Source: Ruminococcus albus 7 = DSM 20455 (GTDB lineage Bacteria; Bacillota; Clostridia; Oscillospirales; Ruminococcaceae). From it: 32,000 bases of DNA. Under the pieces are notes generated by a model. That model was given only the letters and a program-made list of their open reading frames with translations. It was not told where the DNA came from and did no database searches. A program made the position numbers and the translations under genes. Positions 1 to 32,000 of this stretch are shown here, piece after piece (the first letter of the stretch is position 1; the number at the start of each line of letters is the position of its first letter). The DNA is taken from contig NC_014824.1 in assembly GCF_000179635.2 (NCBI RefSeq), forward strand, positions 330,001 to 362,000. Reading direction: 5' to 3'.

Positions 1-27
1 CGAATATTATAATACGGAGGAATAAAA

Positions 28-690
28 ATGTTAGACGTAAAATCGATCAAAGAAAAATATCTCCCGGGAACCAGAGTGAAGCTTATTCACATGGATGATC
101 CATATCATCCTGTTCCGGATAATACCTGCGGTACTGTCACTGAAGTTGATGACGTAGGTACTGTTCACGCAAAATTTGACAACGGAAGCGGTCTGGGGAT
201 ATGTCTTGAAGTAGATAAGGTAGAGATAATTGAAATACCATATGTAAGAAAGCTTTATAGAACAGGTAAAGATTCGATCTCCTGCTATCCCATCAATGAA
301 GATTCTGTAGAAATTAAACCAAGCAGCGTATTTGATGATGAATTTGATATCATTGAAAATGACGAAGAAAAAGATTACGGATACACAGAAATTAGCTTTG
401 TAGAAGGGAAGTATCGTGCAGATTGCTGGAAACACAGGCTTCCGCTCAAAGAATTTAGCACATACGAAGAAGCGGTAAATGAGCTGAGAGAATGCTGTAG
501 TTATTGCAGCGGTGATGAAAATACAATAGAGGAAGCTATTAACGATCATCTCATTTGGTGGTGTTCTCACGTTTTTGTTGAGGATATTAAAATTAATAAT
601 ATTCCTGTTTTTGATTTGTCTGATGGTGAAATCAAAAATCTGCTTGATCGTGGTTTTTCAGGTAGCAGGATCTTTATTAGGAGGATATAA
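28..690 (+). CDS. DUF4314-type domain protein (N-terminal DUF4314-like module; Cys-containing C-terminal half of unknown function)
   Basis: 220-aa ORF with a GGAGGAA RBS at 16-22. The N-terminus PGTRVKLIHMDDPYHPVPDNTCGTVTEVDDVGTVHAKFDNGSGL fits the DUF4314 pattern as I remember it (PGtRV.L..MdDp..P...G..GTV..VDD.G...V.WDNG). That domain is typical of Firmicutes conjugative or integrated elements. Confidence 0.6.
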   Translation: MLDVKSIKEKYLPGTRVKLIHMDDPYHPVPDNTCGTVTEVDDVGTVHAKFDNGSGLGICLEVDKVEIIEIPYVRKLYRTGKDSISCYPINEDSVEIKPSSVFDDEFDIIENDEEKDYGYTEISFVEGKYRADCWKHRLPLKEFSTYEEAVNELRECCSYCSGDENTIEEAINDHLIWWCSHVFVEDIKINNIPVFDLSDGEIKNLLDRGFSGSRIFIRRI

Positions 691-842
691 TAAAAATGGG
701 AAGTCTGCAAGGAAGAATGATATGCCCAAATTGCGGAGCTGAAGGAGTATATAACGAATCATAAAATAACTTGTTATTGTTCCGAATTGTCCGATGTAAT
801 CAAAAACTCGGTTTGAATCAATAGAATATAGTATTCAGTTAG

Positions 843-869
843 ACTGCTGCAGAAATGTGGCAGTTTTTT
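843..869 (+). terminator. Rho-independent terminator closing the DUF4314 transcription unit
   Basis: ACTGCTGCA-GAAA-TGTGGCAGT forms a 9-bp stem (two G.U pairs) with a GAAA tetraloop at 843-864. A TTTTT run follows at 865-869. Confidence 0.6.
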
Positions 870-1047
870 ACTGTACTGTTCTTAATAAATATTTTTGCGT
901 AAAAATCGAACTGTATATAAAAATTCCTAAAAAAAATATAAAGCGAGGCGATTTTTTTTTATTTTCAATAATTTTCTTATATAATAAGAGTACAAAGCTT
1001 TCAAATAAACAACCAAACAATATTAAATCATGAAAGGAGAATTATGA

Positions 1048-1323
1048 ATGAATAATTCTATCACAAGACTGAAAGCATCAGCAAAAACAACTCCTAAGAA
1101 CCTTGCATGGGCAATCGTCTCTGCACTCAGCGGTAACAGTGAAAAAGTTGAGATAACAGCAGTTGGAGCCGCAGCAACAAACCAGGTAGTGAAGGCTTTA
1201 GCAATTGCTCGCGGAATGGCTATTACCAAGAATAGGGACGTTATCAGTAAAACGTCTTTTGCAACGCTGGAAATCGATTCTAAGCAGGTTACGGGTATAA
1301 TGTTTGATTGTAGCTTCCAGTAA
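1048..1323 (+). CDS. spoVS: SpoVS-like protein (stage V sporulation protein S family), divergent copy
   Basis: 91-aa ORF with an AAAGGAGA RBS at 1033-1040. KASAKTTPKNLAWAI...EITAVGAAATNQVVKALAIARG aligns by eye with Bacillus SpoVS (KVSAKS.PNSVAGAL...EIQAIGAGALNQAVKAIAIARG). Size matches the ~86-aa family. Confidence 0.75.
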   Translation: MNNSITRLKASAKTTPKNLAWAIVSALSGNSEKVEITAVGAAATNQVVKALAIARGMAITKNRDVISKTSFATLEIDSKQVTGIMFDCSFQ

Positions 1324-1425
1324 TACTTTAAAAAAGAGGCTGTTGCAACCGCAGCACCCTCTAACCATATCCGAACATCAGAGTAAAAAAATATTAACTG
1401 GTGAAATAAGCTGTTTCATTGCGCA

Positions 1426-1464
1426 CACCCCCAAGCCCTCTTCAAAAAAGAGGACTCGGGGGTG
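1426..1464 (-). other. Strong 17-bp hairpin just 3' of the transposase tail (IS-internal terminator-like structure)
   Basis: The arms are 1426-1442 and 1448-1464, with a 5-nt loop. On the minus-strand RNA all 17 positions pair (two G.U). On the plus-strand RNA the same two positions are A.C mismatches. This suggests the structure acts on the transposase transcript. No clear U-tract follows. Confidence 0.45.
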
Positions 1465-1481
1465 TTATGTTCTGCTGGTTT

Positions 1482-2226
1482 TTATGCCGTTTTCAGTTCA
1501 AAAAGAGAAATTCCAAGTCGGTTTTCTGAAATCTTTGCAAAAAGCTTCTTTATGTTGTATGCAAGTCCCAGCAAAAGGAACTCAGTTCTGATATGATGAT
1601 TTATGATGTCCTTTTCCGTAAACTCGTTCAATACCGAATTTTATCATAAGAGAAGACAGGGTCGAGATCATTTCCGATACTCCTGTATTTTCGGGGAATC
1701 TCACACCATAAGCATAATTTATCTCATCAAGTATCTCAGGCAGTTTGGTACGAAGTTTCTGCTCGTTTTTTGAGATCGCCTTTTTCCAGACGAATGTATA
1801 TCTGTTTGCATTAGCTTCGATCTTGGTGCCATCAATGAACAGGTTCTCGCCGCTTATCTCTTTCATATTCAAAAGATACTTTACAACAGTGTAAAACACA
1901 CGCTCGATCTGTTCTCCCATTTTCTGTCGAAATCTTGAGATAGTGCTGTGATCCGGAGCTCCAAAGCCATCGAGAAGCCACATGAAATGGATATCTCTTT
2001 TGCAGAGCTGTTCAATCTTACGGCTTGAAAAAGAGTCGTTCATGTAGCCGTAGATGAGTATCTTCATCATGATATCCTCGGGTATGGCGCCATTCCACTT
2101 GCTTACTATCGTGTATTCTTCTTTTTGATAGATCTCATCTATAACATTGCTCAATACTCTGACAGGTGAGCTTCCTTCGATGTAGATCTCATAATTCATG
2201 TTAAGACGCACTTGACAATTTCTCAT
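1482..2226 (-). pseudogene. IS1182-family transposase, disrupted: N-terminal ~214 aa plus an out-of-frame C-terminal tail, with the catalytic middle missing
   Basis: The N-terminal part (1582-2226/2268) has SSPVRVLSNVIDEI...YGYMNDSFSSRKIEQLCKRDIHFMWL...PDHSTISRFR...LFIDGTKIEANANRYTFVWKK, typical of IS1182 (DUF772-type) N-termini. The ORF stops at 1582. In another frame, 1482-1590 reads RTEFLLLGLAYNIKKLFAKISENRLGISLFELKTA*, which looks like the family's extreme C-terminus. Intact enzymes are roughly twice this length. The track start at 2268 is a TTG only ~5 nt from the -10, so ATG 2226 is the more likely start. Confidence 0.7.
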
Positions 2227-2560
2227 TTTTGTGGTACAATCCTTTCGGTGGTTTAATGGTTTTTGCAATTATATTATACCACAAAAAGAAGAGCTGGCAC
2301 CTTTCATTTCAGGTCTGTGCCAGGCTCTTTTTCTTTGTTGGGGCTGCAACAGCCCCTTGACTTTTATTCATTTGAAAACAATTACATCCAAAACTATCAA
2401 TTAGGTGATATGATATCATACAACTTTAATGATGAACTATCATTGAATCAAACACTTTATGTACAGAAACAGGGCGCAATGGTAATGGATATATCGAATC
2501 TTGTAATGTTACGTGCCAGTATGGCATACGCACTGCTATATAAGTTTGAAAGGATTAATC

Positions 2561-3754
2561 ATGAACCAAAGAATTATGAACGAAAAAGATTTCAGCATTC
2601 CTCAAATTGTAGAAAGCAATGATGAATATGTAGAAAAAGTTATTGCTATACTGAATAATTACAAAACAGTGATTCACGGAAGCATTAGTACAAAATATGA
2701 AACGGCTCTTTTGAAAGATGTTGATTTTGTATGCAATACTCTATTAGAAGCATTAATTCTTGGAACTAAAAGTAAATTTCCAGAAATGGATGAAAAAATG
2801 AAAAATCTGATAGGTTACTATTTAGTGGATGAATTTTGGGTTTCAGAATTAGATCATAACTATGCTTTCCGTGGTGTAACATATTTTGAAAAATTACATA
2901 GTCAGGGTTTTGTGCAACAATATGAAAAGCTGAAAGAAAATGACTTAACATTTTTTCGTGCAGTTTGCCAAAAAGAGACTCCGGATATAAACCGAATGCT
3001 CAATTGTCCTTTTTCATCTATATCTTATGCATCTGCCGGAAGATTTTCTAATCAAGGTGCGTCATGTATGTATTTAGGGACAACATCTTATGTTTGTGCT
3101 AAGGAACTGCGATTTGATGAGAAAACATACAGTCACTTACACGTATCCGCTATCAAATTTAACGAGCTTGGCAAGAAATTAAAAATCCTGAATCTTGCAT
3201 CATCAAAATATTTTAACATTTATGATAGAAGAGATAGTAATAATATAATTCTCAAAGAAATCTGGTTATCTCATCTAAAACTCTATCCCATCATTATTGC
3301 AACTTCTTTTGTTGTAGAAAATCACGCCAATGGTGAGATCAAATACGAGTATTTACTGTCACAGAGTTTGATGCGCACATTGAAAGAGAACGGAATAAAC
3401 GGAATAGCTTATGCTTCTAAAAGAAATACTAATAGCGACTTTGCAATTCCGCACAATATAAACTTGGCGATTTTAGTAGATGATGTCAGTGAAGAAAATG
3501 ATTACGGAACGCTAAAAAACTATTTATCAATTACAGAACCCCAAAAATTTACACAGTCGTTTGTTGACAAGATATCGGAATCAAATGATAATATCGAGCA
3601 TCATAGCTATGTCAACAGTAATTTCAGTGATCCTCATGACTTCAATTCAAAAATCCATTTGCAGGGTGATAACGAACTATATTCTAGTTCGCCATACAGC
3701 ATATTTGACGATTATCTTGTAAACCAACCATTCAAAGACGGAAACCAATTATAA
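2561..3754 (+). CDS. RES-domain-like protein with a long N-terminal extension (putative NAD-targeting toxin/effector), no cognate antitoxin seen
   Basis: ATG 2561 follows a GAAAGGA RBS at 2548-2554, so the track's GTG at 2513 is probably an over-extension. The central region TFFRAV...ASAGRFSNQGASCMYLGTTSYVCAKEL...GINGIAYASKRNT....NINLAIL fits the R / E / S signature and spacing of RES domains (GRfn..G...lYl.....a..E ... gi.y.S.......N.aif). The ~150 aa N-terminal to it and the ~100-aa C-terminal tail are unrecognised. Confidence 0.5.
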   Translation: MNQRIMNEKDFSIPQIVESNDEYVEKVIAILNNYKTVIHGSISTKYETALLKDVDFVCNTLLEALILGTKSKFPEMDEKMKNLIGYYLVDEFWVSELDHNYAFRGVTYFEKLHSQGFVQQYEKLKENDLTFFRAVCQKETPDINRMLNCPFSSISYASAGRFSNQGASCMYLGTTSYVCAKELRFDEKTYSHLHVSAIKFNELGKKLKILNLASSKYFNIYDRRDSNNIILKEIWLSHLKLYPIIIATSFVVENHANGEIKYEYLLSQSLMRTLKENGINGIAYASKRNTNSDFAIPHNINLAILVDDVSEENDYGTLKNYLSITEPQKFTQSFVDKISESNDNIEHHSYVNSNFSDPHDFNSKIHLQGDNELYSSSPYSIFDDYLVNQPFKDGNQL

Positions 3755-3761
3755 AATCACA

Positions 3762-3793
3762 GCGCCTACGCACTAACTCAAGTGAATAGGCGC
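3762..3793 (+). terminator. Possible terminator hairpin after the RES-like gene
   Basis: GCGCCTA-cg-CACT-aactca-AGTG-aa-TAGGCGC gives 7+4 bp with a symmetric internal loop, 8 nt after the stop. The downstream T-tract is weak (aagattt). Confidence 0.35.
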
Positions 3794-3812
3794 AAGATTT
3801 CCTCTCCGTGAC

Positions 3813-3936
3813 ATAATTGTTTCTCCCTCCTGACAATTATCTTGACGGCATAAACTCTTTAATAGTTATCTACGTTTGCTTTTGTGGCTACAAACAACAA
3901 GGTTAAGTCTTGTCCGCTCCCAATAATTGTAATTAT
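3813..3936. promoter_or_regulatory. Three copies of the octamer ATAATTGT / ACAATTAT upstream of the operon promoter (candidate operator sites)
   Basis: ATAATTGT at 3813-3820 and its exact reverse complement ACAATTAT at 3833-3840 form an inverted repeat. ATAATTGT recurs at 3923-3930 inside the palindromic ATAATTgtAATTAT (3923-3936). All copies lie within ~170 bp upstream of the -35 at 3980. Confidence 0.3.
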
Positions 3937-3979
3937 CGACGAACTTTAAACAAAGTGTTTGGAAAATGTGCATATTTCC

Positions 3980-4008
3980 TTGACTTTAACTATTCTTTGC
4001 TGTATAAT
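3980..4008 (+). promoter_or_regulatory. Near-consensus sigma-A promoter for the polysaccharide operon
   Basis: TTGACT (3980-3985), an exact 17-nt spacer, then TATAAT (4003-4008). It leaves a ~190-nt leader before the first ORF at 4206. No other same-strand gene lies between it and the operon. Confidence 0.55.
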
Positions 4009-4205
4009 ATTAAGGTGAATATGTTATAACAATACAACGTATTTTCATATCGTTCTGTGTTTCAATGATATTTTTTCACACAGGTCGGTATTTTTTATGA
4101 TTTTTGGAATTTCCTTAATCATTGCGATTAAAGAAATATTGATAATAGTGCCTTTTATAACTTTTTTAGTATACTCGCTAAGCCAATAAAACAGTGTGGA
4201 GAGGA

Positions 4206-4457
4206 ATGAGCATAATGGCTTTAACGTATAAAATTTCATCTTTTGTTAAGAACATAACATCTCCTGTCATAGTTTTAATTGGCAATAAGGAAACAGAGTT
4301 TCAGAATGGCAGTGCAGCATATGAAAAATCGTATGATAAGAATTATTTGGTTGCGGAAATCAGAGCTAAGGACAATAAGGTATGCATTGTTCTGAAAGAA
4401 AATGATAAAACCAATGATATTAACTGGATTGGCGAAGAACAGGCTTCGTTTTTTTGA
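4206..4457 (+). CDS. Small hypothetical protein (83 aa), first ORF of the operon
   Basis: GGAGAGGA lies just upstream and the possible starts are ATG 4206 or 4215. The TGA stop (4455-4457) is 1 nt from the ATG of the next gene (4459), which suggests translational coupling. I recognise no family. Confidence 0.45.
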   Translation: MSIMALTYKISSFVKNITSPVIVLIGNKETEFQNGSAAYEKSYDKNYLVAEIRAKDNKVCIVLKENDKTNDINWIGEEQASFF

Positions 4458-4458
4458 T

Positions 4459-4956
4459 ATGAACAAATTACTTATACTTGGTGCAGGACAATACGGGAAG
4501 GTCGCTTATGAGATAGCTAAAGCTATGGAACGATTTGAGCGTATTTCTTTTCTTGATGATTATTCTTCGGTTGCGATCGGCAAACTTAATGACTTTGATA
4601 AATATATAGGCGAATACAATAGTGCTGTTGTCGCTATCGGCAATGTAGTAATGCGGCTAAAATTGATTGAACAGCTTGAAAACGCTGGATATGATATTCC
4701 CGTTCTGATATCCCCGAGAGCATATGTTGCTCCGAGTGCTGTGATAGGCAAGGGTAGTTTTGTTGAGCCTATGACCGTCGTGCATACAGAATCGGTTATC
4801 GGCATTGGCTGCATCATTTCCGCAGGAGCGGTAGTAAATCACAATGCGATTGTTGGCGATGGTTGTCACATTGATTGTGGTTCGATAATCGGTGCAAGGG
4901 TAAATACTCCAAGGTACATTACAACAAAATACGGAGAGATTATCACACAAAATTAA
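4459..4956 (+). CDS. NeuD/PglD-family sugar acetyltransferase (Rossmann-like N-domain + left-handed beta-helix)
   Basis: MNKLLILGAGQYGKVAYEIA is an N-terminal nucleotide-binding-like fold. Hexapeptide repeats follow (VIGKGSFVEPMTVVHTESVIGIGCIISAGAVVNHNAIVGDGCHIDCGSIIG). The position directly upstream of a PglC-type transferase is classic. ATG 4459 is preferred over the upstream in-frame start at 4402. Confidence 0.75.
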   Translation: MNKLLILGAGQYGKVAYEIAKAMERFERISFLDDYSSVAIGKLNDFDKYIGEYNSAVVAIGNVVMRLKLIEQLENAGYDIPVLISPRAYVAPSAVIGKGSFVEPMTVVHTESVIGIGCIISAGAVVNHNAIVGDGCHIDCGSIIGARVNTPRYITTKYGEIITQN

Positions 4957-4975
4957 GTAAGCGAGGGATGTTTGA

Positions 4976-5866
4976 TTGAATAAAGCAAAGATCAAAAAGG
5001 CGGCTACGATAACAGGAGCTGCTTTAGGCTTAGCATTTATTGTTATGCGAAAGATTGCTAAACATCAAATGGCAAATGATAAATATAGAAATGATCAGTC
5101 CGAGCAAAATCCAATGTATAAGAAAAGGGTTGTTTTTATCGAAGATGATAATGATCCTGTGAATGCTGACGGAAAACGAGGACACCTTGAAGCTGTTGGA
5201 ATAAGTGAACATATTCAAACATTTTATGAAAAGTACATCAAGCGAGCATTGGATATTATCCTCTCTTTTTGTGGTATGGTGGTGCTTGCACCCGTATATG
5301 CAATGGCAGCTATTGCTATTAAGATAGACGATCCCGGTCCGGTGATTTTCAAACAGAAAAGAATATCTGAGCAGACAGGCTATTTTGATGTGCTGAAATT
5401 CCGTTCGATGAGAATGGATACACCCCGAAATATGCCCACGCACCAGTTATCCAATCCGGATCAATACCTACTACGAACTGGCAAACTTATCAGAAAATGC
5501 AGCATCGACGAACTTCCGCAACTGTGGAACTGCTTTGTTGGTTCGATGAGTATTATTGGACCACGCCCTGCGTTGTGGAATCAAGATTATTTGACTGCCG
5601 AACGAGACAAGTACGGTGCAAATGATATAAAGCCTGGACTTACAGGTCTGGCACAGGTGCACGGCAGAGATGAGTTGGAGATTCCGGACAAGGCAAAGCT
5701 GGACGGCGAATATGCCGCAGCACTCAAGAAGTCAAGCTGGTCGGGTCTGAAAATGGATATAAAGGTATTTGTAGATTCGGTAAAGGCTGTTCTCAAGAGC
5801 GACGGCGTTGTTGAGGGTGGAACCGGAGAGATTCATAAGCAGGAAGAGAATGAAAAGGTGTCGTAA
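4976..5866 (+). CDS. Initiating undecaprenyl-phosphate sugar-phosphate transferase (small PglC/WbaP-C-terminal-type PGT) with an extra N-terminal TM segment and linker
   Basis: Bacterial sugar transferase signatures are present: RALDIILSFCGMVVLAPV...DDPGPVIFKQKRIS..G..F.VLKFRSM, DELPQLWN...GSMSIIGPRP and KPGLTGLAQV. The TTG start at 4976 follows GAGGGA. The first in-frame ATG is 5045. Confidence 0.9.
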   Translation: MNKAKIKKAATITGAALGLAFIVMRKIAKHQMANDKYRNDQSEQNPMYKKRVVFIEDDNDPVNADGKRGHLEAVGISEHIQTFYEKYIKRALDIILSFCGMVVLAPVYAMAAIAIKIDDPGPVIFKQKRISEQTGYFDVLKFRSMRMDTPRNMPTHQLSNPDQYLLRTGKLIRKCSIDELPQLWNCFVGSMSIIGPRPALWNQDYLTAERDKYGANDIKPGLTGLAQVHGRDELEIPDKAKLDGEYAAALKKSSWSGLKMDIKVFVDSVKAVLKSDGVVEGGTGEIHKQEENEKVS

Positions 5867-6739
5867 ATGAAGAAGATCCTTATAACGGGTGCGAACAGTT
5901 ACATAGGCACTTCGTTTGAAAAATATATGGCGCATTTCGGTGCTGAATACCAGATCGATACTGTTGATATGATCGGTGATGCTTGGAAGAGTAAGGATTT
6001 TTCCGAGTATGATTGTGTTTTTCATGTGGCTGGTATCGCGCATTCCGACAACGGCAAGATCAGCAAAGAGAAGGAAAAGCTGTATTATGCTGTAAACACT
6101 GATCTTACTATTGAAACTGCGAAGAAAGCTAAAGCCGAAGGCGTTAAGCAATTTATTTTCATGAGCAGCGCAATAGTTTACGGCAACAGCGGACCTATTG
6201 GTAAAGGCAAGCGTATCACAAAGGATACACCTCTCAGACCTGCAAACTGCTACGGTGACAGCAAAGTACAGGCAGAGAACGGTCTGCGTAAGCTTGATGA
6301 TGACAATTTCAAGGTCGTTATCCTGCGCCCTCCAATGATCTATGGCAAAGGCAGCAAGGGCAATTACCCGCTGATGTCCAAAATGGCACAGAAGCTGCCT
6401 GTATTCCCTTACGTCAAAAACAGACGCTCGATGCTTTACATTGAGAACCTGTGCGAGTTTATCCGACTGATGATCGAGAAAAACGAGCAGGGTACATTCT
6501 GGCCGCAGAATAAGGAGTATAGCAATACTTCAGAAATGGTCAAGATGATCGGTGCGGCTCACGGTAAGAACGTGCATCTGATCCACGGATTTGAGTGGGC
6601 ATTGAAGATTCTGGGACTGTTCACCGGTCTTGTGTACAAGGCGTTTGGAAATCTGTATTATGACAGAAGTTTGAGCATATACAAAAGCAATTATAGAGTA
6701 TGCAGTTTAGCAGAAAGTATAAAGCGAACTGAGGAATGA
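5867..6739 (+). CDS. NAD-dependent epimerase/dehydratase-family SDR (Cap5N-like position; probable 4-keto reductase or 4-epimerase for the initiating sugar)
   Basis: ILITGANSYIGTSF is a glycine-rich NAD motif. MSSAIVYG plus the YGDSK catalytic Y-x3-K are present. TAAATG junction with the upstream PGT gene. Confidence 0.8.
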   Translation: MKKILITGANSYIGTSFEKYMAHFGAEYQIDTVDMIGDAWKSKDFSEYDCVFHVAGIAHSDNGKISKEKEKLYYAVNTDLTIETAKKAKAEGVKQFIFMSSAIVYGNSGPIGKGKRITKDTPLRPANCYGDSKVQAENGLRKLDDDNFKVVILRPPMIYGKGSKGNYPLMSKMAQKLPVFPYVKNRRSMLYIENLCEFIRLMIEKNEQGTFWPQNKEYSNTSEMVKMIGAAHGKNVHLIHGFEWALKILGLFTGLVYKAFGNLYYDRSLSIYKSNYRVCSLAESIKRTEE

Positions 6740-7956
6740 AAATGAATAAAAAACACATCCTGGTCATAACACAATATTTTTATCCTGAACAGTTCAGGAT
6801 AAACGATATGTGCGCTGAATGGGTCAAGAGGGGCTATGAGGTCACAGTTGTTACCGGTTATCCTAATTATCCGCAGGGTGAATACTATGATGGATATGGC
6901 TGGTTCAGGCATACAAAACAGAAATGGAAGGGCGTAAAGATAATACGACTGCCGCTAACAGCAAGAAAACAAGGCTCTGTAAGACTTGCGCTGAATTATC
7001 TGTCATTTGTTATCTCAGGTTTAATCTGGGCAAAGACGACAAATGTTAAAGCCGATTATGTTTTTACATATGAAGTTTCTCCCATGACACAGGCGCTTGT
7101 TGGTGTATGGTATTCCAAAAGAAGAAAAATACCCAATTATTTGTACGTTACTGATTTATGGCCTGAAAACGTCGAGATTATAACGGGAATAAAAAGTAAG
7201 TGGATAATTACTCCAATTCAATGGATGGTAGATTACATATATAAAAGAAATAACCGTATATTGACTTCTTCTAAAAGTTTTATCAAATCAATCAGTAAAC
7301 GGCGTATACCATTTAATAAGATAGAGTTTTGGCCTCAGTATGCAGAAGAGTTCTATAAACCAATTATTCATCCTCAATATAATGAAATACCCCAGGATGG
7401 TATTTTTAATATAGTGTTTGCAGGTAATATTGGTTATGCTCAAGGGTTAGGAATATTGGTTGATAGTGCTAAGCAATTATTATCAAAAGGCATTTTGGTT
7501 AGATTTAATATAATTGGAAATGGTAGGTATTTGCCTGAACTAAAGAAATTAGTTAAGGATAGTAAAACAGATGATTACTTTAATTTTATAGACAGAAAGA
7601 ATCCTGAAGAAATCCCAAGTTACATTTCTTCTGCTGATGCTTCTCTTATTTGTCTATCCAAAAGTGAAGTGTTCTCTATTACAATACCTGCTAAAACTCA
7701 ATCATGTATGGCTTGTGGTAAGCCAATATTGGTTTCGGCTGATGGTGAGGTTCAAGACATTATTAAAGAAGCTAAAGCCGGACTTGTAAGTGGATCAGAG
7801 GATGTTGATGCACTTACTAATAATATAGTATTACTTAAAAATACTAGTATAAATGAATTGAATGAAATGGGCAATAATGCATTAAAATACTATTCTGAAA
7901 ACTTTGAAAAGAAGAAGCTGATGGATAGAATGGACAAAATACTAGAAGGGTCTTGA
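6736..7956 (+). CDS. GT4-family glycosyltransferase, WbuB/Cap5L-like (2-acetamido-2,6-dideoxy-L-hexose transferase type)
   Basis: ILVITQYFYPEQFRINDMCAEWVKRGYEVTVVTGYPNYPQG is the typical WbuB-type N-terminus. It sits immediately upstream of the fnlA-type genes. ATGA overlap with the previous gene. ATG 6742 is an alternative start. Confidence 0.8.
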   Translation: MKMNKKHILVITQYFYPEQFRINDMCAEWVKRGYEVTVVTGYPNYPQGEYYDGYGWFRHTKQKWKGVKIIRLPLTARKQGSVRLALNYLSFVISGLIWAKTTNVKADYVFTYEVSPMTQALVGVWYSKRRKIPNYLYVTDLWPENVEIITGIKSKWIITPIQWMVDYIYKRNNRILTSSKSFIKSISKRRIPFNKIEFWPQYAEEFYKPIIHPQYNEIPQDGIFNIVFAGNIGYAQGLGILVDSAKQLLSKGILVRFNIIGNGRYLPELKKLVKDSKTDDYFNFIDRKNPEEIPSYISSADASLICLSKSEVFSITIPAKTQSCMACGKPILVSADGEVQDIIKEAKAGLVSGSEDVDALTNNIVLLKNTSINELNEMGNNALKYYSENFEKKKLMDRMDKILEGS

Positions 7957-7963
7957 TTATAAT

Positions 7964-9004
7964 ATGTCAACGTTTAATGGAGCTACTTTATTGATAACTG
8001 GTGGTACAGGAAGTTTCGGTCATACTGTACTTAAGCATTTTTTAGATACTGATATAAGAGAAATCCGCATATTCAGCCGTGACGAAAAGAAACAGGATGA
8101 TATGCGCCATGAATTGCAGGCAAAGAATCCTGATACTGCAAAAAAAGTTAAGTTCTATATCGGAGATGTTCGTGATCCTCAGTCTATAAAAGATGCTATG
8201 CCCGGTGTTGATTTCATATTTCATGCTGCTGCATTAAAACAGGTACCTTCTTGTGAGTTTTTTCCTATGCAGGCTGTAAAGACCAATATTGAAGGAACAG
8301 ATAATATGCTTCACGCTGCAATTGAAGCTGGTGTTAAGCGTGTTGTTTGTCTTTCAACAGACAAGGCAGCTTATCCTATAAATGCTATGGGTATTTCCAA
8401 GGCAATGATGGAACATGTTATTACCGCTAACGCTCGTGTAGCTGCAGAAAGAGGTAATACCGTTATTTGCTGTACTCGTTATGGAAATGTAATGTGTAGT
8501 CGTGGATCTGTTATTCCTTTATTTATAGATCAGATTAGAGCGGGTAATCCTATAACAATCACTAATCCAGAGATGACTCGTTTCCTTATGAACCTTGACG
8601 AGGCTGTCGATCTTGTTAAGTTCGCTTTTGAGCACGCTAATCCCGGGGATTTGTTTGTTCAAAAAGCTGATGCTTCTACAATAGGAGATCTCGCAAAGGC
8701 TGTTCAGAAGCTGTTTGGTGATACGGGAACAAGGATCATCGGCACACGTCATGGTGAAAAGCTCTATGAGACACTTCTTACACAGGAAGAGAGACTGCGT
8801 TCTGAGGACATGGGCGATTACTTCCGTGTCTCCGCTGATAACCGTGATCTCAATTATGATAAGTATTTCGTTAAAGGTCAAGTTCAGACTCAGGCTGATG
8901 AGGCATACACAAGCCATAATACTGTCAGACTTGATGTTGAGGGAACGATTAAAAAACTACTCACTACAGATTATGTTAATGAGCAGTTGAATATCGGGAA
9001 GTGA
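7964..9004 (+). CDS. fnlA: UDP-N-acetylglucosamine 4,6-dehydratase/5-epimerase (CapE/FnlA/WbjB/WbvB family)
   Basis: Near-colinear match by eye to S. aureus CapE as I remember it. Matching stretches are LLITGGTGSFG, IREIRIFSRDEKKQDDMRHEL, FHAAALKQVPSCEFFP..AVKTNI.GT, CLSTDKAAYPINAMGISKAMME, TRYGNVM.SRGSVIPLFIDQI, IGTRHGEK and MGDYFRV.AD.RDLNY. Confidence 0.9.
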   Translation: MSTFNGATLLITGGTGSFGHTVLKHFLDTDIREIRIFSRDEKKQDDMRHELQAKNPDTAKKVKFYIGDVRDPQSIKDAMPGVDFIFHAAALKQVPSCEFFPMQAVKTNIEGTDNMLHAAIEAGVKRVVCLSTDKAAYPINAMGISKAMMEHVITANARVAAERGNTVICCTRYGNVMCSRGSVIPLFIDQIRAGNPITITNPEMTRFLMNLDEAVDLVKFAFEHANPGDLFVQKADASTIGDLAKAVQKLFGDTGTRIIGTRHGEKLYETLLTQEERLRSEDMGDYFRVSADNRDLNYDKYFVKGQVQTQADEAYTSHNTVRLDVEGTIKKLLTTDYVNEQLNIGK

Positions 9005-9013
9005 GTACATAAC

Positions 9014-9868
9014 ATGAAGTTTTTAATTCTTGGATGCAACGGTATGGCTGGTCATACCATTAGCTTATACTTGAAAGAACAGGGTCATGATGTATTTGGC
9101 TTTGATCTTCGCCCTTCCACTTTGATTGAAAGCACAACTGGAAACGCAATGGATTCCGCGTTTATAAAAGATCTTGTCGGCGTTAATAGGTATGACAGTA
9201 TTATCAACTGTATTGGACTTCTTAATCAGTTCGCAGAGAACAATAAATCCAGCGCAGCTTATCTTAACGGATATTTTCCGCATTATCTTGCAGAATTGAC
9301 AGAAGGAACAGATACTCAGGTAATACATATGAGTACAGATTGTGTTTTCTCCGGAAAGCGTGGGCAGTATACTGAAGATGATTTGCGTGACGGGGAGACC
9401 TTCTATGATCGTTCAAAAGCTCTTGGTGAACTGGAAGATGATAGGAATATAACTATGCGTAATTCAATCGTAGGTCCTGATATTAATCCAAATGGTATAG
9501 GACTTCTCAACTGGTTTATGAAGCAAGAAGATACGGTAAATGGCTTCTTAGGAGCAATCTGGACAGGACAGACAACTTTACAGCTTGCAAAAACAATGGA
9601 AGTTGCGGCTAAAACTAAGGCTCATGGATTGTTTAATACCGTACCTTCTGAAAGTATAAATAAATACGAATTGCTTAAGCTCTTTAATCACTACATGAGA
9701 AATGATAAGATCAATATCATTCCTGTTGATAAAACAGTAGCTGATAAATCTTTAAAACGTACAAGATTTGAATTTGACTATCTTATCCCTGATTATGAGC
9801 AAATGGTAGCGGAACTTGCTGATTGGATGAGAGCACATAAATCATTATATCCACATTATGAACTTTAA
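9014..9868 (+). CDS. RmlD-type NAD(P)H sugar-nucleotide 4-reductase (short, single-domain; WbvR/QnlB-like rather than two-domain CapF)
   Basis: FLILGCNGMAGHT opens the protein, and MSTDCVFSGKRGQYTEDD....FYDRSKALGE is the RmlD substrate-binding-type motif STD.VF.G....Y.E.D......Y..SK..GE. At 284 aa it has no room for the C-terminal cupin domain of CapF/WbjC-type enzymes. Confidence 0.75.
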   Translation: MKFLILGCNGMAGHTISLYLKEQGHDVFGFDLRPSTLIESTTGNAMDSAFIKDLVGVNRYDSIINCIGLLNQFAENNKSSAAYLNGYFPHYLAELTEGTDTQVIHMSTDCVFSGKRGQYTEDDLRDGETFYDRSKALGELEDDRNITMRNSIVGPDINPNGIGLLNWFMKQEDTVNGFLGAIWTGQTTLQLAKTMEVAAKTKAHGLFNTVPSESINKYELLKLFNHYMRNDKINIIPVDKTVADKSLKRTRFEFDYLIPDYEQMVAELADWMRAHKSLYPHYEL

Positions 9869-9894
9869 TGGCGAGGATTTGAGGAGTAAAATAC

Positions 9895-11046
9895 ATGGAG
9901 ATAAAGAAATTGCGTTTGATGACTATTGTCGGAACAAGACCTGAGATCATTAAAATGTCTGCAATCATTAAGAAAGCTGATCAGTACTTTGATCAGATAC
10001 TTGTTCACACAGGTCAGAATTACGATTATGAGCTTAACAAGGTGTTCTTTGAAGATTTGGGTCTCAGAGAGCCTGATTACTATCTTGGTGTGGTTGGTGA
10101 GAATCTTGGTCAGACAATGGGTAATGTAATCTCAAAGTCTTATGAGCTTATGCAGGAAGTAAAACCAGATGCTATAATAGTGCTTGGAGATACAAACTCA
10201 TGTCTTTGCGTTATTTCTGCAAAGAGACTCAAGATTCCGGTATTCCATATGGAAGCCGGAAACAGATGCAAAGATGAGAATCTGCCTGAAGAGGTTATTA
10301 GAAGAATTGTTGATGTTACCAGCGATGTCAATCTGTGCTATTCTGAACATGCCCGCAGATATATTCTTGATACCGGCGTAAAACCGGAGTATACCTATGT
10401 AGTCGGTTCTCCTATGGCAGAAGTTCTCTCTTCTTGTAAAGCTCAAATTGAAAACAGCACTATTCTTGAGACTCTTGGATTAAAATCTAACGGATATATA
10501 CTGCTTTCAGCACATCGTGAAGAGAATATAGATATTGAAGAAAACTTCTTTAGCCTTATGAATGCTGTCAATGCTATGGCTGAAAAGTATGATATGCCTA
10601 TTCTCTATTCTTGTCATCCGAGGAGTAAGAAATACATAGAAGCCAGAGGCTTTAAGTTTGACAGCAGAGTCATCCAGCACAAGCCGCTTGGTTTCTTTGA
10701 TTATAACAAGTTGCAACAGAACGCTTTTTGTGTTGTTAGCGATAGCGGAACTATTCCTGAGGAAGGTGCATACTTCAAGTTCCCAGCTGTATCTATCAGA
10801 ACAAGTACGGAACGTCCCGAAGCAATGGATAAGGGCGTTTTTACAATCGGTAGCATAACTACTGAACAGGTACTTCAGGCTGTTGATCTTGCTGTGTCTA
10901 TGCATGCTAATGGTGATGATGCAGTTGATGTGCCGGGATATGTTGATAAGAATGTAAGTGTCAAGGTAATCAAACTGATTCAGAGTTATGTCGGTATAAT
11001 AAATAAGATGGTTTGGAGAAAATGCAATGAGAATAGCGATTGTTGA
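9895..11046 (+). CDS. wecB: Non-hydrolysing UDP-sugar 2-epimerase (WecB/CapG/FnlC/WbvD family)
   Basis: LMTIVGTRPEIIKMSAII, HTGQNYD, VLGDTNS, FHMEAGNR and SDSGT..EE are hallmarks of the WecB-type 2-epimerase fold. It is the third gene of the fnlA-type triad. Confidence 0.9.
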   Translation: MEIKKLRLMTIVGTRPEIIKMSAIIKKADQYFDQILVHTGQNYDYELNKVFFEDLGLREPDYYLGVVGENLGQTMGNVISKSYELMQEVKPDAIIVLGDTNSCLCVISAKRLKIPVFHMEAGNRCKDENLPEEVIRRIVDVTSDVNLCYSEHARRYILDTGVKPEYTYVVGSPMAEVLSSCKAQIENSTILETLGLKSNGYILLSAHREENIDIEENFFSLMNAVNAMAEKYDMPILYSCHPRSKKYIEARGFKFDSRVIQHKPLGFFDYNKLQQNAFCVVSDSGTIPEEGAYFKFPAVSIRTSTERPEAMDKGVFTIGSITTEQVLQAVDLAVSMHANGDDAVDVPGYVDKNVSVKVIKLIQSYVGIINKMVWRKCNENSDC

Positions 11047-12094
11047 TGTTGCTGCTGAAAGTGGTGGAGCATTGTCAGTATTGATGGATTTTCTAAATTA
11101 TCTTCATTCAATAGACGATGATAAGAATGAATACTATATATTTGTAAGCCAATCAATTGAAATTGAGAACAATAAGTTTCATGTTGTAATAAAACCAGAA
11201 ATAAAAAAATCATGGTTTTGCCGATTAAAGTGGGAACTACTAGAAGCTAAAAAGGATTTTACTAAGTATAGAATAGATACAATTATTTCTCTTCAAAATA
11301 CGGGTTTCTTTTTTCGTGGTTTTAGACAGATTGTTTATTTTCACAATGTATTACTTTTAGAGAGTAAAAAAAAGTATTCACTGTTCAATAAAGAAGAACG
11401 TAAGTTTGCGTTGTACACAAGATTAATAGCACCTTATACAATTAGAAGTATGAAATTTGCAAATACTATCATTTGTCAGACAAATACAGTAAAGAATAAA
11501 TTACAAGTTTTTCTTCCCAAAATTAATAAGATTGTTATTAATCCAAATGTTCATATTGATGATGAATATATAAATACAGCGAGATTTCCCATAAAGGGGT
11601 TTATTTATCCGACGTCTGCGGTTCCATTTAAAAAAATAGAAGATATACTTAAATGTATAAAAATTAACAAAAAGTGGTTTTTATATAACAAACTTGAAGT
11701 AATTATTACACTAACAGGTAATGAAAACGAATATTCCAAACGAGTGTATAATTTTGCTAAGAAATTAGGAATTGTTAGTTTTATTGGTTATCAGTCAAGA
11801 AGCACGATTATTGAATATTATAGAAATTATTCACTCATAAATAATTCAGATATTGAATCTTTTCCGCTGCCATTTATGGAGGCTGCATTAGTTGGAACAC
11901 CTATTGTATCATCTGCGCACGATTATGCCATAGAGATATTAAGCAACAATGAAGCGGCATTTTTATTTAAAACAGGCGATATGAATGAAATGTTTAAGTG
12001 CATGAAAAAAGCATTCGACTTTAGACCTTCTCATACTGTAGATTGTCACATGATTAAAGATAATACCTGGAAGAAAGTTTTTGACTTGTTATAA
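11027..12094 (+). CDS. GT4 (GT1-fold) glycosyltransferase
   Basis: MRIAIVDVAAESGGALSV at the N-terminus. The C-terminal ESFPLPFMEAALVGTPIVSS resembles the E-x7-E region of retaining GT4 enzymes. GGAGAA RBS. 20-nt overlap with the upstream gene. Confidence 0.75.
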   Translation: MRIAIVDVAAESGGALSVLMDFLNYLHSIDDDKNEYYIFVSQSIEIENNKFHVVIKPEIKKSWFCRLKWELLEAKKDFTKYRIDTIISLQNTGFFFRGFRQIVYFHNVLLLESKKKYSLFNKEERKFALYTRLIAPYTIRSMKFANTIICQTNTVKNKLQVFLPKINKIVINPNVHIDDEYINTARFPIKGFIYPTSAVPFKKIEDILKCIKINKKWFLYNKLEVIITLTGNENEYSKRVYNFAKKLGIVSFIGYQSRSTIIEYYRNYSLINNSDIESFPLPFMEAALVGTPIVSSAHDYAIEILSNNEAAFLFKTGDMNEMFKCMKKAFDFRPSHTVDCHMIKDNTWKKVFDLL

Positions 12095-12337
12095 TGGAAA
12101 TGAATTAGTTTATGAAGGGTCTCATGTTTCTATTTATAGATGAAGAGAAGAATACGGATAATACCATAAGCGGTTTATACAATTAAAGAAAAAAATGGTT
12201 TTGTGATTTATGAAGCGTTAGCAGATATGTGTACCAATAATTTGAGACCAAACTCCGTGGAATGAATTTGAGGAAAACTATTATTTTAGTCTCAACGCGA
12301 ATTCCACACGAATATAAGATGCTAACAGGTGATTTTG

Positions 12338-13645
12338 ATGAAAAAAAATAATATAGATATATCGGCTAAATTGTTATTACTAATACTGTCATCCGCGGTT
12401 ATGTATATTTTTCCGAATGTAAATGAATTACCATTAGTAGGTGGATATATTGTATTTCTAAGTATTATTTTCATAATTAAATCGTATAAGAATATTATGT
12501 CTTTTATTGTTGCATTATTTTTATTTTGGTTTAATTACAGTATAATCTTTGCAAATTACTTTCTTGATATGCATTCATTTTATCTTAGAGATTCGTACTC
12601 AGCAGTATCAGTAATAGGATTAAGAGTACTATTGATATTTAATTTGATTTTATGTTTGTTCACAAAAAATAGTGACAGCAAAAACTATGAAATAGCATGG
12701 AAATATAATAAGCCCGTTAGTGAGATAATCGCATGGGGCTATTTATTTCTTTTGACATTCATCCTGATCTTTGGATTTTCCCGACCAGCTAAGGAAGGTG
12801 GTCGAGGGTCACCTTCTACGATATACGAGTACTCTATAGTACTATTTATCGTTGGTTATTATTTCTTTCATTCAAACAAGTATTATATTAATTTAAGTTC
12901 TTTTCTCTTGATTTTATATGCTTTACAGAACTTGTATTACGGAGGTAGAATTACTGCCCTGCAAGAGTTGACAATTTTTTTTATTCTTTTTGTTCACAAG
13001 AAATCTAAGACTAATTTAAAAACAATGATTCCAGTTGTAATATTTTCGTTTATCATATTTACTGGAGTTGGACTTTTTAGAGCTAATTTTCGACTGTCAA
13101 CCTCAACTATAAATGATATTTTTGAATCGAGCAATAATAAAGCATTAACTCTTGATACAGCATACTCTGCGTATTACACTTCCTTAACATTTATTAAAAC
13201 CGAATCAATACTATCTTTACCAGAAAGATTAAGGATATTTATAAATTGGATATGTTCACAGTTGGTAGGAGGAAGTTTAATCAGAGAATCGAATGTTGCT
13301 CAAATAACAAGACGTTATTACATACATTATTATGGCGGTGTGCTTCCATTTTTCGGACATTTCTTTATGGGATACATAGGGACAATTTTGATAAGTCTTG
13401 TAGTTGCAAAATACATAAATGACTTGAAGTCTTTTTACAAAAAATCAGGTTTATCAAAATGTATTTTACTTTACTTTGTTGTCACAACTCCAAGATGGTT
13501 TTTGTATTCTCCGTCTCCATTATTTAGAGGAGCATTTCTAGTTTTTGTTGTGTATTATATTACTGAACAGTTCAATGCTTTTTTTATGAAACGACAATAT
13601 ATGAGAATGAATGAACGCGACAAATTACAATATGCCAAAGCTTAA
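12338..13645 (+). CDS. wzy: Polytopic membrane protein, probable repeat-unit polymerase (Wzy-like)
   Basis: ~435 aa, very AT-rich and very hydrophobic, with about ten or more predicted TM stretches by eye and one larger loop. It is the only candidate polymerase in a locus that also has Wzx. There is no recognisable motif, as is usual for Wzy. ATG 12338 is preferred over GTG 12329. Confidence 0.55.
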   Translation: MKKNNIDISAKLLLLILSSAVMYIFPNVNELPLVGGYIVFLSIIFIIKSYKNIMSFIVALFLFWFNYSIIFANYFLDMHSFYLRDSYSAVSVIGLRVLLIFNLILCLFTKNSDSKNYEIAWKYNKPVSEIIAWGYLFLLTFILIFGFSRPAKEGGRGSPSTIYEYSIVLFIVGYYFFHSNKYYINLSSFLLILYALQNLYYGGRITALQELTIFFILFVHKKSKTNLKTMIPVVIFSFIIFTGVGLFRANFRLSTSTINDIFESSNNKALTLDTAYSAYYTSLTFIKTESILSLPERLRIFINWICSQLVGGSLIRESNVAQITRRYYIHYYGGVLPFFGHFFMGYIGTILISLVVAKYINDLKSFYKKSGLSKCILLYFVVTTPRWFLYSPSPLFRGAFLVFVVYYITEQFNAFFMKRQYMRMNERDKLQYAKA

Positions 13646-13779
13646 TCGAATAAAATGCTTTATAACTTAATATTAAACCCATTTTTACAGAAATATGCAA
13701 TATGTTGCAATCATTAAAAAAGTCTCATTAGTTTACATTTTTTTGATACTTCCCCAAAACATAGCTAAGGAGAGTTAGA

Positions 13780-14619
13780 GTGAAACAATTTTATAAAGAT
13801 TTTATCGGCAAAACAATAAATAGTCAAGAACAGTTGAAAATACAACTAGACATTCTGAAATATGTTGCAAGTTTTTGTGAAAAGAATGGGCTTCGATATT
13901 TTTTGGCTGATGGAACGCTACTTGGAGCTGTCAGGCATCATGGCTATATTCCTTGGGATGATGATATTGATATACGGATGCCAAGACCAGATTATGAAAA
14001 AATGTGTGAATTATTCAATTCAAAAGATAATGATGGAACATATCATTTAATTCAGCCTTCTGATGACGAAGCACAGCATTATTTTGTCAAGATTATCGAT
14101 ACTCGAACTATCAAGATTGAGCCCTATTTGAACTATAAATTTGGTCTGATTGGGATTGACATTGATGTCTTTCCAATTGATGGAGCACCATCAAATCCGA
14201 ATGAGTATGATAAATATCAAAAAACAATTAGAGGATATAATAAAACGTATATGCTGAAAAAGAAGATTTTTTTTCGCAGGATGTTGACAATCGGAAAAGA
14301 TTTCGTTAAAAATCGCTTCAAAGCTCATTTTTGTCCATTTATGAGTTTTAAGGCAGTTGCACGCAAAGTAAAACAATTATCAAATCAATATGATTTTGAA
14401 AAATCGGAATATGTGTGTCATATTGGTATCGGGGATAGATACCGATTTCCAAGATCAGCATATAGTGATTACAAAATGATGCAGTTTGAAGATACACAGT
14501 TTAGAATTCCTTGTGGTTATGATGAGATATTAACTGCTCATTATGGAGATTATATGAAATTGCCTCCTGTTGAAAAACAGATTACGCATCATGTCAATAA
14601 TGCTTATTGGAAAAAATAA
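13780..14619 (+). CDS. licD: LicD-family phosphotransferase, paralogue 1
   Basis: [28 protein letters not shown] is the LicD nucleotidyltransferase-fold motif (LLGAvRh.[10 protein letters not shown]). The C-terminal YGDYM.LPP motif is also present. GTG start follows an AAGGAGAG RBS. Confidence 0.85.
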
Positions 14620-14632
14620 TGAGGTGAATAGA

Positions 14633-15706
14633 ATGTTAAACTTTACAGTAGGTCCAGTTATGTGCAGTGATGAAGTATGTGCGGTTGGCGGTGAGCAGGT
14701 TCCCTATTTCAGAACGCCGGAATTTTCAGAATTGATGCTGGAAAATGAAAAGCTTATGCTGAAGTTTTCCAAAGCGCCCGCAGGATCGAGAGTAGCTTTT
14801 ATGACCAATTCTTCTACTGGATCGATGGAAGCGACAGTTATGAACTGTTTTACAGCATCGGATAAGGTGCTGGTTATCAACGGCGGTAGCTTTGGTCAGC
14901 GATTTGTTGAACTGTGCGAGATTCATGATGTTCCACACGATATTCTGAAGCTGAATCATGGACAGAAGCTTACCAAAGAAAGACTATATGAATACGACAA
15001 CAAGGACTATACTGGATTGCTTGTCAATATTGATGAAACTTCTACCGGTGTCCTTTATGATTCGGAAATGATTGGTGAATTCTGTAAAAAGAATGATATC
15101 TTCTACGTTTGCGACTGTGTTTCGGCATTCCTAGCTGATACGTTTGATATGGCACACTGCGGTGCGGATGTAATGATAACCGGTTCGCAGAAGGTTCTTG
15201 CTTGCCCTCCTGGCGTTTCCATGATTGTTCTTGCTCCCAGGGCTGCGGAGCGTGTGACAAACGCAAATGTGAAGTCAATGTACTTCAATCTTGCAGATGT
15301 TCTCAAAAATATGGAACGTGGACAGACACCGTTCACTCCTGCTGTTGGTATACTTCGTCAGATAAACACACGACTGAAGGAAATTGAGGCAGCAGGTGGG
15401 GCAGATGCTGAAATTGCCCGTGTTGCAGCCCAGGCACAAGATTTCCGTGAGAAGATCAAAGAATTGCCATTTGAATTTGTATCTGAGTCTCCAGCTAATG
15501 GTGTTACATCGGTTCATCCGTTGAATGCAGATGCCTATGAGATTTTCATGGAACTTAAAGACCATTATGGAATCTGGATTTGTCCGAACGGCGGAGAAAT
15601 GAAAAGTACTATATTCCGTGTTGGTCACATTGGTTACTTGAATCACGAAGACAATACTACGCTTATAAACGCTTTGAAAGATATGCAAAGAAAAGGTAAA
15701 CTGTGA
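14633..15706 (+). CDS. Class-V (AGXT/PhnW/SerC-like) PLP-dependent aminotransferase
   Basis: [10 protein letters not shown]-terminus and a [15 protein letters not shown]-lysine motif, ~357 aa. ATG 14633 follows a GAGGTG RBS and removes the 50-nt overlap implied by the track start at 14570. It is not a DegT/EryC1-type sugar aminotransferase. Confidence 0.8.
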
Positions 15707-15734
15707 GAAAAACGTTTTTAATGGAGATGATATA

Positions 15735-17009
15735 GTGATCAAAGTAATTACATACGGAACATATGATATGCTCCATTATGGACATATTCGTCTACTTGAA
15801 AGAGCCAAAGCACTTGGTGATTATCTTATAGTTGGTGTAACATCTGATGACTATGATAAAACAAGAGGAAAAATTAATCTTCAGCAATCCTTGATGGAAC
15901 GTGTTGAAGCAGTCAAAGCGATAGGTATTGCTGATGAAATAATAGTTGAAGAATACGAAGGTCAAAAAATAGATGATATCCGCCGTTATCAGGTCGATAT
16001 TTTTACTGTTGGTTCTGATTGGGAAGGCAAGTTTGACTATCTTAATGAATACTGCAAGGTCGTATATCTTCCCCGTACTGAGGGCGTATCAAGCTCTGAA
16101 ATACGAGCTGAAAAGAGAAAGCTTAAAATTGGAACCATCGGCGGAAAAGGACTGTGTTCAAAATTCAAAAGAGAAATGCAGTTCGTGAACGGTGTTGAGT
16201 ATCAGGAATGTGGTAATGATTTTAAAAACGTTGATGCGGTATATATTGCAACACATCCCGAAAGACACTATGCCGATGTTAAGAGAGCGCTGGAACTTGG
16301 GAAGCACGTCATCTGCGAGTCACCTATTGCACTCAAAGTTGGTGAATGCAGAGAGCTTTTGAATCTGGCTCATGAAAAAGGTCTTATTTTGACTGATGCG
16401 ATTAAAACTGCATATTCTACTGCTTATTCAAGGTTGCTTGTTGTTGCAAAAAGCGGTAGGATAGGTGATATTATATCCGTGGATTCAGTATGTACAAGCT
16501 TGAGTGATAATGTATATGATGAAAATGTCGATTTGTCACGTAAACAAAATAGTATATGCGCATGGGGACCAACAGCTATGCTTCCAATTTTTCAGTTGCT
16601 TGGGACGGAGTATAGATCAAGTAATATTATTACTCAAATTATTGACAGTAATATAAACTTTGATGGATATACTAAAATTGATTTCGTTTATGATAAGGCT
16701 GTTGCATCTGCAAGAGTAGCAAAAGCAGCAAAGGCCGAAGGTGAACTCGTTATTACTGGTACCAAGGGATACATTTATGTTCCTGCACCTTGGTGGAAAA
16801 CTGATTATTTTGAGATTCGATTTGAAAATCCAGCTGATAATAAAAGGTATTTTTATCAGTTAGATGGAGAGGGAATTAGGTATGAAATAGTTGCGTTTGC
16901 AAAATCGGTAGAAAGTGGACGAGATAATTTCTATATCAATAATTCTATATCGTCAGAAATCTCTAAGACAATAGAAAAGTACAATTCTAATGATTACATT
17001 GAAATATGA
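15735..17009 (+). CDS. Bifunctional fusion: TagD-type glycerol-3-phosphate cytidylyltransferase (aa ~1-130) + Gfo/Idh/MocA-type oxidoreductase (aa ~130-424)
   Basis: The N-terminus VITYGTYDMLHYGHIRLLERAKALGDYLIVGVTSD ... FTVGSDWEGKFDYLNEYCKVVYLPRTEGVSSSEIR is almost colinear with B. subtilis TagD as I remember it. The rest has a Rossmann start (KIGTIGGKG), AVYIATHPERHYADVKRALELGKHVICESPIAL (the family's ..CEKP.. motif reading ESP here) and a dimerisation-type C-domain. GTG start follows GGAG. Confidence 0.85.
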   Translation: MIKVITYGTYDMLHYGHIRLLERAKALGDYLIVGVTSDDYDKTRGKINLQQSLMERVEAVKAIGIADEIIVEEYEGQKIDDIRRYQVDIFTVGSDWEGKFDYLNEYCKVVYLPRTEGVSSSEIRAEKRKLKIGTIGGKGLCSKFKREMQFVNGVEYQECGNDFKNVDAVYIATHPERHYADVKRALELGKHVICESPIALKVGECRELLNLAHEKGLILTDAIKTAYSTAYSRLLVVAKSGRIGDIISVDSVCTSLSDNVYDENVDLSRKQNSICAWGPTAMLPIFQLLGTEYRSSNIITQIIDSNINFDGYTKIDFVYDKAVASARVAKAAKAEGELVITGTKGYIYVPAPWWKTDYFEIRFENPADNKRYFYQLDGEGIRYEIVAFAKSVESGRDNFYINNSISSEISKTIEKYNSNDYIEI

Positions 17010-17021
17010 AAAGGAATAACA

Positions 17022-17870
17022 ATGAATAATGCAAAAGAATTAAGTCCGGAACAGTTTAGAAAAATGCAGCTGACAGAACTCGATATGCTTGTTGAGTTTG
17101 ACAGGGTGTGCCAGAAGAATAAGATCAGATATGTTTTGTTTGGCGGAAGTCTTCTTGGTGCGGTGCGTCATAAAGGATATATTCCATGGGACGATGATGC
17201 GGATATTGGAATGCTGCGTGAAGATTACAATAAATTTAAACGTCATATAAACGAATTGAATCCGGATATTTGTTATTTCCAGGATCATGATACAGACCCA
17301 GAGTATAGATGGGGATATGGGAAGTTGCGTAGAACAGGAACGAAATATGTTCGTGTTGGTCAGGAACATCTGAAATGTAAGACGGGTATATTTGTTGATG
17401 TATTTCCTATGGATGATATTCCTTTGTCAGTATTTGGACAGATACTACAGGATTTGCATTGCTTTTGTCTAAGAAAGATTTTATGGTCCGAAGTTGCTAA
17501 ATACAACACAAAAGGCTTTTGGAAGATATGGTTCACTCTTTTATCGAAGATTCCTGTTTCATTTGCATTTGATCAGTATAAGATTTATGAGAAAAAGAGC
17601 AGAAATCGCACTCCCAACAGAGTGAGATGTCTTTCTTTCCCGGCTACAGGAACCTTGTATAAGAAAAACCCTATCAACGAGCGTTATGGAATGCCAAAAT
17701 CATGGTTTACAGAAAGAAAGAAATATTTCTTTGAGGGAAAGTATTTTTTCAGTTCTCGTGACTTTGATACGGTGTTAAAGTATATTTACGGAGATTATAT
17801 GGAAATTCCAGATGAAAAAGGCAGAGAACAGCATTCGCCGTTTTCGGAAATAAAGTTTCCTGAAGAATAA
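17022..17870 (+). CDS. licD: LicD-family phosphotransferase, paralogue 2
   Basis: [30 protein letters not shown] plus a C-terminal YGDYMEIPD. Confidence 0.85.
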   Translation: MNNAKELSPEQFRKMQLTELDMLVEFDRVCQKNKIRYVLFGGSLLGAVRHKGYIPWDDDADIGMLREDYNKFKRHINELNPDICYFQDHDTDPEYRWGYGKLRRTGTKYVRVGQEHLKCKTGIFVDVFPMDDIPLSVFGQILQDLHCFCLRKILWSEVAKYNTKGFWKIWFTLLSKIPVSFAFDQYKIYEKKSRNRTPNRVRCLSFPATGTLYKKNPINERYGMPKSWFTERKKYFFEGKYFFSSRDFDTVLKYIYGDYMEIPDEKGREQHSPFSEIKFPEE

Positions 17871-17888
17871 ACAAGAAGGAGAAATAGA

Positions 17889-18686
17889 ATGATAGTAAAA
17901 TGCAAGCAGTCAGACATTGATCTGATCTTATCTTATATAGGCAATGATTATCCAAAATGCCTATATCTCTTTCTTAATGTAAATAAATATGGTTTGGAAC
18001 ACGGCAGAATTGAAGCGTTTATCCAATACTGCAAGGGTGATATCAGTTCTGTTATGTTGCAGTATTACTCTTGTTTACACATCTATTCAAAGGATAATTA
18101 TTTTGATAATGAAGAACTGACCGACTTCATTTTCTCTAAGAAAGAACTGACTATGCTTTATTGTGAAGCTTCAACCGCTGATAAGATTGCTTCAAACCTT
18201 TCCAAAAAGACAGACAAACAATTTTCTGTTACAAAGGGGTGGGTAGCTCAAATAAATGCTCTTAAAACAACTCCTAATGGTCTGGCAGAAAAGGCTGAGA
18301 GTAAAGATTTTGAACAGATTGTCAAAATGATCTATGATGATGAGGATATCGGGAGATCGTATAAATATGATGAACTGGCAAAACAGCTTGAAGAAAGAAA
18401 TAAAGAAGGGTATTCACGGAATTTAGTTATCAAGGATAATGAATTAGTAATAGCACACGCTTGTACAAATGCAGAATTTGAAAATGTGTCTGTTGTAGCA
18501 GAATTACTTGTCAGGAAAGAATATCGCAGGCAGGGTCATGCTTCAGAAATATGGGGAGATATCTGTAAAGAGTTGCTGGAAGAAGGGAAAGAGGTCTATT
18601 CATTTTATTATTCGTTTGAATCTCGTGCTTTACATAAGAAACTTGGTTTTGAAGAGGTTTGTGAGTGGTCTAAAATAGTATTCTAA
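17889..18686 (+). CDS. GNAT-family N-acetyltransferase (C-terminal GNAT fold; N-terminal ~150 aa unassigned)
   Basis: VAELLVRKEYRRQGHASEIWGDICKELLEEG ... LHKKLGFEEV matches the acetyl-CoA-binding motif A (R/Q-x-x-G-x-A/G) and the terminal beta-strands of GNATs. Confidence 0.65.
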   Translation: MIVKCKQSDIDLILSYIGNDYPKCLYLFLNVNKYGLEHGRIEAFIQYCKGDISSVMLQYYSCLHIYSKDNYFDNEELTDFIFSKKELTMLYCEASTADKIASNLSKKTDKQFSVTKGWVAQINALKTTPNGLAEKAESKDFEQIVKMIYDDEDIGRSYKYDELAKQLEERNKEGYSRNLVIKDNELVIAHACTNAEFENVSVVAELLVRKEYRRQGHASEIWGDICKELLEEGKEVYSFYYSFESRALHKKLGFEEVCEWSKIVF

Positions 18687-18704
18687 CGTTAATAGGTGGA
18701 TAAT

Positions 18705-19550
18705 ATGAATGAAGAAAACAAAAAAATATGGGCAGTTGAGCTTGATCTCCTTGAAAAACTAAAGGATATTTGTAATAAGTACGGTTTGAAATACTGTGCA
18801 AGTTCCGGAACTTTACTTGGTGCAGTACGTCATAAGGGTTTTATTCCCTGGGATGATGATATTGATGTTTTTCTTCCGTGGGCGGATTACAAAAAGTTAT
18901 TGGAAGTAGCACCAAAAGAATGTTCCTATCCGTTCTTCTTTCAGAGTTTTCTGAATGAAAAGGACGGTGAAACAAGTGCTAGTAGACTTAGAAGAAGTGA
19001 TACTACTGGTTTTACAAAATGGGAGTATGAAAATGTCGGTGCTGACTATGACAAAGGTATTTTTATTGACATTTTTCCGCTGTTCTATGTTCCTGAATCT
19101 AAGGCTGATCAGGCTGCTCAAAAGGAAACCATTATGTTTTTCTGGAAATGCATTAGAGGACATGACGCATTAGTCCAAATTAACAGAGGAAAAACACCAA
19201 ACCCAGACTATGAAAAGTACATAATGTATTATAAATGCGTAAGTGAATCAATGACAATCACGGATATCAAATGGGCCTATCTAAACGCTTGTGCAATTGA
19301 TGATAAACCTACATCGATAGTAGGTGCAACTTCTTCTCGTGTGCATTTAGATTCTCTTATGTGGGAAACAGCACTCTATGACGAGTATATTGATTTACCA
19401 TTTGAAAATACGACAATCAAAGTGCCAAAATACTACGAGGCTGTTTTGGATAAACAATATGGCGATTGGAGAACACCCATTGAAAATGGATCTCGGCATG
19501 AAATGATTGTTATAGATACTGAAACACCTTGGAGAAAGTATATGAAGTAG
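18705..19550 (+). CDS. licD: LicD-family phosphotransferase, paralogue 3
   Basis: [26 protein letters not shown] plus a C-terminal YGDWRTP. ATG 18705 follows AGGTGG. The track start GTG 18696 lies inside the RBS. Confidence 0.85.
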   Translation: MNEENKKIWAVELDLLEKLKDICNKYGLKYCASSGTLLGAVRHKGFIPWDDDIDVFLPWADYKKLLEVAPKECSYPFFFQSFLNEKDGETSASRLRRSDTTGFTKWEYENVGADYDKGIFIDIFPLFYVPESKADQAAQKETIMFFWKCIRGHDALVQINRGKTPNPDYEKYIMYYKCVSESMTITDIKWAYLNACAIDDKPTSIVGATSSRVHLDSLMWETALYDEYIDLPFENTTIKVPKYYEAVLDKQYGDWRTPIENGSRHEMIVIDTETPWRKYMK

Positions 19551-19600
19551 ATTTATTATAGTTTTTTTGTTCAGTGTATTAAGTAGGAGGTGGAATTTGG

Positions 19601-20578
19601 ATGATCAGTATAATTGTTCCTGTATATAATACTTCGCAGTTCCTTGATAGATGTTTGCAGTCTTTAGTGTCACAGACATATAAAGATATTGAGATTATCC
19701 TTATTGACGATTGTTCTACTGATAATTCAGCAGAAATAATGCGTCAATGGGAAACCAAAGACGATAGAATAAAAGCGATATATAAAAGTGAAAACACAGG
19801 AGTTAGCGATTCTAGGAATCGTGGACTAAGCATTGCAAATGGAGATTTTATTGGATTTGTCGATAGTGATGACTGGATTGATCCGAATATGTATTTCAAA
19901 ATGAATGAATCTTTAATTAAATTTGATGCTGATATTGCTATATGTTCAACAAGAAAAGTTTATTCTGATAGAAATGAAGATTTATTAGTGCCAAATAATG
20001 AATCATGTATATCAAGAGAAGAAGCTTTTTCTACTTGTTTAAAGTATCTTGGTCGTGGATCAAATAATATGTTTCTGTGGAACAAATTATTCAGAAAAAA
20101 TATTTTTGATACTATTCCTAATTTTCATACTGATATACGATATTGCGAAGATATTTTATGGGTAACAGAGGCATTTTGCAAAGCAAGAAAATTTGTTCTG
20201 TGCTCAGACATTGGATACTATTACAGATGCCTTAGAGAAGGCAGTTCAATCAATCTGCTAAATAATGGAATCACCGATCCGATAAATGCATATAACTTGA
20301 TTTGCAAAGAATTGATCAATCATAATATAAGTTGTTCAAATGCTGCATACCAAAGAATGATTGATTACAAAGATATCTTATTTAGAAATGCTGCAAAACA
20401 AGGAAATATAAAGATGTTTCGAATAGGGGCAAATAAATACAACAGGCATTTATTTCGTTGGCTTTGGAGAGAAAAGAATTATTATGCATTAAAATGGGTA
20501 GTTCGTAAGGAGATATCTATATTATATTATTCTATTATTTTGATAATTAATAAAGTTAAATATTTTTTCTGTTCGTGA
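19601..20578 (+). CDS. GT2-family glycosyltransferase
   Basis: ISIIVPVYNTSQFLDRCLQSLVSQTYKDIEIILIDDCSTDNS followed by GFVDSDD (DxD). AGGAGG RBS. Confidence 0.85.
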   Translation: MISIIVPVYNTSQFLDRCLQSLVSQTYKDIEIILIDDCSTDNSAEIMRQWETKDDRIKAIYKSENTGVSDSRNRGLSIANGDFIGFVDSDDWIDPNMYFKMNESLIKFDADIAICSTRKVYSDRNEDLLVPNNESCISREEAFSTCLKYLGRGSNNMFLWNKLFRKNIFDTIPNFHTDIRYCEDILWVTEAFCKARKFVLCSDIGYYYRCLREGSSINLLNNGITDPINAYNLICKELINHNISCSNAAYQRMIDYKDILFRNAAKQGNIKMFRIGANKYNRHLFRWLWREKNYYALKWVVRKEISILYYSIILIINKVKYFFCS

Positions 20579-20678
20579 ATATAGTGACTATAAATTCGTA
20601 GTAACAATCGGGTCAATGGTAATTAGGATATATATGGTAACAAAAAATAGTTAAAGAAAAAGACGGCAGGATGTTGAT

Positions 20679-21791
20679 ATGAAAAAGATTGCTATTCTAA
20701 CCATTACTGATGGACAAAATTATGGAAATCGCCTTCAGAACTATGCTCTTCAAAAAGTTTTGACTGGCTTAGGTTATGATGTTGAAACAATTCAGAGAAG
20801 AACGTGGCGTGACCTAAGAGGAATAAAGAAATATAAGCAGCTTATTAAAAATATGATAAAGAGTGTATTGGGTTATCCTAGTTGCAGGTTCCGCAAGCTA
20901 CGTGTCAGGTCGTTTGATAAGTTTAATAAAAGATATTTAAAGTTCTCAGACGTTGTTCTATGCGATAATCGTTATCCCAGCGGTCTGTCAAAAAGATACG
21001 ATTATTTTGTTGTAGGCAGCGATCAAGTATGGAATGCGGGATTCAGGATAATATATGAGGATATAAAGAATCATCTGGCTTATTTTGCAGAATCCCAACA
21101 GAGAATATCATATGCAGCAAGCTTTGGGACAAATTGTATTGCATCCGGATATGAAGATATCTTTAAAGAGGAACTGCCGAAATTTAAGGCCGTTTCGGTA
21201 AGAGAAATAAGCGGTGTGAAGATAGCTAGAGAATGCGGTGTTGAAGCAACCGTCGTAATCGACCCGACAATGTTGCTGACTAGCACACAATGGCTTGAGA
21301 TTGCTAAGAAGCCATCATACATAGAGGATGAACCTTTCGTAATGACTTATTTTCTTGGCGGCAGAGATGATGAACTAAAGGATTATATACGAAGGATATC
21401 TGAAGGTAAAAAAATTGTAGATCTTGAGATAGAATCTGTTACAGATGATAAAATAAGCTCTATAGATGTATATTGCTCTGCGCCTGATGAATTTGTGTGG
21501 TTGGCAGCAAACGCCGATTGTATTATTACAGATTCTTTCCACGCAACTGTGTTTTCAATCCTTTTTCACAGACCTTTCTGCGTATTTGAAAGAAAGGCTA
21601 TTAATAAAAGCTACAAAATGGGCAGTAGATTAGATACTTTGTTAGGGCTTTTTCATTTAGATAGATTTCATGACAGTAATAGAAGTTTTTCAGTAATCCC
21701 TGAAGAATATGTAACTGATGAAATAGAACAAATCCTAATGACTGAGAGAAAAAAATCTATGGAATTTTTAAGGAGTGCATTATCTGAATGA
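20679..21791 (+). CDS. Polysaccharide pyruvyl transferase family protein (ketal-pyruvate transferase)
   Basis: KIAILTITDGQNYGNRLQNYALQKVL, VVGSDQVWN and ITDSFHATVFSILFHRPF fit the PS_pyruv_trans (WcaK/CsaB/EpsO-like) pattern. Confidence 0.75.
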   Translation: MKKIAILTITDGQNYGNRLQNYALQKVLTGLGYDVETIQRRTWRDLRGIKKYKQLIKNMIKSVLGYPSCRFRKLRVRSFDKFNKRYLKFSDVVLCDNRYPSGLSKRYDYFVVGSDQVWNAGFRIIYEDIKNHLAYFAESQQRISYAASFGTNCIASGYEDIFKEELPKFKAVSVREISGVKIARECGVEATVVIDPTMLLTSTQWLEIAKKPSYIEDEPFVMTYFLGGRDDELKDYIRRISEGKKIVDLEIESVTDDKISSIDVYCSAPDEFVWLAANADCIITDSFHATVFSILFHRPFCVFERKAINKSYKMGSRLDTLLGLFHLDRFHDSNRSFSVIPEEYVTDEIEQILMTERKKSMEFLRSALSE

Positions 21792-23317
21792 AGATTGAGC
21801 GAACCAAAAATGCAGCAAGAAATATTGTTTGGGGAATTATAGAAAAAGTAGCTTCATTATTACTACCATTTGCAGTAAGAACAATAATGATTAAAGCTCT
21901 TGGTTCTGAATACTTAGGATTAAGTAGTTTGTTTACATCAATTCTATCTGTTCTCAGTATTTCAGAACTCGGAATAGGTACGGCTATTGTATTCAGTATG
22001 TACAAGCCAATCGCTGAAGATGATAATGATATGCTTTGTGCTTTGCTTAATGCATATAGAAGTGTGTATAGATTGATTGGAATAATAATTCTTTTTGCAG
22101 GAATAGCCATTACCCCATTTCTTCCTAAACTGGTAAAGGGCTCAGTTCCTTCAGATGTAAGTTTGTACGCTCTGTATTTTATCTATTTGTTTAATACTGT
22201 TATTAGCTACTTTTTGTTCTCATATAAGGCTGCATTGTTTTCTGCATTTCAGAGAAATGATTTAGTATCTAAGCGCAGTTTTGTAATAAATCTTGTTAGC
22301 AACATATATAAAATTGTTGTATTACTCTTGTTTCACAATTATTATATATATGTTATTGTTATTCCAGCAGCTACTATTGCAACAAATTTATTGAATGCAT
22401 ATTTAGCTAATAAAATGTTTCCTGATATACAGTGTAAAGGTGTGTTACCAAAGGAAACTAAGGATGGAATAAAGAAAAGAATAATTGGACTTATGTCATT
22501 TAAGATCTACAATGTTGTTTTTGCATCAGTAGACAGTATAGTTATTTCGTCTTTTCTTGGATTGACACCCCTTGCAATATATAATAATTACTATTATGTA
22601 CAGAATTCATTAGTTGGATTTTTAGTGATACTTACATCATCAATAACTGCTGGTGTAGGTAATAAAATGGTAACTAACAGCAAGGAAGATAATTATTCAG
22701 ATTTCAAAAAAATCACGTTTGTTAATGGCTGGATATGCAGCTTGTGTGCAGTTTGTATGTTTTGCTTATATCAGCCGTTCATGGTGTTATGGGTCGGAAA
22801 GGAACTGGTATTTCCATTCAGTACAATGACACTGATGGTTTTTTATTTTTTGCTTCCAAGAATCACAACGATCCAGTATACCTATAGGGAAGCTGCTGGT
22901 TTATGGTGGGAAGACCGTTTCAGACCATTGATTGCGACTGTCGTAAATCTGAGCACCAATCTGATACTCGTTCAGATTATAGGAATGAACGGAGTTATCA
23001 TTTCTACACTTATCTGTACTGTTTTTATTAATGTTCCGTGGGGAGCAATTGTGCTATTTAAGAAGTATTTTAATATGTCTCCCAGAGAATATTTTTATCA
23101 TATAGCTTTCTATCTTTTGATCACTTCTTTGGCGGGAGTTATTACTTATTCATTGTGTTGTATCATACCACTTAAGGGAATCGTTAACCTAGCGATTAGA
23201 AGTGTATTTTGCCTGATAATACCAAATGTGGTTTTCTGGATATTCTATCATAAAAGAGAAGAATACTCATTTGCTGTAGGATTGGTTTGCAGAATAAAAA
23301 AGCATGTACTTAAATAA
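21788..23317 (+). CDS. wzx: Wzx-type oligosaccharide flippase (MOP superfamily)
   Basis: 509 aa and polytopic. The N-terminus ARNIVWGIIEKVASLLLPFAVRTIMIKALGSEYLGLSSLFTSILSVL is typical of polysaccharide-biosynthesis (Wzx) flippases. ATGA overlap with the upstream gene. Confidence 0.8.
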   Translation: MKIERTKNAARNIVWGIIEKVASLLLPFAVRTIMIKALGSEYLGLSSLFTSILSVLSISELGIGTAIVFSMYKPIAEDDNDMLCALLNAYRSVYRLIGIIILFAGIAITPFLPKLVKGSVPSDVSLYALYFIYLFNTVISYFLFSYKAALFSAFQRNDLVSKRSFVINLVSNIYKIVVLLLFHNYYIYVIVIPAATIATNLLNAYLANKMFPDIQCKGVLPKETKDGIKKRIIGLMSFKIYNVVFASVDSIVISSFLGLTPLAIYNNYYYVQNSLVGFLVILTSSITAGVGNKMVTNSKEDNYSDFKKITFVNGWICSLCAVCMFCLYQPFMVLWVGKELVFPFSTMTLMVFYFLLPRITTIQYTYREAAGLWWEDRFRPLIATVVNLSTNLILVQIIGMNGVIISTLICTVFINVPWGAIVLFKKYFNMSPREYFYHIAFYLLITSLAGVITYSLCCIIPLKGIVNLAIRSVFCLIIPNVVFWIFYHKREEYSFAVGLVCRIKKHVLK

Positions 23318-23392
23318 TGAATGTAATATGCTTTAAATAGTCGGATTAATATGATAGCGTAGATAGCTGTAAGTTACGGAGGAAATAAATAT

Positions 23393-25132
23393 ATGGGAAA
23401 GTATTCTGTAGAAAAAAGTATTCAGATTCTTATTGCAATATTAAAGGCAAATAACATAAGAAAGGTTATTGTCAGTCCCGGCACAACAAATATCAGCTTG
23501 GTTGTAAGTATGGTGAACGACGGAAGCTTTGAAATGTATTCTGCTGTAGATGAGCGAGGTGCAGCATATATTGCCTGCGGTCTTGCATCGGAAAGCGGAG
23601 AACCCGTTGTTATTACTTGCACAGGTTCAACTGCATCCAGAAATTACTACCCAGGACTGACCGAAGCGTTTTATCGCAAATTACCTATCCTTGCAATTAC
23701 TGCTTCTCAGGATTTTGTTCGTAACGGAAATCTAAGTCCCCAATTCATTGATAGAACTCAGCAGCCCAAAGACAGCGTTTTGCTCAGTGTCCAGATTCCA
23801 ATTGTCAGAAATTCAGCTGATGAATATGATGCTACAATTAAGATCAACAGAGCTGTAACGGAGCTTTTTCACCATGGCGGCGGACCTGTACATATTAATC
23901 TAGCTTCGAGCTATACTAATGATTTTTCTGTTGAAGAATTACCAAGTGTTCATATAATTAATCGACATACATATAGTGACCAAAAACAATATCCCAAAAT
24001 TGAGCTGGGTAAAAAAGTTGGTATAATTATTGGAAATCATAAAACATTCAGTGTGCAGTTAACAGAAGCAATCGACAATTTCTGTGCAATATACGATGCA
24101 GTGGTGATCGTTGATCACAGCAGTCACTATTGGGGAAATTACAGAGTTCTTCCTACAATTCTTACTTGCCAGGGAGCTCATAACTCTAAATTGTTTGATT
24201 TTGAATTATTGATCCATATTGGTGAGGCACACGGTGATTATTATACTGAACCATATATGAAGCGTGCGAAAGAAGTATGGCGCATAAGCGAAGATGGCGA
24301 GATAAGGGATACATTTGGGGTATTAACCAATTTGTTTGAAATGACGGAATTACACTTCTTTGATACATATAACAAAAACTTTCAAGAAGTGAATCCTAAG
24401 CATGATCAAAGAGATCTGTTTTATAAAGAAATAAATGATATATATGATCAAATTCCAGAGCTGCCTTTTTCAAATATATGGATTGCTCAGCAAATTATTC
24501 CCCAATTTCCTTCGGATGCTTGTTTGGAATTAGGAGTTAGCAATACCATGAGATCATGGACATTTTTTGATTTCAAATCGGAAGTCTATGTTTTGGCTAA
24601 CACAGGATGTCGTGGAATCGATGGAGCTATTCCTACATTGGTCGGAATGTCACTTGCAGATCCTGAAAAAATACATTTTGCGGTCATGGGTGATTTGACG
24701 TTCTTTTATAGCTTTAATGTTCTTGGAAACCGACATATTGGTAAGAATTTAAGAATTTTGTTGGTCAATAATGGATGTGGCGAAGAATTCAATATATACT
24801 CAAATAGGGCATATAAAATATATGATGGCGATCACGAAAAAATTAATGAGTTTATCGCAGCCGGAAATCAAACCGGAACCAGATCAAAACAATTAGTGAA
24901 ACATTTTGCAGAAGATATTGGAATGAAATATATGACTGCATCAAATAAAGAAGAATTCACGCAATTATTGCCGGAATTTTTAAATACTGAGTCTGAAAGC
25001 GACTCCATTATTTTTGAAGTCTTTACAGATGTTGATGAAGAAAATACCGCATTAAAACTCATAAGAAATATAAGAATTGATACATCATCAGCTATAAAAG
25101 GGAAAATCAAAAGTTTATTGGGAAGAAAATAA
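23393..25132 (+). CDS. Thiamine-diphosphate enzyme of the MenD (SEPHCHC synthase) type, in a non-menaquinone context
   Basis: Three-domain-size ThDP enzyme (579 aa). The N-terminal Pyr domain VIVSPGTTNISLV...AVDERGAAYIACGLA...PVVITCTGSTASRNYYPGLTEAFYRKLPILAITAS parallels MenD (..SPGSRS.PL....DER...F.ALG......PV.L.CTSGTA.ANL.PA..EA....PL..LTAD) rather than acetolactate synthase (HEQ). The PP-domain motif MGDLTFFYSFNVLG......LRILLVNNGCGEEF parallels MenD GDLS..YD.N.L.......L.I...NN.GG.IF. Confidence 0.7.
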   Translation: MGKYSVEKSIQILIAILKANNIRKVIVSPGTTNISLVVSMVNDGSFEMYSAVDERGAAYIACGLASESGEPVVITCTGSTASRNYYPGLTEAFYRKLPILAITASQDFVRNGNLSPQFIDRTQQPKDSVLLSVQIPIVRNSADEYDATIKINRAVTELFHHGGGPVHINLASSYTNDFSVEELPSVHIINRHTYSDQKQYPKIELGKKVGIIIGNHKTFSVQLTEAIDNFCAIYDAVVIVDHSSHYWGNYRVLPTILTCQGAHNSKLFDFELLIHIGEAHGDYYTEPYMKRAKEVWRISEDGEIRDTFGVLTNLFEMTELHFFDTYNKNFQEVNPKHDQRDLFYKEINDIYDQIPELPFSNIWIAQQIIPQFPSDACLELGVSNTMRSWTFFDFKSEVYVLANTGCRGIDGAIPTLVGMSLADPEKIHFAVMGDLTFFYSFNVLGNRHIGKNLRILLVNNGCGEEFNIYSNRAYKIYDGDHEKINEFIAAGNQTGTRSKQLVKHFAEDIGMKYMTASNKEEFTQLLPEFLNTESESDSIIFEVFTDVDEENTALKLIRNIRIDTSSAIKGKIKSLLGRK

Positions 25133-25153
25133 GATTATTTAAAGGGAATTCGA

Positions 25154-26209
25154 ATGAAAGTATTATTACTAGGCGGAACCGGAGCAATGGGAACACATGT
25201 CATTGACTTCCTTAAGAAAAAAGATAAAATTGAAATAGTTGTTTCTTCACGTTCTGCAAGAAAAGCTAATGATAAAGTTACATATGTCCAAGGTAATGCT
25301 AAAGACATTACATTCCTAAAAGAATTGTGCAAACAGCATTGGGATGCTATTCTAGATTTTATGGTTTACACAACATCAGAATTGCAAAGTCGAATTGACT
25401 TACTATTATCTTCTACAGTTCAGTATTTATTTTTCAGTTCAGCAAGAGTATATGCTGATTCATCAGACCTAATAACAGAGGACAGCCCCAGATTATTAGA
25501 TGTTTGTACAGATCAAACATATTTATCTACAGATGAATATGCACTTGCAAAAGCACGAGAAGAAAATATTCTCTTTTCTCATAAGAATAAAAACTGGACA
25601 ATTATCAGACCAAGCTTAACTTATGGCGAGAATCGCTTACAGTTGGGTGTTTATGAAAAAGAAAATTGGCTGTATCGAGCGTTACATGGTAGATCTATTG
25701 TTTTTTCAAAAGATTTGATGGAAAGGTACTATACTCTTTCTTATGGAAAAGATGTAGCTGAAGGAATTGCAGCACTTGTAGGCAATAAAGACGCGGTAGG
25801 AGAGGTCTTTCATATTGTTCAGGATCAGTCATTTCAGTGGAAAAACATATTAGAGTTATATGTAGCTGAGATTGAAAAAGTTACCGGAAAGAAACCTAAT
25901 GTTGTATTAACTGAGAAGTCAACAAATTTAAAACTGGAATATAAAAAGTATCAAGTTATATATGGCAGATATTTCAACAGGCATTTTGATAATTCTAAAA
26001 TCAAAAAGTTTGTTGATACCTCAAATTGGTTGCAACCTGATGATGGCTTGGTACAATGCCTTGATACGTTTTTAAAAGAGCCTGTATATCAGAATATTGA
26101 TTGGAATGTAGAAGTATTGCTTGATAAGGCAGCACATGAATTTACTCCAATAAAAGATATAAAAGGCAAAAGAGCAAAACTAAGCTATCTAAAGCATAGA
26201 TTTATATGA
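25154..26209 (+). CDS. NAD(P)-dependent SDR (extended epimerase/dehydratase/reductase family)
   Basis: VLLLGGTGAMGTHV glycine-rich motif, FFSSARVY and a YALAK catalytic Y-x3-K. It starts 21 nt after the MenD-like gene. Confidence 0.75.
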   Translation: MKVLLLGGTGAMGTHVIDFLKKKDKIEIVVSSRSARKANDKVTYVQGNAKDITFLKELCKQHWDAILDFMVYTTSELQSRIDLLLSSTVQYLFFSSARVYADSSDLITEDSPRLLDVCTDQTYLSTDEYALAKAREENILFSHKNKNWTIIRPSLTYGENRLQLGVYEKENWLYRALHGRSIVFSKDLMERYYTLSYGKDVAEGIAALVGNKDAVGEVFHIVQDQSFQWKNILELYVAEIEKVTGKKPNVVLTEKSTNLKLEYKKYQVIYGRYFNRHFDNSKIKKFVDTSNWLQPDDGLVQCLDTFLKEPVYQNIDWNVEVLLDKAAHEFTPIKDIKGKRAKLSYLKHRFI

Positions 26210-26258
26210 TTGTTTACACTTTGTATTTATATAAACGATTGACACAGGAGGATAACCC

Positions 26259-27263
26259 GTGTATGCTGCAACAGAGCAGAACAGAACAGAACAGAACAGA
26301 ACAGAACAGAGTAATACTATTCAATTATTCAGAGGACTTTCAATAATAGCTGTTGTATTTATACACAACACGCCTTCCGGAATAACACAGGTTTTTGTAA
26401 GACCATTTCTTAACTTTTCTGTAGGTTTATTCTTGTTTCTTAGCGGATTTCTAACTGATCCCAATAAAATTTCAATAAAGAAAAGACTTAAAAAAGTCTT
26501 AATACCCTATGTTATATGGACTGCTGTTTATGTGATTTTATATAATTATCAATCACCAGGCTCCATTCCCTTGCTATTCTTTAAAAACTTGATTACGGCA
26601 AATTCAGCTGCGATGATGTATTATATTGCAGTATACTGTCAGTTAACTTTGTTAGTTCCAATAATCAACAAGTTTGCAAATTCAAAATATAAATACTGGT
26701 TCCTTTTGATTTCTCCAATTGAAATAATAGTAATGCGAACACTCCCTATACTGTTTAGATTTCAATTTCCTAATATTATAACATCAATTATGCATATCTC
26801 GTTTGTGGGATGGTTTGAATATTACTATCTTGGATATCTTATTGGTAATAAGAAATTAGAGTTGTCAAGTATAAAAATACGAAAGATGTATTTTCTACTA
26901 GCTTTTTCGATACTATTTCAGTATGGAGAAGGTTTCCTTTTTTACTCATTGGAAAGTGATAAATGTGGAACTCAATTGAAGCTCAGCAGCTTGGCTACAG
27001 GAATTGTTATTTGCTTGATTAGCTGTTGCTTTATTACTAATGGAAAGAAATATAACTGTACCGCTATAAAGAATCTTGGCGATAAATCATTTGGTATTTA
27101 TTTATCACATATGGCTATTATGCGTTTGTTAGGATTGATCCCCTTTTATTCGGAATATGTTGTATTTCCAATAAATGCTGGTATTATCATCATGTTTTCA
27201 TATTTATTTGCTATTATTAGTAGTAGCATTCTTGCAAAGAATAATTATATTTGGAATGTGTAA
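26259..27263 (+). CDS. Acyltransferase-3 family membrane O-acyltransferase (polysaccharide O-acetyltransferase)
   Basis: LFRGLSIIAVVFIHN is followed by about ten hydrophobic segments and a late FGIYLSH motif, typical of acyltransferase_3 (OatA/WecH-like) proteins. GTG 26259 lies 7 nt after GGAGG. The 5' end contains the (CAGAA)n tract. Confidence 0.8.
   Translation: MYAATEQNRTEQNRTEQSNTIQLFRGLSIIAVVFIHNTPSGITQVFVRPFLNFSVGLFLFLSGFLTDPNKISIKKRLKKVLIPYVIWTAVYVILYNYQSPGSIPLLFFKNLITANSAAMMYYIAVYCQLTLLVPIINKFANSKYKYWFLLISPIEIIVMRTLPILFRFQFPNIITSIMHISFVGWFEYYYLGYLIGNKKLELSSIKIRKMYFLLAFSILFQYGEGFLFYSLESDKCGTQLKLSSLATGIVICLISCCFITNGKKYNCTAIKNLGDKSFGIYLSHMAIMRLLGLIPFYSEYVVFPINAGIIIMFSYLFAIISSSILAKNNYIWNV
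26271..26310 (+). repeat. Pentanucleotide microsatellite: (CAGAA)x6+CAGA perfect (26277-26310), 8 units with one mismatch from 26271
   Basis: Read directly: ACAGA GCAGA ACAGA ACAGA ACAGA ACAGA ACAGA ACAGA. It lies within codons 5-18 of the acyltransferase ORF. Confidence 0.95.
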
Positions 27264-27504
27264 GAATATATATTGCCAAAAAGTTGGTTTATATAAATAT
27301 AAGAAATACTGAGGTTAGAAAAAACTGTTATTATCCATGGGTCGTCATTTGATTATGTCATCTCTTTCTTTGGCAATCTTATGTTGAATAACCCGTAAAT
27401 AATAAGACTATTTAAGACGCTAACGTAGTAAATTGATATGACCGTTGCCTTGTTAATGTTGAGGATAAGTTTTATACCAGAAATTTGTTAAGGAGAGATT
27501 AACA

Positions 27505-28173
27505 ATGTACAAAACATCTGATCTATATGATCTTGAACATACCTTAGCTAAGGACTACCTGAGCCAGTTCACCTACCCCTGGGAAGTTCTCAGCGGCATA
27601 AAGGATTTTATCATTGAACTCGGCAAGACCCTCGACCCCAACGAATATGAACAGCGTGAGGAAGGCGTGTGGGTACACAAGACTGCAAAGGTTTTCCCGA
27701 CTGCGTATCTCGGTGCACCTTGCATAATCGGACCGAATACCGAAGTGCGTCACTGTGCGTTCATTCGTGGTTCTGCACTGGTGGGTGCTGACTGCGTTGT
27801 AGGCAACAGCGTTGAACTAAAAAACGTTATACTTTTTGACCACGTTCAGACTCCGCACTACAATTATGTTGGAGACAGCATTCTCGGTTATTTCAGCCAC
27901 ATGGGCGCTGGCTCTATCACATCGAACGTGAAGTCCGATAAAAAGAATGTCATTGTCCGAGATGGCAGCGAGAAGGTTGAGACCGGTATCAAGAAGTTTG
28001 GTGCGATGATAGGCGACTATGTCGAGGTTGGCTGTAATGCCGTCTGCAATCCGGGTACTGTCATCGGTAGGAACAGCAATGTTTATCCGACTTCTTGCGT
28101 ACGTGGTGTTGTGCCTGCTGATTCGATTTGGAAGGATAATGGAGAGATCATACATAAGGAAGATAGATGCTAA
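27505..28173 (+). CDS. Left-handed beta-helix (hexapeptide) transferase resembling the GlmU C-terminal acetyltransferase domain
   Basis: Successive hexapeptide turns (GAPCIIGPNTEVRHCAFIRGSALVGADCVVGNSVELKNVILFD). HYNYVGDSILGYFSHMGAGSITSNVKSDKKNVIV parallels GlmU HL.Y.GD..IG..VN.GAGTIT.NYDG..K..T.IG. AAGGAGAG RBS. GC is visibly higher than in the operon to its left. Confidence 0.6.
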   Translation: MYKTSDLYDLEHTLAKDYLSQFTYPWEVLSGIKDFIIELGKTLDPNEYEQREEGVWVHKTAKVFPTAYLGAPCIIGPNTEVRHCAFIRGSALVGADCVVGNSVELKNVILFDHVQTPHYNYVGDSILGYFSHMGAGSITSNVKSDKKNVIVRDGSEKVETGIKKFGAMIGDYVEVGCNAVCNPGTVIGRNSNVYPTSCVRGVVPADSIWKDNGEIIHKEDRC

Positions 28174-28182
28174 GAGGTGTCT

Positions 28183-29292
28183 ATGAACAAATATGACTAC
28201 AAACAGAATGCATACTATATGCTTTATCTTATAAGATGTGTTTTGCATGATAAAATTCCCGAAAAACAGAAACTAGATAAGATAAATTTGTCTCAGCTTT
28301 ACGAAGTTGCGCAAACTCATTCTTTAACTGCAATTACAGCGTATGCAATTGACTCTTCAAATATAATTGATGAACGATTTAAGGAAGCAAAAAGCAAGGC
28401 AATACGAAAATCAATATACTTTGAAATAGAGCGAGCAGCGGTTCTAGCTGAACTTGAGAAAAATGAGATATGGTATATGCCGCTGAAGGGGATCATCTTG
28501 AAAGACTACTACCCTAAAAGTAGTATGCGTGAAATGTGCGACAATGATATCTTGTTTGACAATTCACGAATTGAAGATGTCAAACAGATAATGAGTTCCC
28601 AGCGCTTTGAGATGAAGTACGATGATAACGGTCATGATTTGGCGTTTTATAAAGAGCCTGTCTGCAATTTTGAAATGCATACCGAGTTATTTGGCGATGG
28701 TCACGATCAGAGAATGAATGATTATTATTCTGCTGTAAGATCACGCTTGATAAAAGATTCGGATAACTCTTTTGGATATCATTTTTCAAATGAGGATTTT
28801 TATGTATTCATGATTGCACATGAGTATAAGCATTTTTATAATGCTGGAACGGGCTTGCGCTCACTACTTGATACCTATGTTTTTATAAAGGAATTCAATA
28901 CATCATTAGATTGGAAATATATTAACGTTGAATTGAGCAAGCTCGGAATAAATGATTACGAACAAAAGAATCGAAATCTTGCCTTCAAATTATTTCATGG
29001 TGTTAAACTTAATAGTGAAGAAAAGGAATTTCTTGATTATTTCATTTTTTCTGAAACATATGGCAATAGCCAGAATAGAGTGAGAATACAGCTCAAAGCA
29101 AAATCTAATAATAGATTTAGATACATATTTGATAGAATAGCAATTCCAATGGATTCCATAAAAAGGTCATTTCCAACGTTTTACAAATATCCCATATTAT
29201 TGCCAGTATTGCCTGTATACAGAGTATATCGTAGTTATAAGTCACATAAATCAGGTGTAATATCTGAACTAAGAGTTCTATTTAGGCTATAA
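28183..29292 (+). CDS. Uncharacterised nucleotidyltransferase-family protein (NTP_transf_5 / PF14907-like)
   Basis: WYMPLKGIILKDYYPKSSMREMCDNDILFD fits the lKG..l...Yp....R...DiDiL motif of this family. ATG 28183 follows AAGAGG. The track's GTG 28177 overlaps the RBS. Confidence 0.55.
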   Translation: MNKYDYKQNAYYMLYLIRCVLHDKIPEKQKLDKINLSQLYEVAQTHSLTAITAYAIDSSNIIDERFKEAKSKAIRKSIYFEIERAAVLAELEKNEIWYMPLKGIILKDYYPKSSMREMCDNDILFDNSRIEDVKQIMSSQRFEMKYDDNGHDLAFYKEPVCNFEMHTELFGDGHDQRMNDYYSAVRSRLIKDSDNSFGYHFSNEDFYVFMIAHEYKHFYNAGTGLRSLLDTYVFIKEFNTSLDWKYINVELSKLGINDYEQKNRNLAFKLFHGVKLNSEEKEFLDYFIFSETYGNSQNRVRIQLKAKSNNRFRYIFDRIAIPMDSIKRSFPTFYKYPILLPVLPVYRVYRSYKSHKSGVISELRVLFRL

Positions 29293-29343
29293 TCCTAAAT
29301 CTCTTTTTCAGGGCTTTTACAATGAGAGCAGGAGGTAAATCAC

Positions 29344-32000
29344 ATGGCAATGCACCTATATCCCCACAATCTAATAGCATACACATCCGCAGTTCATATG
29401 CTTTCCGAGCGTGGCAAAGCCGCTGTGATTCACCCCACAGGAACAGGCAAATCTTTCATAGGTTTCAAGCTCTGCGAGGACAACCCCAATAAAACTATTT
29501 GCTGGCTCTCTCCGTCAAGATACATCTATCAAACACAGCTTGAAAACCTTGCTGAGACTTCCGATGGCTATCAGCCAGAGAATGTTAAGTTCTATACCTA
29601 TGCAAAGCTGATGAATGTCAGTGAGGAAGAAATCGCTGAGATACAGCCCGACTACATAATACTTGACGAATTTCATAGGTGTGGCGCAGAGCTTTGGGGC
29701 GCAGGTGTTGATGCTGTTCTAAGAGCATATCCCGATGTTCCTGTGCTTGGTCTGTCTGCAACTGCTATCCGCTATCTCGATAATCAGCGTGATATGACCG
29801 ATGAACTGTTTGACGGAAATGTTGCAAGTGAAATGACGCTTGGTGAAGCTATCGTGCGTGGTATCCTCAATCCTCCGAAGTACATTCTGTCCGTGTTTTC
29901 TATCCAAAAGGACTTGGATAAATACGAACAGCGAGTTCATAATGCCCGATACAAGAAAATGCGTGATGAAGCTGAGGTATACCTTGAAGCACTTCGCCGT
30001 GCTTTGGATCATGCCGAAAAGCTTGATGTGATGTTCGATAAGCACATGGAGGACAGAACGGGTAAGTATATCGTTTTTTGTGCCAACCGTGAACACATGG
30101 ACGATATGATCGGCAAGGCGAAGGAATGGTTTGCAAAGGTCGATAAAAGACCTCACATCTACAAAGTATATGCAAGCAATCCTGAAACAAGCAAGGCATT
30201 TGCAGATTTTAAGTCAGACAGATCAGAACGTCTTAAACTGCTGTACTGCATTGATATGCTCAACGAGGGCGTTCATGTGGAGGATATTTCTGGCGTTATT
30301 CTGCTGCGCCCTACGGTCTCACCTATCATATATAAACAGCAGATCGGGCGGGCGCTTTCGGCAAGCAAGTCGAATATGCCCGTCATATTCGATATAGTCA
30401 ATAACATTGAAAACCTGTACAGCATTGATACCGTCAAGGATGAAATGCAGACTGCGATACAGTATTTCTACAAACATGATGGTTCGGGAGTGGTTGTCAA
30501 CGAAAACTTCGAGCTTATTGACAAGGTTGCCGATTGCAAGAGCCTGTTTGAAGCGTTGGAGGGTACACTTTCTGCTTCATGGGACATAATGTACGAAAAG
30601 GCTAAGGAGTATTATGAGCAGTACGGTGATCTTGAAATACCGAAGGATTATTACACCGAGGACGGTTACAGTCTCGGTATTTGGATAATTACCCAAAGGG
30701 GAAACTATCGCGGCACAACATTAAATTCCGTTCCGCTGACACAGGTTCAGATAGACAAGCTGACAGCTATCGGAATGCGCTGGCAGAGCATCAACGAGCT
30801 GTCATGGGAACGGTATTTTGAAGCTGCGGAGCAGTATTACAATACTCACGGCGATCTTCTTCCTACGGCCGCTTTTGTTGATGAAAACGGTATAGATCTA
30901 GGACGCTGGCTGCAAAATCAGCGGACAGCCCGAAAGAACGGCGTGACAAAATGGGGACTGACCGAGGAACGGATAGCGCGTCTTGACGGTATCGGAATGG
31001 TCTGGGACGTTTTTGATTATCAGTGGGAGGAGAATTTTTCAGCTGCTGTGCGTTATCACAGGCAGCACGGCGATCTTGAGGTGCCGCAGAAATATGTTGA
31101 CAGCGAAGGCTTTTATCTTGGCAGATGGCTTTCAAAACTGCGTTTGAACCGCAAAAACGGTACAGAAACTTTGACCGAAGAACAGAAAGCAAGGCTCGAT
31201 GCTCTCGGAATGTGCTGGGAGGACAGGTTCGAAAGGCGTTGGAACAATAATTTTCGTGAGCTTTGCAAATACTATGATGAACATAAAACGCTGACAGTTC
31301 CGGCGCAGTTCAGAACCGAAAGCGGTGCGAATCTATACGCTTGGATAAAAACTCAGCGTGTTAAATTCAGTGAGGGCAGGCTTTCTGATGAACAGTTTAA
31401 AAAGCTGAATAGCATAGGCTTCGATTTTACGATCACCGACATTTGGGAAGAAAATTTTGCTTTTGCAAAAAAGTATTTCGAGGAACACGGCGATCTTAAT
31501 ATTCCTGCCACGGATAACAAAGGCATCACAGTAAGAAAATGGCTTCTTCGGCAGAAAAAATATGCAGATGCTCCGGATTCAGCAAGGCTGTCGCATGAGC
31601 AGATCGAAAAGCTGCGTTCAATAGGTCTTTTTGATGAGCTTTCCCATACCGACAGGCTTTGGTTTTCACGTTACGGAATGGCTAAGGCTTTTTATGCGGA
31701 GAACGGTCATTTGAATGTCCCAAAGGATTGTATTATTGACGGTTTCAATCTCGGAACGTGGGTGCAAACTCAAAAGCAAAAGAACAAAAAAGGTGTGCTT
31801 TCACAGGACAAAATTGACCTGCTAAACAAACTGGGAATGAATTGGGAAAGCCTTGCCGAAATAGATAATTCTCGTCTGTACAAAACAGGTTTTGCTCATC
31901 TTGAAAAATATATCGCAGAAAATGGTTTGGGCAACGTAAGAGCGAATACTGTCTGCGAGGACGGCTATGCCCTCGGAAACTGGTTGACGAATTGCAGAAG
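29344..32000 (+). CDS. Superfamily-2 DExH helicase (ResIII-type core) fused to a tandem array of helicase-associated (HA) domains; 3'-partial, continues beyond the window
   Basis: This ORF is not in the supplied track because no stop codon occurs before position 32000. I translated the frame by hand from ATG 29344 (AGGAGG RBS at 29330-29335) and found no stops over 885 codons. The motifs are HPTGTGKS (Walker A), ILDEFHRCG (DExH), LGLSATA (III) and YKQQIGRALS (VI). From 30580 there are repeated W...F.....Y....G.L.VP......G..LG.W...QR......L....I..L..IGM.W units. Confidence 0.85.
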   Translation, partial: MAMHLYPHNLIAYTSAVHMLSERGKAAVIHPTGTGKSFIGFKLCEDNPNKTICWLSPSRYIYQTQLENLAETSDGYQPENVKFYTYAKLMNVSEEEIAEIQPDYIILDEFHRCGAELWGAGVDAVLRAYPDVPVLGLSATAIRYLDNQRDMTDELFDGNVASEMTLGEAIVRGILNPPKYILSVFSIQKDLDKYEQRVHNARYKKMRDEAEVYLEALRRALDHAEKLDVMFDKHMEDRTGKYIVFCANREHMDDMIGKAKEWFAKVDKRPHIYKVYASNPETSKAFADFKSDRSERLKLLYCIDMLNEGVHVEDISGVILLRPTVSPIIYKQQIGRALSASKSNMPVIFDIVNNIENLYSIDTVKDEMQTAIQYFYKHDGSGVVVNENFELIDKVADCKSLFEALEGTLSASWDIMYEKAKEYYEQYGDLEIPKDYYTEDGYSLGIWIITQRGNYRGTTLNSVPLTQVQIDKLTAIGMRWQSINELSWERYFEAAEQYYNTHGDLLPTAAFVDENGIDLGRWLQNQRTARKNGVTKWGLTEERIARLDGIGMVWDVFDYQWEENFSAAVRYHRQHGDLEVPQKYVDSEGFYLGRWLSKLRLNRKNGTETLTEEQKARLDALGMCWEDRFERRWNNNFRELCKYYDEHKTLTVPAQFRTESGANLYAWIKTQRVKFSEGRLSDEQFKKLNSIGFDFTITDIWEENFAFAKKYFEEHGDLNIPATDNKGITVRKWLLRQKKYADAPDSARLSHEQIEKLRSIGLFDELSHTDRLWFSRYGMAKAFYAENGHLNVPKDCIIDGFNLGTWVQTQKQKNKKGVLSQDKIDLLNKLGMNWESLAEIDNSRLYKTGFAHLEKYIAENGLGNVRANTVCEDGYALGNWLTNCR
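30580..32000 (+). repeat. Protein-level tandem repeat array: at least 7 HA-domain units of ~68-75 aa
   Basis: The unit-initial Trp codons are at 30580, 30805, 31024, 31240, 31444 and 31660. A seventh unit (Tyr in place of Trp) starts near 31879. Spacing is 204-225 nt. The units are diverged at the DNA level, so this is not a recent duplication. Confidence 0.8.

Follow-up and report, generated by a model that had tools for sequence, protein, structure and literature searches.

CDP-polyols are synthesized in TarI/TarJ and in H. influenzae Bcs1 by a reductase plus a cytidylyltransferase, and their users are enzymes of the LicD family (FKTN/FKRP) or of the TagF type. It is also known that the Gfo/Idh/MocA fold can serve non-redox purposes, as in Gal80, a eukaryotic transcriptional regulator that has this fold without the catalytic residues. 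The Pnt (phosphonyl tailoring) pathway (Rice et al. 2019, PMC6697681) relies on a PntC-AEPT fusion (PDB 6pd1) together with LicD-like transferases, and 23.6% of PEP mutases carry a fused cytidylyltransferase of the PF01467 type (PMC6697681). [quoted passage not shown] The cassette analysed here lies in a 32,000-nucleotide stretch of Ruminococcus albus 7 DNA (the window) and is both widespread and uncharacterised: a literature search found no paper describing it, in line with the initial annotation, which knew of no characterised pathway for this gene set.

Layout and recurrence of the cassette

The cassette consists of six ORFs on the plus strand in the order LicD, aminotransferase (AT), cytidylyltransferase fusion (FUS), LicD, GNAT and LicD. 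The ORFs and a Pfam profile search confirmed the positions and domain calls of the initial annotation, and also the interleaved gene order; the intergenic spacers, however, measured 13, 28, 12, 18 and 9 nt, and not 3-19 nt as first read. A single terminator-like hairpin was found in the scanned region, at 17609-17624 and within the LicD2 coding sequence, and terminator-like sites were fewer there than in shuffled sequence. The window, whose GC content ranges from 29% to 46%, contains genes of amino-sugar enzymes as well (for an FnlA/B/C-like set and for a PglD-like acetyltransferase) and the gene of a MenD-like TPP enzyme, which may be a 2-oxo-acid decarboxylase and which adjoins AT-FUS in a few other loci.

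FUS is present in at least 594 species genomes of several phyla. Part of what would have told against the initial annotation was an aminotransferase that did not co-occur with the fusion and LicD genes across genomes; the genes of AT, the cytidylyltransferase, LicD and the GNAT do show such a linkage. In 71 of 77 GTDB loci, a PLP aminotransferase was found at no more than 6 kb from FUS (directly upstream in 65) and, reciprocally, 61 of 74 metagenome loci had FUS directly downstream of AT and another 5 had it close by. Candidate users of the donor are LicD genes in half of the loci (39 of 78) and TagF-like glycerophosphotransferases in 6. The full six-gene order was found again in otherwise different, unrelated capsule (cps) loci and, since the same order recurs in independent contigs, it is far beyond chance. 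This recurrence bears out the single functional module initially suggested, and the six genes are a predicted co-transcribed, functional cassette within a gut-bacterial capsule locus.

Transferases and cytidylyltransferase of the cassette

The LicD genes map at 13780..14619 (LicD1, 279 aa; Pfam PF04991, E=9.4e-50), 17022..17870 (LicD2, 282 aa; E=1.4e-40) and 18696 or 18705..19550 (LicD3; E=4.3e-39), the two LicD3 starts being a GTG (18696, 284 aa) and a likelier ATG (18705) that yields the 281 aa given by gene callers for an identical contig. In all three, the LicD profile match spanned positions 1-227 of 227, and the translations displayed the PWDDD(I/A)D motif noted initially (PWDDDID in LicD1 and LicD3, PWDDDAD in LicD2), an acidic DxD-type metal/nucleotide-binding motif. 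Their mutual identity is only 27-36% (27-30% for LicD1 versus LicD2 or LicD3), which indicates that they are old paralogues. In many related loci a LicD gene lies immediately upstream of AT. LicD2, whose sole PDB match was a weak one to FKRP, has orthologues (56-82% identity) adjoining FUS in thirteen loci and is, as far as the sequences tell, the LicD type co-inherited with AT-FUS. LicD3 orthologues (55-90% identity) come after GNAT in three of these loci (L006, L101 and L102). A single donor does not account for three LicDs, which could use donors produced elsewhere in the genome.

The likeliest start of AT (14633..15706, 357 aa; Pfam Aminotran_5, E=4e-17) is the ATG at 14633, given its GAGGTG Shine-Dalgarno sequence and an N-terminus in agreement with PDB 3f0h, a protein with no assigned function. 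This protein is of the same family as AT (E=8.6e-188), and the Schiff-base lysine (SQK) and the pyridine-binding aspartate (DCVSAF) align with those of 3f0h and 2dr1. Pfam, NCBIfam and PDB comparisons agreed in that AT is AGXT/PhnW-like and not DegT-like, as initially proposed. Across loci, the AT slot is filled by two unrelated families, class V or class I/II, the latter having HisC enzymes as best PDB matches (E~1e-33), and the two classes replace one another along the FUS tree, with at least about 17 switches. The substrate of HisC is a 2-oxopropyl phosphate. The interchange of two families in one slot suggests that both perform a single simple transamination, that of a phosphorylated carbonyl compound. 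The usual substrates of AGXT/PhnW-type enzymes are aldehydes or 2-oxo acids, and we know of no direct precedent for the use of DHAP in this family, which counts against DHAP as the substrate of AT.

FUS (15735-17009) encodes a 424-aa fusion, an architecture unlike that of the stand-alone TagD of about 130 aa. It comprises a TagD-like cytidylyltransferase domain (CT; residues 1-126, 15735..16112) and a C-terminal domain with a Gfo/Idh/MocA fold (residues 127-424, 16113..17009). CT matched the Pfam family CTP_transf_like (residues 5-125, E=5e-20) and carries H14-Y-G-H17, K46 and R114-TEGVSSS, the counterparts of the HxGH and RTxGISTT nucleotidyltransferase motifs and of the conserved Lys46 of TagD, all of them invariant in the alignment. 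It matched B. subtilis TagD (1coz; E=1.4e-36) and was 52-54% identical to the products of annotated tagD genes, whereas the matches to ethanolamine-P and choline-P cytidylyltransferases were far weaker (E=1e-15 to 1e-10), and this greater proximity to TagD favours a C3 substrate. The score was below the cut-off of the TagD equivalog TIGR01518 (123.8 vs 165.4 bits), so that CT is called TagD-like and not an equivalog. Mean pairwise identity of CT among 78 clade members was 82%, and the alignment disclosed no obvious sequence change between the AT-linked clade and the canonical-Gfo clade. To judge from its sequence, an unchanged CT would be just as compatible with an initial cytidylylation of glycerol-3-P or DHAP and a later addition of the amine to the CDP ester.

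The GNAT (17889..18686, 265 aa; Pfam Acetyltransf_1, E=4.5e-8) is a tandem protein: its N-terminal half is a pseudo-GNAT, and the C-terminal half is the predicted active one, with an intact R213-R-Q-G216-H-A218. This sequence corresponds to the acyl-CoA pyrophosphate-binding R/Q-x-x-G-x-G/A motif, with G216 and A218 invariant in the alignment. Foldseek matches of the AF2 model (pLDDT 93) included glycine N-acyltransferase (GLYAT), VipF, MshD, glucosamine N-acetyltransferase and WecD and, on the basis of this model, the protein resembles small-molecule amine acyltransferases. The family is small (178 matches, many of which have a longest contig of the same length as close FUS matches), its position is conserved in L006, L093 and L094, and it is an optional accessory present in about a quarter of the AT loci. 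In other loci the same place is taken by members of three GNAT families, an Octopine_DH-family enzyme, an ATP-grasp enzyme or methyltransferases, and such a diversity of amine-tailoring enzymes at one place implies a free amine.

The Gfo/Idh/MocA-fold domain and the proposed route

The initial annotation attributed to the Gfo/Idh/MocA-fold domain the oxidation of a C2 alcohol. According to this explanation, the TagD domain would produce CDP-glycerol from glycerol-3-P, the Gfo domain would oxidise C2 to give CDP-dihydroxyacetone, AT would convert this into CDP-serinol, the GNAT would acetylate it and the LicDs would transfer it, a scheme that mirrors the pairing of a dehydrogenase with an aminotransferase in WbpB/WbpE and GnnA/GnnB. 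A channelled pair that oxidises and then aminates would suit both the fusion of the domains and the closeness of AT to FUS, a TagD-like CT that is the same in AT-linked and canonical clades is compatible with it, and the FUS+GDPD fusions of more distant relatives hint at glycerol-3-P as the entry substrate. Moreover, the domain is well folded and conserved: the AF2 model (pLDDT 90.9) displays the two-domain Gfo/Idh/MocA fold, with Foldseek matches (E=2e-21) to the dimeric dihydrodiol dehydrogenase 2o48, 3e9m, 4had and KijD10, and the 78 members share a mean identity of 50-59%, with numerous positions conserved to at least 95% and a large number of conserved charged residues.

However, the Pfam GFO_IDH_MocA match (residues 156-219, E=2e-14) covered only positions 54-116 of the 120 in the profile, and the GxGxxG loop, the EKP lysine and the Asp/Glu plus Tyr/His pair were missing in all 78 AT-linked members. 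In place of the GxGxxG loop, the window has IGTIGGKGL and the wider clade LGLVGESPI, and the window sub-clade bears in addition a deletion of 22-26 residues in the first beta-alpha-beta unit of the dinucleotide-binding fold. The CESP of the window aligns to the CEKP, LEKP or VEKP of 4had, 3e9m, 3evn and 2o48, and CE(S/A/T)P replaces EKP in nearly all of the 78 members. Similarly, NSICAWGPTA replaces the G-G-x-x-x-(D/E)-x-x-x-(Y/H) motif in the window and in the 78 members examined, the AWGPT of the window being placed where canonical-motif fusion relatives show E-L-x-S-Y, with loss of the catalytic Asp/Glu-x-x-x-Tyr/His. Of the four fusion relatives (40-47% identical) whose contexts were examined, three keep the full canonical motif set, and all four adjoin LicD, TagF or IspD genes and no aminotransferase; distant relatives with intact motifs adjoin IspD, SDR, Glyphos_transf or LicD genes. 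The relatives with canonical motifs are those without the aminotransferase. Furthermore, there are CT-AT fusion proteins with no Gfo domain (P0243 and P0266), the AT half of which matches 3f0h with E=7e-81. All this argues against the C2 oxidation, and we regard the route through CDP-dihydroxyacetone as rather unlikely. By its sequence, the Gfo domain is probably not a conventional dehydrogenase but a non-redox domain, probably with a role in oligomerisation, as a scaffold or in ligand binding; the purifying selection acting on it may reflect an unorthodox catalytic or cofactor-binding role.

With the Gfo motifs lost and no other oxidoreductase detected by the Pfam search among the six genes, the cassette has no oxidant, so that a common metabolite has to serve as its keto substrate. 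We prefer, with moderate confidence, the explanation that the cassette is a self-contained module adding a phosphodiester-linked amino-alcohol to a Wzx/Wzy-type surface polysaccharide by a route that goes from DHAP to serinol phosphate, since a keto-metabolite already in the cell needs no oxidation. AT would aminate a glycolytic phosphorylated triose, most likely DHAP to yield serinol phosphate (2-amino-3-hydroxypropyl phosphate) or, less likely, glyceraldehyde-3-P to yield 3-amino-2-hydroxypropyl phosphate. The TagD-like domain of FUS would then join the amino-alcohol phosphate and CTP into a CDP-amino-alcohol, and the tandem GNAT would, at some stage, N-acylate the free amine, either in the whole pool or in a fraction of it. 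Finally, the three LicDs would move the phospho-amino-alcohol from the CDP donor onto the glycan, either at distinct positions of the repeat unit or at a free hydroxyl of a unit already in place, while the Gfo-fold half would play a non-redox part. The catalytic motifs are intact in AT, CT, the GNAT and the LicDs; the substrate, the identity of the amino-alcohol, the order of the steps and the acceptor are those that we infer. The end product initially suggested, a CDP-linked and possibly N-acylated amino-C3-alcohol phosphate, stands as the best guess, but the oxidation step leading to it does not, and the earlier interpretation is, overall, partly supported.

It could also be that the donor has two carbons, either CDP-ethanolamine or, as in the PntC-AEPT/LicD pathway, CMP-2-aminoethylphosphonate, and that AT acts on phosphonoacetaldehyde or an aldehyde of the phosphoglycolaldehyde type. 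PhnW-AepZ was the top NCBIfam match of AT, PntC-AEPT is a precedent, in structure and in logic, for a fused aminotransferase and cytidylyltransferase that act with LicD-like transferases, the PEP mutase fusions quoted above point in the same direction, and the MenD-like TPP enzyme is encoded in the window and beside AT-FUS in a few loci. Nevertheless, AT scored under the cut-off of every NCBIfam equivalog model, and far under those of the AEP transaminases (148 vs 361 bits for PhnW-AepZ, 111 vs 401 for the second model), CT is much nearer to TagD than to ethanolamine-P cytidylyltransferase, phosphoglycolaldehyde has no known source and the TPP enzyme was confined to about 6 of the 78 loci. The PEP-mutase signature EDKx5NS was absent from the window and appeared in only 1 of 86 records (1.4 Mb of flanks), which disfavours the phosphonate route, and we consider a two-carbon donor improbable. 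Finally, capsule loci are mosaics, and it is very improbable that these genes are simply neighbours in one of them, with FUS making CDP-glycerol for the LicDs to add plain glycerol-phosphate and AT and the GNAT serving an amino-sugar or unrelated step, an explanation that would suit the GC range and the amino-sugar enzymes of the window and the identity of CT to genuine TagD but not the reciprocal AT-FUS adjacency, the swapping of AT classes and the CT-AT fusions, which go beyond chance neighbourhood, nor the AGXT/PhnW type of AT, sugar aminotransferases being of the DegT type.

Comparison with described pathways

The DHAP route that we prefer resembles the Pnt pathway in that a class V aminotransferase would supply a small amino-phosph(on)ate, which a cytidylyltransferase, in some cases fused to the aminotransferase, would activate with CTP and LicD-like enzymes would install on surface glycans, and the CT-AT fusions share the Pnt architecture in principle. 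In contrast, Pnt needs a PEP mutase, the motif of which is absent in the window, and a phosphonopyruvate decarboxylase, and leads to a C-P product; the characterised PntC is LicC/MobA-like (PF12804), whereas the CT of the cassette is TagD-like (PF01467) and bears a Gfo-fold domain, and AT is well under the AEP-transaminase cut-offs. As in the Lic phosphocholine pathway (LicA/B/C/D; pneumococcal LicD1/LicD2), paralogous LicDs would place a CDP-activated, zwitterion-forming head group at several glycan positions, but the cassette has no choline transporter, kinase or LicC, its cytidylyltransferase is of another family and the head group would be made de novo by transamination. With TarI/TarJ and Bcs1 it shares a cytidylyltransferase fused or coupled to an oxidoreductase-family domain, with a product for LicD or TagF, and the distant FUS relatives with intact Gfo motifs lie in just such a context; the window clade, however, lacks the oxidoreductase residues and has recruited AT, and the expected product would carry NH2 (or NHAc) in place of the OH of glycerol or ribitol phosphate. 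The likeness to Cj1437 and RtxA, drawn by reaction and not by sequence, is the direct transamination of DHAP and the use in a surface glycan, although in C. jejuni an ATP-dependent amidoligase links serinol phosphate to glucuronate before the phosphate is taken off, so that there is neither CDP activation nor a phosphodiester. Like Gal80, the Gfo/Idh/MocA-fold domain has kept the fold and lost the catalytic residues, but it is fused to a nucleotidyltransferase. On the whole, we rate the cassette as one that follows the Lic/Pnt/TarIJ logic.

The capsule locus and its six-gene module

The window, from a low-GC gut member of the Clostridia, is a capsule or exopolysaccharide locus of the Wzx/Wzy type with all of the locus genes on the + strand. 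A Bac_transf initiating transferase, FnlA/B/C-like genes, glycosyltransferases and a Wzy-like membrane protein precede a set of six genes, which is followed, in this order, by a GT2 gene, a pyruvyl transferase, a Wzx flippase, a MenD-like TPP enzyme, an SDR and an acyltransferase. The set consists of LicD1 (13780-14619; Pfam LicD, E=9e-50), the class-V aminotransferase AT (14633-15706; Pfam E=4e-17), the fusion protein FUS (15735-17009), with a TagD-like cytidylyltransferase at residues 5-125 (E=5e-20) and a Gfo/Idh/MocA domain, LicD2 (17022-17870; Pfam LicD), a GNAT (17889-18686; Pfam) and LicD3 (Pfam LicD), which starts at 18696 or 18705 and ends at 19550. The initial annotation had assigned these domains from the sequence alone; Pfam confirmed all six, and the translations bore out its claim that all three LicDs, only 27-36% identical in pairs, keep the PWDDD(I/A)D motif. 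The spacers within the set measure 9-28 nt, and the sole terminator-like hairpin found lies within the LicD2 coding sequence. Five metagenome contigs with an identical FUS carry the genes at 91-100% identity and in the same order. The six genes are one module.

Upstream of the capsule locus we noted a DUF4314 protein (28-690), a minus-strand DUF772 transposase fragment (1582-2268) and a RES-domain protein (2513-3754), and the GC content falls to 29-30% across the GT1 and Wzy-like genes (11-14 kb); these features fit a mosaic, horizontally assembled locus. An (AACAG) repeat of 8.2 copies (26270-26310), coding for TEQNR repeats, lies within the 5' end of an Acyl_transf_3 ORF (26259-27263). Since the 5-nt unit changes the reading frame upon copy-number change, O-acylation of the polysaccharide could be subject to phase variation by strand slippage at this repeat.

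Linkage and spread of FUS and the aminotransferase

FUS has more than 8000 cluster-level relatives, the best 120 at 76-98% identity, and its gene occurs in at least 594 species genomes of GTDB. Carriers among these genomes belong to the Lachnospiraceae, Oscillospiraceae, Ruminococcus, Erysipelotrichaceae and Selenomonadales, and also to Segatella/Prevotella (Segatella copri among them), Elusimicrobia, Lentisphaeria and one Methanobrevibacter MAG. The presence of FUS in an archaeal MAG and in distant bacterial phyla implies horizontal transfer across phyla and domains. In the plasmid collection, stand-alone tagD genes were the only matches, with no annotated full-length FUS relative. In gut or rumen samples, FUS was 58-63% identical in the Methanobrevibacter MAG (L079), an Elusimicrobiaceae locus (L041), a Lentisphaeria locus (L067) and three Segatella loci (L044, L053 and L066); L079 has AT-FUS-LicD, and in L041 the partner of FUS is a class I/II aminotransferase.

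The neighbourhood survey covered the best 80 matches of each scan, with ORFs of related loci called by a longest-ORF heuristic and cross-checked by tblastn. Among the best 80 FUS loci, a class-V aminotransferase was directly upstream of FUS in 47 and at no more than 6 kb in 1 more, and a class I/II enzyme was directly upstream in 18 and at no more than 6 kb in 5 more; neither class was present in only 4 loci with adequate flanking DNA. Searching from AT in metagenome contigs, we found FUS directly downstream in 61 of 74 loci and at no more than 2.6 kb downstream in 5 more. Co-occurrence of the module genes across genomes, on which the initial annotation had staked its proposal, is thus clearly present in both search directions. 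The complete order LicD-AT-FUS-LicD-GNAT-LicD recurs in four metagenome loci as well as in L093 and L094, all of which otherwise differ in their glycosyltransferases, polymerases and initiating enzymes. The five-gene core AT-FUS-LicD-GNAT-LicD recurs in L006; a permuted order, LicD-(LicD)-GNAT-AT-FUS, was found in 13 more loci. Two proteins (P0243 and P0266) join a TagD-like domain straight to the AT family without a Gfo domain, the AT half of these fusions matching PDB entry 3f0h (E=7e-81). Candidate users of the donor are LicD, with genes in 39 of 78 loci, and glycerophosphotransferases of the TagF type, encoded in 6 of the 78. The cassette-positive locus L093 also holds, at 4678-5912, a separate stand-alone TagD-like cytidylyltransferase (145 aa) beside a CDP-alcohol phosphatidyltransferase; the coexistence of a plain CDP-glycerol-type system with AT-FUS suggests that the two make different donors.

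The Gfo/Idh/MocA half of FUS and its aminotransferase partner

As modelled by AF2 (pLDDT 90.9), the second half of FUS certainly has a Gfo/Idh/MocA fold, with Foldseek matches at E~1e-21 to dimeric dihydrodiol dehydrogenase, 3e9m and KijD10. The Pfam match to the NAD-binding domain covers only profile positions 54-116 of 120, and IGTIGGKGL stands at the glycine loop, after which ~22-26 residues present in the 445-aa members are missing. The CESP of FUS aligns to (C/L/V)EKP in four solved relatives, the lysine being replaced by serine, and A-W-G-P-T stands at the site of E-L-x-S-Y in canonical relatives. CE(S/A/T)P was found in nearly all 78 clade members and NSICAWGPTA-type motifs in all of them, with or without the deletion, which indicates that the catalytic residues were lost before the deletion became tolerable. 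Mean pairwise identity of the domain is 50-59%, and dozens of residues, including a PAPWWKTDYFE block, are conserved at 95% or more. On this sequence conservation we read the domain as functional but non-canonical, undergoing no decay.

The initial annotation had made this domain the C2 oxidant of a route in which CDP-glycerol is formed, oxidised, transaminated, N-acetylated and transferred by LicD. That role is not upheld, the catalytic lysine, the E-L-x-S-Y motif and the glycine loop being absent, and the existence of Gfo-less cytidylyltransferase-aminotransferase fusions also speaks against the route, so that we regard oxidation before amination as unlikely. Among 45 full-length representatives of the fusion's more distant relatives, about 10 retain the canonical motifs GxGRI, EKP and E..SY. 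Four of the more distant relatives had usable contexts (L086, L087, L089 and L090; P0126, P0130 and P0152 were left out because their contigs are too short), and their neighbours are IspD, SDR, TagF or LicD genes, without an aminotransferase; three have the full canonical motif set. The simplest reading is that an ancestral reductase-cytidylyltransferase, analogous to TarIJ/Bcs1, would have made a CDP-polyol, and that, in the window's clade, an aminotransferase then assumed the work on the carbonyl, leaving the Gfo domain as a scaffold. Some of the more distant fusion relatives (P0139, P0140 and P0141; L089 2948-5089) carry a C-terminal GDPD, an N-terminal metallophosphoesterase, or both, which suggests that glycerol-3-P for a related CDP donor is salvaged from phosphodiesters in some lineages.

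Where a class I/II enzyme takes the place of the class-V aminotransferase, it is HisC-like, the best PDB matches being histidinol-phosphate aminotransferases (E~1e-33, as against E 1e-12 for the CobD decarboxylase). The substrate of HisC is a 3-substituted 2-oxopropyl phosphate, that is, DHAP with imidazole replacing a hydroxyl. On a FUS distance tree (UPGMA on identities) the two classes alternate, switching at least about 17 times. Such repeated swapping of two unrelated PLP families in one slot argues that both carry out one and the same simple reaction on a phosphorylated carbonyl substrate. AT itself belongs to the family of 3f0h (E=8.6e-188), a structural-genomics entry deposited as 'Aminotransferase', and its Schiff-base lysine and cofactor aspartate are intact. 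Another match of AT, PDB 9os7, suspected of being a cytidylyltransferase-aminotransferase fusion, proved to be the ancillary domain of a Mycoplasma MetRS and irrelevant.

A rival reading has a C2 head group that is already known, either ethanolamine-P or AEP. AT scored far under the AEP-transaminase cut-offs, and a six-frame scan of the window and 85 related loci detected the PEP-mutase motif in 1 of the 86 records and not in the window, the sole match belonging to a separate divergent module in L074. These results argue against a phosphonate (AEP) pathway, which the scan rules out as the general function. Moreover, the cytidylyltransferase domain, whose motifs are intact, resembles TagD far more than it does the ethanolamine-P or choline-P enzymes, and we consider a C2 head group quite improbable. 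The residues of this cytidylyltransferase domain were also compared with TagD for substrate specificity, but the acidic substitutions occur in the canonical aminotransferase-free clade as well and hence are uninformative. Mere neighbourhood of the genes, with plain glycerol-phosphate as the product, is very unlikely, being contradicted by the reciprocal AT-FUS linkage and by the fusions.

Proposed head group and comparison with known systems

We believe it likely that, in general terms, a CDP-activated amino-alcohol phosphate is transferred by LicD; the chances of the specific route that follows, together with a non-redox Gfo domain, are evenly balanced. [quoted passage not shown] The TagD-like domain would then form the CDP ester and the GNAT would N-acylate the amine, after which the three LicDs, whose family chemistry is established, would transfer the phospho-amino-alcohol. 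LicD2 is the paralogue inherited with AT-FUS. The fixed order of three old LicD paralogues possibly reflects acceptors at three positions, or a priming step followed by extension from the free hydroxymethyl; FKTN and FKRP act by priming and then extension to build tandem ribitol phosphate.

The GNAT model (pLDDT 93) is a tandem GNAT, nearest in structure to glycine N-acyltransferase, VipF, MshD (mycothiol synthase), glucosamine N-acetyltransferase and WecD (TDP-fucosamine acetyltransferase), and most of its structural matches with an assigned function are acyltransferases for small-molecule primary amines; a sequence search against the PDB gave no match. The acyl-CoA motif R-x-x-G-x-A is invariant in the alignment of this small family (178 matches), many members of which appear to share contigs with close FUS relatives, the longest contigs of the two being equal in length. 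Since it is present in only roughly a quarter of AT loci, the GNAT is an optional accessory. In this neighbourhood, other loci have different amine-modifying candidates: two further GNAT families; an enzyme of the Octopine_DH family directly upstream of FUS (L057, L059 and L075; about 1.1 kb), which could N-carboxyalkylate the amine; and an ATP-grasp enzyme between AT and FUS, as well as SAM methyltransferases with a HAD phosphatase and a LicC-like nucleotidyltransferase (L035 8821-9972, L033 8014-9964 and L128 6538-7281). Such variety would be expected of a core product whose free primary amine each lineage tailors in its own way, and hints at a family of related head groups. In the window, 4 kb downstream of the module, the MenD-like TPP enzyme (579 aa; TIGR00173 163 bits, under the cut-off) and an SDR/epimerase-family protein (351 aa) occupy 23393-26209; this pair, usually with a pyruvyl transferase, adjoins AT-FUS or AT in eight other loci (L015, L024, L039, L050, L061, L128, L130 and L137) and may feed or modify the same substituent.

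Joining these elements gives a tentative and rather doubtful picture in which CDP-serinol or CDP-N-acylserinol is the donor and the LicDs prime and extend a short chain of oligo- or poly(serinol-phosphate) on the capsule through the free hydroxymethyl. The product would be the nitrogen-containing counterpart of a poly(glycerol-phosphate) teichoic acid, its charge set by GNAT acylation and not by D-alanylation. The Gfo half would be a pseudo-enzyme, the relic of an ancestral DHAP-reducing CDP-glycerol synthase whose reductase chemistry the aminotransferase replaced, and the system would have spread horizontally through gut Firmicutes, Bacteroidota (Segatella copri), Elusimicrobia, Lentisphaeria and even Methanobrevibacter.

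Full-text literature searches returned no mention of CDP-serinol or of serinol in phosphodiester linkage within a glycan, and nothing that describes this gene set; a review of gut polysaccharides offered nothing relevant to the cassette, and a preprint on S. pyogenes qim concerns GlcNAc-ribitol and is unrelated. Recognition by the immune system, resistance to antimicrobial peptides and adsorption of phages are known to depend on zwitterionic or amine-bearing glycan decorations, such as phosphocholine, phosphoethanolamine, AEP and D-alanyl teichoic acids. Should the route prove right, a large proportion of the microbes of gut and rumen carry a substituent on their surface glycans of which no chemical description exists. 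The cassette is widespread and directly testable, the orphan entry 3f0h gains a testable function, and the repeated swapping of two unrelated aminotransferase families is a natural experiment; judged by its motifs, FUS would clearly illustrate the conversion of an oxidoreductase domain to a non-redox module.

The logic of the cassette is like that of Lic (phosphocholine), of Pnt (AEP), where an aminotransferase fused to a cytidylyltransferase acts with LicD, and of TarIJ/Bcs1, where a reductase is combined with a cytidylyltransferase. In contrast to Lic, Pnt and TarIJ, however, the cassette has a cytidylyltransferase of a different family, a catalytically stripped Gfo-fold domain and interchangeable aminotransferase families, and its proposed head group is a de novo aminated C3 unit instead of choline, AEP or a polyol.

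Follow-up and report, generated by a model that had tools for sequence, protein, structure and literature searches.

A MenD-derived ThDP enzyme, a PF04230 transferase and a carbonyl reductase are linked in a Ruminococcus albus capsule locus and may install ether-linked dihydroxy acids

Background

MenD (SEPHCHC synthase, EC 2.2.1.9) is a ThDP-dependent enzyme of menaquinone biosynthesis with a PYR-TH3-PP fold, a catalytic Glu and a GDL...NN metal/diphosphate motif. It adds a 2-oxo acid, after decarboxylation, to isochorismate in a 1,4-addition. In L. monocytogenes MenD, the isochorismate tunnel contains Ser34, Arg35, Arg108, Gln119, and Arg301 (PMC12312563). These residues correspond to S32, R33, R107, Q118, and R293 of the E. 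coli enzyme.

In the glycan pathway of yersiniose A, ThDP-dependent C-C bond formation by YerE is followed by the reductase YerF. YerE, an enzyme of the FAD-binding acetolactate-synthase (ALS) lineage, carries out its 1,2-addition on a CDP-4-keto sugar. Ethers of 2,4-dihydroxypentanoic acid in Providencia were reportedly described by Shashkov et al. in 2008. This acid occurs as 2-ethers of sugars in the O-antigens of Providencia alcalifaciens (PMC10609480).

Megapolipeptin A of Paraburkholderia megapolitana carries a 2-hydroxy-4-oxoheptanedioic acid group (Hoha), the C2 oxygen of which is joined to a lipid hydroxyl (PMC11411415; PMC13291983). Its gene cluster encodes the pyruvyl transferase MgpK and the ThDP lyase MgpL, the latter annotated as SEPHCHC synthase; the role of both in forming this group is the authors' proposal, and lipid peroxidation was also considered (PMC11411415). 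A 72.5%-similar transferase that has no ThDP partner was shown in vitro to convert PEP into a plain pyruvate ketal (PMC12964715). The ketal-forming pyruvyl transferases CsaB, WcaK, and DxpH/ChtnH, all of Pfam family PF04230, work without partners, closing the ketal ring on a diol; DxpH uses PEP (PMC12964715). In the glycan literature, nothing was found that pairs a MenD-like ThDP enzyme with a pyruvyl transferase, and only the papers on megapolipeptin and chitinimine link both families.

Results and discussion

Gene organization of the capsule locus

The window analyzed here is a stretch of 32,000 nucleotides from Ruminococcus albus 7 (contig NC_014824.1, positions 330,001 to 362,000); all positions below refer to it. 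The gene of a MenD-lineage, glycan-associated ThDP enzyme of 579 aa (23393..25132, plus strand) starts with ATG at 23393 and is preceded, at a distance of about 9-13 nt, by a GGAGG ribosome-binding site. It is followed after a gap of 21 nt by the gene of an extended SDR of 351 aa (25154..26209, plus strand, ATG start; Epimerase PF01370, 1.1e-13). Both genes lie within a co-directional capsule operon. Upstream on the plus strand are a GT2 glycosyltransferase (19601..20578; Glycos_transf_2, 3.5e-39), a polysaccharide pyruvyl transferase family protein of PF04230 (20679..21791; PS_pyruv_trans, 1.1e-36), and a Wzx-type flippase (21788..23317; Polysacc_synt, 4.7e-9). The PF04230 gene and the start of wzx overlap by 4 nt. 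The PF04230 gene is two genes upstream of the ThDP gene, with the Wzx gene between them. An Acyl_transf_3 O-acyltransferase (PF01757; 26259..27263, plus strand, 1.9e-25) follows downstream.

This gene anatomy is established, and it agrees with a preliminary description of the same DNA, which had given the two open reading frames, their 21-nt gap, the upstream wzx and the downstream O-acyltransferase. The motifs named there are present in the 579-aa protein (SPG at 28, DER at 53, GDL at 433, and NNG at 459), and the reported extended SDR with an intact YxxxK was recovered as PF01370 with Y129-x3-K133. Of the partners, the SDR was correctly recognized, but the PF04230 gene at 20679..21791 had been overlooked. 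The ThDP enzyme and the SDR have thousands of homologues each and are therefore not chance open reading frames. No menaquinone gene (menF, menH, menB, menC, or menE) was detected among the open reading frames of the window, as had been stated. Promoter and terminator scans of the window gave results at chance level only, and no RNA genes were found in it.

Lineage and active site of the ThDP enzyme

The closest relatives of the ThDP enzyme by sequence and fold are MenD proteins. In addition to the Pfam matches TPP_enzyme_N (5.9e-17) and TPP_enzyme_C (3.5e-6), the protein scored 163.1 bits against the NCBIfam menD model TIGR00173, whereas ALS models reached about 40 bits or less, in the N-terminal domain only. 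The best sequence matches in the PDB were all MenD (7tin, 3.3e-28); ALS structures matched residues 8-105 only. The best 50 Foldseek matches of an AF2 monomer model (pLDDT 90) were likewise all MenD. These results demonstrate MenD ancestry and bear out the earlier view that the enzyme is MenD-like rather than ALS-like. The three-domain ThDP fold, the catalytic Glu and the GDx...NN cofactor motif are all present; E54, G433-D434-L435, and N459-N460 are invariant across the family. R83 is an example of a newly invariant residue in this family; the monomer model does not contain the active site at the dimer interface.

The possibility that this is a displaced housekeeping MenD making SEPHCHC for menaquinone might be raised by these database matches and by some automatic pipelines, which label members of the family MenD. 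However, identity to the MenD proteins of E. coli, S. aureus, and B. finegoldii is only 22%, 24%, and 30%, respectively, and the score of 163.1 bits falls below the equivalog cut-off of TIGR00173, which is 244.2 bits for the whole protein. The true menD genes of these three species lie within menF-D-(H)-B-C-E operons, whereas the enzyme described here has a glycan context, and neither the window nor the related loci contain men genes. A tblastn search against plasmids returned only true menD genes, located on mis-assigned chromosome fragments, and these served as MenD references. A DNA search of E. coli genomes gave no match.

The retention of isochorismate-binding residues, a check that the preliminary description had proposed, was also examined. 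The tunnel positions are occupied by T31, T32, Q106, Q117, and Y283; of the MenD residues, the Gln alone remains. In a set of 199 family members, T stands at the R33 position in 131, Q at the R107 position in 116, and Y at the R293 position in 142, the last a column that falls in the less well aligned middle domain. The equivalents of Arg33, Arg107, Arg293, and Arg413 have all been replaced. Judged from the alignment, then, the isochorismate-binding residues of this enzyme have been lost. With its low identity, its score below the cut-off and its replaced tunnel arginines, the enzyme is not housekeeping MenD, and a role in menaquinone synthesis has a negligible probability.

Some features of the MenD site persist. 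Gln117, Ile409, and Arg387 match Q118, I418, and R395 of E. coli MenD. At the positions that bind the carboxylate derived from 2-oxoglutarate (S391, R395, and R413 in E. coli), S383 and R387 are retained, and T404 stands in place of R413. An arginine has been gained at R407, which aligns with Asn434 of L. monocytogenes MenD, a residue that lies 3.6 A from this carboxylate. In most family members, these positions form a hydrophobic L/V/F pocket. For the window enzyme, 2-oxoglutarate is slightly favored as the donor, but only tentatively, given the loss of the R413 equivalent and the L/V/F pocket of most of the family.

Conserved neighbors and gene fusions

A survey of 98 loci was reduced to 47 informative non-redundant loci, in which the neighbors named in the preliminary description (wzx, glycosyltransferase, and SDR genes) were counted. 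In 44 of the 47, a Wzx gene is found no more than 3.5 kb from the ThDP gene. In 37, the gene next to the ThDP gene on the same strand encodes a reductase (19 classical and 18 extended SDRs), and the remaining loci include those with an aldo-keto reductase or with a reductase one gene off. GT2 genes occur in the flanks of 7 kb on either side in 31 of the 47; GT2 is a loose member of the module, and the one at 19601..20578 probably adds the sugar that is later decorated. The Acyl_transf_3 gene is accessory and outside the conserved module, being found beside it in few loci only, such as L005, L012 (a fragment), and L097. The module is also present in Selenomonas, Parabacteroides, Anaerophaga, Agromyces (34% identity), and metagenomic loci, and spans at least three bacterial phyla: Bacillota, Bacteroidota, and Actinomycetota. 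A scan of a genome collection with one protein query found 2 loci.

PF04230 genes are near the ThDP gene in 43 of the 47 loci, the same co-occurrence as in MgpK/MgpL. Gene fusions connect the same enzymes. Four independent two-domain proteins join the ThDP enzyme to PF04230 (P0128, P0172, P0180, and P0201), and P0132, with 8 cluster members, combines GT2, SDR, ThDP, and PF04230 domains in a single uninterrupted open reading frame. Three proteins join an aldo-keto reductase-Fer4 unit to the ThDP domain, and the combination of SDR with ThDP was also found. Thus, in several lineages the ThDP domain is joined to PF04230 and to reductases, and the linkage of the three enzymes, in the genome and by fusion, is firmly documented. 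Together with the PF04230 counts, the fusions identify PF04230, and not a 4,6-dehydratase, as the conserved partner. By sequence, the PF04230 protein of the window has no relative of solved structure.

These data bear on the acceptor. The preliminary description had suggested chemistry in the style of YerE/YerF, in which the ThDP enzyme would place an acyl branch derived from a 2-oxo acid on a keto-sugar nucleotide and the SDR would reduce the branch. The ThDP enzyme and SDR genes adjoin, a FnlA-like 4,6-dehydratase (7964..9004) in the same window could supply a 4-keto intermediate, and the extended SDR fold resembles sugar-nucleotide enzymes. Yet no dehydratase is conserved across the 47 loci, in which PF04230, Wzx, and a reductase of any type are the conserved genes; no sugar 4,6-dehydratase was found around the module in Anaerophaga (L011) and Agromyces (L016). 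The FnlA of the window, with an RmlD-like reductase and a 2-epimerase, makes up the usual L-FucNAc trio unaided. Elsewhere the reductase may be of the classical SDR or aldo-keto type, lacking a nucleotide-sugar domain. The analogy is further weakened by the fusions and by lineage: the enzyme descends from MenD rather than from the ALS/YerE branch, and its conserved, fused partner is a PEP-dependent transferase. A keto-sugar acceptor is therefore quite improbable. What does hold from the earlier description is that an enzyme of MenD lineage, and not a misplaced menD, was recruited to glycan biosynthesis with an adjacent reductase, and its fallback, a non-sugar substituent, is nearer to what the evidence suggests.

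The SDR has GxxGxxG at residues 7-13 (G7-x2-G10-x2-G13), and S95/S96, Y129, and K133 are invariant. Its AF2 model (pLDDT 92.6) has a two-domain extended fold, and a fold search returned only generic extended SDRs at 12-19% identity, with no clue to substrate specificity. In other loci the slot is filled by a classical SDR or an aldo-keto reductase, and such interchangeable reductase types speak for a simple ketone reduction. The SDR is proposed as a putative NAD(P)H-dependent ketoreductase acting on the product of the ThDP enzyme.

Proposed pathway and alternatives

The association of PF04230 with a ThDP enzyme and a reductase, not seen for CsaB, WcaK, or DxpH/ChtnH, points to a different fate of the three-carbon unit derived from PEP. 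The following pathway may be suggested, in which we infer the substrates, the sequence of the reactions and what they yield. At the cytoplasmic face, on the lipid-linked repeat unit, the PF04230 enzyme would transfer an enolpyruvyl group from PEP to one sugar hydroxyl, giving an enolpyruvyl ether; this activity is a putative one. The ThDP enzyme would decarboxylate a 2-oxo acid to a ThDP-bound acyl-anion equivalent, which would add to C3 of the enolpyruvyl ether in a Stetter-type 1,4-addition, the reaction type of MenD on isochorismate. The resulting 2-O-glycosyl 4-oxo acid would be reduced by the SDR at its 4-oxo group to a hydroxyl, leaving an ether-linked 2,4-dihydroxy acid. A 2-oxoglutarate donor would give the C7 compound 2,4-dihydroxyheptanedioate, and pyruvate the C5 compound 2,4-dihydroxypentanoate. 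The Providencia 2,4-dihydroxypentanoate ether is the product expected for a pyruvate donor with a reductase.

The module probably decorates a sugar with an acidic side group. The explanation as a whole, in which a PF04230 transferase works by this pathway with a MenD-derived ThDP enzyme and a carbonyl reductase in a module usually accompanied by Wzx and often by GT2, is given a probability of roughly 0.5. Two chemical points count against it. The enolpyruvyl ether, an electron-rich alkene, is less suited than isochorismate as a Michael acceptor, and PF04230 enzymes normally proceed to the cyclic ketal. MgpK/MgpL resemble the module by published annotation, with a PF04230-type transferase, a MenD-annotated ThDP enzyme and a C7 keto-diacid ether at C2. 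They differ in that the acceptor is a lipid hydroxyl in a PKS-NRPS product and not a glycan, and that there is no reductase, so that the product keeps its 4-oxo group.

The same enzymes might act in the opposite order. The ThDP enzyme would first use free PEP as the acceptor for the decarboxylated 2-oxo acid and so form a 2-phospho-4-oxo acid ('1,5-dicarboxy-3-oxopentyl phosphate') on which the reductase may act; PF04230 would then pass the alkyl group on to the sugar hydroxyl, releasing phosphate. This route, proposed by the megapolipeptin authors (PMC11411415), also fits the gene linkage and fusions, and its substrates would all be soluble small molecules until the last step. By analogy with the established mechanism of MurA and EPSP synthase, however, PF04230 chemistry needs a C2=C3 double bond; displacement of phosphate at a saturated secondary carbon beside a carboxylate would be a different reaction. 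Moreover, the characterized PF04230 enzymes use the enol phosphate of PEP (PMC12964715). The opposite order is unlikely.

A simpler possibility is that the ThDP enzyme and the reductase only convert a 2-oxo acid to an aldehyde and then an alcohol, such as 2-oxoglutarate to succinic semialdehyde and 4-hydroxybutyrate, which would be incorporated or pyruvylated by PF04230. A formal parallel is found in the early steps of phosphonate biosynthesis, where an enzyme acting on PEP is paired with a ThDP decarboxylase and a reductase, and aldo-keto reductases and SDRs are typical aldehyde reductases. No kinase, ligase, or nucleotidyltransferase that could attach the alcohol is conserved in the module among the surveyed loci, however, and the ethers Hoha and Dhpa (that of Providencia) would be left unexplained. 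The MenD lineage, moreover, holds the post-decarboxylation intermediate for carboligation instead of setting it free as aldehyde (PMC12312563). Such a decarboxylase pathway appears very improbable. ThDP-dependent decarboxylation of a pyruvate ketal was dropped as well, since the ketal offers no carbonyl for ylide attack. Two further routes, rearrangement of the Claisen type and elimination giving an unsaturated uronate, were set aside because no conserved genes would support them.

Conclusions

Returning to the enolpyruvyl ether pathway, a wider reading can be put forward, more tentatively than the pathway itself: that the MenD-derived 'Stetterase', the PEP-dependent enolpyruvyl transferase and the ketoreductase form a mobile cassette that installs a so far unassigned class of acidic ethers, 2,4-dihydroxyheptanedioate and 2,4-dihydroxypentanoate, on polysaccharides of the capsule and cell wall in Bacillota, Bacteroidota, and Actinomycetota, and that it is also the source of Providencia Dhpa and megapolipeptin Hoha. 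The making of an acidic side group by such a module would be a function not yet described for polysaccharides. The expectation of new chemistry in the preliminary description has to be qualified, because a pyruvyl-transferase/MenD-like pair was already proposed for megapolipeptin (PMC11411415) and 2,4-dihydroxypentanoic acid ethers are known from Providencia (PMC10609480).

Hundreds to thousands of capsule and exopolysaccharide loci from gut, rumen, and environmental bacteria carry the cassette, for which the annotation is either just "thiamine pyrophosphate-binding protein" or, erroneously, MenD. Assignment of its chemistry would add a new enzymatic type of glycan modification, the ThDP-dependent C-C extension of a PEP-derived ether, and would end false MenD/menaquinone calls in metabolic reconstructions of anaerobes. 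If true, it would account for the biosynthesis of the dihydroxy acid ethers reported from O-antigens in 2008 and connect glycan tailoring with a natural-product pathway, that of megapolipeptin. The substituent would bring one or two carboxylates per repeat unit, which would likely affect the charge of the capsule and its recognition by phages and the immune system.

Genomic context of the MenD-like enzyme

A long co-directional glycan locus occupies roughly 4402..29292 on the + strand of the window. Within it, two neighboring ORFs encode a 579-aa ThDP enzyme (23393..25132, + strand), preceded by a GGAGG ribosome-binding site, and, after a gap of 21 nt, a 351-aa extended SDR (25154..26209, + strand) with GxxGxxG and Y129xxxK133 motifs. 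Wzx is encoded upstream of the ThDP gene and an Acyl_transf_3 protein downstream of the SDR gene, and no menaquinone genes were found in the window. Two genes upstream of the ThDP gene lies a PF04230 "polysaccharide pyruvyl transferase" gene (20679..21791), which runs 4 nt into the start of wzx.

Both ThDP-binding domains were recovered from the 579-aa protein by Pfam search. Its top NCBIfam model, by far, is menD TIGR00173 (163 bits, against about 40 bits for acetolactate-synthase models). The solved structures that best match it by sequence are all MenD, as are 50 of the 50 best structural matches of its AlphaFold model (pLDDT 90), at 16-20% identity. The preliminary description had placed a MenD-like rather than acetolactate-synthase-like gene, with an extended SDR carrying an intact YxxxK, between wzx and an O-acetyltransferase and away from menaquinone genes; all of this is confirmed.

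Several other features of the window were also observed. A second tailoring block (13780..19550) encodes three LicD-family transferases (at 13780, 17022 and 18696), a class-V aminotransferase (14570..15706; closest to PhnW/AepZ, 147 bits, below the cut-off), a glycerol-3-phosphate-cytidylyltransferase-like domain fused to a Gfo/Idh/MocA oxidoreductase (15735..17009), and a GNAT protein (17889..18686). Taken together, these genes resemble a pathway to a polyol phosphate that would be CDP-activated, oxidised and then aminated, and N-acylated, for example a substituent of the aminoglycerol-phosphate or serinol-phosphate type; a phosphonate route was rejected because no PEP mutase is present. The locus ends with two genes (27505..29292): a left-handed beta-helix protein of 222 aa, whose resemblance to archaeal-type GlmU is confined to the acetyltransferase half, and an "uncharacterised nucleotidyltransferase" (NTP_transf_5, 1.1e-38) starting 3 nt past the preceding stop. 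The flanks (1..4400 and 29326..31998) have the look of mobile or defence-type DNA, and GC climbs in them from about 0.35 to 0.44-0.46. They contain a DUF4314 protein (28..690), a small SpoVS-like ORF judged by eye (1048..1320), a DUF772 transposase fragment (1582..2268, minus strand) and a RES-domain protein of 413 aa (2513..3754). Beyond the locus, a helicase-like ORF (motif DEFH) spans over 890 aa and continues past the end of the window.

Divergence from housekeeping MenD

Reference menD genes were taken from E. coli, S. aureus and Bacteroides finegoldii, each inside a men operon. Their products share 22%, 24% and 30% identity, respectively, with the window protein, whose score against TIGR00173 falls below the curated cut-off of 244 bits. 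In L. monocytogenes MenD, the isochorismate tunnel is lined by Ser34, Arg35, Arg108, Gln119 and Arg301, while Ser408, Arg412 and Arg431 bind the 2-oxoglutarate-derived carboxylate and Asn434 lies 3.6 A from it (PMC12312563). In our alignment, the tunnel positions of the window protein are T31, T32, Q106, Q117 and Y283, so that all three MenD arginines are lost, the middle-domain R293 column being less securely aligned. The donor-side positions are S383, R387 and T404, and R407 stands where L. monocytogenes MenD has Asn434. The active site sits at the dimer interface, which lies outside the monomeric AlphaFold model. A misplaced housekeeping menD is thus excluded for practical purposes by the low identity, the sub-cut-off score and the replaced tunnel arginines, and the earlier proposal of a recruited MenD relative is supported.

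Family members share an invariant catalytic Glu, V-conformation Ile and metal/diphosphate motif. Across 199 full-length members, T, Q and Y predominate at the tunnel positions, and the donor pocket occurs in two main versions: S/R/(T,I,V)/R, the type of the window protein, and the hydrophobic L/R/V/F, the majority type.

A conserved three-enzyme module

In neighborhoods of diverse homologues, the ThDP gene is found beside a reductase, Wzx and a PF04230 protein. Such loci occur in Selenomonas sp. AE3005, a Parabacteroides MAG, Anaerophaga thermohalophila, several metagenomic contigs, and Agromyces allii, whose homologue is only 34% identical. Ruminococcus champanellensis is a further carrier; it, Selenomonas sp. 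AE3005, A. thermohalophila and A. allii can be cultivated. A further 80 metagenomic loci were sampled, with all ORFs scored by profiles made from annotated examples and divergent PF04230 members verified against Pfam. Among 47 non-redundant loci flanked by 2.5 kb or more on each side, Wzx was encoded within 3.5 kb of the ThDP gene in 44, a PF04230 protein was present in 43, a reductase was directly adjacent on the same strand in 37, and GT2 was found in the flanks of 31. The adjacent reductases were classical (19) or extended (18) SDRs; in most loci without an adjacent SDR, the reductase was of the aldo-keto type or stood one gene away. The ThDP gene of the window belongs, as one arm, to a PF04230-ThDP-reductase cassette for glycan decoration that is widespread and unannotated.

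Long proteins from the exhaustive representative search, with domains resolved by Pfam, include fusions of ThDP with PF04230 (P0128, P0172, P0180, P0201), of aldo-keto-reductase/4Fe-4S with ThDP (P0121, P0124, P0200) and of SDR with ThDP (P0162). The 1653-aa P0132 (L105:6589-11550) joins GT2, SDR, ThDP and PF04230 in a single uninterrupted ORF, and eight cluster members carry this four-domain fusion. Gene fusion and phylum-wide synteny together make functional coupling of the PF04230, ThDP and reductase activities very likely. That reductases of unrelated families replace one another freely argues for a plain reduction of a carbonyl. The P0132 locus is of the ABC-transporter type, with Wzm/Wzt-type genes, two GT8-GT2 polymerising glycosyltransferases and RgpF, suggesting that the same chemistry caps chain ends there, in a pathway that depends on an ABC transporter.

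Several surveyed loci (L023:4686-6041, L041:5509-6888; also L031, L065, L066, L074, L084) encode, between wzx and the reductase/ThDP genes, a protein of about 455 aa. It has no Pfam match, and contains a PP-loop-like FFSGGVDA.HAG motif and a C-terminal CxxCxKCxR cysteine cluster. It is present in L040-L045, where no reductase was detected. This protein may be an ATP-dependent enzyme acting on a carboxylate of the substituent.

Proposed chemistry

MenD decarboxylates 2-oxoglutarate and adds the ThDP-bound carbanion 1,4 to an alpha,beta-unsaturated carboxylate. PEP is the substrate of PF04230 enzymes, with an enolpyruvyl ether, R-O-C(=CH2)-COO-, as the expected intermediate. In the proposed pathway, the PF04230 enzyme would form this ether from PEP, the ThDP enzyme would add an acyl-anion equivalent to its C3, giving R-O-CH(COO-)-CH2-CO-R', and the reductase would convert this product to the 4-hydroxy compound. 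A reversed order, in which the ThDP enzyme acts on PEP first, is possible but fits PF04230 chemistry more poorly. A simple decarboxylase with a reductase is unlikely, no activating enzyme being conserved in the module.

Two independent matches to the predicted product type may be drawn from the literature. In megapolipeptin A, Hoha (2-hydroxy-4-oxoheptanedioic acid) is joined through its C2-O to a lipid carbinol (HMBC Adhda-19/Hoha-2; PMC11411415). The cluster encodes the pyruvyl transferase MgpK and the ThDP lyase MgpL, annotated as SEPHCHC synthase, and this pair was proposed by the authors to make Hoha (PMC11411415; PMC13291983). The carbon count agrees: PEP would supply C3 and 2-oxoglutarate, after loss of CO2, C4, giving C7. 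In vitro, a transferase with 72.5% similarity, whose cluster lacks the ThDP gene, uses PEP to make an ordinary pyruvate ketal (PMC12964715). The second match comes from Providencia alcalifaciens O-antigens, for which a passage of PMC10609480 citing Shashkov et al. 2008 describes stereoisomeric 2,4-dihydroxypentanoic acids in C2 ether linkage to sugars, with beta-D-Manp4OR of O31 as an example. Here the C5 chain corresponds to C3 of PEP and the C2 left of pyruvate after loss of CO2, the 4-oxo group being reduced; such ethers would be the expected product of a module with a reductase.

For the window enzyme, retention of S383/R387 and the extra R407 slightly favour acidic 2-oxoglutarate as the donor, which would make the product a C7 diacid. 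For the majority type with its hydrophobic pocket, the donor may be pyruvate.

The preliminary description had instead proposed a branch added to a 4-keto sugar nucleotide in the manner of YerE/YerF, with the intermediate of the FnlA-like enzyme as acceptor. This reading is not supported: dehydratases are not conserved partners of the module, the lineage is that of MenD and not acetolactate synthase, and the reductase is not necessarily an enzyme of nucleotide sugars. The window does encode an FnlA-like 4,6-dehydratase/5-epimerase (TIGR04130, 496 bits, below the 730-bit cut-off), an RmlD-like reductase and a WecB-type 2-epimerase (above its cut-off) in 7964..11046. These genes are the usual three-gene UDP-L-FucNAc-type pathway, which alone accounts for the 4-keto intermediate.

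Evolution of the family

In a rough neighbour-joining tree, E. coli and S. aureus MenD fall outside all other sequences, and B. finegoldii MenD clusters with sequences in which the S-R-R-N donor signature of MenD is retained. Within this S-R-R-N group, a neighboring subclade itself occurs in the glycan module, either as PF04230-Wzx-ThDP-SDR (L103:5377-7161) or as ThDP-aldo-keto reductase with Wzx (L101:86-1810, L017:2189-3946). Its members are 35-40% identical to Bacteroides MenD versus 32-34% to the window protein, and could be intermediate in form or reflect MenD having been recruited a second time. The hydrophobic pocket characterises the main glycan clade, at whose tip the S/R/T/R type of the window is nested in the same tree; this type is therefore derived. 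The family thus grades into MenD and is not sharply separate, so the 797 clusters retrieved at E <= 1e-30 in the representative search include true MenDs.

The MenD-like/SDR pair in the glycan operon is a real finding, more interesting than a stray menD, and for a reason that differs from the one first proposed: its interest lies in the PF04230-ThDP-reductase cassette and not in keto-sugar branching.

What the first reader, a model, noticed from the sequence alone, without database searches (positions are those of the whole stretch)
26247..26346. (CAGAA)n tract in the first ~20 codons of the O-acyltransferase gene, preceded by two start codons in different frames: candidate translational phase-variation switch for O-acetylation
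Seen directly: 26277-26310 is a perfect 34-nt (CAGAA)x6+CAGA run, or 8 units from 26271 with one mismatch, immediately after the RBS (GGAGG 26247-26251). It is the only such microsatellite I found in 32 kb. The unit length of 5 is not a multiple of 3, so a single-unit slip frameshifts. At the present length, GTG 26259 is in frame with the 334-aa acyltransferase body and the tract is read as TEQNRTEQNRTEQS. ATG 26263 is in a frame that stops at 26344-26346. I checked by hand that removing one unit, or adding two, puts ATG 26263 in frame with the body with no intervening stop (MLQQSRTEQNRTEQSNT...). The third length class has no start codon upstream of the tract and would be OFF. Established precedents use the same logic: H. 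influenzae lic1A (CAAT)n with multiple starts, Neisseria opa (CTCTT)n pentamers, and the pneumococcal 15B/15C wciZ (TA)n O-acetyltransferase switch. Inference: O-acetylation of this polysaccharide is reversibly ON(GTG)/ON(ATG)/OFF, giving antigenic or phage-receptor variation.
Basis: partly seen in the sequence, partly recalled or inferred. Interest (0 to 1): 0.7.

Follow-up and report, generated by a model that had tools for sequence, protein, structure and literature searches.

The report
Slippery-repeat switch in a sugar-acylating gene
A run of CAGAA repeats just after the start codons of a membrane O-acyltransferase gene in the rumen bacterium Ruminococcus albus 7 very probably works as a reversible frameshift on/off switch, a mechanism well known in pathogens but hardly documented in gut and rumen Clostridia.

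Summary
26277-26310 is a pure (CAGAA)6+CAGA tract, or 8.2 units from 26270 with one mismatch. It is the only microsatellite in the 32 kb. It covers codons 4-18 of an Acyl_transf_3 (AT3) gene of Ruminococcus albus 7 (ADU24053.1) in a surface-polysaccharide locus.

The frame logic holds. With a unit change d = 0 mod 3, GTG 26259 is in frame. With d = -1 or +2, ATG 26263 is in frame. With d = +1 or -2 there is no start, and the next in-frame start (codon 59) would delete the essential R-X10-H motif.

New points:
- The closest homologue (78% identical) has the same RBS/GTG/ATG but no tract and uses the ATG. The ATG is therefore probably ancestral, and the reference allele is read only from the GTG.
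- Homologues in gut metagenomes carry (CAGA)n at the same place, with 3-14 units on identical gene bodies, two overlapping ATGs in different frames, and out-of-frame alleles called as truncated genes.
- Logan k=31 contigs of DNA identical to the window break inside the tract exactly where simulation predicts for 7 or more units, and in one run for a 5+6 mixture.

No alternative R. albus allele has been assembled, and PCR stutter is not excluded. Verdict: a new member of a known kind (compare H. influenzae oafA and lic1A).

The parts
26247..26251 (+). Shine-Dalgarno sequence GGAGG, 7 nt before GTG 26259 and 11 nt before ATG 26263
   Evidence: Read directly. GGAGGA and the following CGTGTATGCT are conserved in the closest homologue L010.
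26259..26261 (+). GTG start codon, in frame with the acyltransferase body at the present 6 pure units and whenever the unit change is 0 mod 3. This is the start of the deposited 334-aa protein ADU24053.1.
   Evidence: The same GTG is present but out of frame in L010, so it is a secondary start brought into use by the tract.
26263..26265 (+). ATG start codon, probably ancestral. It is out of frame now (27-aa peptide ending at 26344-26346) and in frame after -1 or +2 units.
   Evidence: In L010 the homologous ATG opens the gene (MLRQSSINIQILRG), which resembles MLQQSR... of this frame.
26270..26310 (+). (AACAG)/(CAGAA) pentanucleotide tract: 8.2 units with one mismatch, pure over 26277-26310 (6 units + CAGA). 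It covers codons 4-18 of the GTG reading frame.
   Evidence: It appears as a 32-nt insertion relative to L010, seeded on CAGAGCAG.
26259..27263 (+). AT3-only membrane O-acyltransferase gene (334 aa from the GTG)
   Evidence: Pfam PF01757, E = 1.9e-25. PHROG 3333 'O-acetyltransferase', E = 2.3e-14. Identical to ADU24053.1 / WP_013483602.1 of R. albus 7.
26331..26366 (+). Codons 25-36, RGLSIIAVVFIH: the R/K-X10-H motif of transmembrane helix 1, starting seven residues after the tract
   Evidence: R25 and H36 are invariant in the 25-sequence alignment A2. The equivalent R14 and H25 of OafA are essential, with under 1% activity when mutated (PMC7448272).
26344..26346 (+). Stop codon that ends the ATG-26263 reading frame at the present tract length
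   Evidence: ORF 26206-26346.
26433..26435 (+). TTG at codon 59, the first canonical in-frame start after the tract. Starting here would delete helix 1 with R25/H36 and most of the FLFLSG motif (residues 58-63, retaining only LSG), so out-of-frame alleles should be null.
26206..26208 (+). ATG overlapping the stop of the upstream epimerase gene (ATGA), in the same frame as ATG 26263 and open through the tract. In the ATG-ON state it could give a 350-aa product by translational coupling (speculative).
25154..26209 (+). Upstream NAD-dependent epimerase/dehydratase-family gene. The intergenic gap is 49 nt with no terminator-like site, so the genes are probably co-transcribed.
   Evidence: The order TPP enzyme, epimerase, AT3 is conserved in L010.

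Best explanation
The (CAGAA)n tract is a hypermutable microsatellite between the start codons and the catalytic core of an AT3 membrane O-acyltransferase. The gene lies in a surface-polysaccharide locus of Ruminococcus albus 7.

Slipped-strand mispairing during replication adds or removes 5-nt units. Each change moves the enzyme body into a different frame relative to two overlapping start codons (GTGTATG) that share one ribosome-binding site. This gives three states:
- Body in frame with the ancestral ATG 26263 (5 or 8 pure units): probably full expression.
- Body in frame with the secondary GTG 26259 (6 units, the reference allele, or 9): probably reduced expression, because ribosomes that choose the ATG make only a 27-aa peptide.
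- Body in frame with no start (7 or 4 units): null.

The result is heritable and reversible heterogeneity in O-acylation (probably O-acetylation) of the polysaccharide within a clonal population. The plausible benefit is variation of phage receptors or of surface and adhesion properties.

Shown: the tract, the frames, the absence of a rescue start, the family assignment, and natural length polymorphism with ON and OFF alleles in homologues.

Inferred: slippage in R. albus 7 itself (from assembly graphs), use and relative strength of the two starts, the acyl group, the target glycan and the selective agent.
For: - Tract and frames.
- Uniqueness: it is the only microsatellite in the 32-kb window, and there are none in 125 kb of related loci.
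- Purity: six units are identical at the DNA level. This points to recent slippage, not selection on a peptide.
- No rescue: there is no in-frame start before codon 59, while the essential R25-X10-H36 motif begins at codon 25.
- Dispensable leader: the homologues listed have leaders of very variable length and sequence (a few calls begin at or inside the conserved core), and none has an EQNRT repeat.
- Origin: the 78%-identical homologue with the same gene order has the same RBS/GTG/ATG, no tract, and the ATG in frame.
- Cluster 7 homologue (50% identical): 21 loci from independent metagenomes have an identical 975-nt body (one SNP in one locus) but (ACAG)n of 4, 5, 6, 8 or 14 units, plus 3 inferred from protein P0067.
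  - n = 0 mod 3 reads from ATG TAC.
  - n = 1 mod 3 reads from the overlapping ATG ATA.
  - n = 2 mod 3 is called as a 284-aa truncation, found on 15 contigs.
- Cluster 3: (CAGA)4 is full length and (CAGA)3 is frameshifted. P0052 has (ACAG)7.
- The R. albus tract arose independently of these lineages.
- R. albus 7 runs: Logan uses k=31 and keeps k-mers seen at least twice (PMC12424806).
  - Simulation shows the upstream unitig ends at 26306 and the downstream one starts at 26281 only if an allele with at least 7 units is present. A start at 26282 arises when a 5-unit allele accompanies the 6-unit one, with or without longer alleles; mixtures lacking 6 units were not simulated.
  - Observed: L008 (5 samples) and L009 end at 26306. 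L071 (9 samples; same run as L009) starts at 26281. L070 starts at 26282. All are otherwise 100% identical to the window.
  - About nine other contigs read through with 6 units.
- Precedent: H. influenzae oafA is an AT3 gene switched by (GCAA)n (PMC10505976; PMC9558356).
Against: - No alternative-length R. albus allele has been read directly. Ten predicted variant proteins (-6 to +5 units, and truncated calls) are absent from the 15-billion-protein collection. Two JGI metagenome scans found nothing. Every contig that reads through has 6 units.
- The graph breaks need only two observations of a variant k-mer. They could therefore reflect PCR or reverse-transcription stutter. For the breaks at 26306/26281, pure-repeat k-mers could also come from other DNA in the sample.
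- I could not find out what the runs are.
- Six to eight units is at the low end of tract lengths with high switching rates in the classical systems (my own knowledge).
- Use of GTG 26259 as a start is not shown.
- 34 species-representative homologues have no leader microsatellite, so this is a lineage-specific feature and not a property of the family.
Confidence: 0.72

Rival explanations
1. Accidental microsatellite without meaningful switching. The tract expanded once in a dispensable leader and is now effectively stable at 6 units in R. albus 7. The gene is simply read from the GTG, and the assembly breaks are technical.
For: All read-through contigs and the deposited genome have 6 units. 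No alternative allele is in public assemblies or JGI metagenomes. Logan keeps any k-mer seen twice, so library stutter at high depth could create the breaks.
Against: The breaks fall at exactly the bases predicted for +1 and -1 unit alleles, in two independent run series and at least 10 samples, about half of all runs carrying the locus. Minia applies SPAdes-like removal of low-coverage connections, so very rare variant k-mers would be expected to be cleaned away (inference). A pure 34-nt period-5 tract exists only because slippage happened there. Homologous tracts of similar or shorter length are demonstrably polymorphic in nature.
Confidence: 0.18
2. The reference allele is actually OFF. Only the ancestral ATG is a functional start, the annotated GTG start is an artefact of gene calling, and in strain 7 the gene is a frameshifted copy. 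It could be reversible, or it could be decaying.
For: In the closest homologue the ATG is the start and the same GTG is out of frame. The ATG frame in the window ends after 27 codons. GTG is generally a weaker initiator than ATG, and here it overlaps and competes with the ATG (my own knowledge).
Against: GTG 26259 lies 7 nt from GGAGG, a good spacing. The 334-aa frame is intact over 1 kb with all invariant family residues, so there is no sign of decay. The cluster 7 homologue demonstrably uses two alternative starts in two frames, and both give full-length calls in nature. This rival changes which state the reference is in. It does not change the switch mechanism.
Confidence: 0.25
3. The repeat is kept for its peptide. 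A (TEQNR)n cytoplasmic leader would have a function such as topology, stability or an interaction, and the DNA periodicity would be secondary.
For: The tract is translated in the annotated frame as a hydrophilic TEQNR repeat ahead of helix 1. Many homologues have TEQS in the leader.
Against: No homologue conserves the repeat. Leaders differ in length and sequence, and the closest homologue lacks it altogether. The units are identical at the nucleotide level with no synonymous variation. In the other ON frame the same DNA is read differently at the N-terminus. In the homologues, out-of-frame alleles are common.
Confidence: 0.03

Closest known systems
Haemophilus influenzae oafA, the phase-variable lipooligosaccharide O-acetyltransferase with (GCAA)n
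   Same: An AT3 (PF01757) membrane O-acyltransferase of a surface glycan is switched by a microsatellite inside the reading frame whose unit length is not a multiple of three. Only some strains carry the tract (61 of 105 genomes; PMC10505976), much like the lineage-specific distribution seen here.
   Different: The unit is a tetranucleotide, GCAA. The organism is a Gram-negative human pathogen and the target is LOS heptose III. OafA switching and its phenotype are shown experimentally. Here the unit is a pentanucleotide, the host is a Gram-positive rumen commensal, the protein shares only the family fold, two starts are in play, and nothing has been tested experimentally.
Haemophilus influenzae lic1A, (CAAT)n with several start codons
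   Same: A 5' tract combined with start codons in different frames gives more than two expression states: strong, weak and off (my own knowledge of the classical work; the tetranucleotide-repeat basis of lic1A switching is stated in PMC10505976). This is the same design as GTGTATG plus (CAGAA)n here and ATGATATG plus (ACAG)n in cluster 7.
   Different: lic1A encodes a choline kinase, not an acyltransferase, and has a tetranucleotide unit. The graded expression is measured there and only inferred here.
Neisseria opa genes, (CTCTT)n
   Same: A pentanucleotide coding repeat near the 5' end sets the reading frame of a surface component (my own knowledge).
   Different: In opa the repeat lies in the signal-peptide region of an outer-membrane adhesin, with many units and a multigene family. 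Here there is one enzyme gene with 6-8 units.
Streptococcus pneumoniae wciZ, serotype 15B/15C, (TA)n
   Different: The unit is a dinucleotide located inside the gene body, with no dual-start design, and the organism is a pathogen.
(CAGA)n tracts in homologous AT3 genes of uncultured gut Clostridia, found here (clusters 3, 5 and 7)
   Same: Same protein subfamily (46-50% identity) and same position, between the start codons and the IQxLRG core. The motif is related (ACAG / AACAG, followed by ACAGAACAGAA or CAGAGTAAT). Cluster 7 also has two starts. Natural alleles of 3-14 units occur on identical gene bodies.
   Different: The unit is 4 nt, not 5. The expansion is independent. The genomic setting differs: cluster 7 lies beside phage-derived genes.

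Membership tests
Acyltransferase-3 (AT3, PF01757) membrane O-acyltransferases, AT3-only architecture | Significant full-length match to the PF01757 profile | tested here: met
   E = 1.9e-25, 90 bits against a gathering cut-off of 31; residues 21-324 on profile positions 4-322 of 326.
Acyltransferase-3 (AT3, PF01757) membrane O-acyltransferases, AT3-only architecture | R/K-X10-H motif in transmembrane helix 1 (essential R14 and H25 in OafA) | tested here: met
   R25-X10-H36 (RGLSIIAVVFIH). Both residues are invariant in alignment A2. The motif and its mutagenesis are described in PMC7448272.
Acyltransferase-3 (AT3, PF01757) membrane O-acyltransferases, AT3-only architecture | FFXISG-type motif and a basic RXXR-type motif in loop 2-3 | tested here: inconclusive
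   FLFLSG at residues 58-63, with F58, F60, S62 and G63 invariant. KRLK at residues 75-78 stands in place of RXXR. [quoted passage not shown]
Acyltransferase-3 (AT3, PF01757) membrane O-acyltransferases, AT3-only architecture | About ten transmembrane helices and no fused SGNH domain | tested here: inconclusive
   At 334 aa there is no room for an SGNH domain, and Pfam gives only PF01757. A crude hydropathy scan finds 6-7 strongly hydrophobic 19-mers at a strict threshold. No structure was predicted, and there is no PDB relative by sequence.
Acyltransferase-3 (AT3, PF01757) membrane O-acyltransferases, AT3-only architecture | Demonstrated acyl transfer to a defined glycan | not testable with these tools
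   Only context is available. The gene is the last of a run of same-strand polysaccharide genes: priming transferase, GT1/GT2/GT4 glycosyltransferases, Wzx-type flippase, pyruvyl transferase and three LicD.
Simple-sequence-repeat contingency locus (translational phase variation by slipped-strand mispairing) | A repeat with a unit length that is not a multiple of 3, lying within the reading frame or between the start codon and an essential part of the protein | tested here: met
   The 5-nt unit covers codons 4-18, and the essential motif starts at codon 25.
Simple-sequence-repeat contingency locus (translational phase variation by slipped-strand mispairing) | A frameshift truly abolishes the product, with no downstream rescue start | tested here: met
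   The next in-frame canonical start is TTG at codon 59. The third frame has no ATG, GTG or TTG upstream.
Simple-sequence-repeat contingency locus (translational phase variation by slipped-strand mispairing) | Tract-length polymorphism within a strain or between close relatives, against an otherwise identical background | tested here: inconclusive
   For R. albus 7, k=31 contig breaks match alleles of 7 or more units, and in one run 5 units, in at least 10 runs. No variant allele was read directly, and stutter is not excluded. For the homologues the feature is met: 3-14 units on identical bodies.
Simple-sequence-repeat contingency locus (translational phase variation by slipped-strand mispairing) | Expression or phenotype switches reversibly with tract length, at a rate well above the point-mutation rate | not testable with these tools
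   This needs colony-level sizing, reporter fusions and glycan chemistry.

The most novel reading that the evidence does not exclude
Microsatellite switches in AT3 O-acyltransferase genes are a recurrent strategy of strictly anaerobic gut and rumen Clostridia that has not been recognised. (CAGA)n and (CAGAA)n tracts would have expanded independently from the same leader sequence coding TEQS. Paired start codons would give three expression levels: high, low and off. In nature, off alleles make up about half of the copies sampled, consistent with strong fluctuating selection such as phage attack on acylated surface glycans. If so, multi-state repeat-based phase variation is not a speciality of pathogens, and it can be read directly from metagenomes.
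Probability: 0.45. Interest if true: 0.65.

Novelty: new member of a known kind. Interest (0 to 1): 0.52.

Why it matters
- **Scope of repeat-driven phase variation.** It is textbook biology for mucosal pathogens. A 2025 review (PMC11868660) states that whether it is really restricted to pathogens, or only appears so because of database bias, is an open question. In gut commensals the known switches are mostly DNA inversions.
- **What this locus adds.** It is a concrete, testable case in a cellulolytic rumen Firmicute, probably on a megaplasmid. The homologues show that the same design is polymorphic in natural gut populations.
- **Possible biological consequence.** If confirmed, R. albus cultures are mixtures of cells with acylated and non-acylated surface polysaccharide. 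That could affect adhesion to fibre, phage sensitivity and reproducibility between laboratory stocks.
- **Annotation.** The annotated GTG start hides the fact that the ancestral ATG is out of frame in the reference genome.
- **Method.** Break points of fixed-k assemblies can reveal tract-length heterogeneity without access to the reads.

Tried and rejected
- **Plasmid collection:** a megablast of window 25900-26700 against it found nothing, so no annotated record could be used.
- **JGI metagenomes:** two scans found nothing. One used (CAGAA)3.6 plus a back-translated IQxxRG core, the other the conserved RBS-to-CAGAGCAG flank.
- **Downstream contig look-up:** the first attempt used the wrong frame offset (QNRTEQ...) and failed. 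After re-deriving the frame (RTEQ..., starting at 26283) it succeeded.
- **First frame computation:** it was off by one base and was redone.
- **Census of 36 species-representative genomes:** no leader microsatellite in the 34 loci scanned. I therefore rejected the idea that the tract is a family-wide feature. R. albus 7 itself was not returned by that scan.
- **Alternative alleles:** exact look-up of ten predicted proteins was negative.
- **Identity of the runs:** a search for the SRA run numbers in the literature found nothing, so I cannot say whether they are DNA or RNA, pure cultures or co-cultures.
- **Peptide-repeat function:** rejected.
- **Promoter-spacing switch:** rejected. The tract lies downstream of the only good promoter-like pair (TTGACA-17-TATGCT, 26239-26267), and the number of promoter-like sites is no higher than in shuffles.
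- **Older runs:** contigs from the SRR0599xx series differ from the window only by homopolymer indels, none in the tract, so they were rejected as evidence of variation.
- **Solved structures:** none is related by sequence. I judged structure prediction unnecessary for the question.
Full report
**1. The observation**

The sequence is as described.
- 26277-26310 reads (CAGAA)6CAGA without a mismatch.
- Counted from 26270 it is (AACAG)8.2 with one mismatch. Tandem Repeats Finder scores it 75, and it is the only array in the window with more than about three copies.
- A simple detector (period 2-7, at least 3 units, at least 14 nt) finds this tract and nothing else in 32 kb. It finds nothing in 125 kb of related loci.
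- The tract is therefore far beyond chance, and its existence is itself a record of past slippage.
- GGAGG lies at 26247-26251, GTG at 26259 and ATG at 26263. The ATG frame stops at 26344-26346.

**2. What the gene is and where it sits**

- The 334-aa product from the GTG is identical to ADU24053.1 / WP_013483602.1, 'acyltransferase [Ruminococcus albus]', strain 7.
- The longest contig carrying it is 420,706 bp. From memory this is the size of megaplasmid pRUMAL01. I could not confirm that, because the plasmid collection held no match.
- It is a full-length Acyl_transf_3 protein and matches phage O-acetyltransferase family phrog_3333.
- It has the R/K-X10-H motif of transmembrane helix 1 at R25-H36. 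Both residues are invariant among 25 family members. The equivalent residues are essential in Salmonella OafA (PMC7448272).
- The gene closes a run of about 20 same-strand genes for a decorated surface glycopolymer. These include a priming sugar transferase, GT1/GT2/GT4 glycosyltransferases, sugar-nucleotide enzymes, three LicD proteins, a glycerol-3-phosphate cytidylyltransferase fusion, a PhnW-like aminotransferase, a GNAT, a pyruvyl transferase, a Wzx-type flippase, a MenD/acetolactate-synthase-like TPP enzyme and an epimerase.
- No terminator-like site separates it from the epimerase gene.

**3. Frame logic**

I rebuilt the region with -6 to +7 units (after correcting an off-by-one error).

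| Unit change | Start in frame | Product |
|---|---|---|
| 0 mod 3 (including the present allele) | GTG 26259 | MYAATEQNRTEQNRTEQSNT... |
| -1 or +2 | ATG 26263 | MLQQSRTEQNRTEQSNT..., no intervening stop |
| +1 or -2 | none | the frame opens only at 26243 and holds no ATG, GTG or TTG |

- The first in-frame start after the tract is TTG at codon 59. Starting there would delete helix 1 with the essential Arg and His, so out-of-frame alleles should be null.

**4. Which start is the original one**

- The closest homologue, P0001, is 78% identical. It comes from ENA metagenome assemblies and shares the gene order TPP enzyme, epimerase, AT3.
- In the DNA alignment it has the same GGAGGA and the same CGTGTATGCT but no tract, and the ATG opens the gene (MLRQSSINIQILRG). 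The GTG is merely out-of-frame spacer.
- The R. albus 7 tract appears as a 32-nt insertion seeded on CAGAGCAG.
- So the ATG is probably the ancestral start. In the reference allele it is out of frame, and the protein can be made only from the GTG, which was already present and lies 7 nt from the RBS.
- Ribosomes that pick the ATG would make a 27-aa peptide. I therefore expect (inference) the 6-unit state to be a lower-expression ON state and the 5- or 8-unit state to be full ON. This is a three-level switch of the lic1A type.

**5. Is the peptide conserved?**

No. Among 120 homologues the leader before IQxLRG varies greatly in length and sequence, and none has an EQNRT repeat. Many have TEQS (ACAGAACAGAG-like DNA), which is a plausible seed for slippage.

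**6. Homologues with variable tracts**

Several leaders looked like translated (CAGA)n: TDRQTDRQT and QTDRQ. The DNA confirms it.

Cluster 7 (about 50% identical to the R. albus protein):
- 21 loci from independent metagenomes have identical flanks and an identical 975-nt body, with one SNP in one locus.
- Their (ACAG)n tracts have 4, 5, 6, 8 or 14 units. Protein P0067 implies 3 units.
- Two overlapping ATGs (ATGATATG) lie upstream in different frames.
- n = 0 mod 3 reads from one ATG (MYGSKSF...) and n = 1 mod 3 from the other (MICTVQNLL...). n = 2 mod 3 is called as a 284-aa truncation from an internal Met.
- That OFF product is on 15 contigs, against 10, 4 and 2 for the ON forms.
- Caveat: the loci were retrieved by exact protein identity, so the absence of non-synonymous differences within each group is partly by construction. 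Identity across groups and at synonymous sites is not.

Other lineages:
- In cluster 3 the full-length proteins imply (CAGA)4, and the 270-aa truncated calls have (CAGA)3.
- P0052 has (ACAG)7.
- These CAGA lineages are 57-80% identical to one another and 46-50% to the R. albus protein, whose nearest relative lacks a tract. The R. albus expansion is therefore independent.
- 34 species-representative loci of the family have no leader microsatellite. The feature is lineage-specific, as oafA repeats are in H. influenzae (61 of 105 genomes).

**7. Does the R. albus tract itself vary?**

- Exact look-ups returned about nine contigs that read through the tract with 6 units.
- L008 (the same contig in 5 samples, with 4 similar places) and L009 are 100% identical to the window but stop at 26306, inside the tract.
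- Logan assemblies use k=31, discard k-mers seen once, and contain each 31-mer once by construction (PMC12424806).
- In a simulated k=31 graph, a 34-nt pure tract assembles through. A tract of 7 or more units, alone or mixed with 6, ends the upstream unitig at 26306 and starts the downstream one at 26281. A 5+6 mixture gives 26305 and 26282.
- I then predicted the partial protein of the downstream contig (RTEQNRTEQSNT...) and found it. L071 comes from the same run as L009, is seen in 9 samples, and starts at 26281. L070, from a neighbouring run of the L008 series, starts at 26282.
- The topology therefore implies alleles of 7 or more units in at least 10 runs, and a 5-unit allele in one.

Limits of this evidence:
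- Only two observations of a variant k-mer are needed, so library stutter cannot be excluded.
- Pure-repeat k-mers could in principle come from other DNA in the sample. The 26282 start, however, implies a k-mer that includes one flank base on each side.
- I could not identify the runs.
- No alternative allele is assembled anywhere.
- Older runs differ from the window only by homopolymer indels outside the tract.

**8. Mechanism and rivals**

The best-supported reading is a slipped-strand translational switch with three states, as set out above (confidence about 0.7). The rivals are:
- A stable accidental microsatellite, with technical assembly breaks (about 0.2).
- A reference allele that is really OFF because the GTG is not used (about 0.25). 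This concerns the state of the reference, not the mechanism.
- Selection on the peptide repeat (about 0.03).

**9. Comparison with known systems**

- The closest known case is H. influenzae oafA, an AT3 gene switched by (GCAA)n (PMC10505976, PMC9558356).
- The multi-start design is that of lic1A, the pentanucleotide unit recalls Neisseria opa, and pneumococcal wciZ is a Gram-positive capsule example. These three comparisons rest on my own knowledge.
- The locus meets the sequence-level criteria of a contingency locus. Within-strain polymorphism is inconclusive for R. albus and met for the homologues. Phenotype and reversibility cannot be tested here.

**10. Verdict**

- This is a real feature, correctly read by the first stage. 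It is a new member of a known kind, not a new mechanism.
- Its interest lies in the host: a strictly anaerobic rumen commensal, in a group where repeat-based phase variation is barely documented. A recent review calls the apparent restriction to pathogens an open question.
- The parallel, clearly polymorphic (CAGA)n switches in gut Clostridia homologues add to that interest.

Noticed in passing
window 28137-28142 (inside the GlmU-like hexapeptide gene 27505-28173): Every Logan contig that reaches this region, from at least seven different runs, ends at 28137 (one at 28142), whatever happens at the tract. No repeat within the window explains it. A second copy of the downstream sequence elsewhere in the genome, or a structural junction, is likely.
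   Followed up: partly
window 26239-26267: The best promoter-like match in the region, TTGACA-17-TATGCT (10 of 12), overlaps the RBS and both start codons. TTGACA also lies just upstream of the start codons in L010 and in clusters 3, 5 and 7 (GGGTTGACAAAATG). The number of promoter-like sites in the region is no higher than in shuffles, so this may be a coincidence.
   Followed up: partly
window 26206-26209: An ATG overlaps the TGA stop of the epimerase gene (ATGA). It is in the same frame as ATG 26263, and that frame is open from 26200 through the tract. In the ATG-ON state, translational coupling could give a 350-aa N-terminally extended product.
   Followed up: no
window 23393-26209 and L010 1-1903: A 579-aa MenD/acetolactate-synthase-like TPP enzyme and a 351-aa short-chain dehydrogenase/epimerase precede the AT3 gene both here and in the 78%-identical metagenome locus, so the three look like a module. 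From memory, a TPP enzyme plus a reductase recalls the YerE/YerF branched-chain sugar pathway. This was not tested.
   Followed up: no
L010 1928-3969: The closest homologous locus carries two tandem AT3 genes (350 aa and 322 aa), where R. albus 7 has one.
   Followed up: no
L018, L023, L025, L028 and L030 (cluster 7 loci), downstream of the AT3 gene: The polymorphic (ACAG)n acyltransferase of uncultured gut Clostridia lies next to phage-derived genes: a head-closure protein, a terminase nuclease fragment and an integrase. This recalls phage-borne O-antigen acetyltransferases used for receptor modification.
   Followed up: no
window 12329-19550: The locus has an unusual set of decoration genes: three LicD phosphotransferases, a glycerol-3-phosphate cytidylyltransferase fused to a Gfo/Idh/MocA oxidoreductase, a PhnW-like class V aminotransferase, a GNAT, and a 438-aa protein with no family match. 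The product may carry an amino-alcohol phosphate substituent.
   Followed up: no
window 28-690 and 2513-3754: A DUF4314 protein and a 413-aa RES-domain protein lie at the left end of the window, outside the polysaccharide genes. This is consistent with a plasmid or mobile setting.
   Followed up: no
window 30805-31497: Three diverged direct copies (67-70% identity) of a 54-nt unit ending in CACGGCGATCTT, spaced 219 and 420 nt apart. This is probably a repeated protein domain in a gene that runs off the right end of the window.
   Followed up: no
L020 (cluster 7), 5' tract: One allele has an interrupted tract, ACAGACAGAAAGACAG(ACAG)4. It is 8 units with one G-to-A change, the kind of interruption expected to stabilise a microsatellite.
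   Followed up: no
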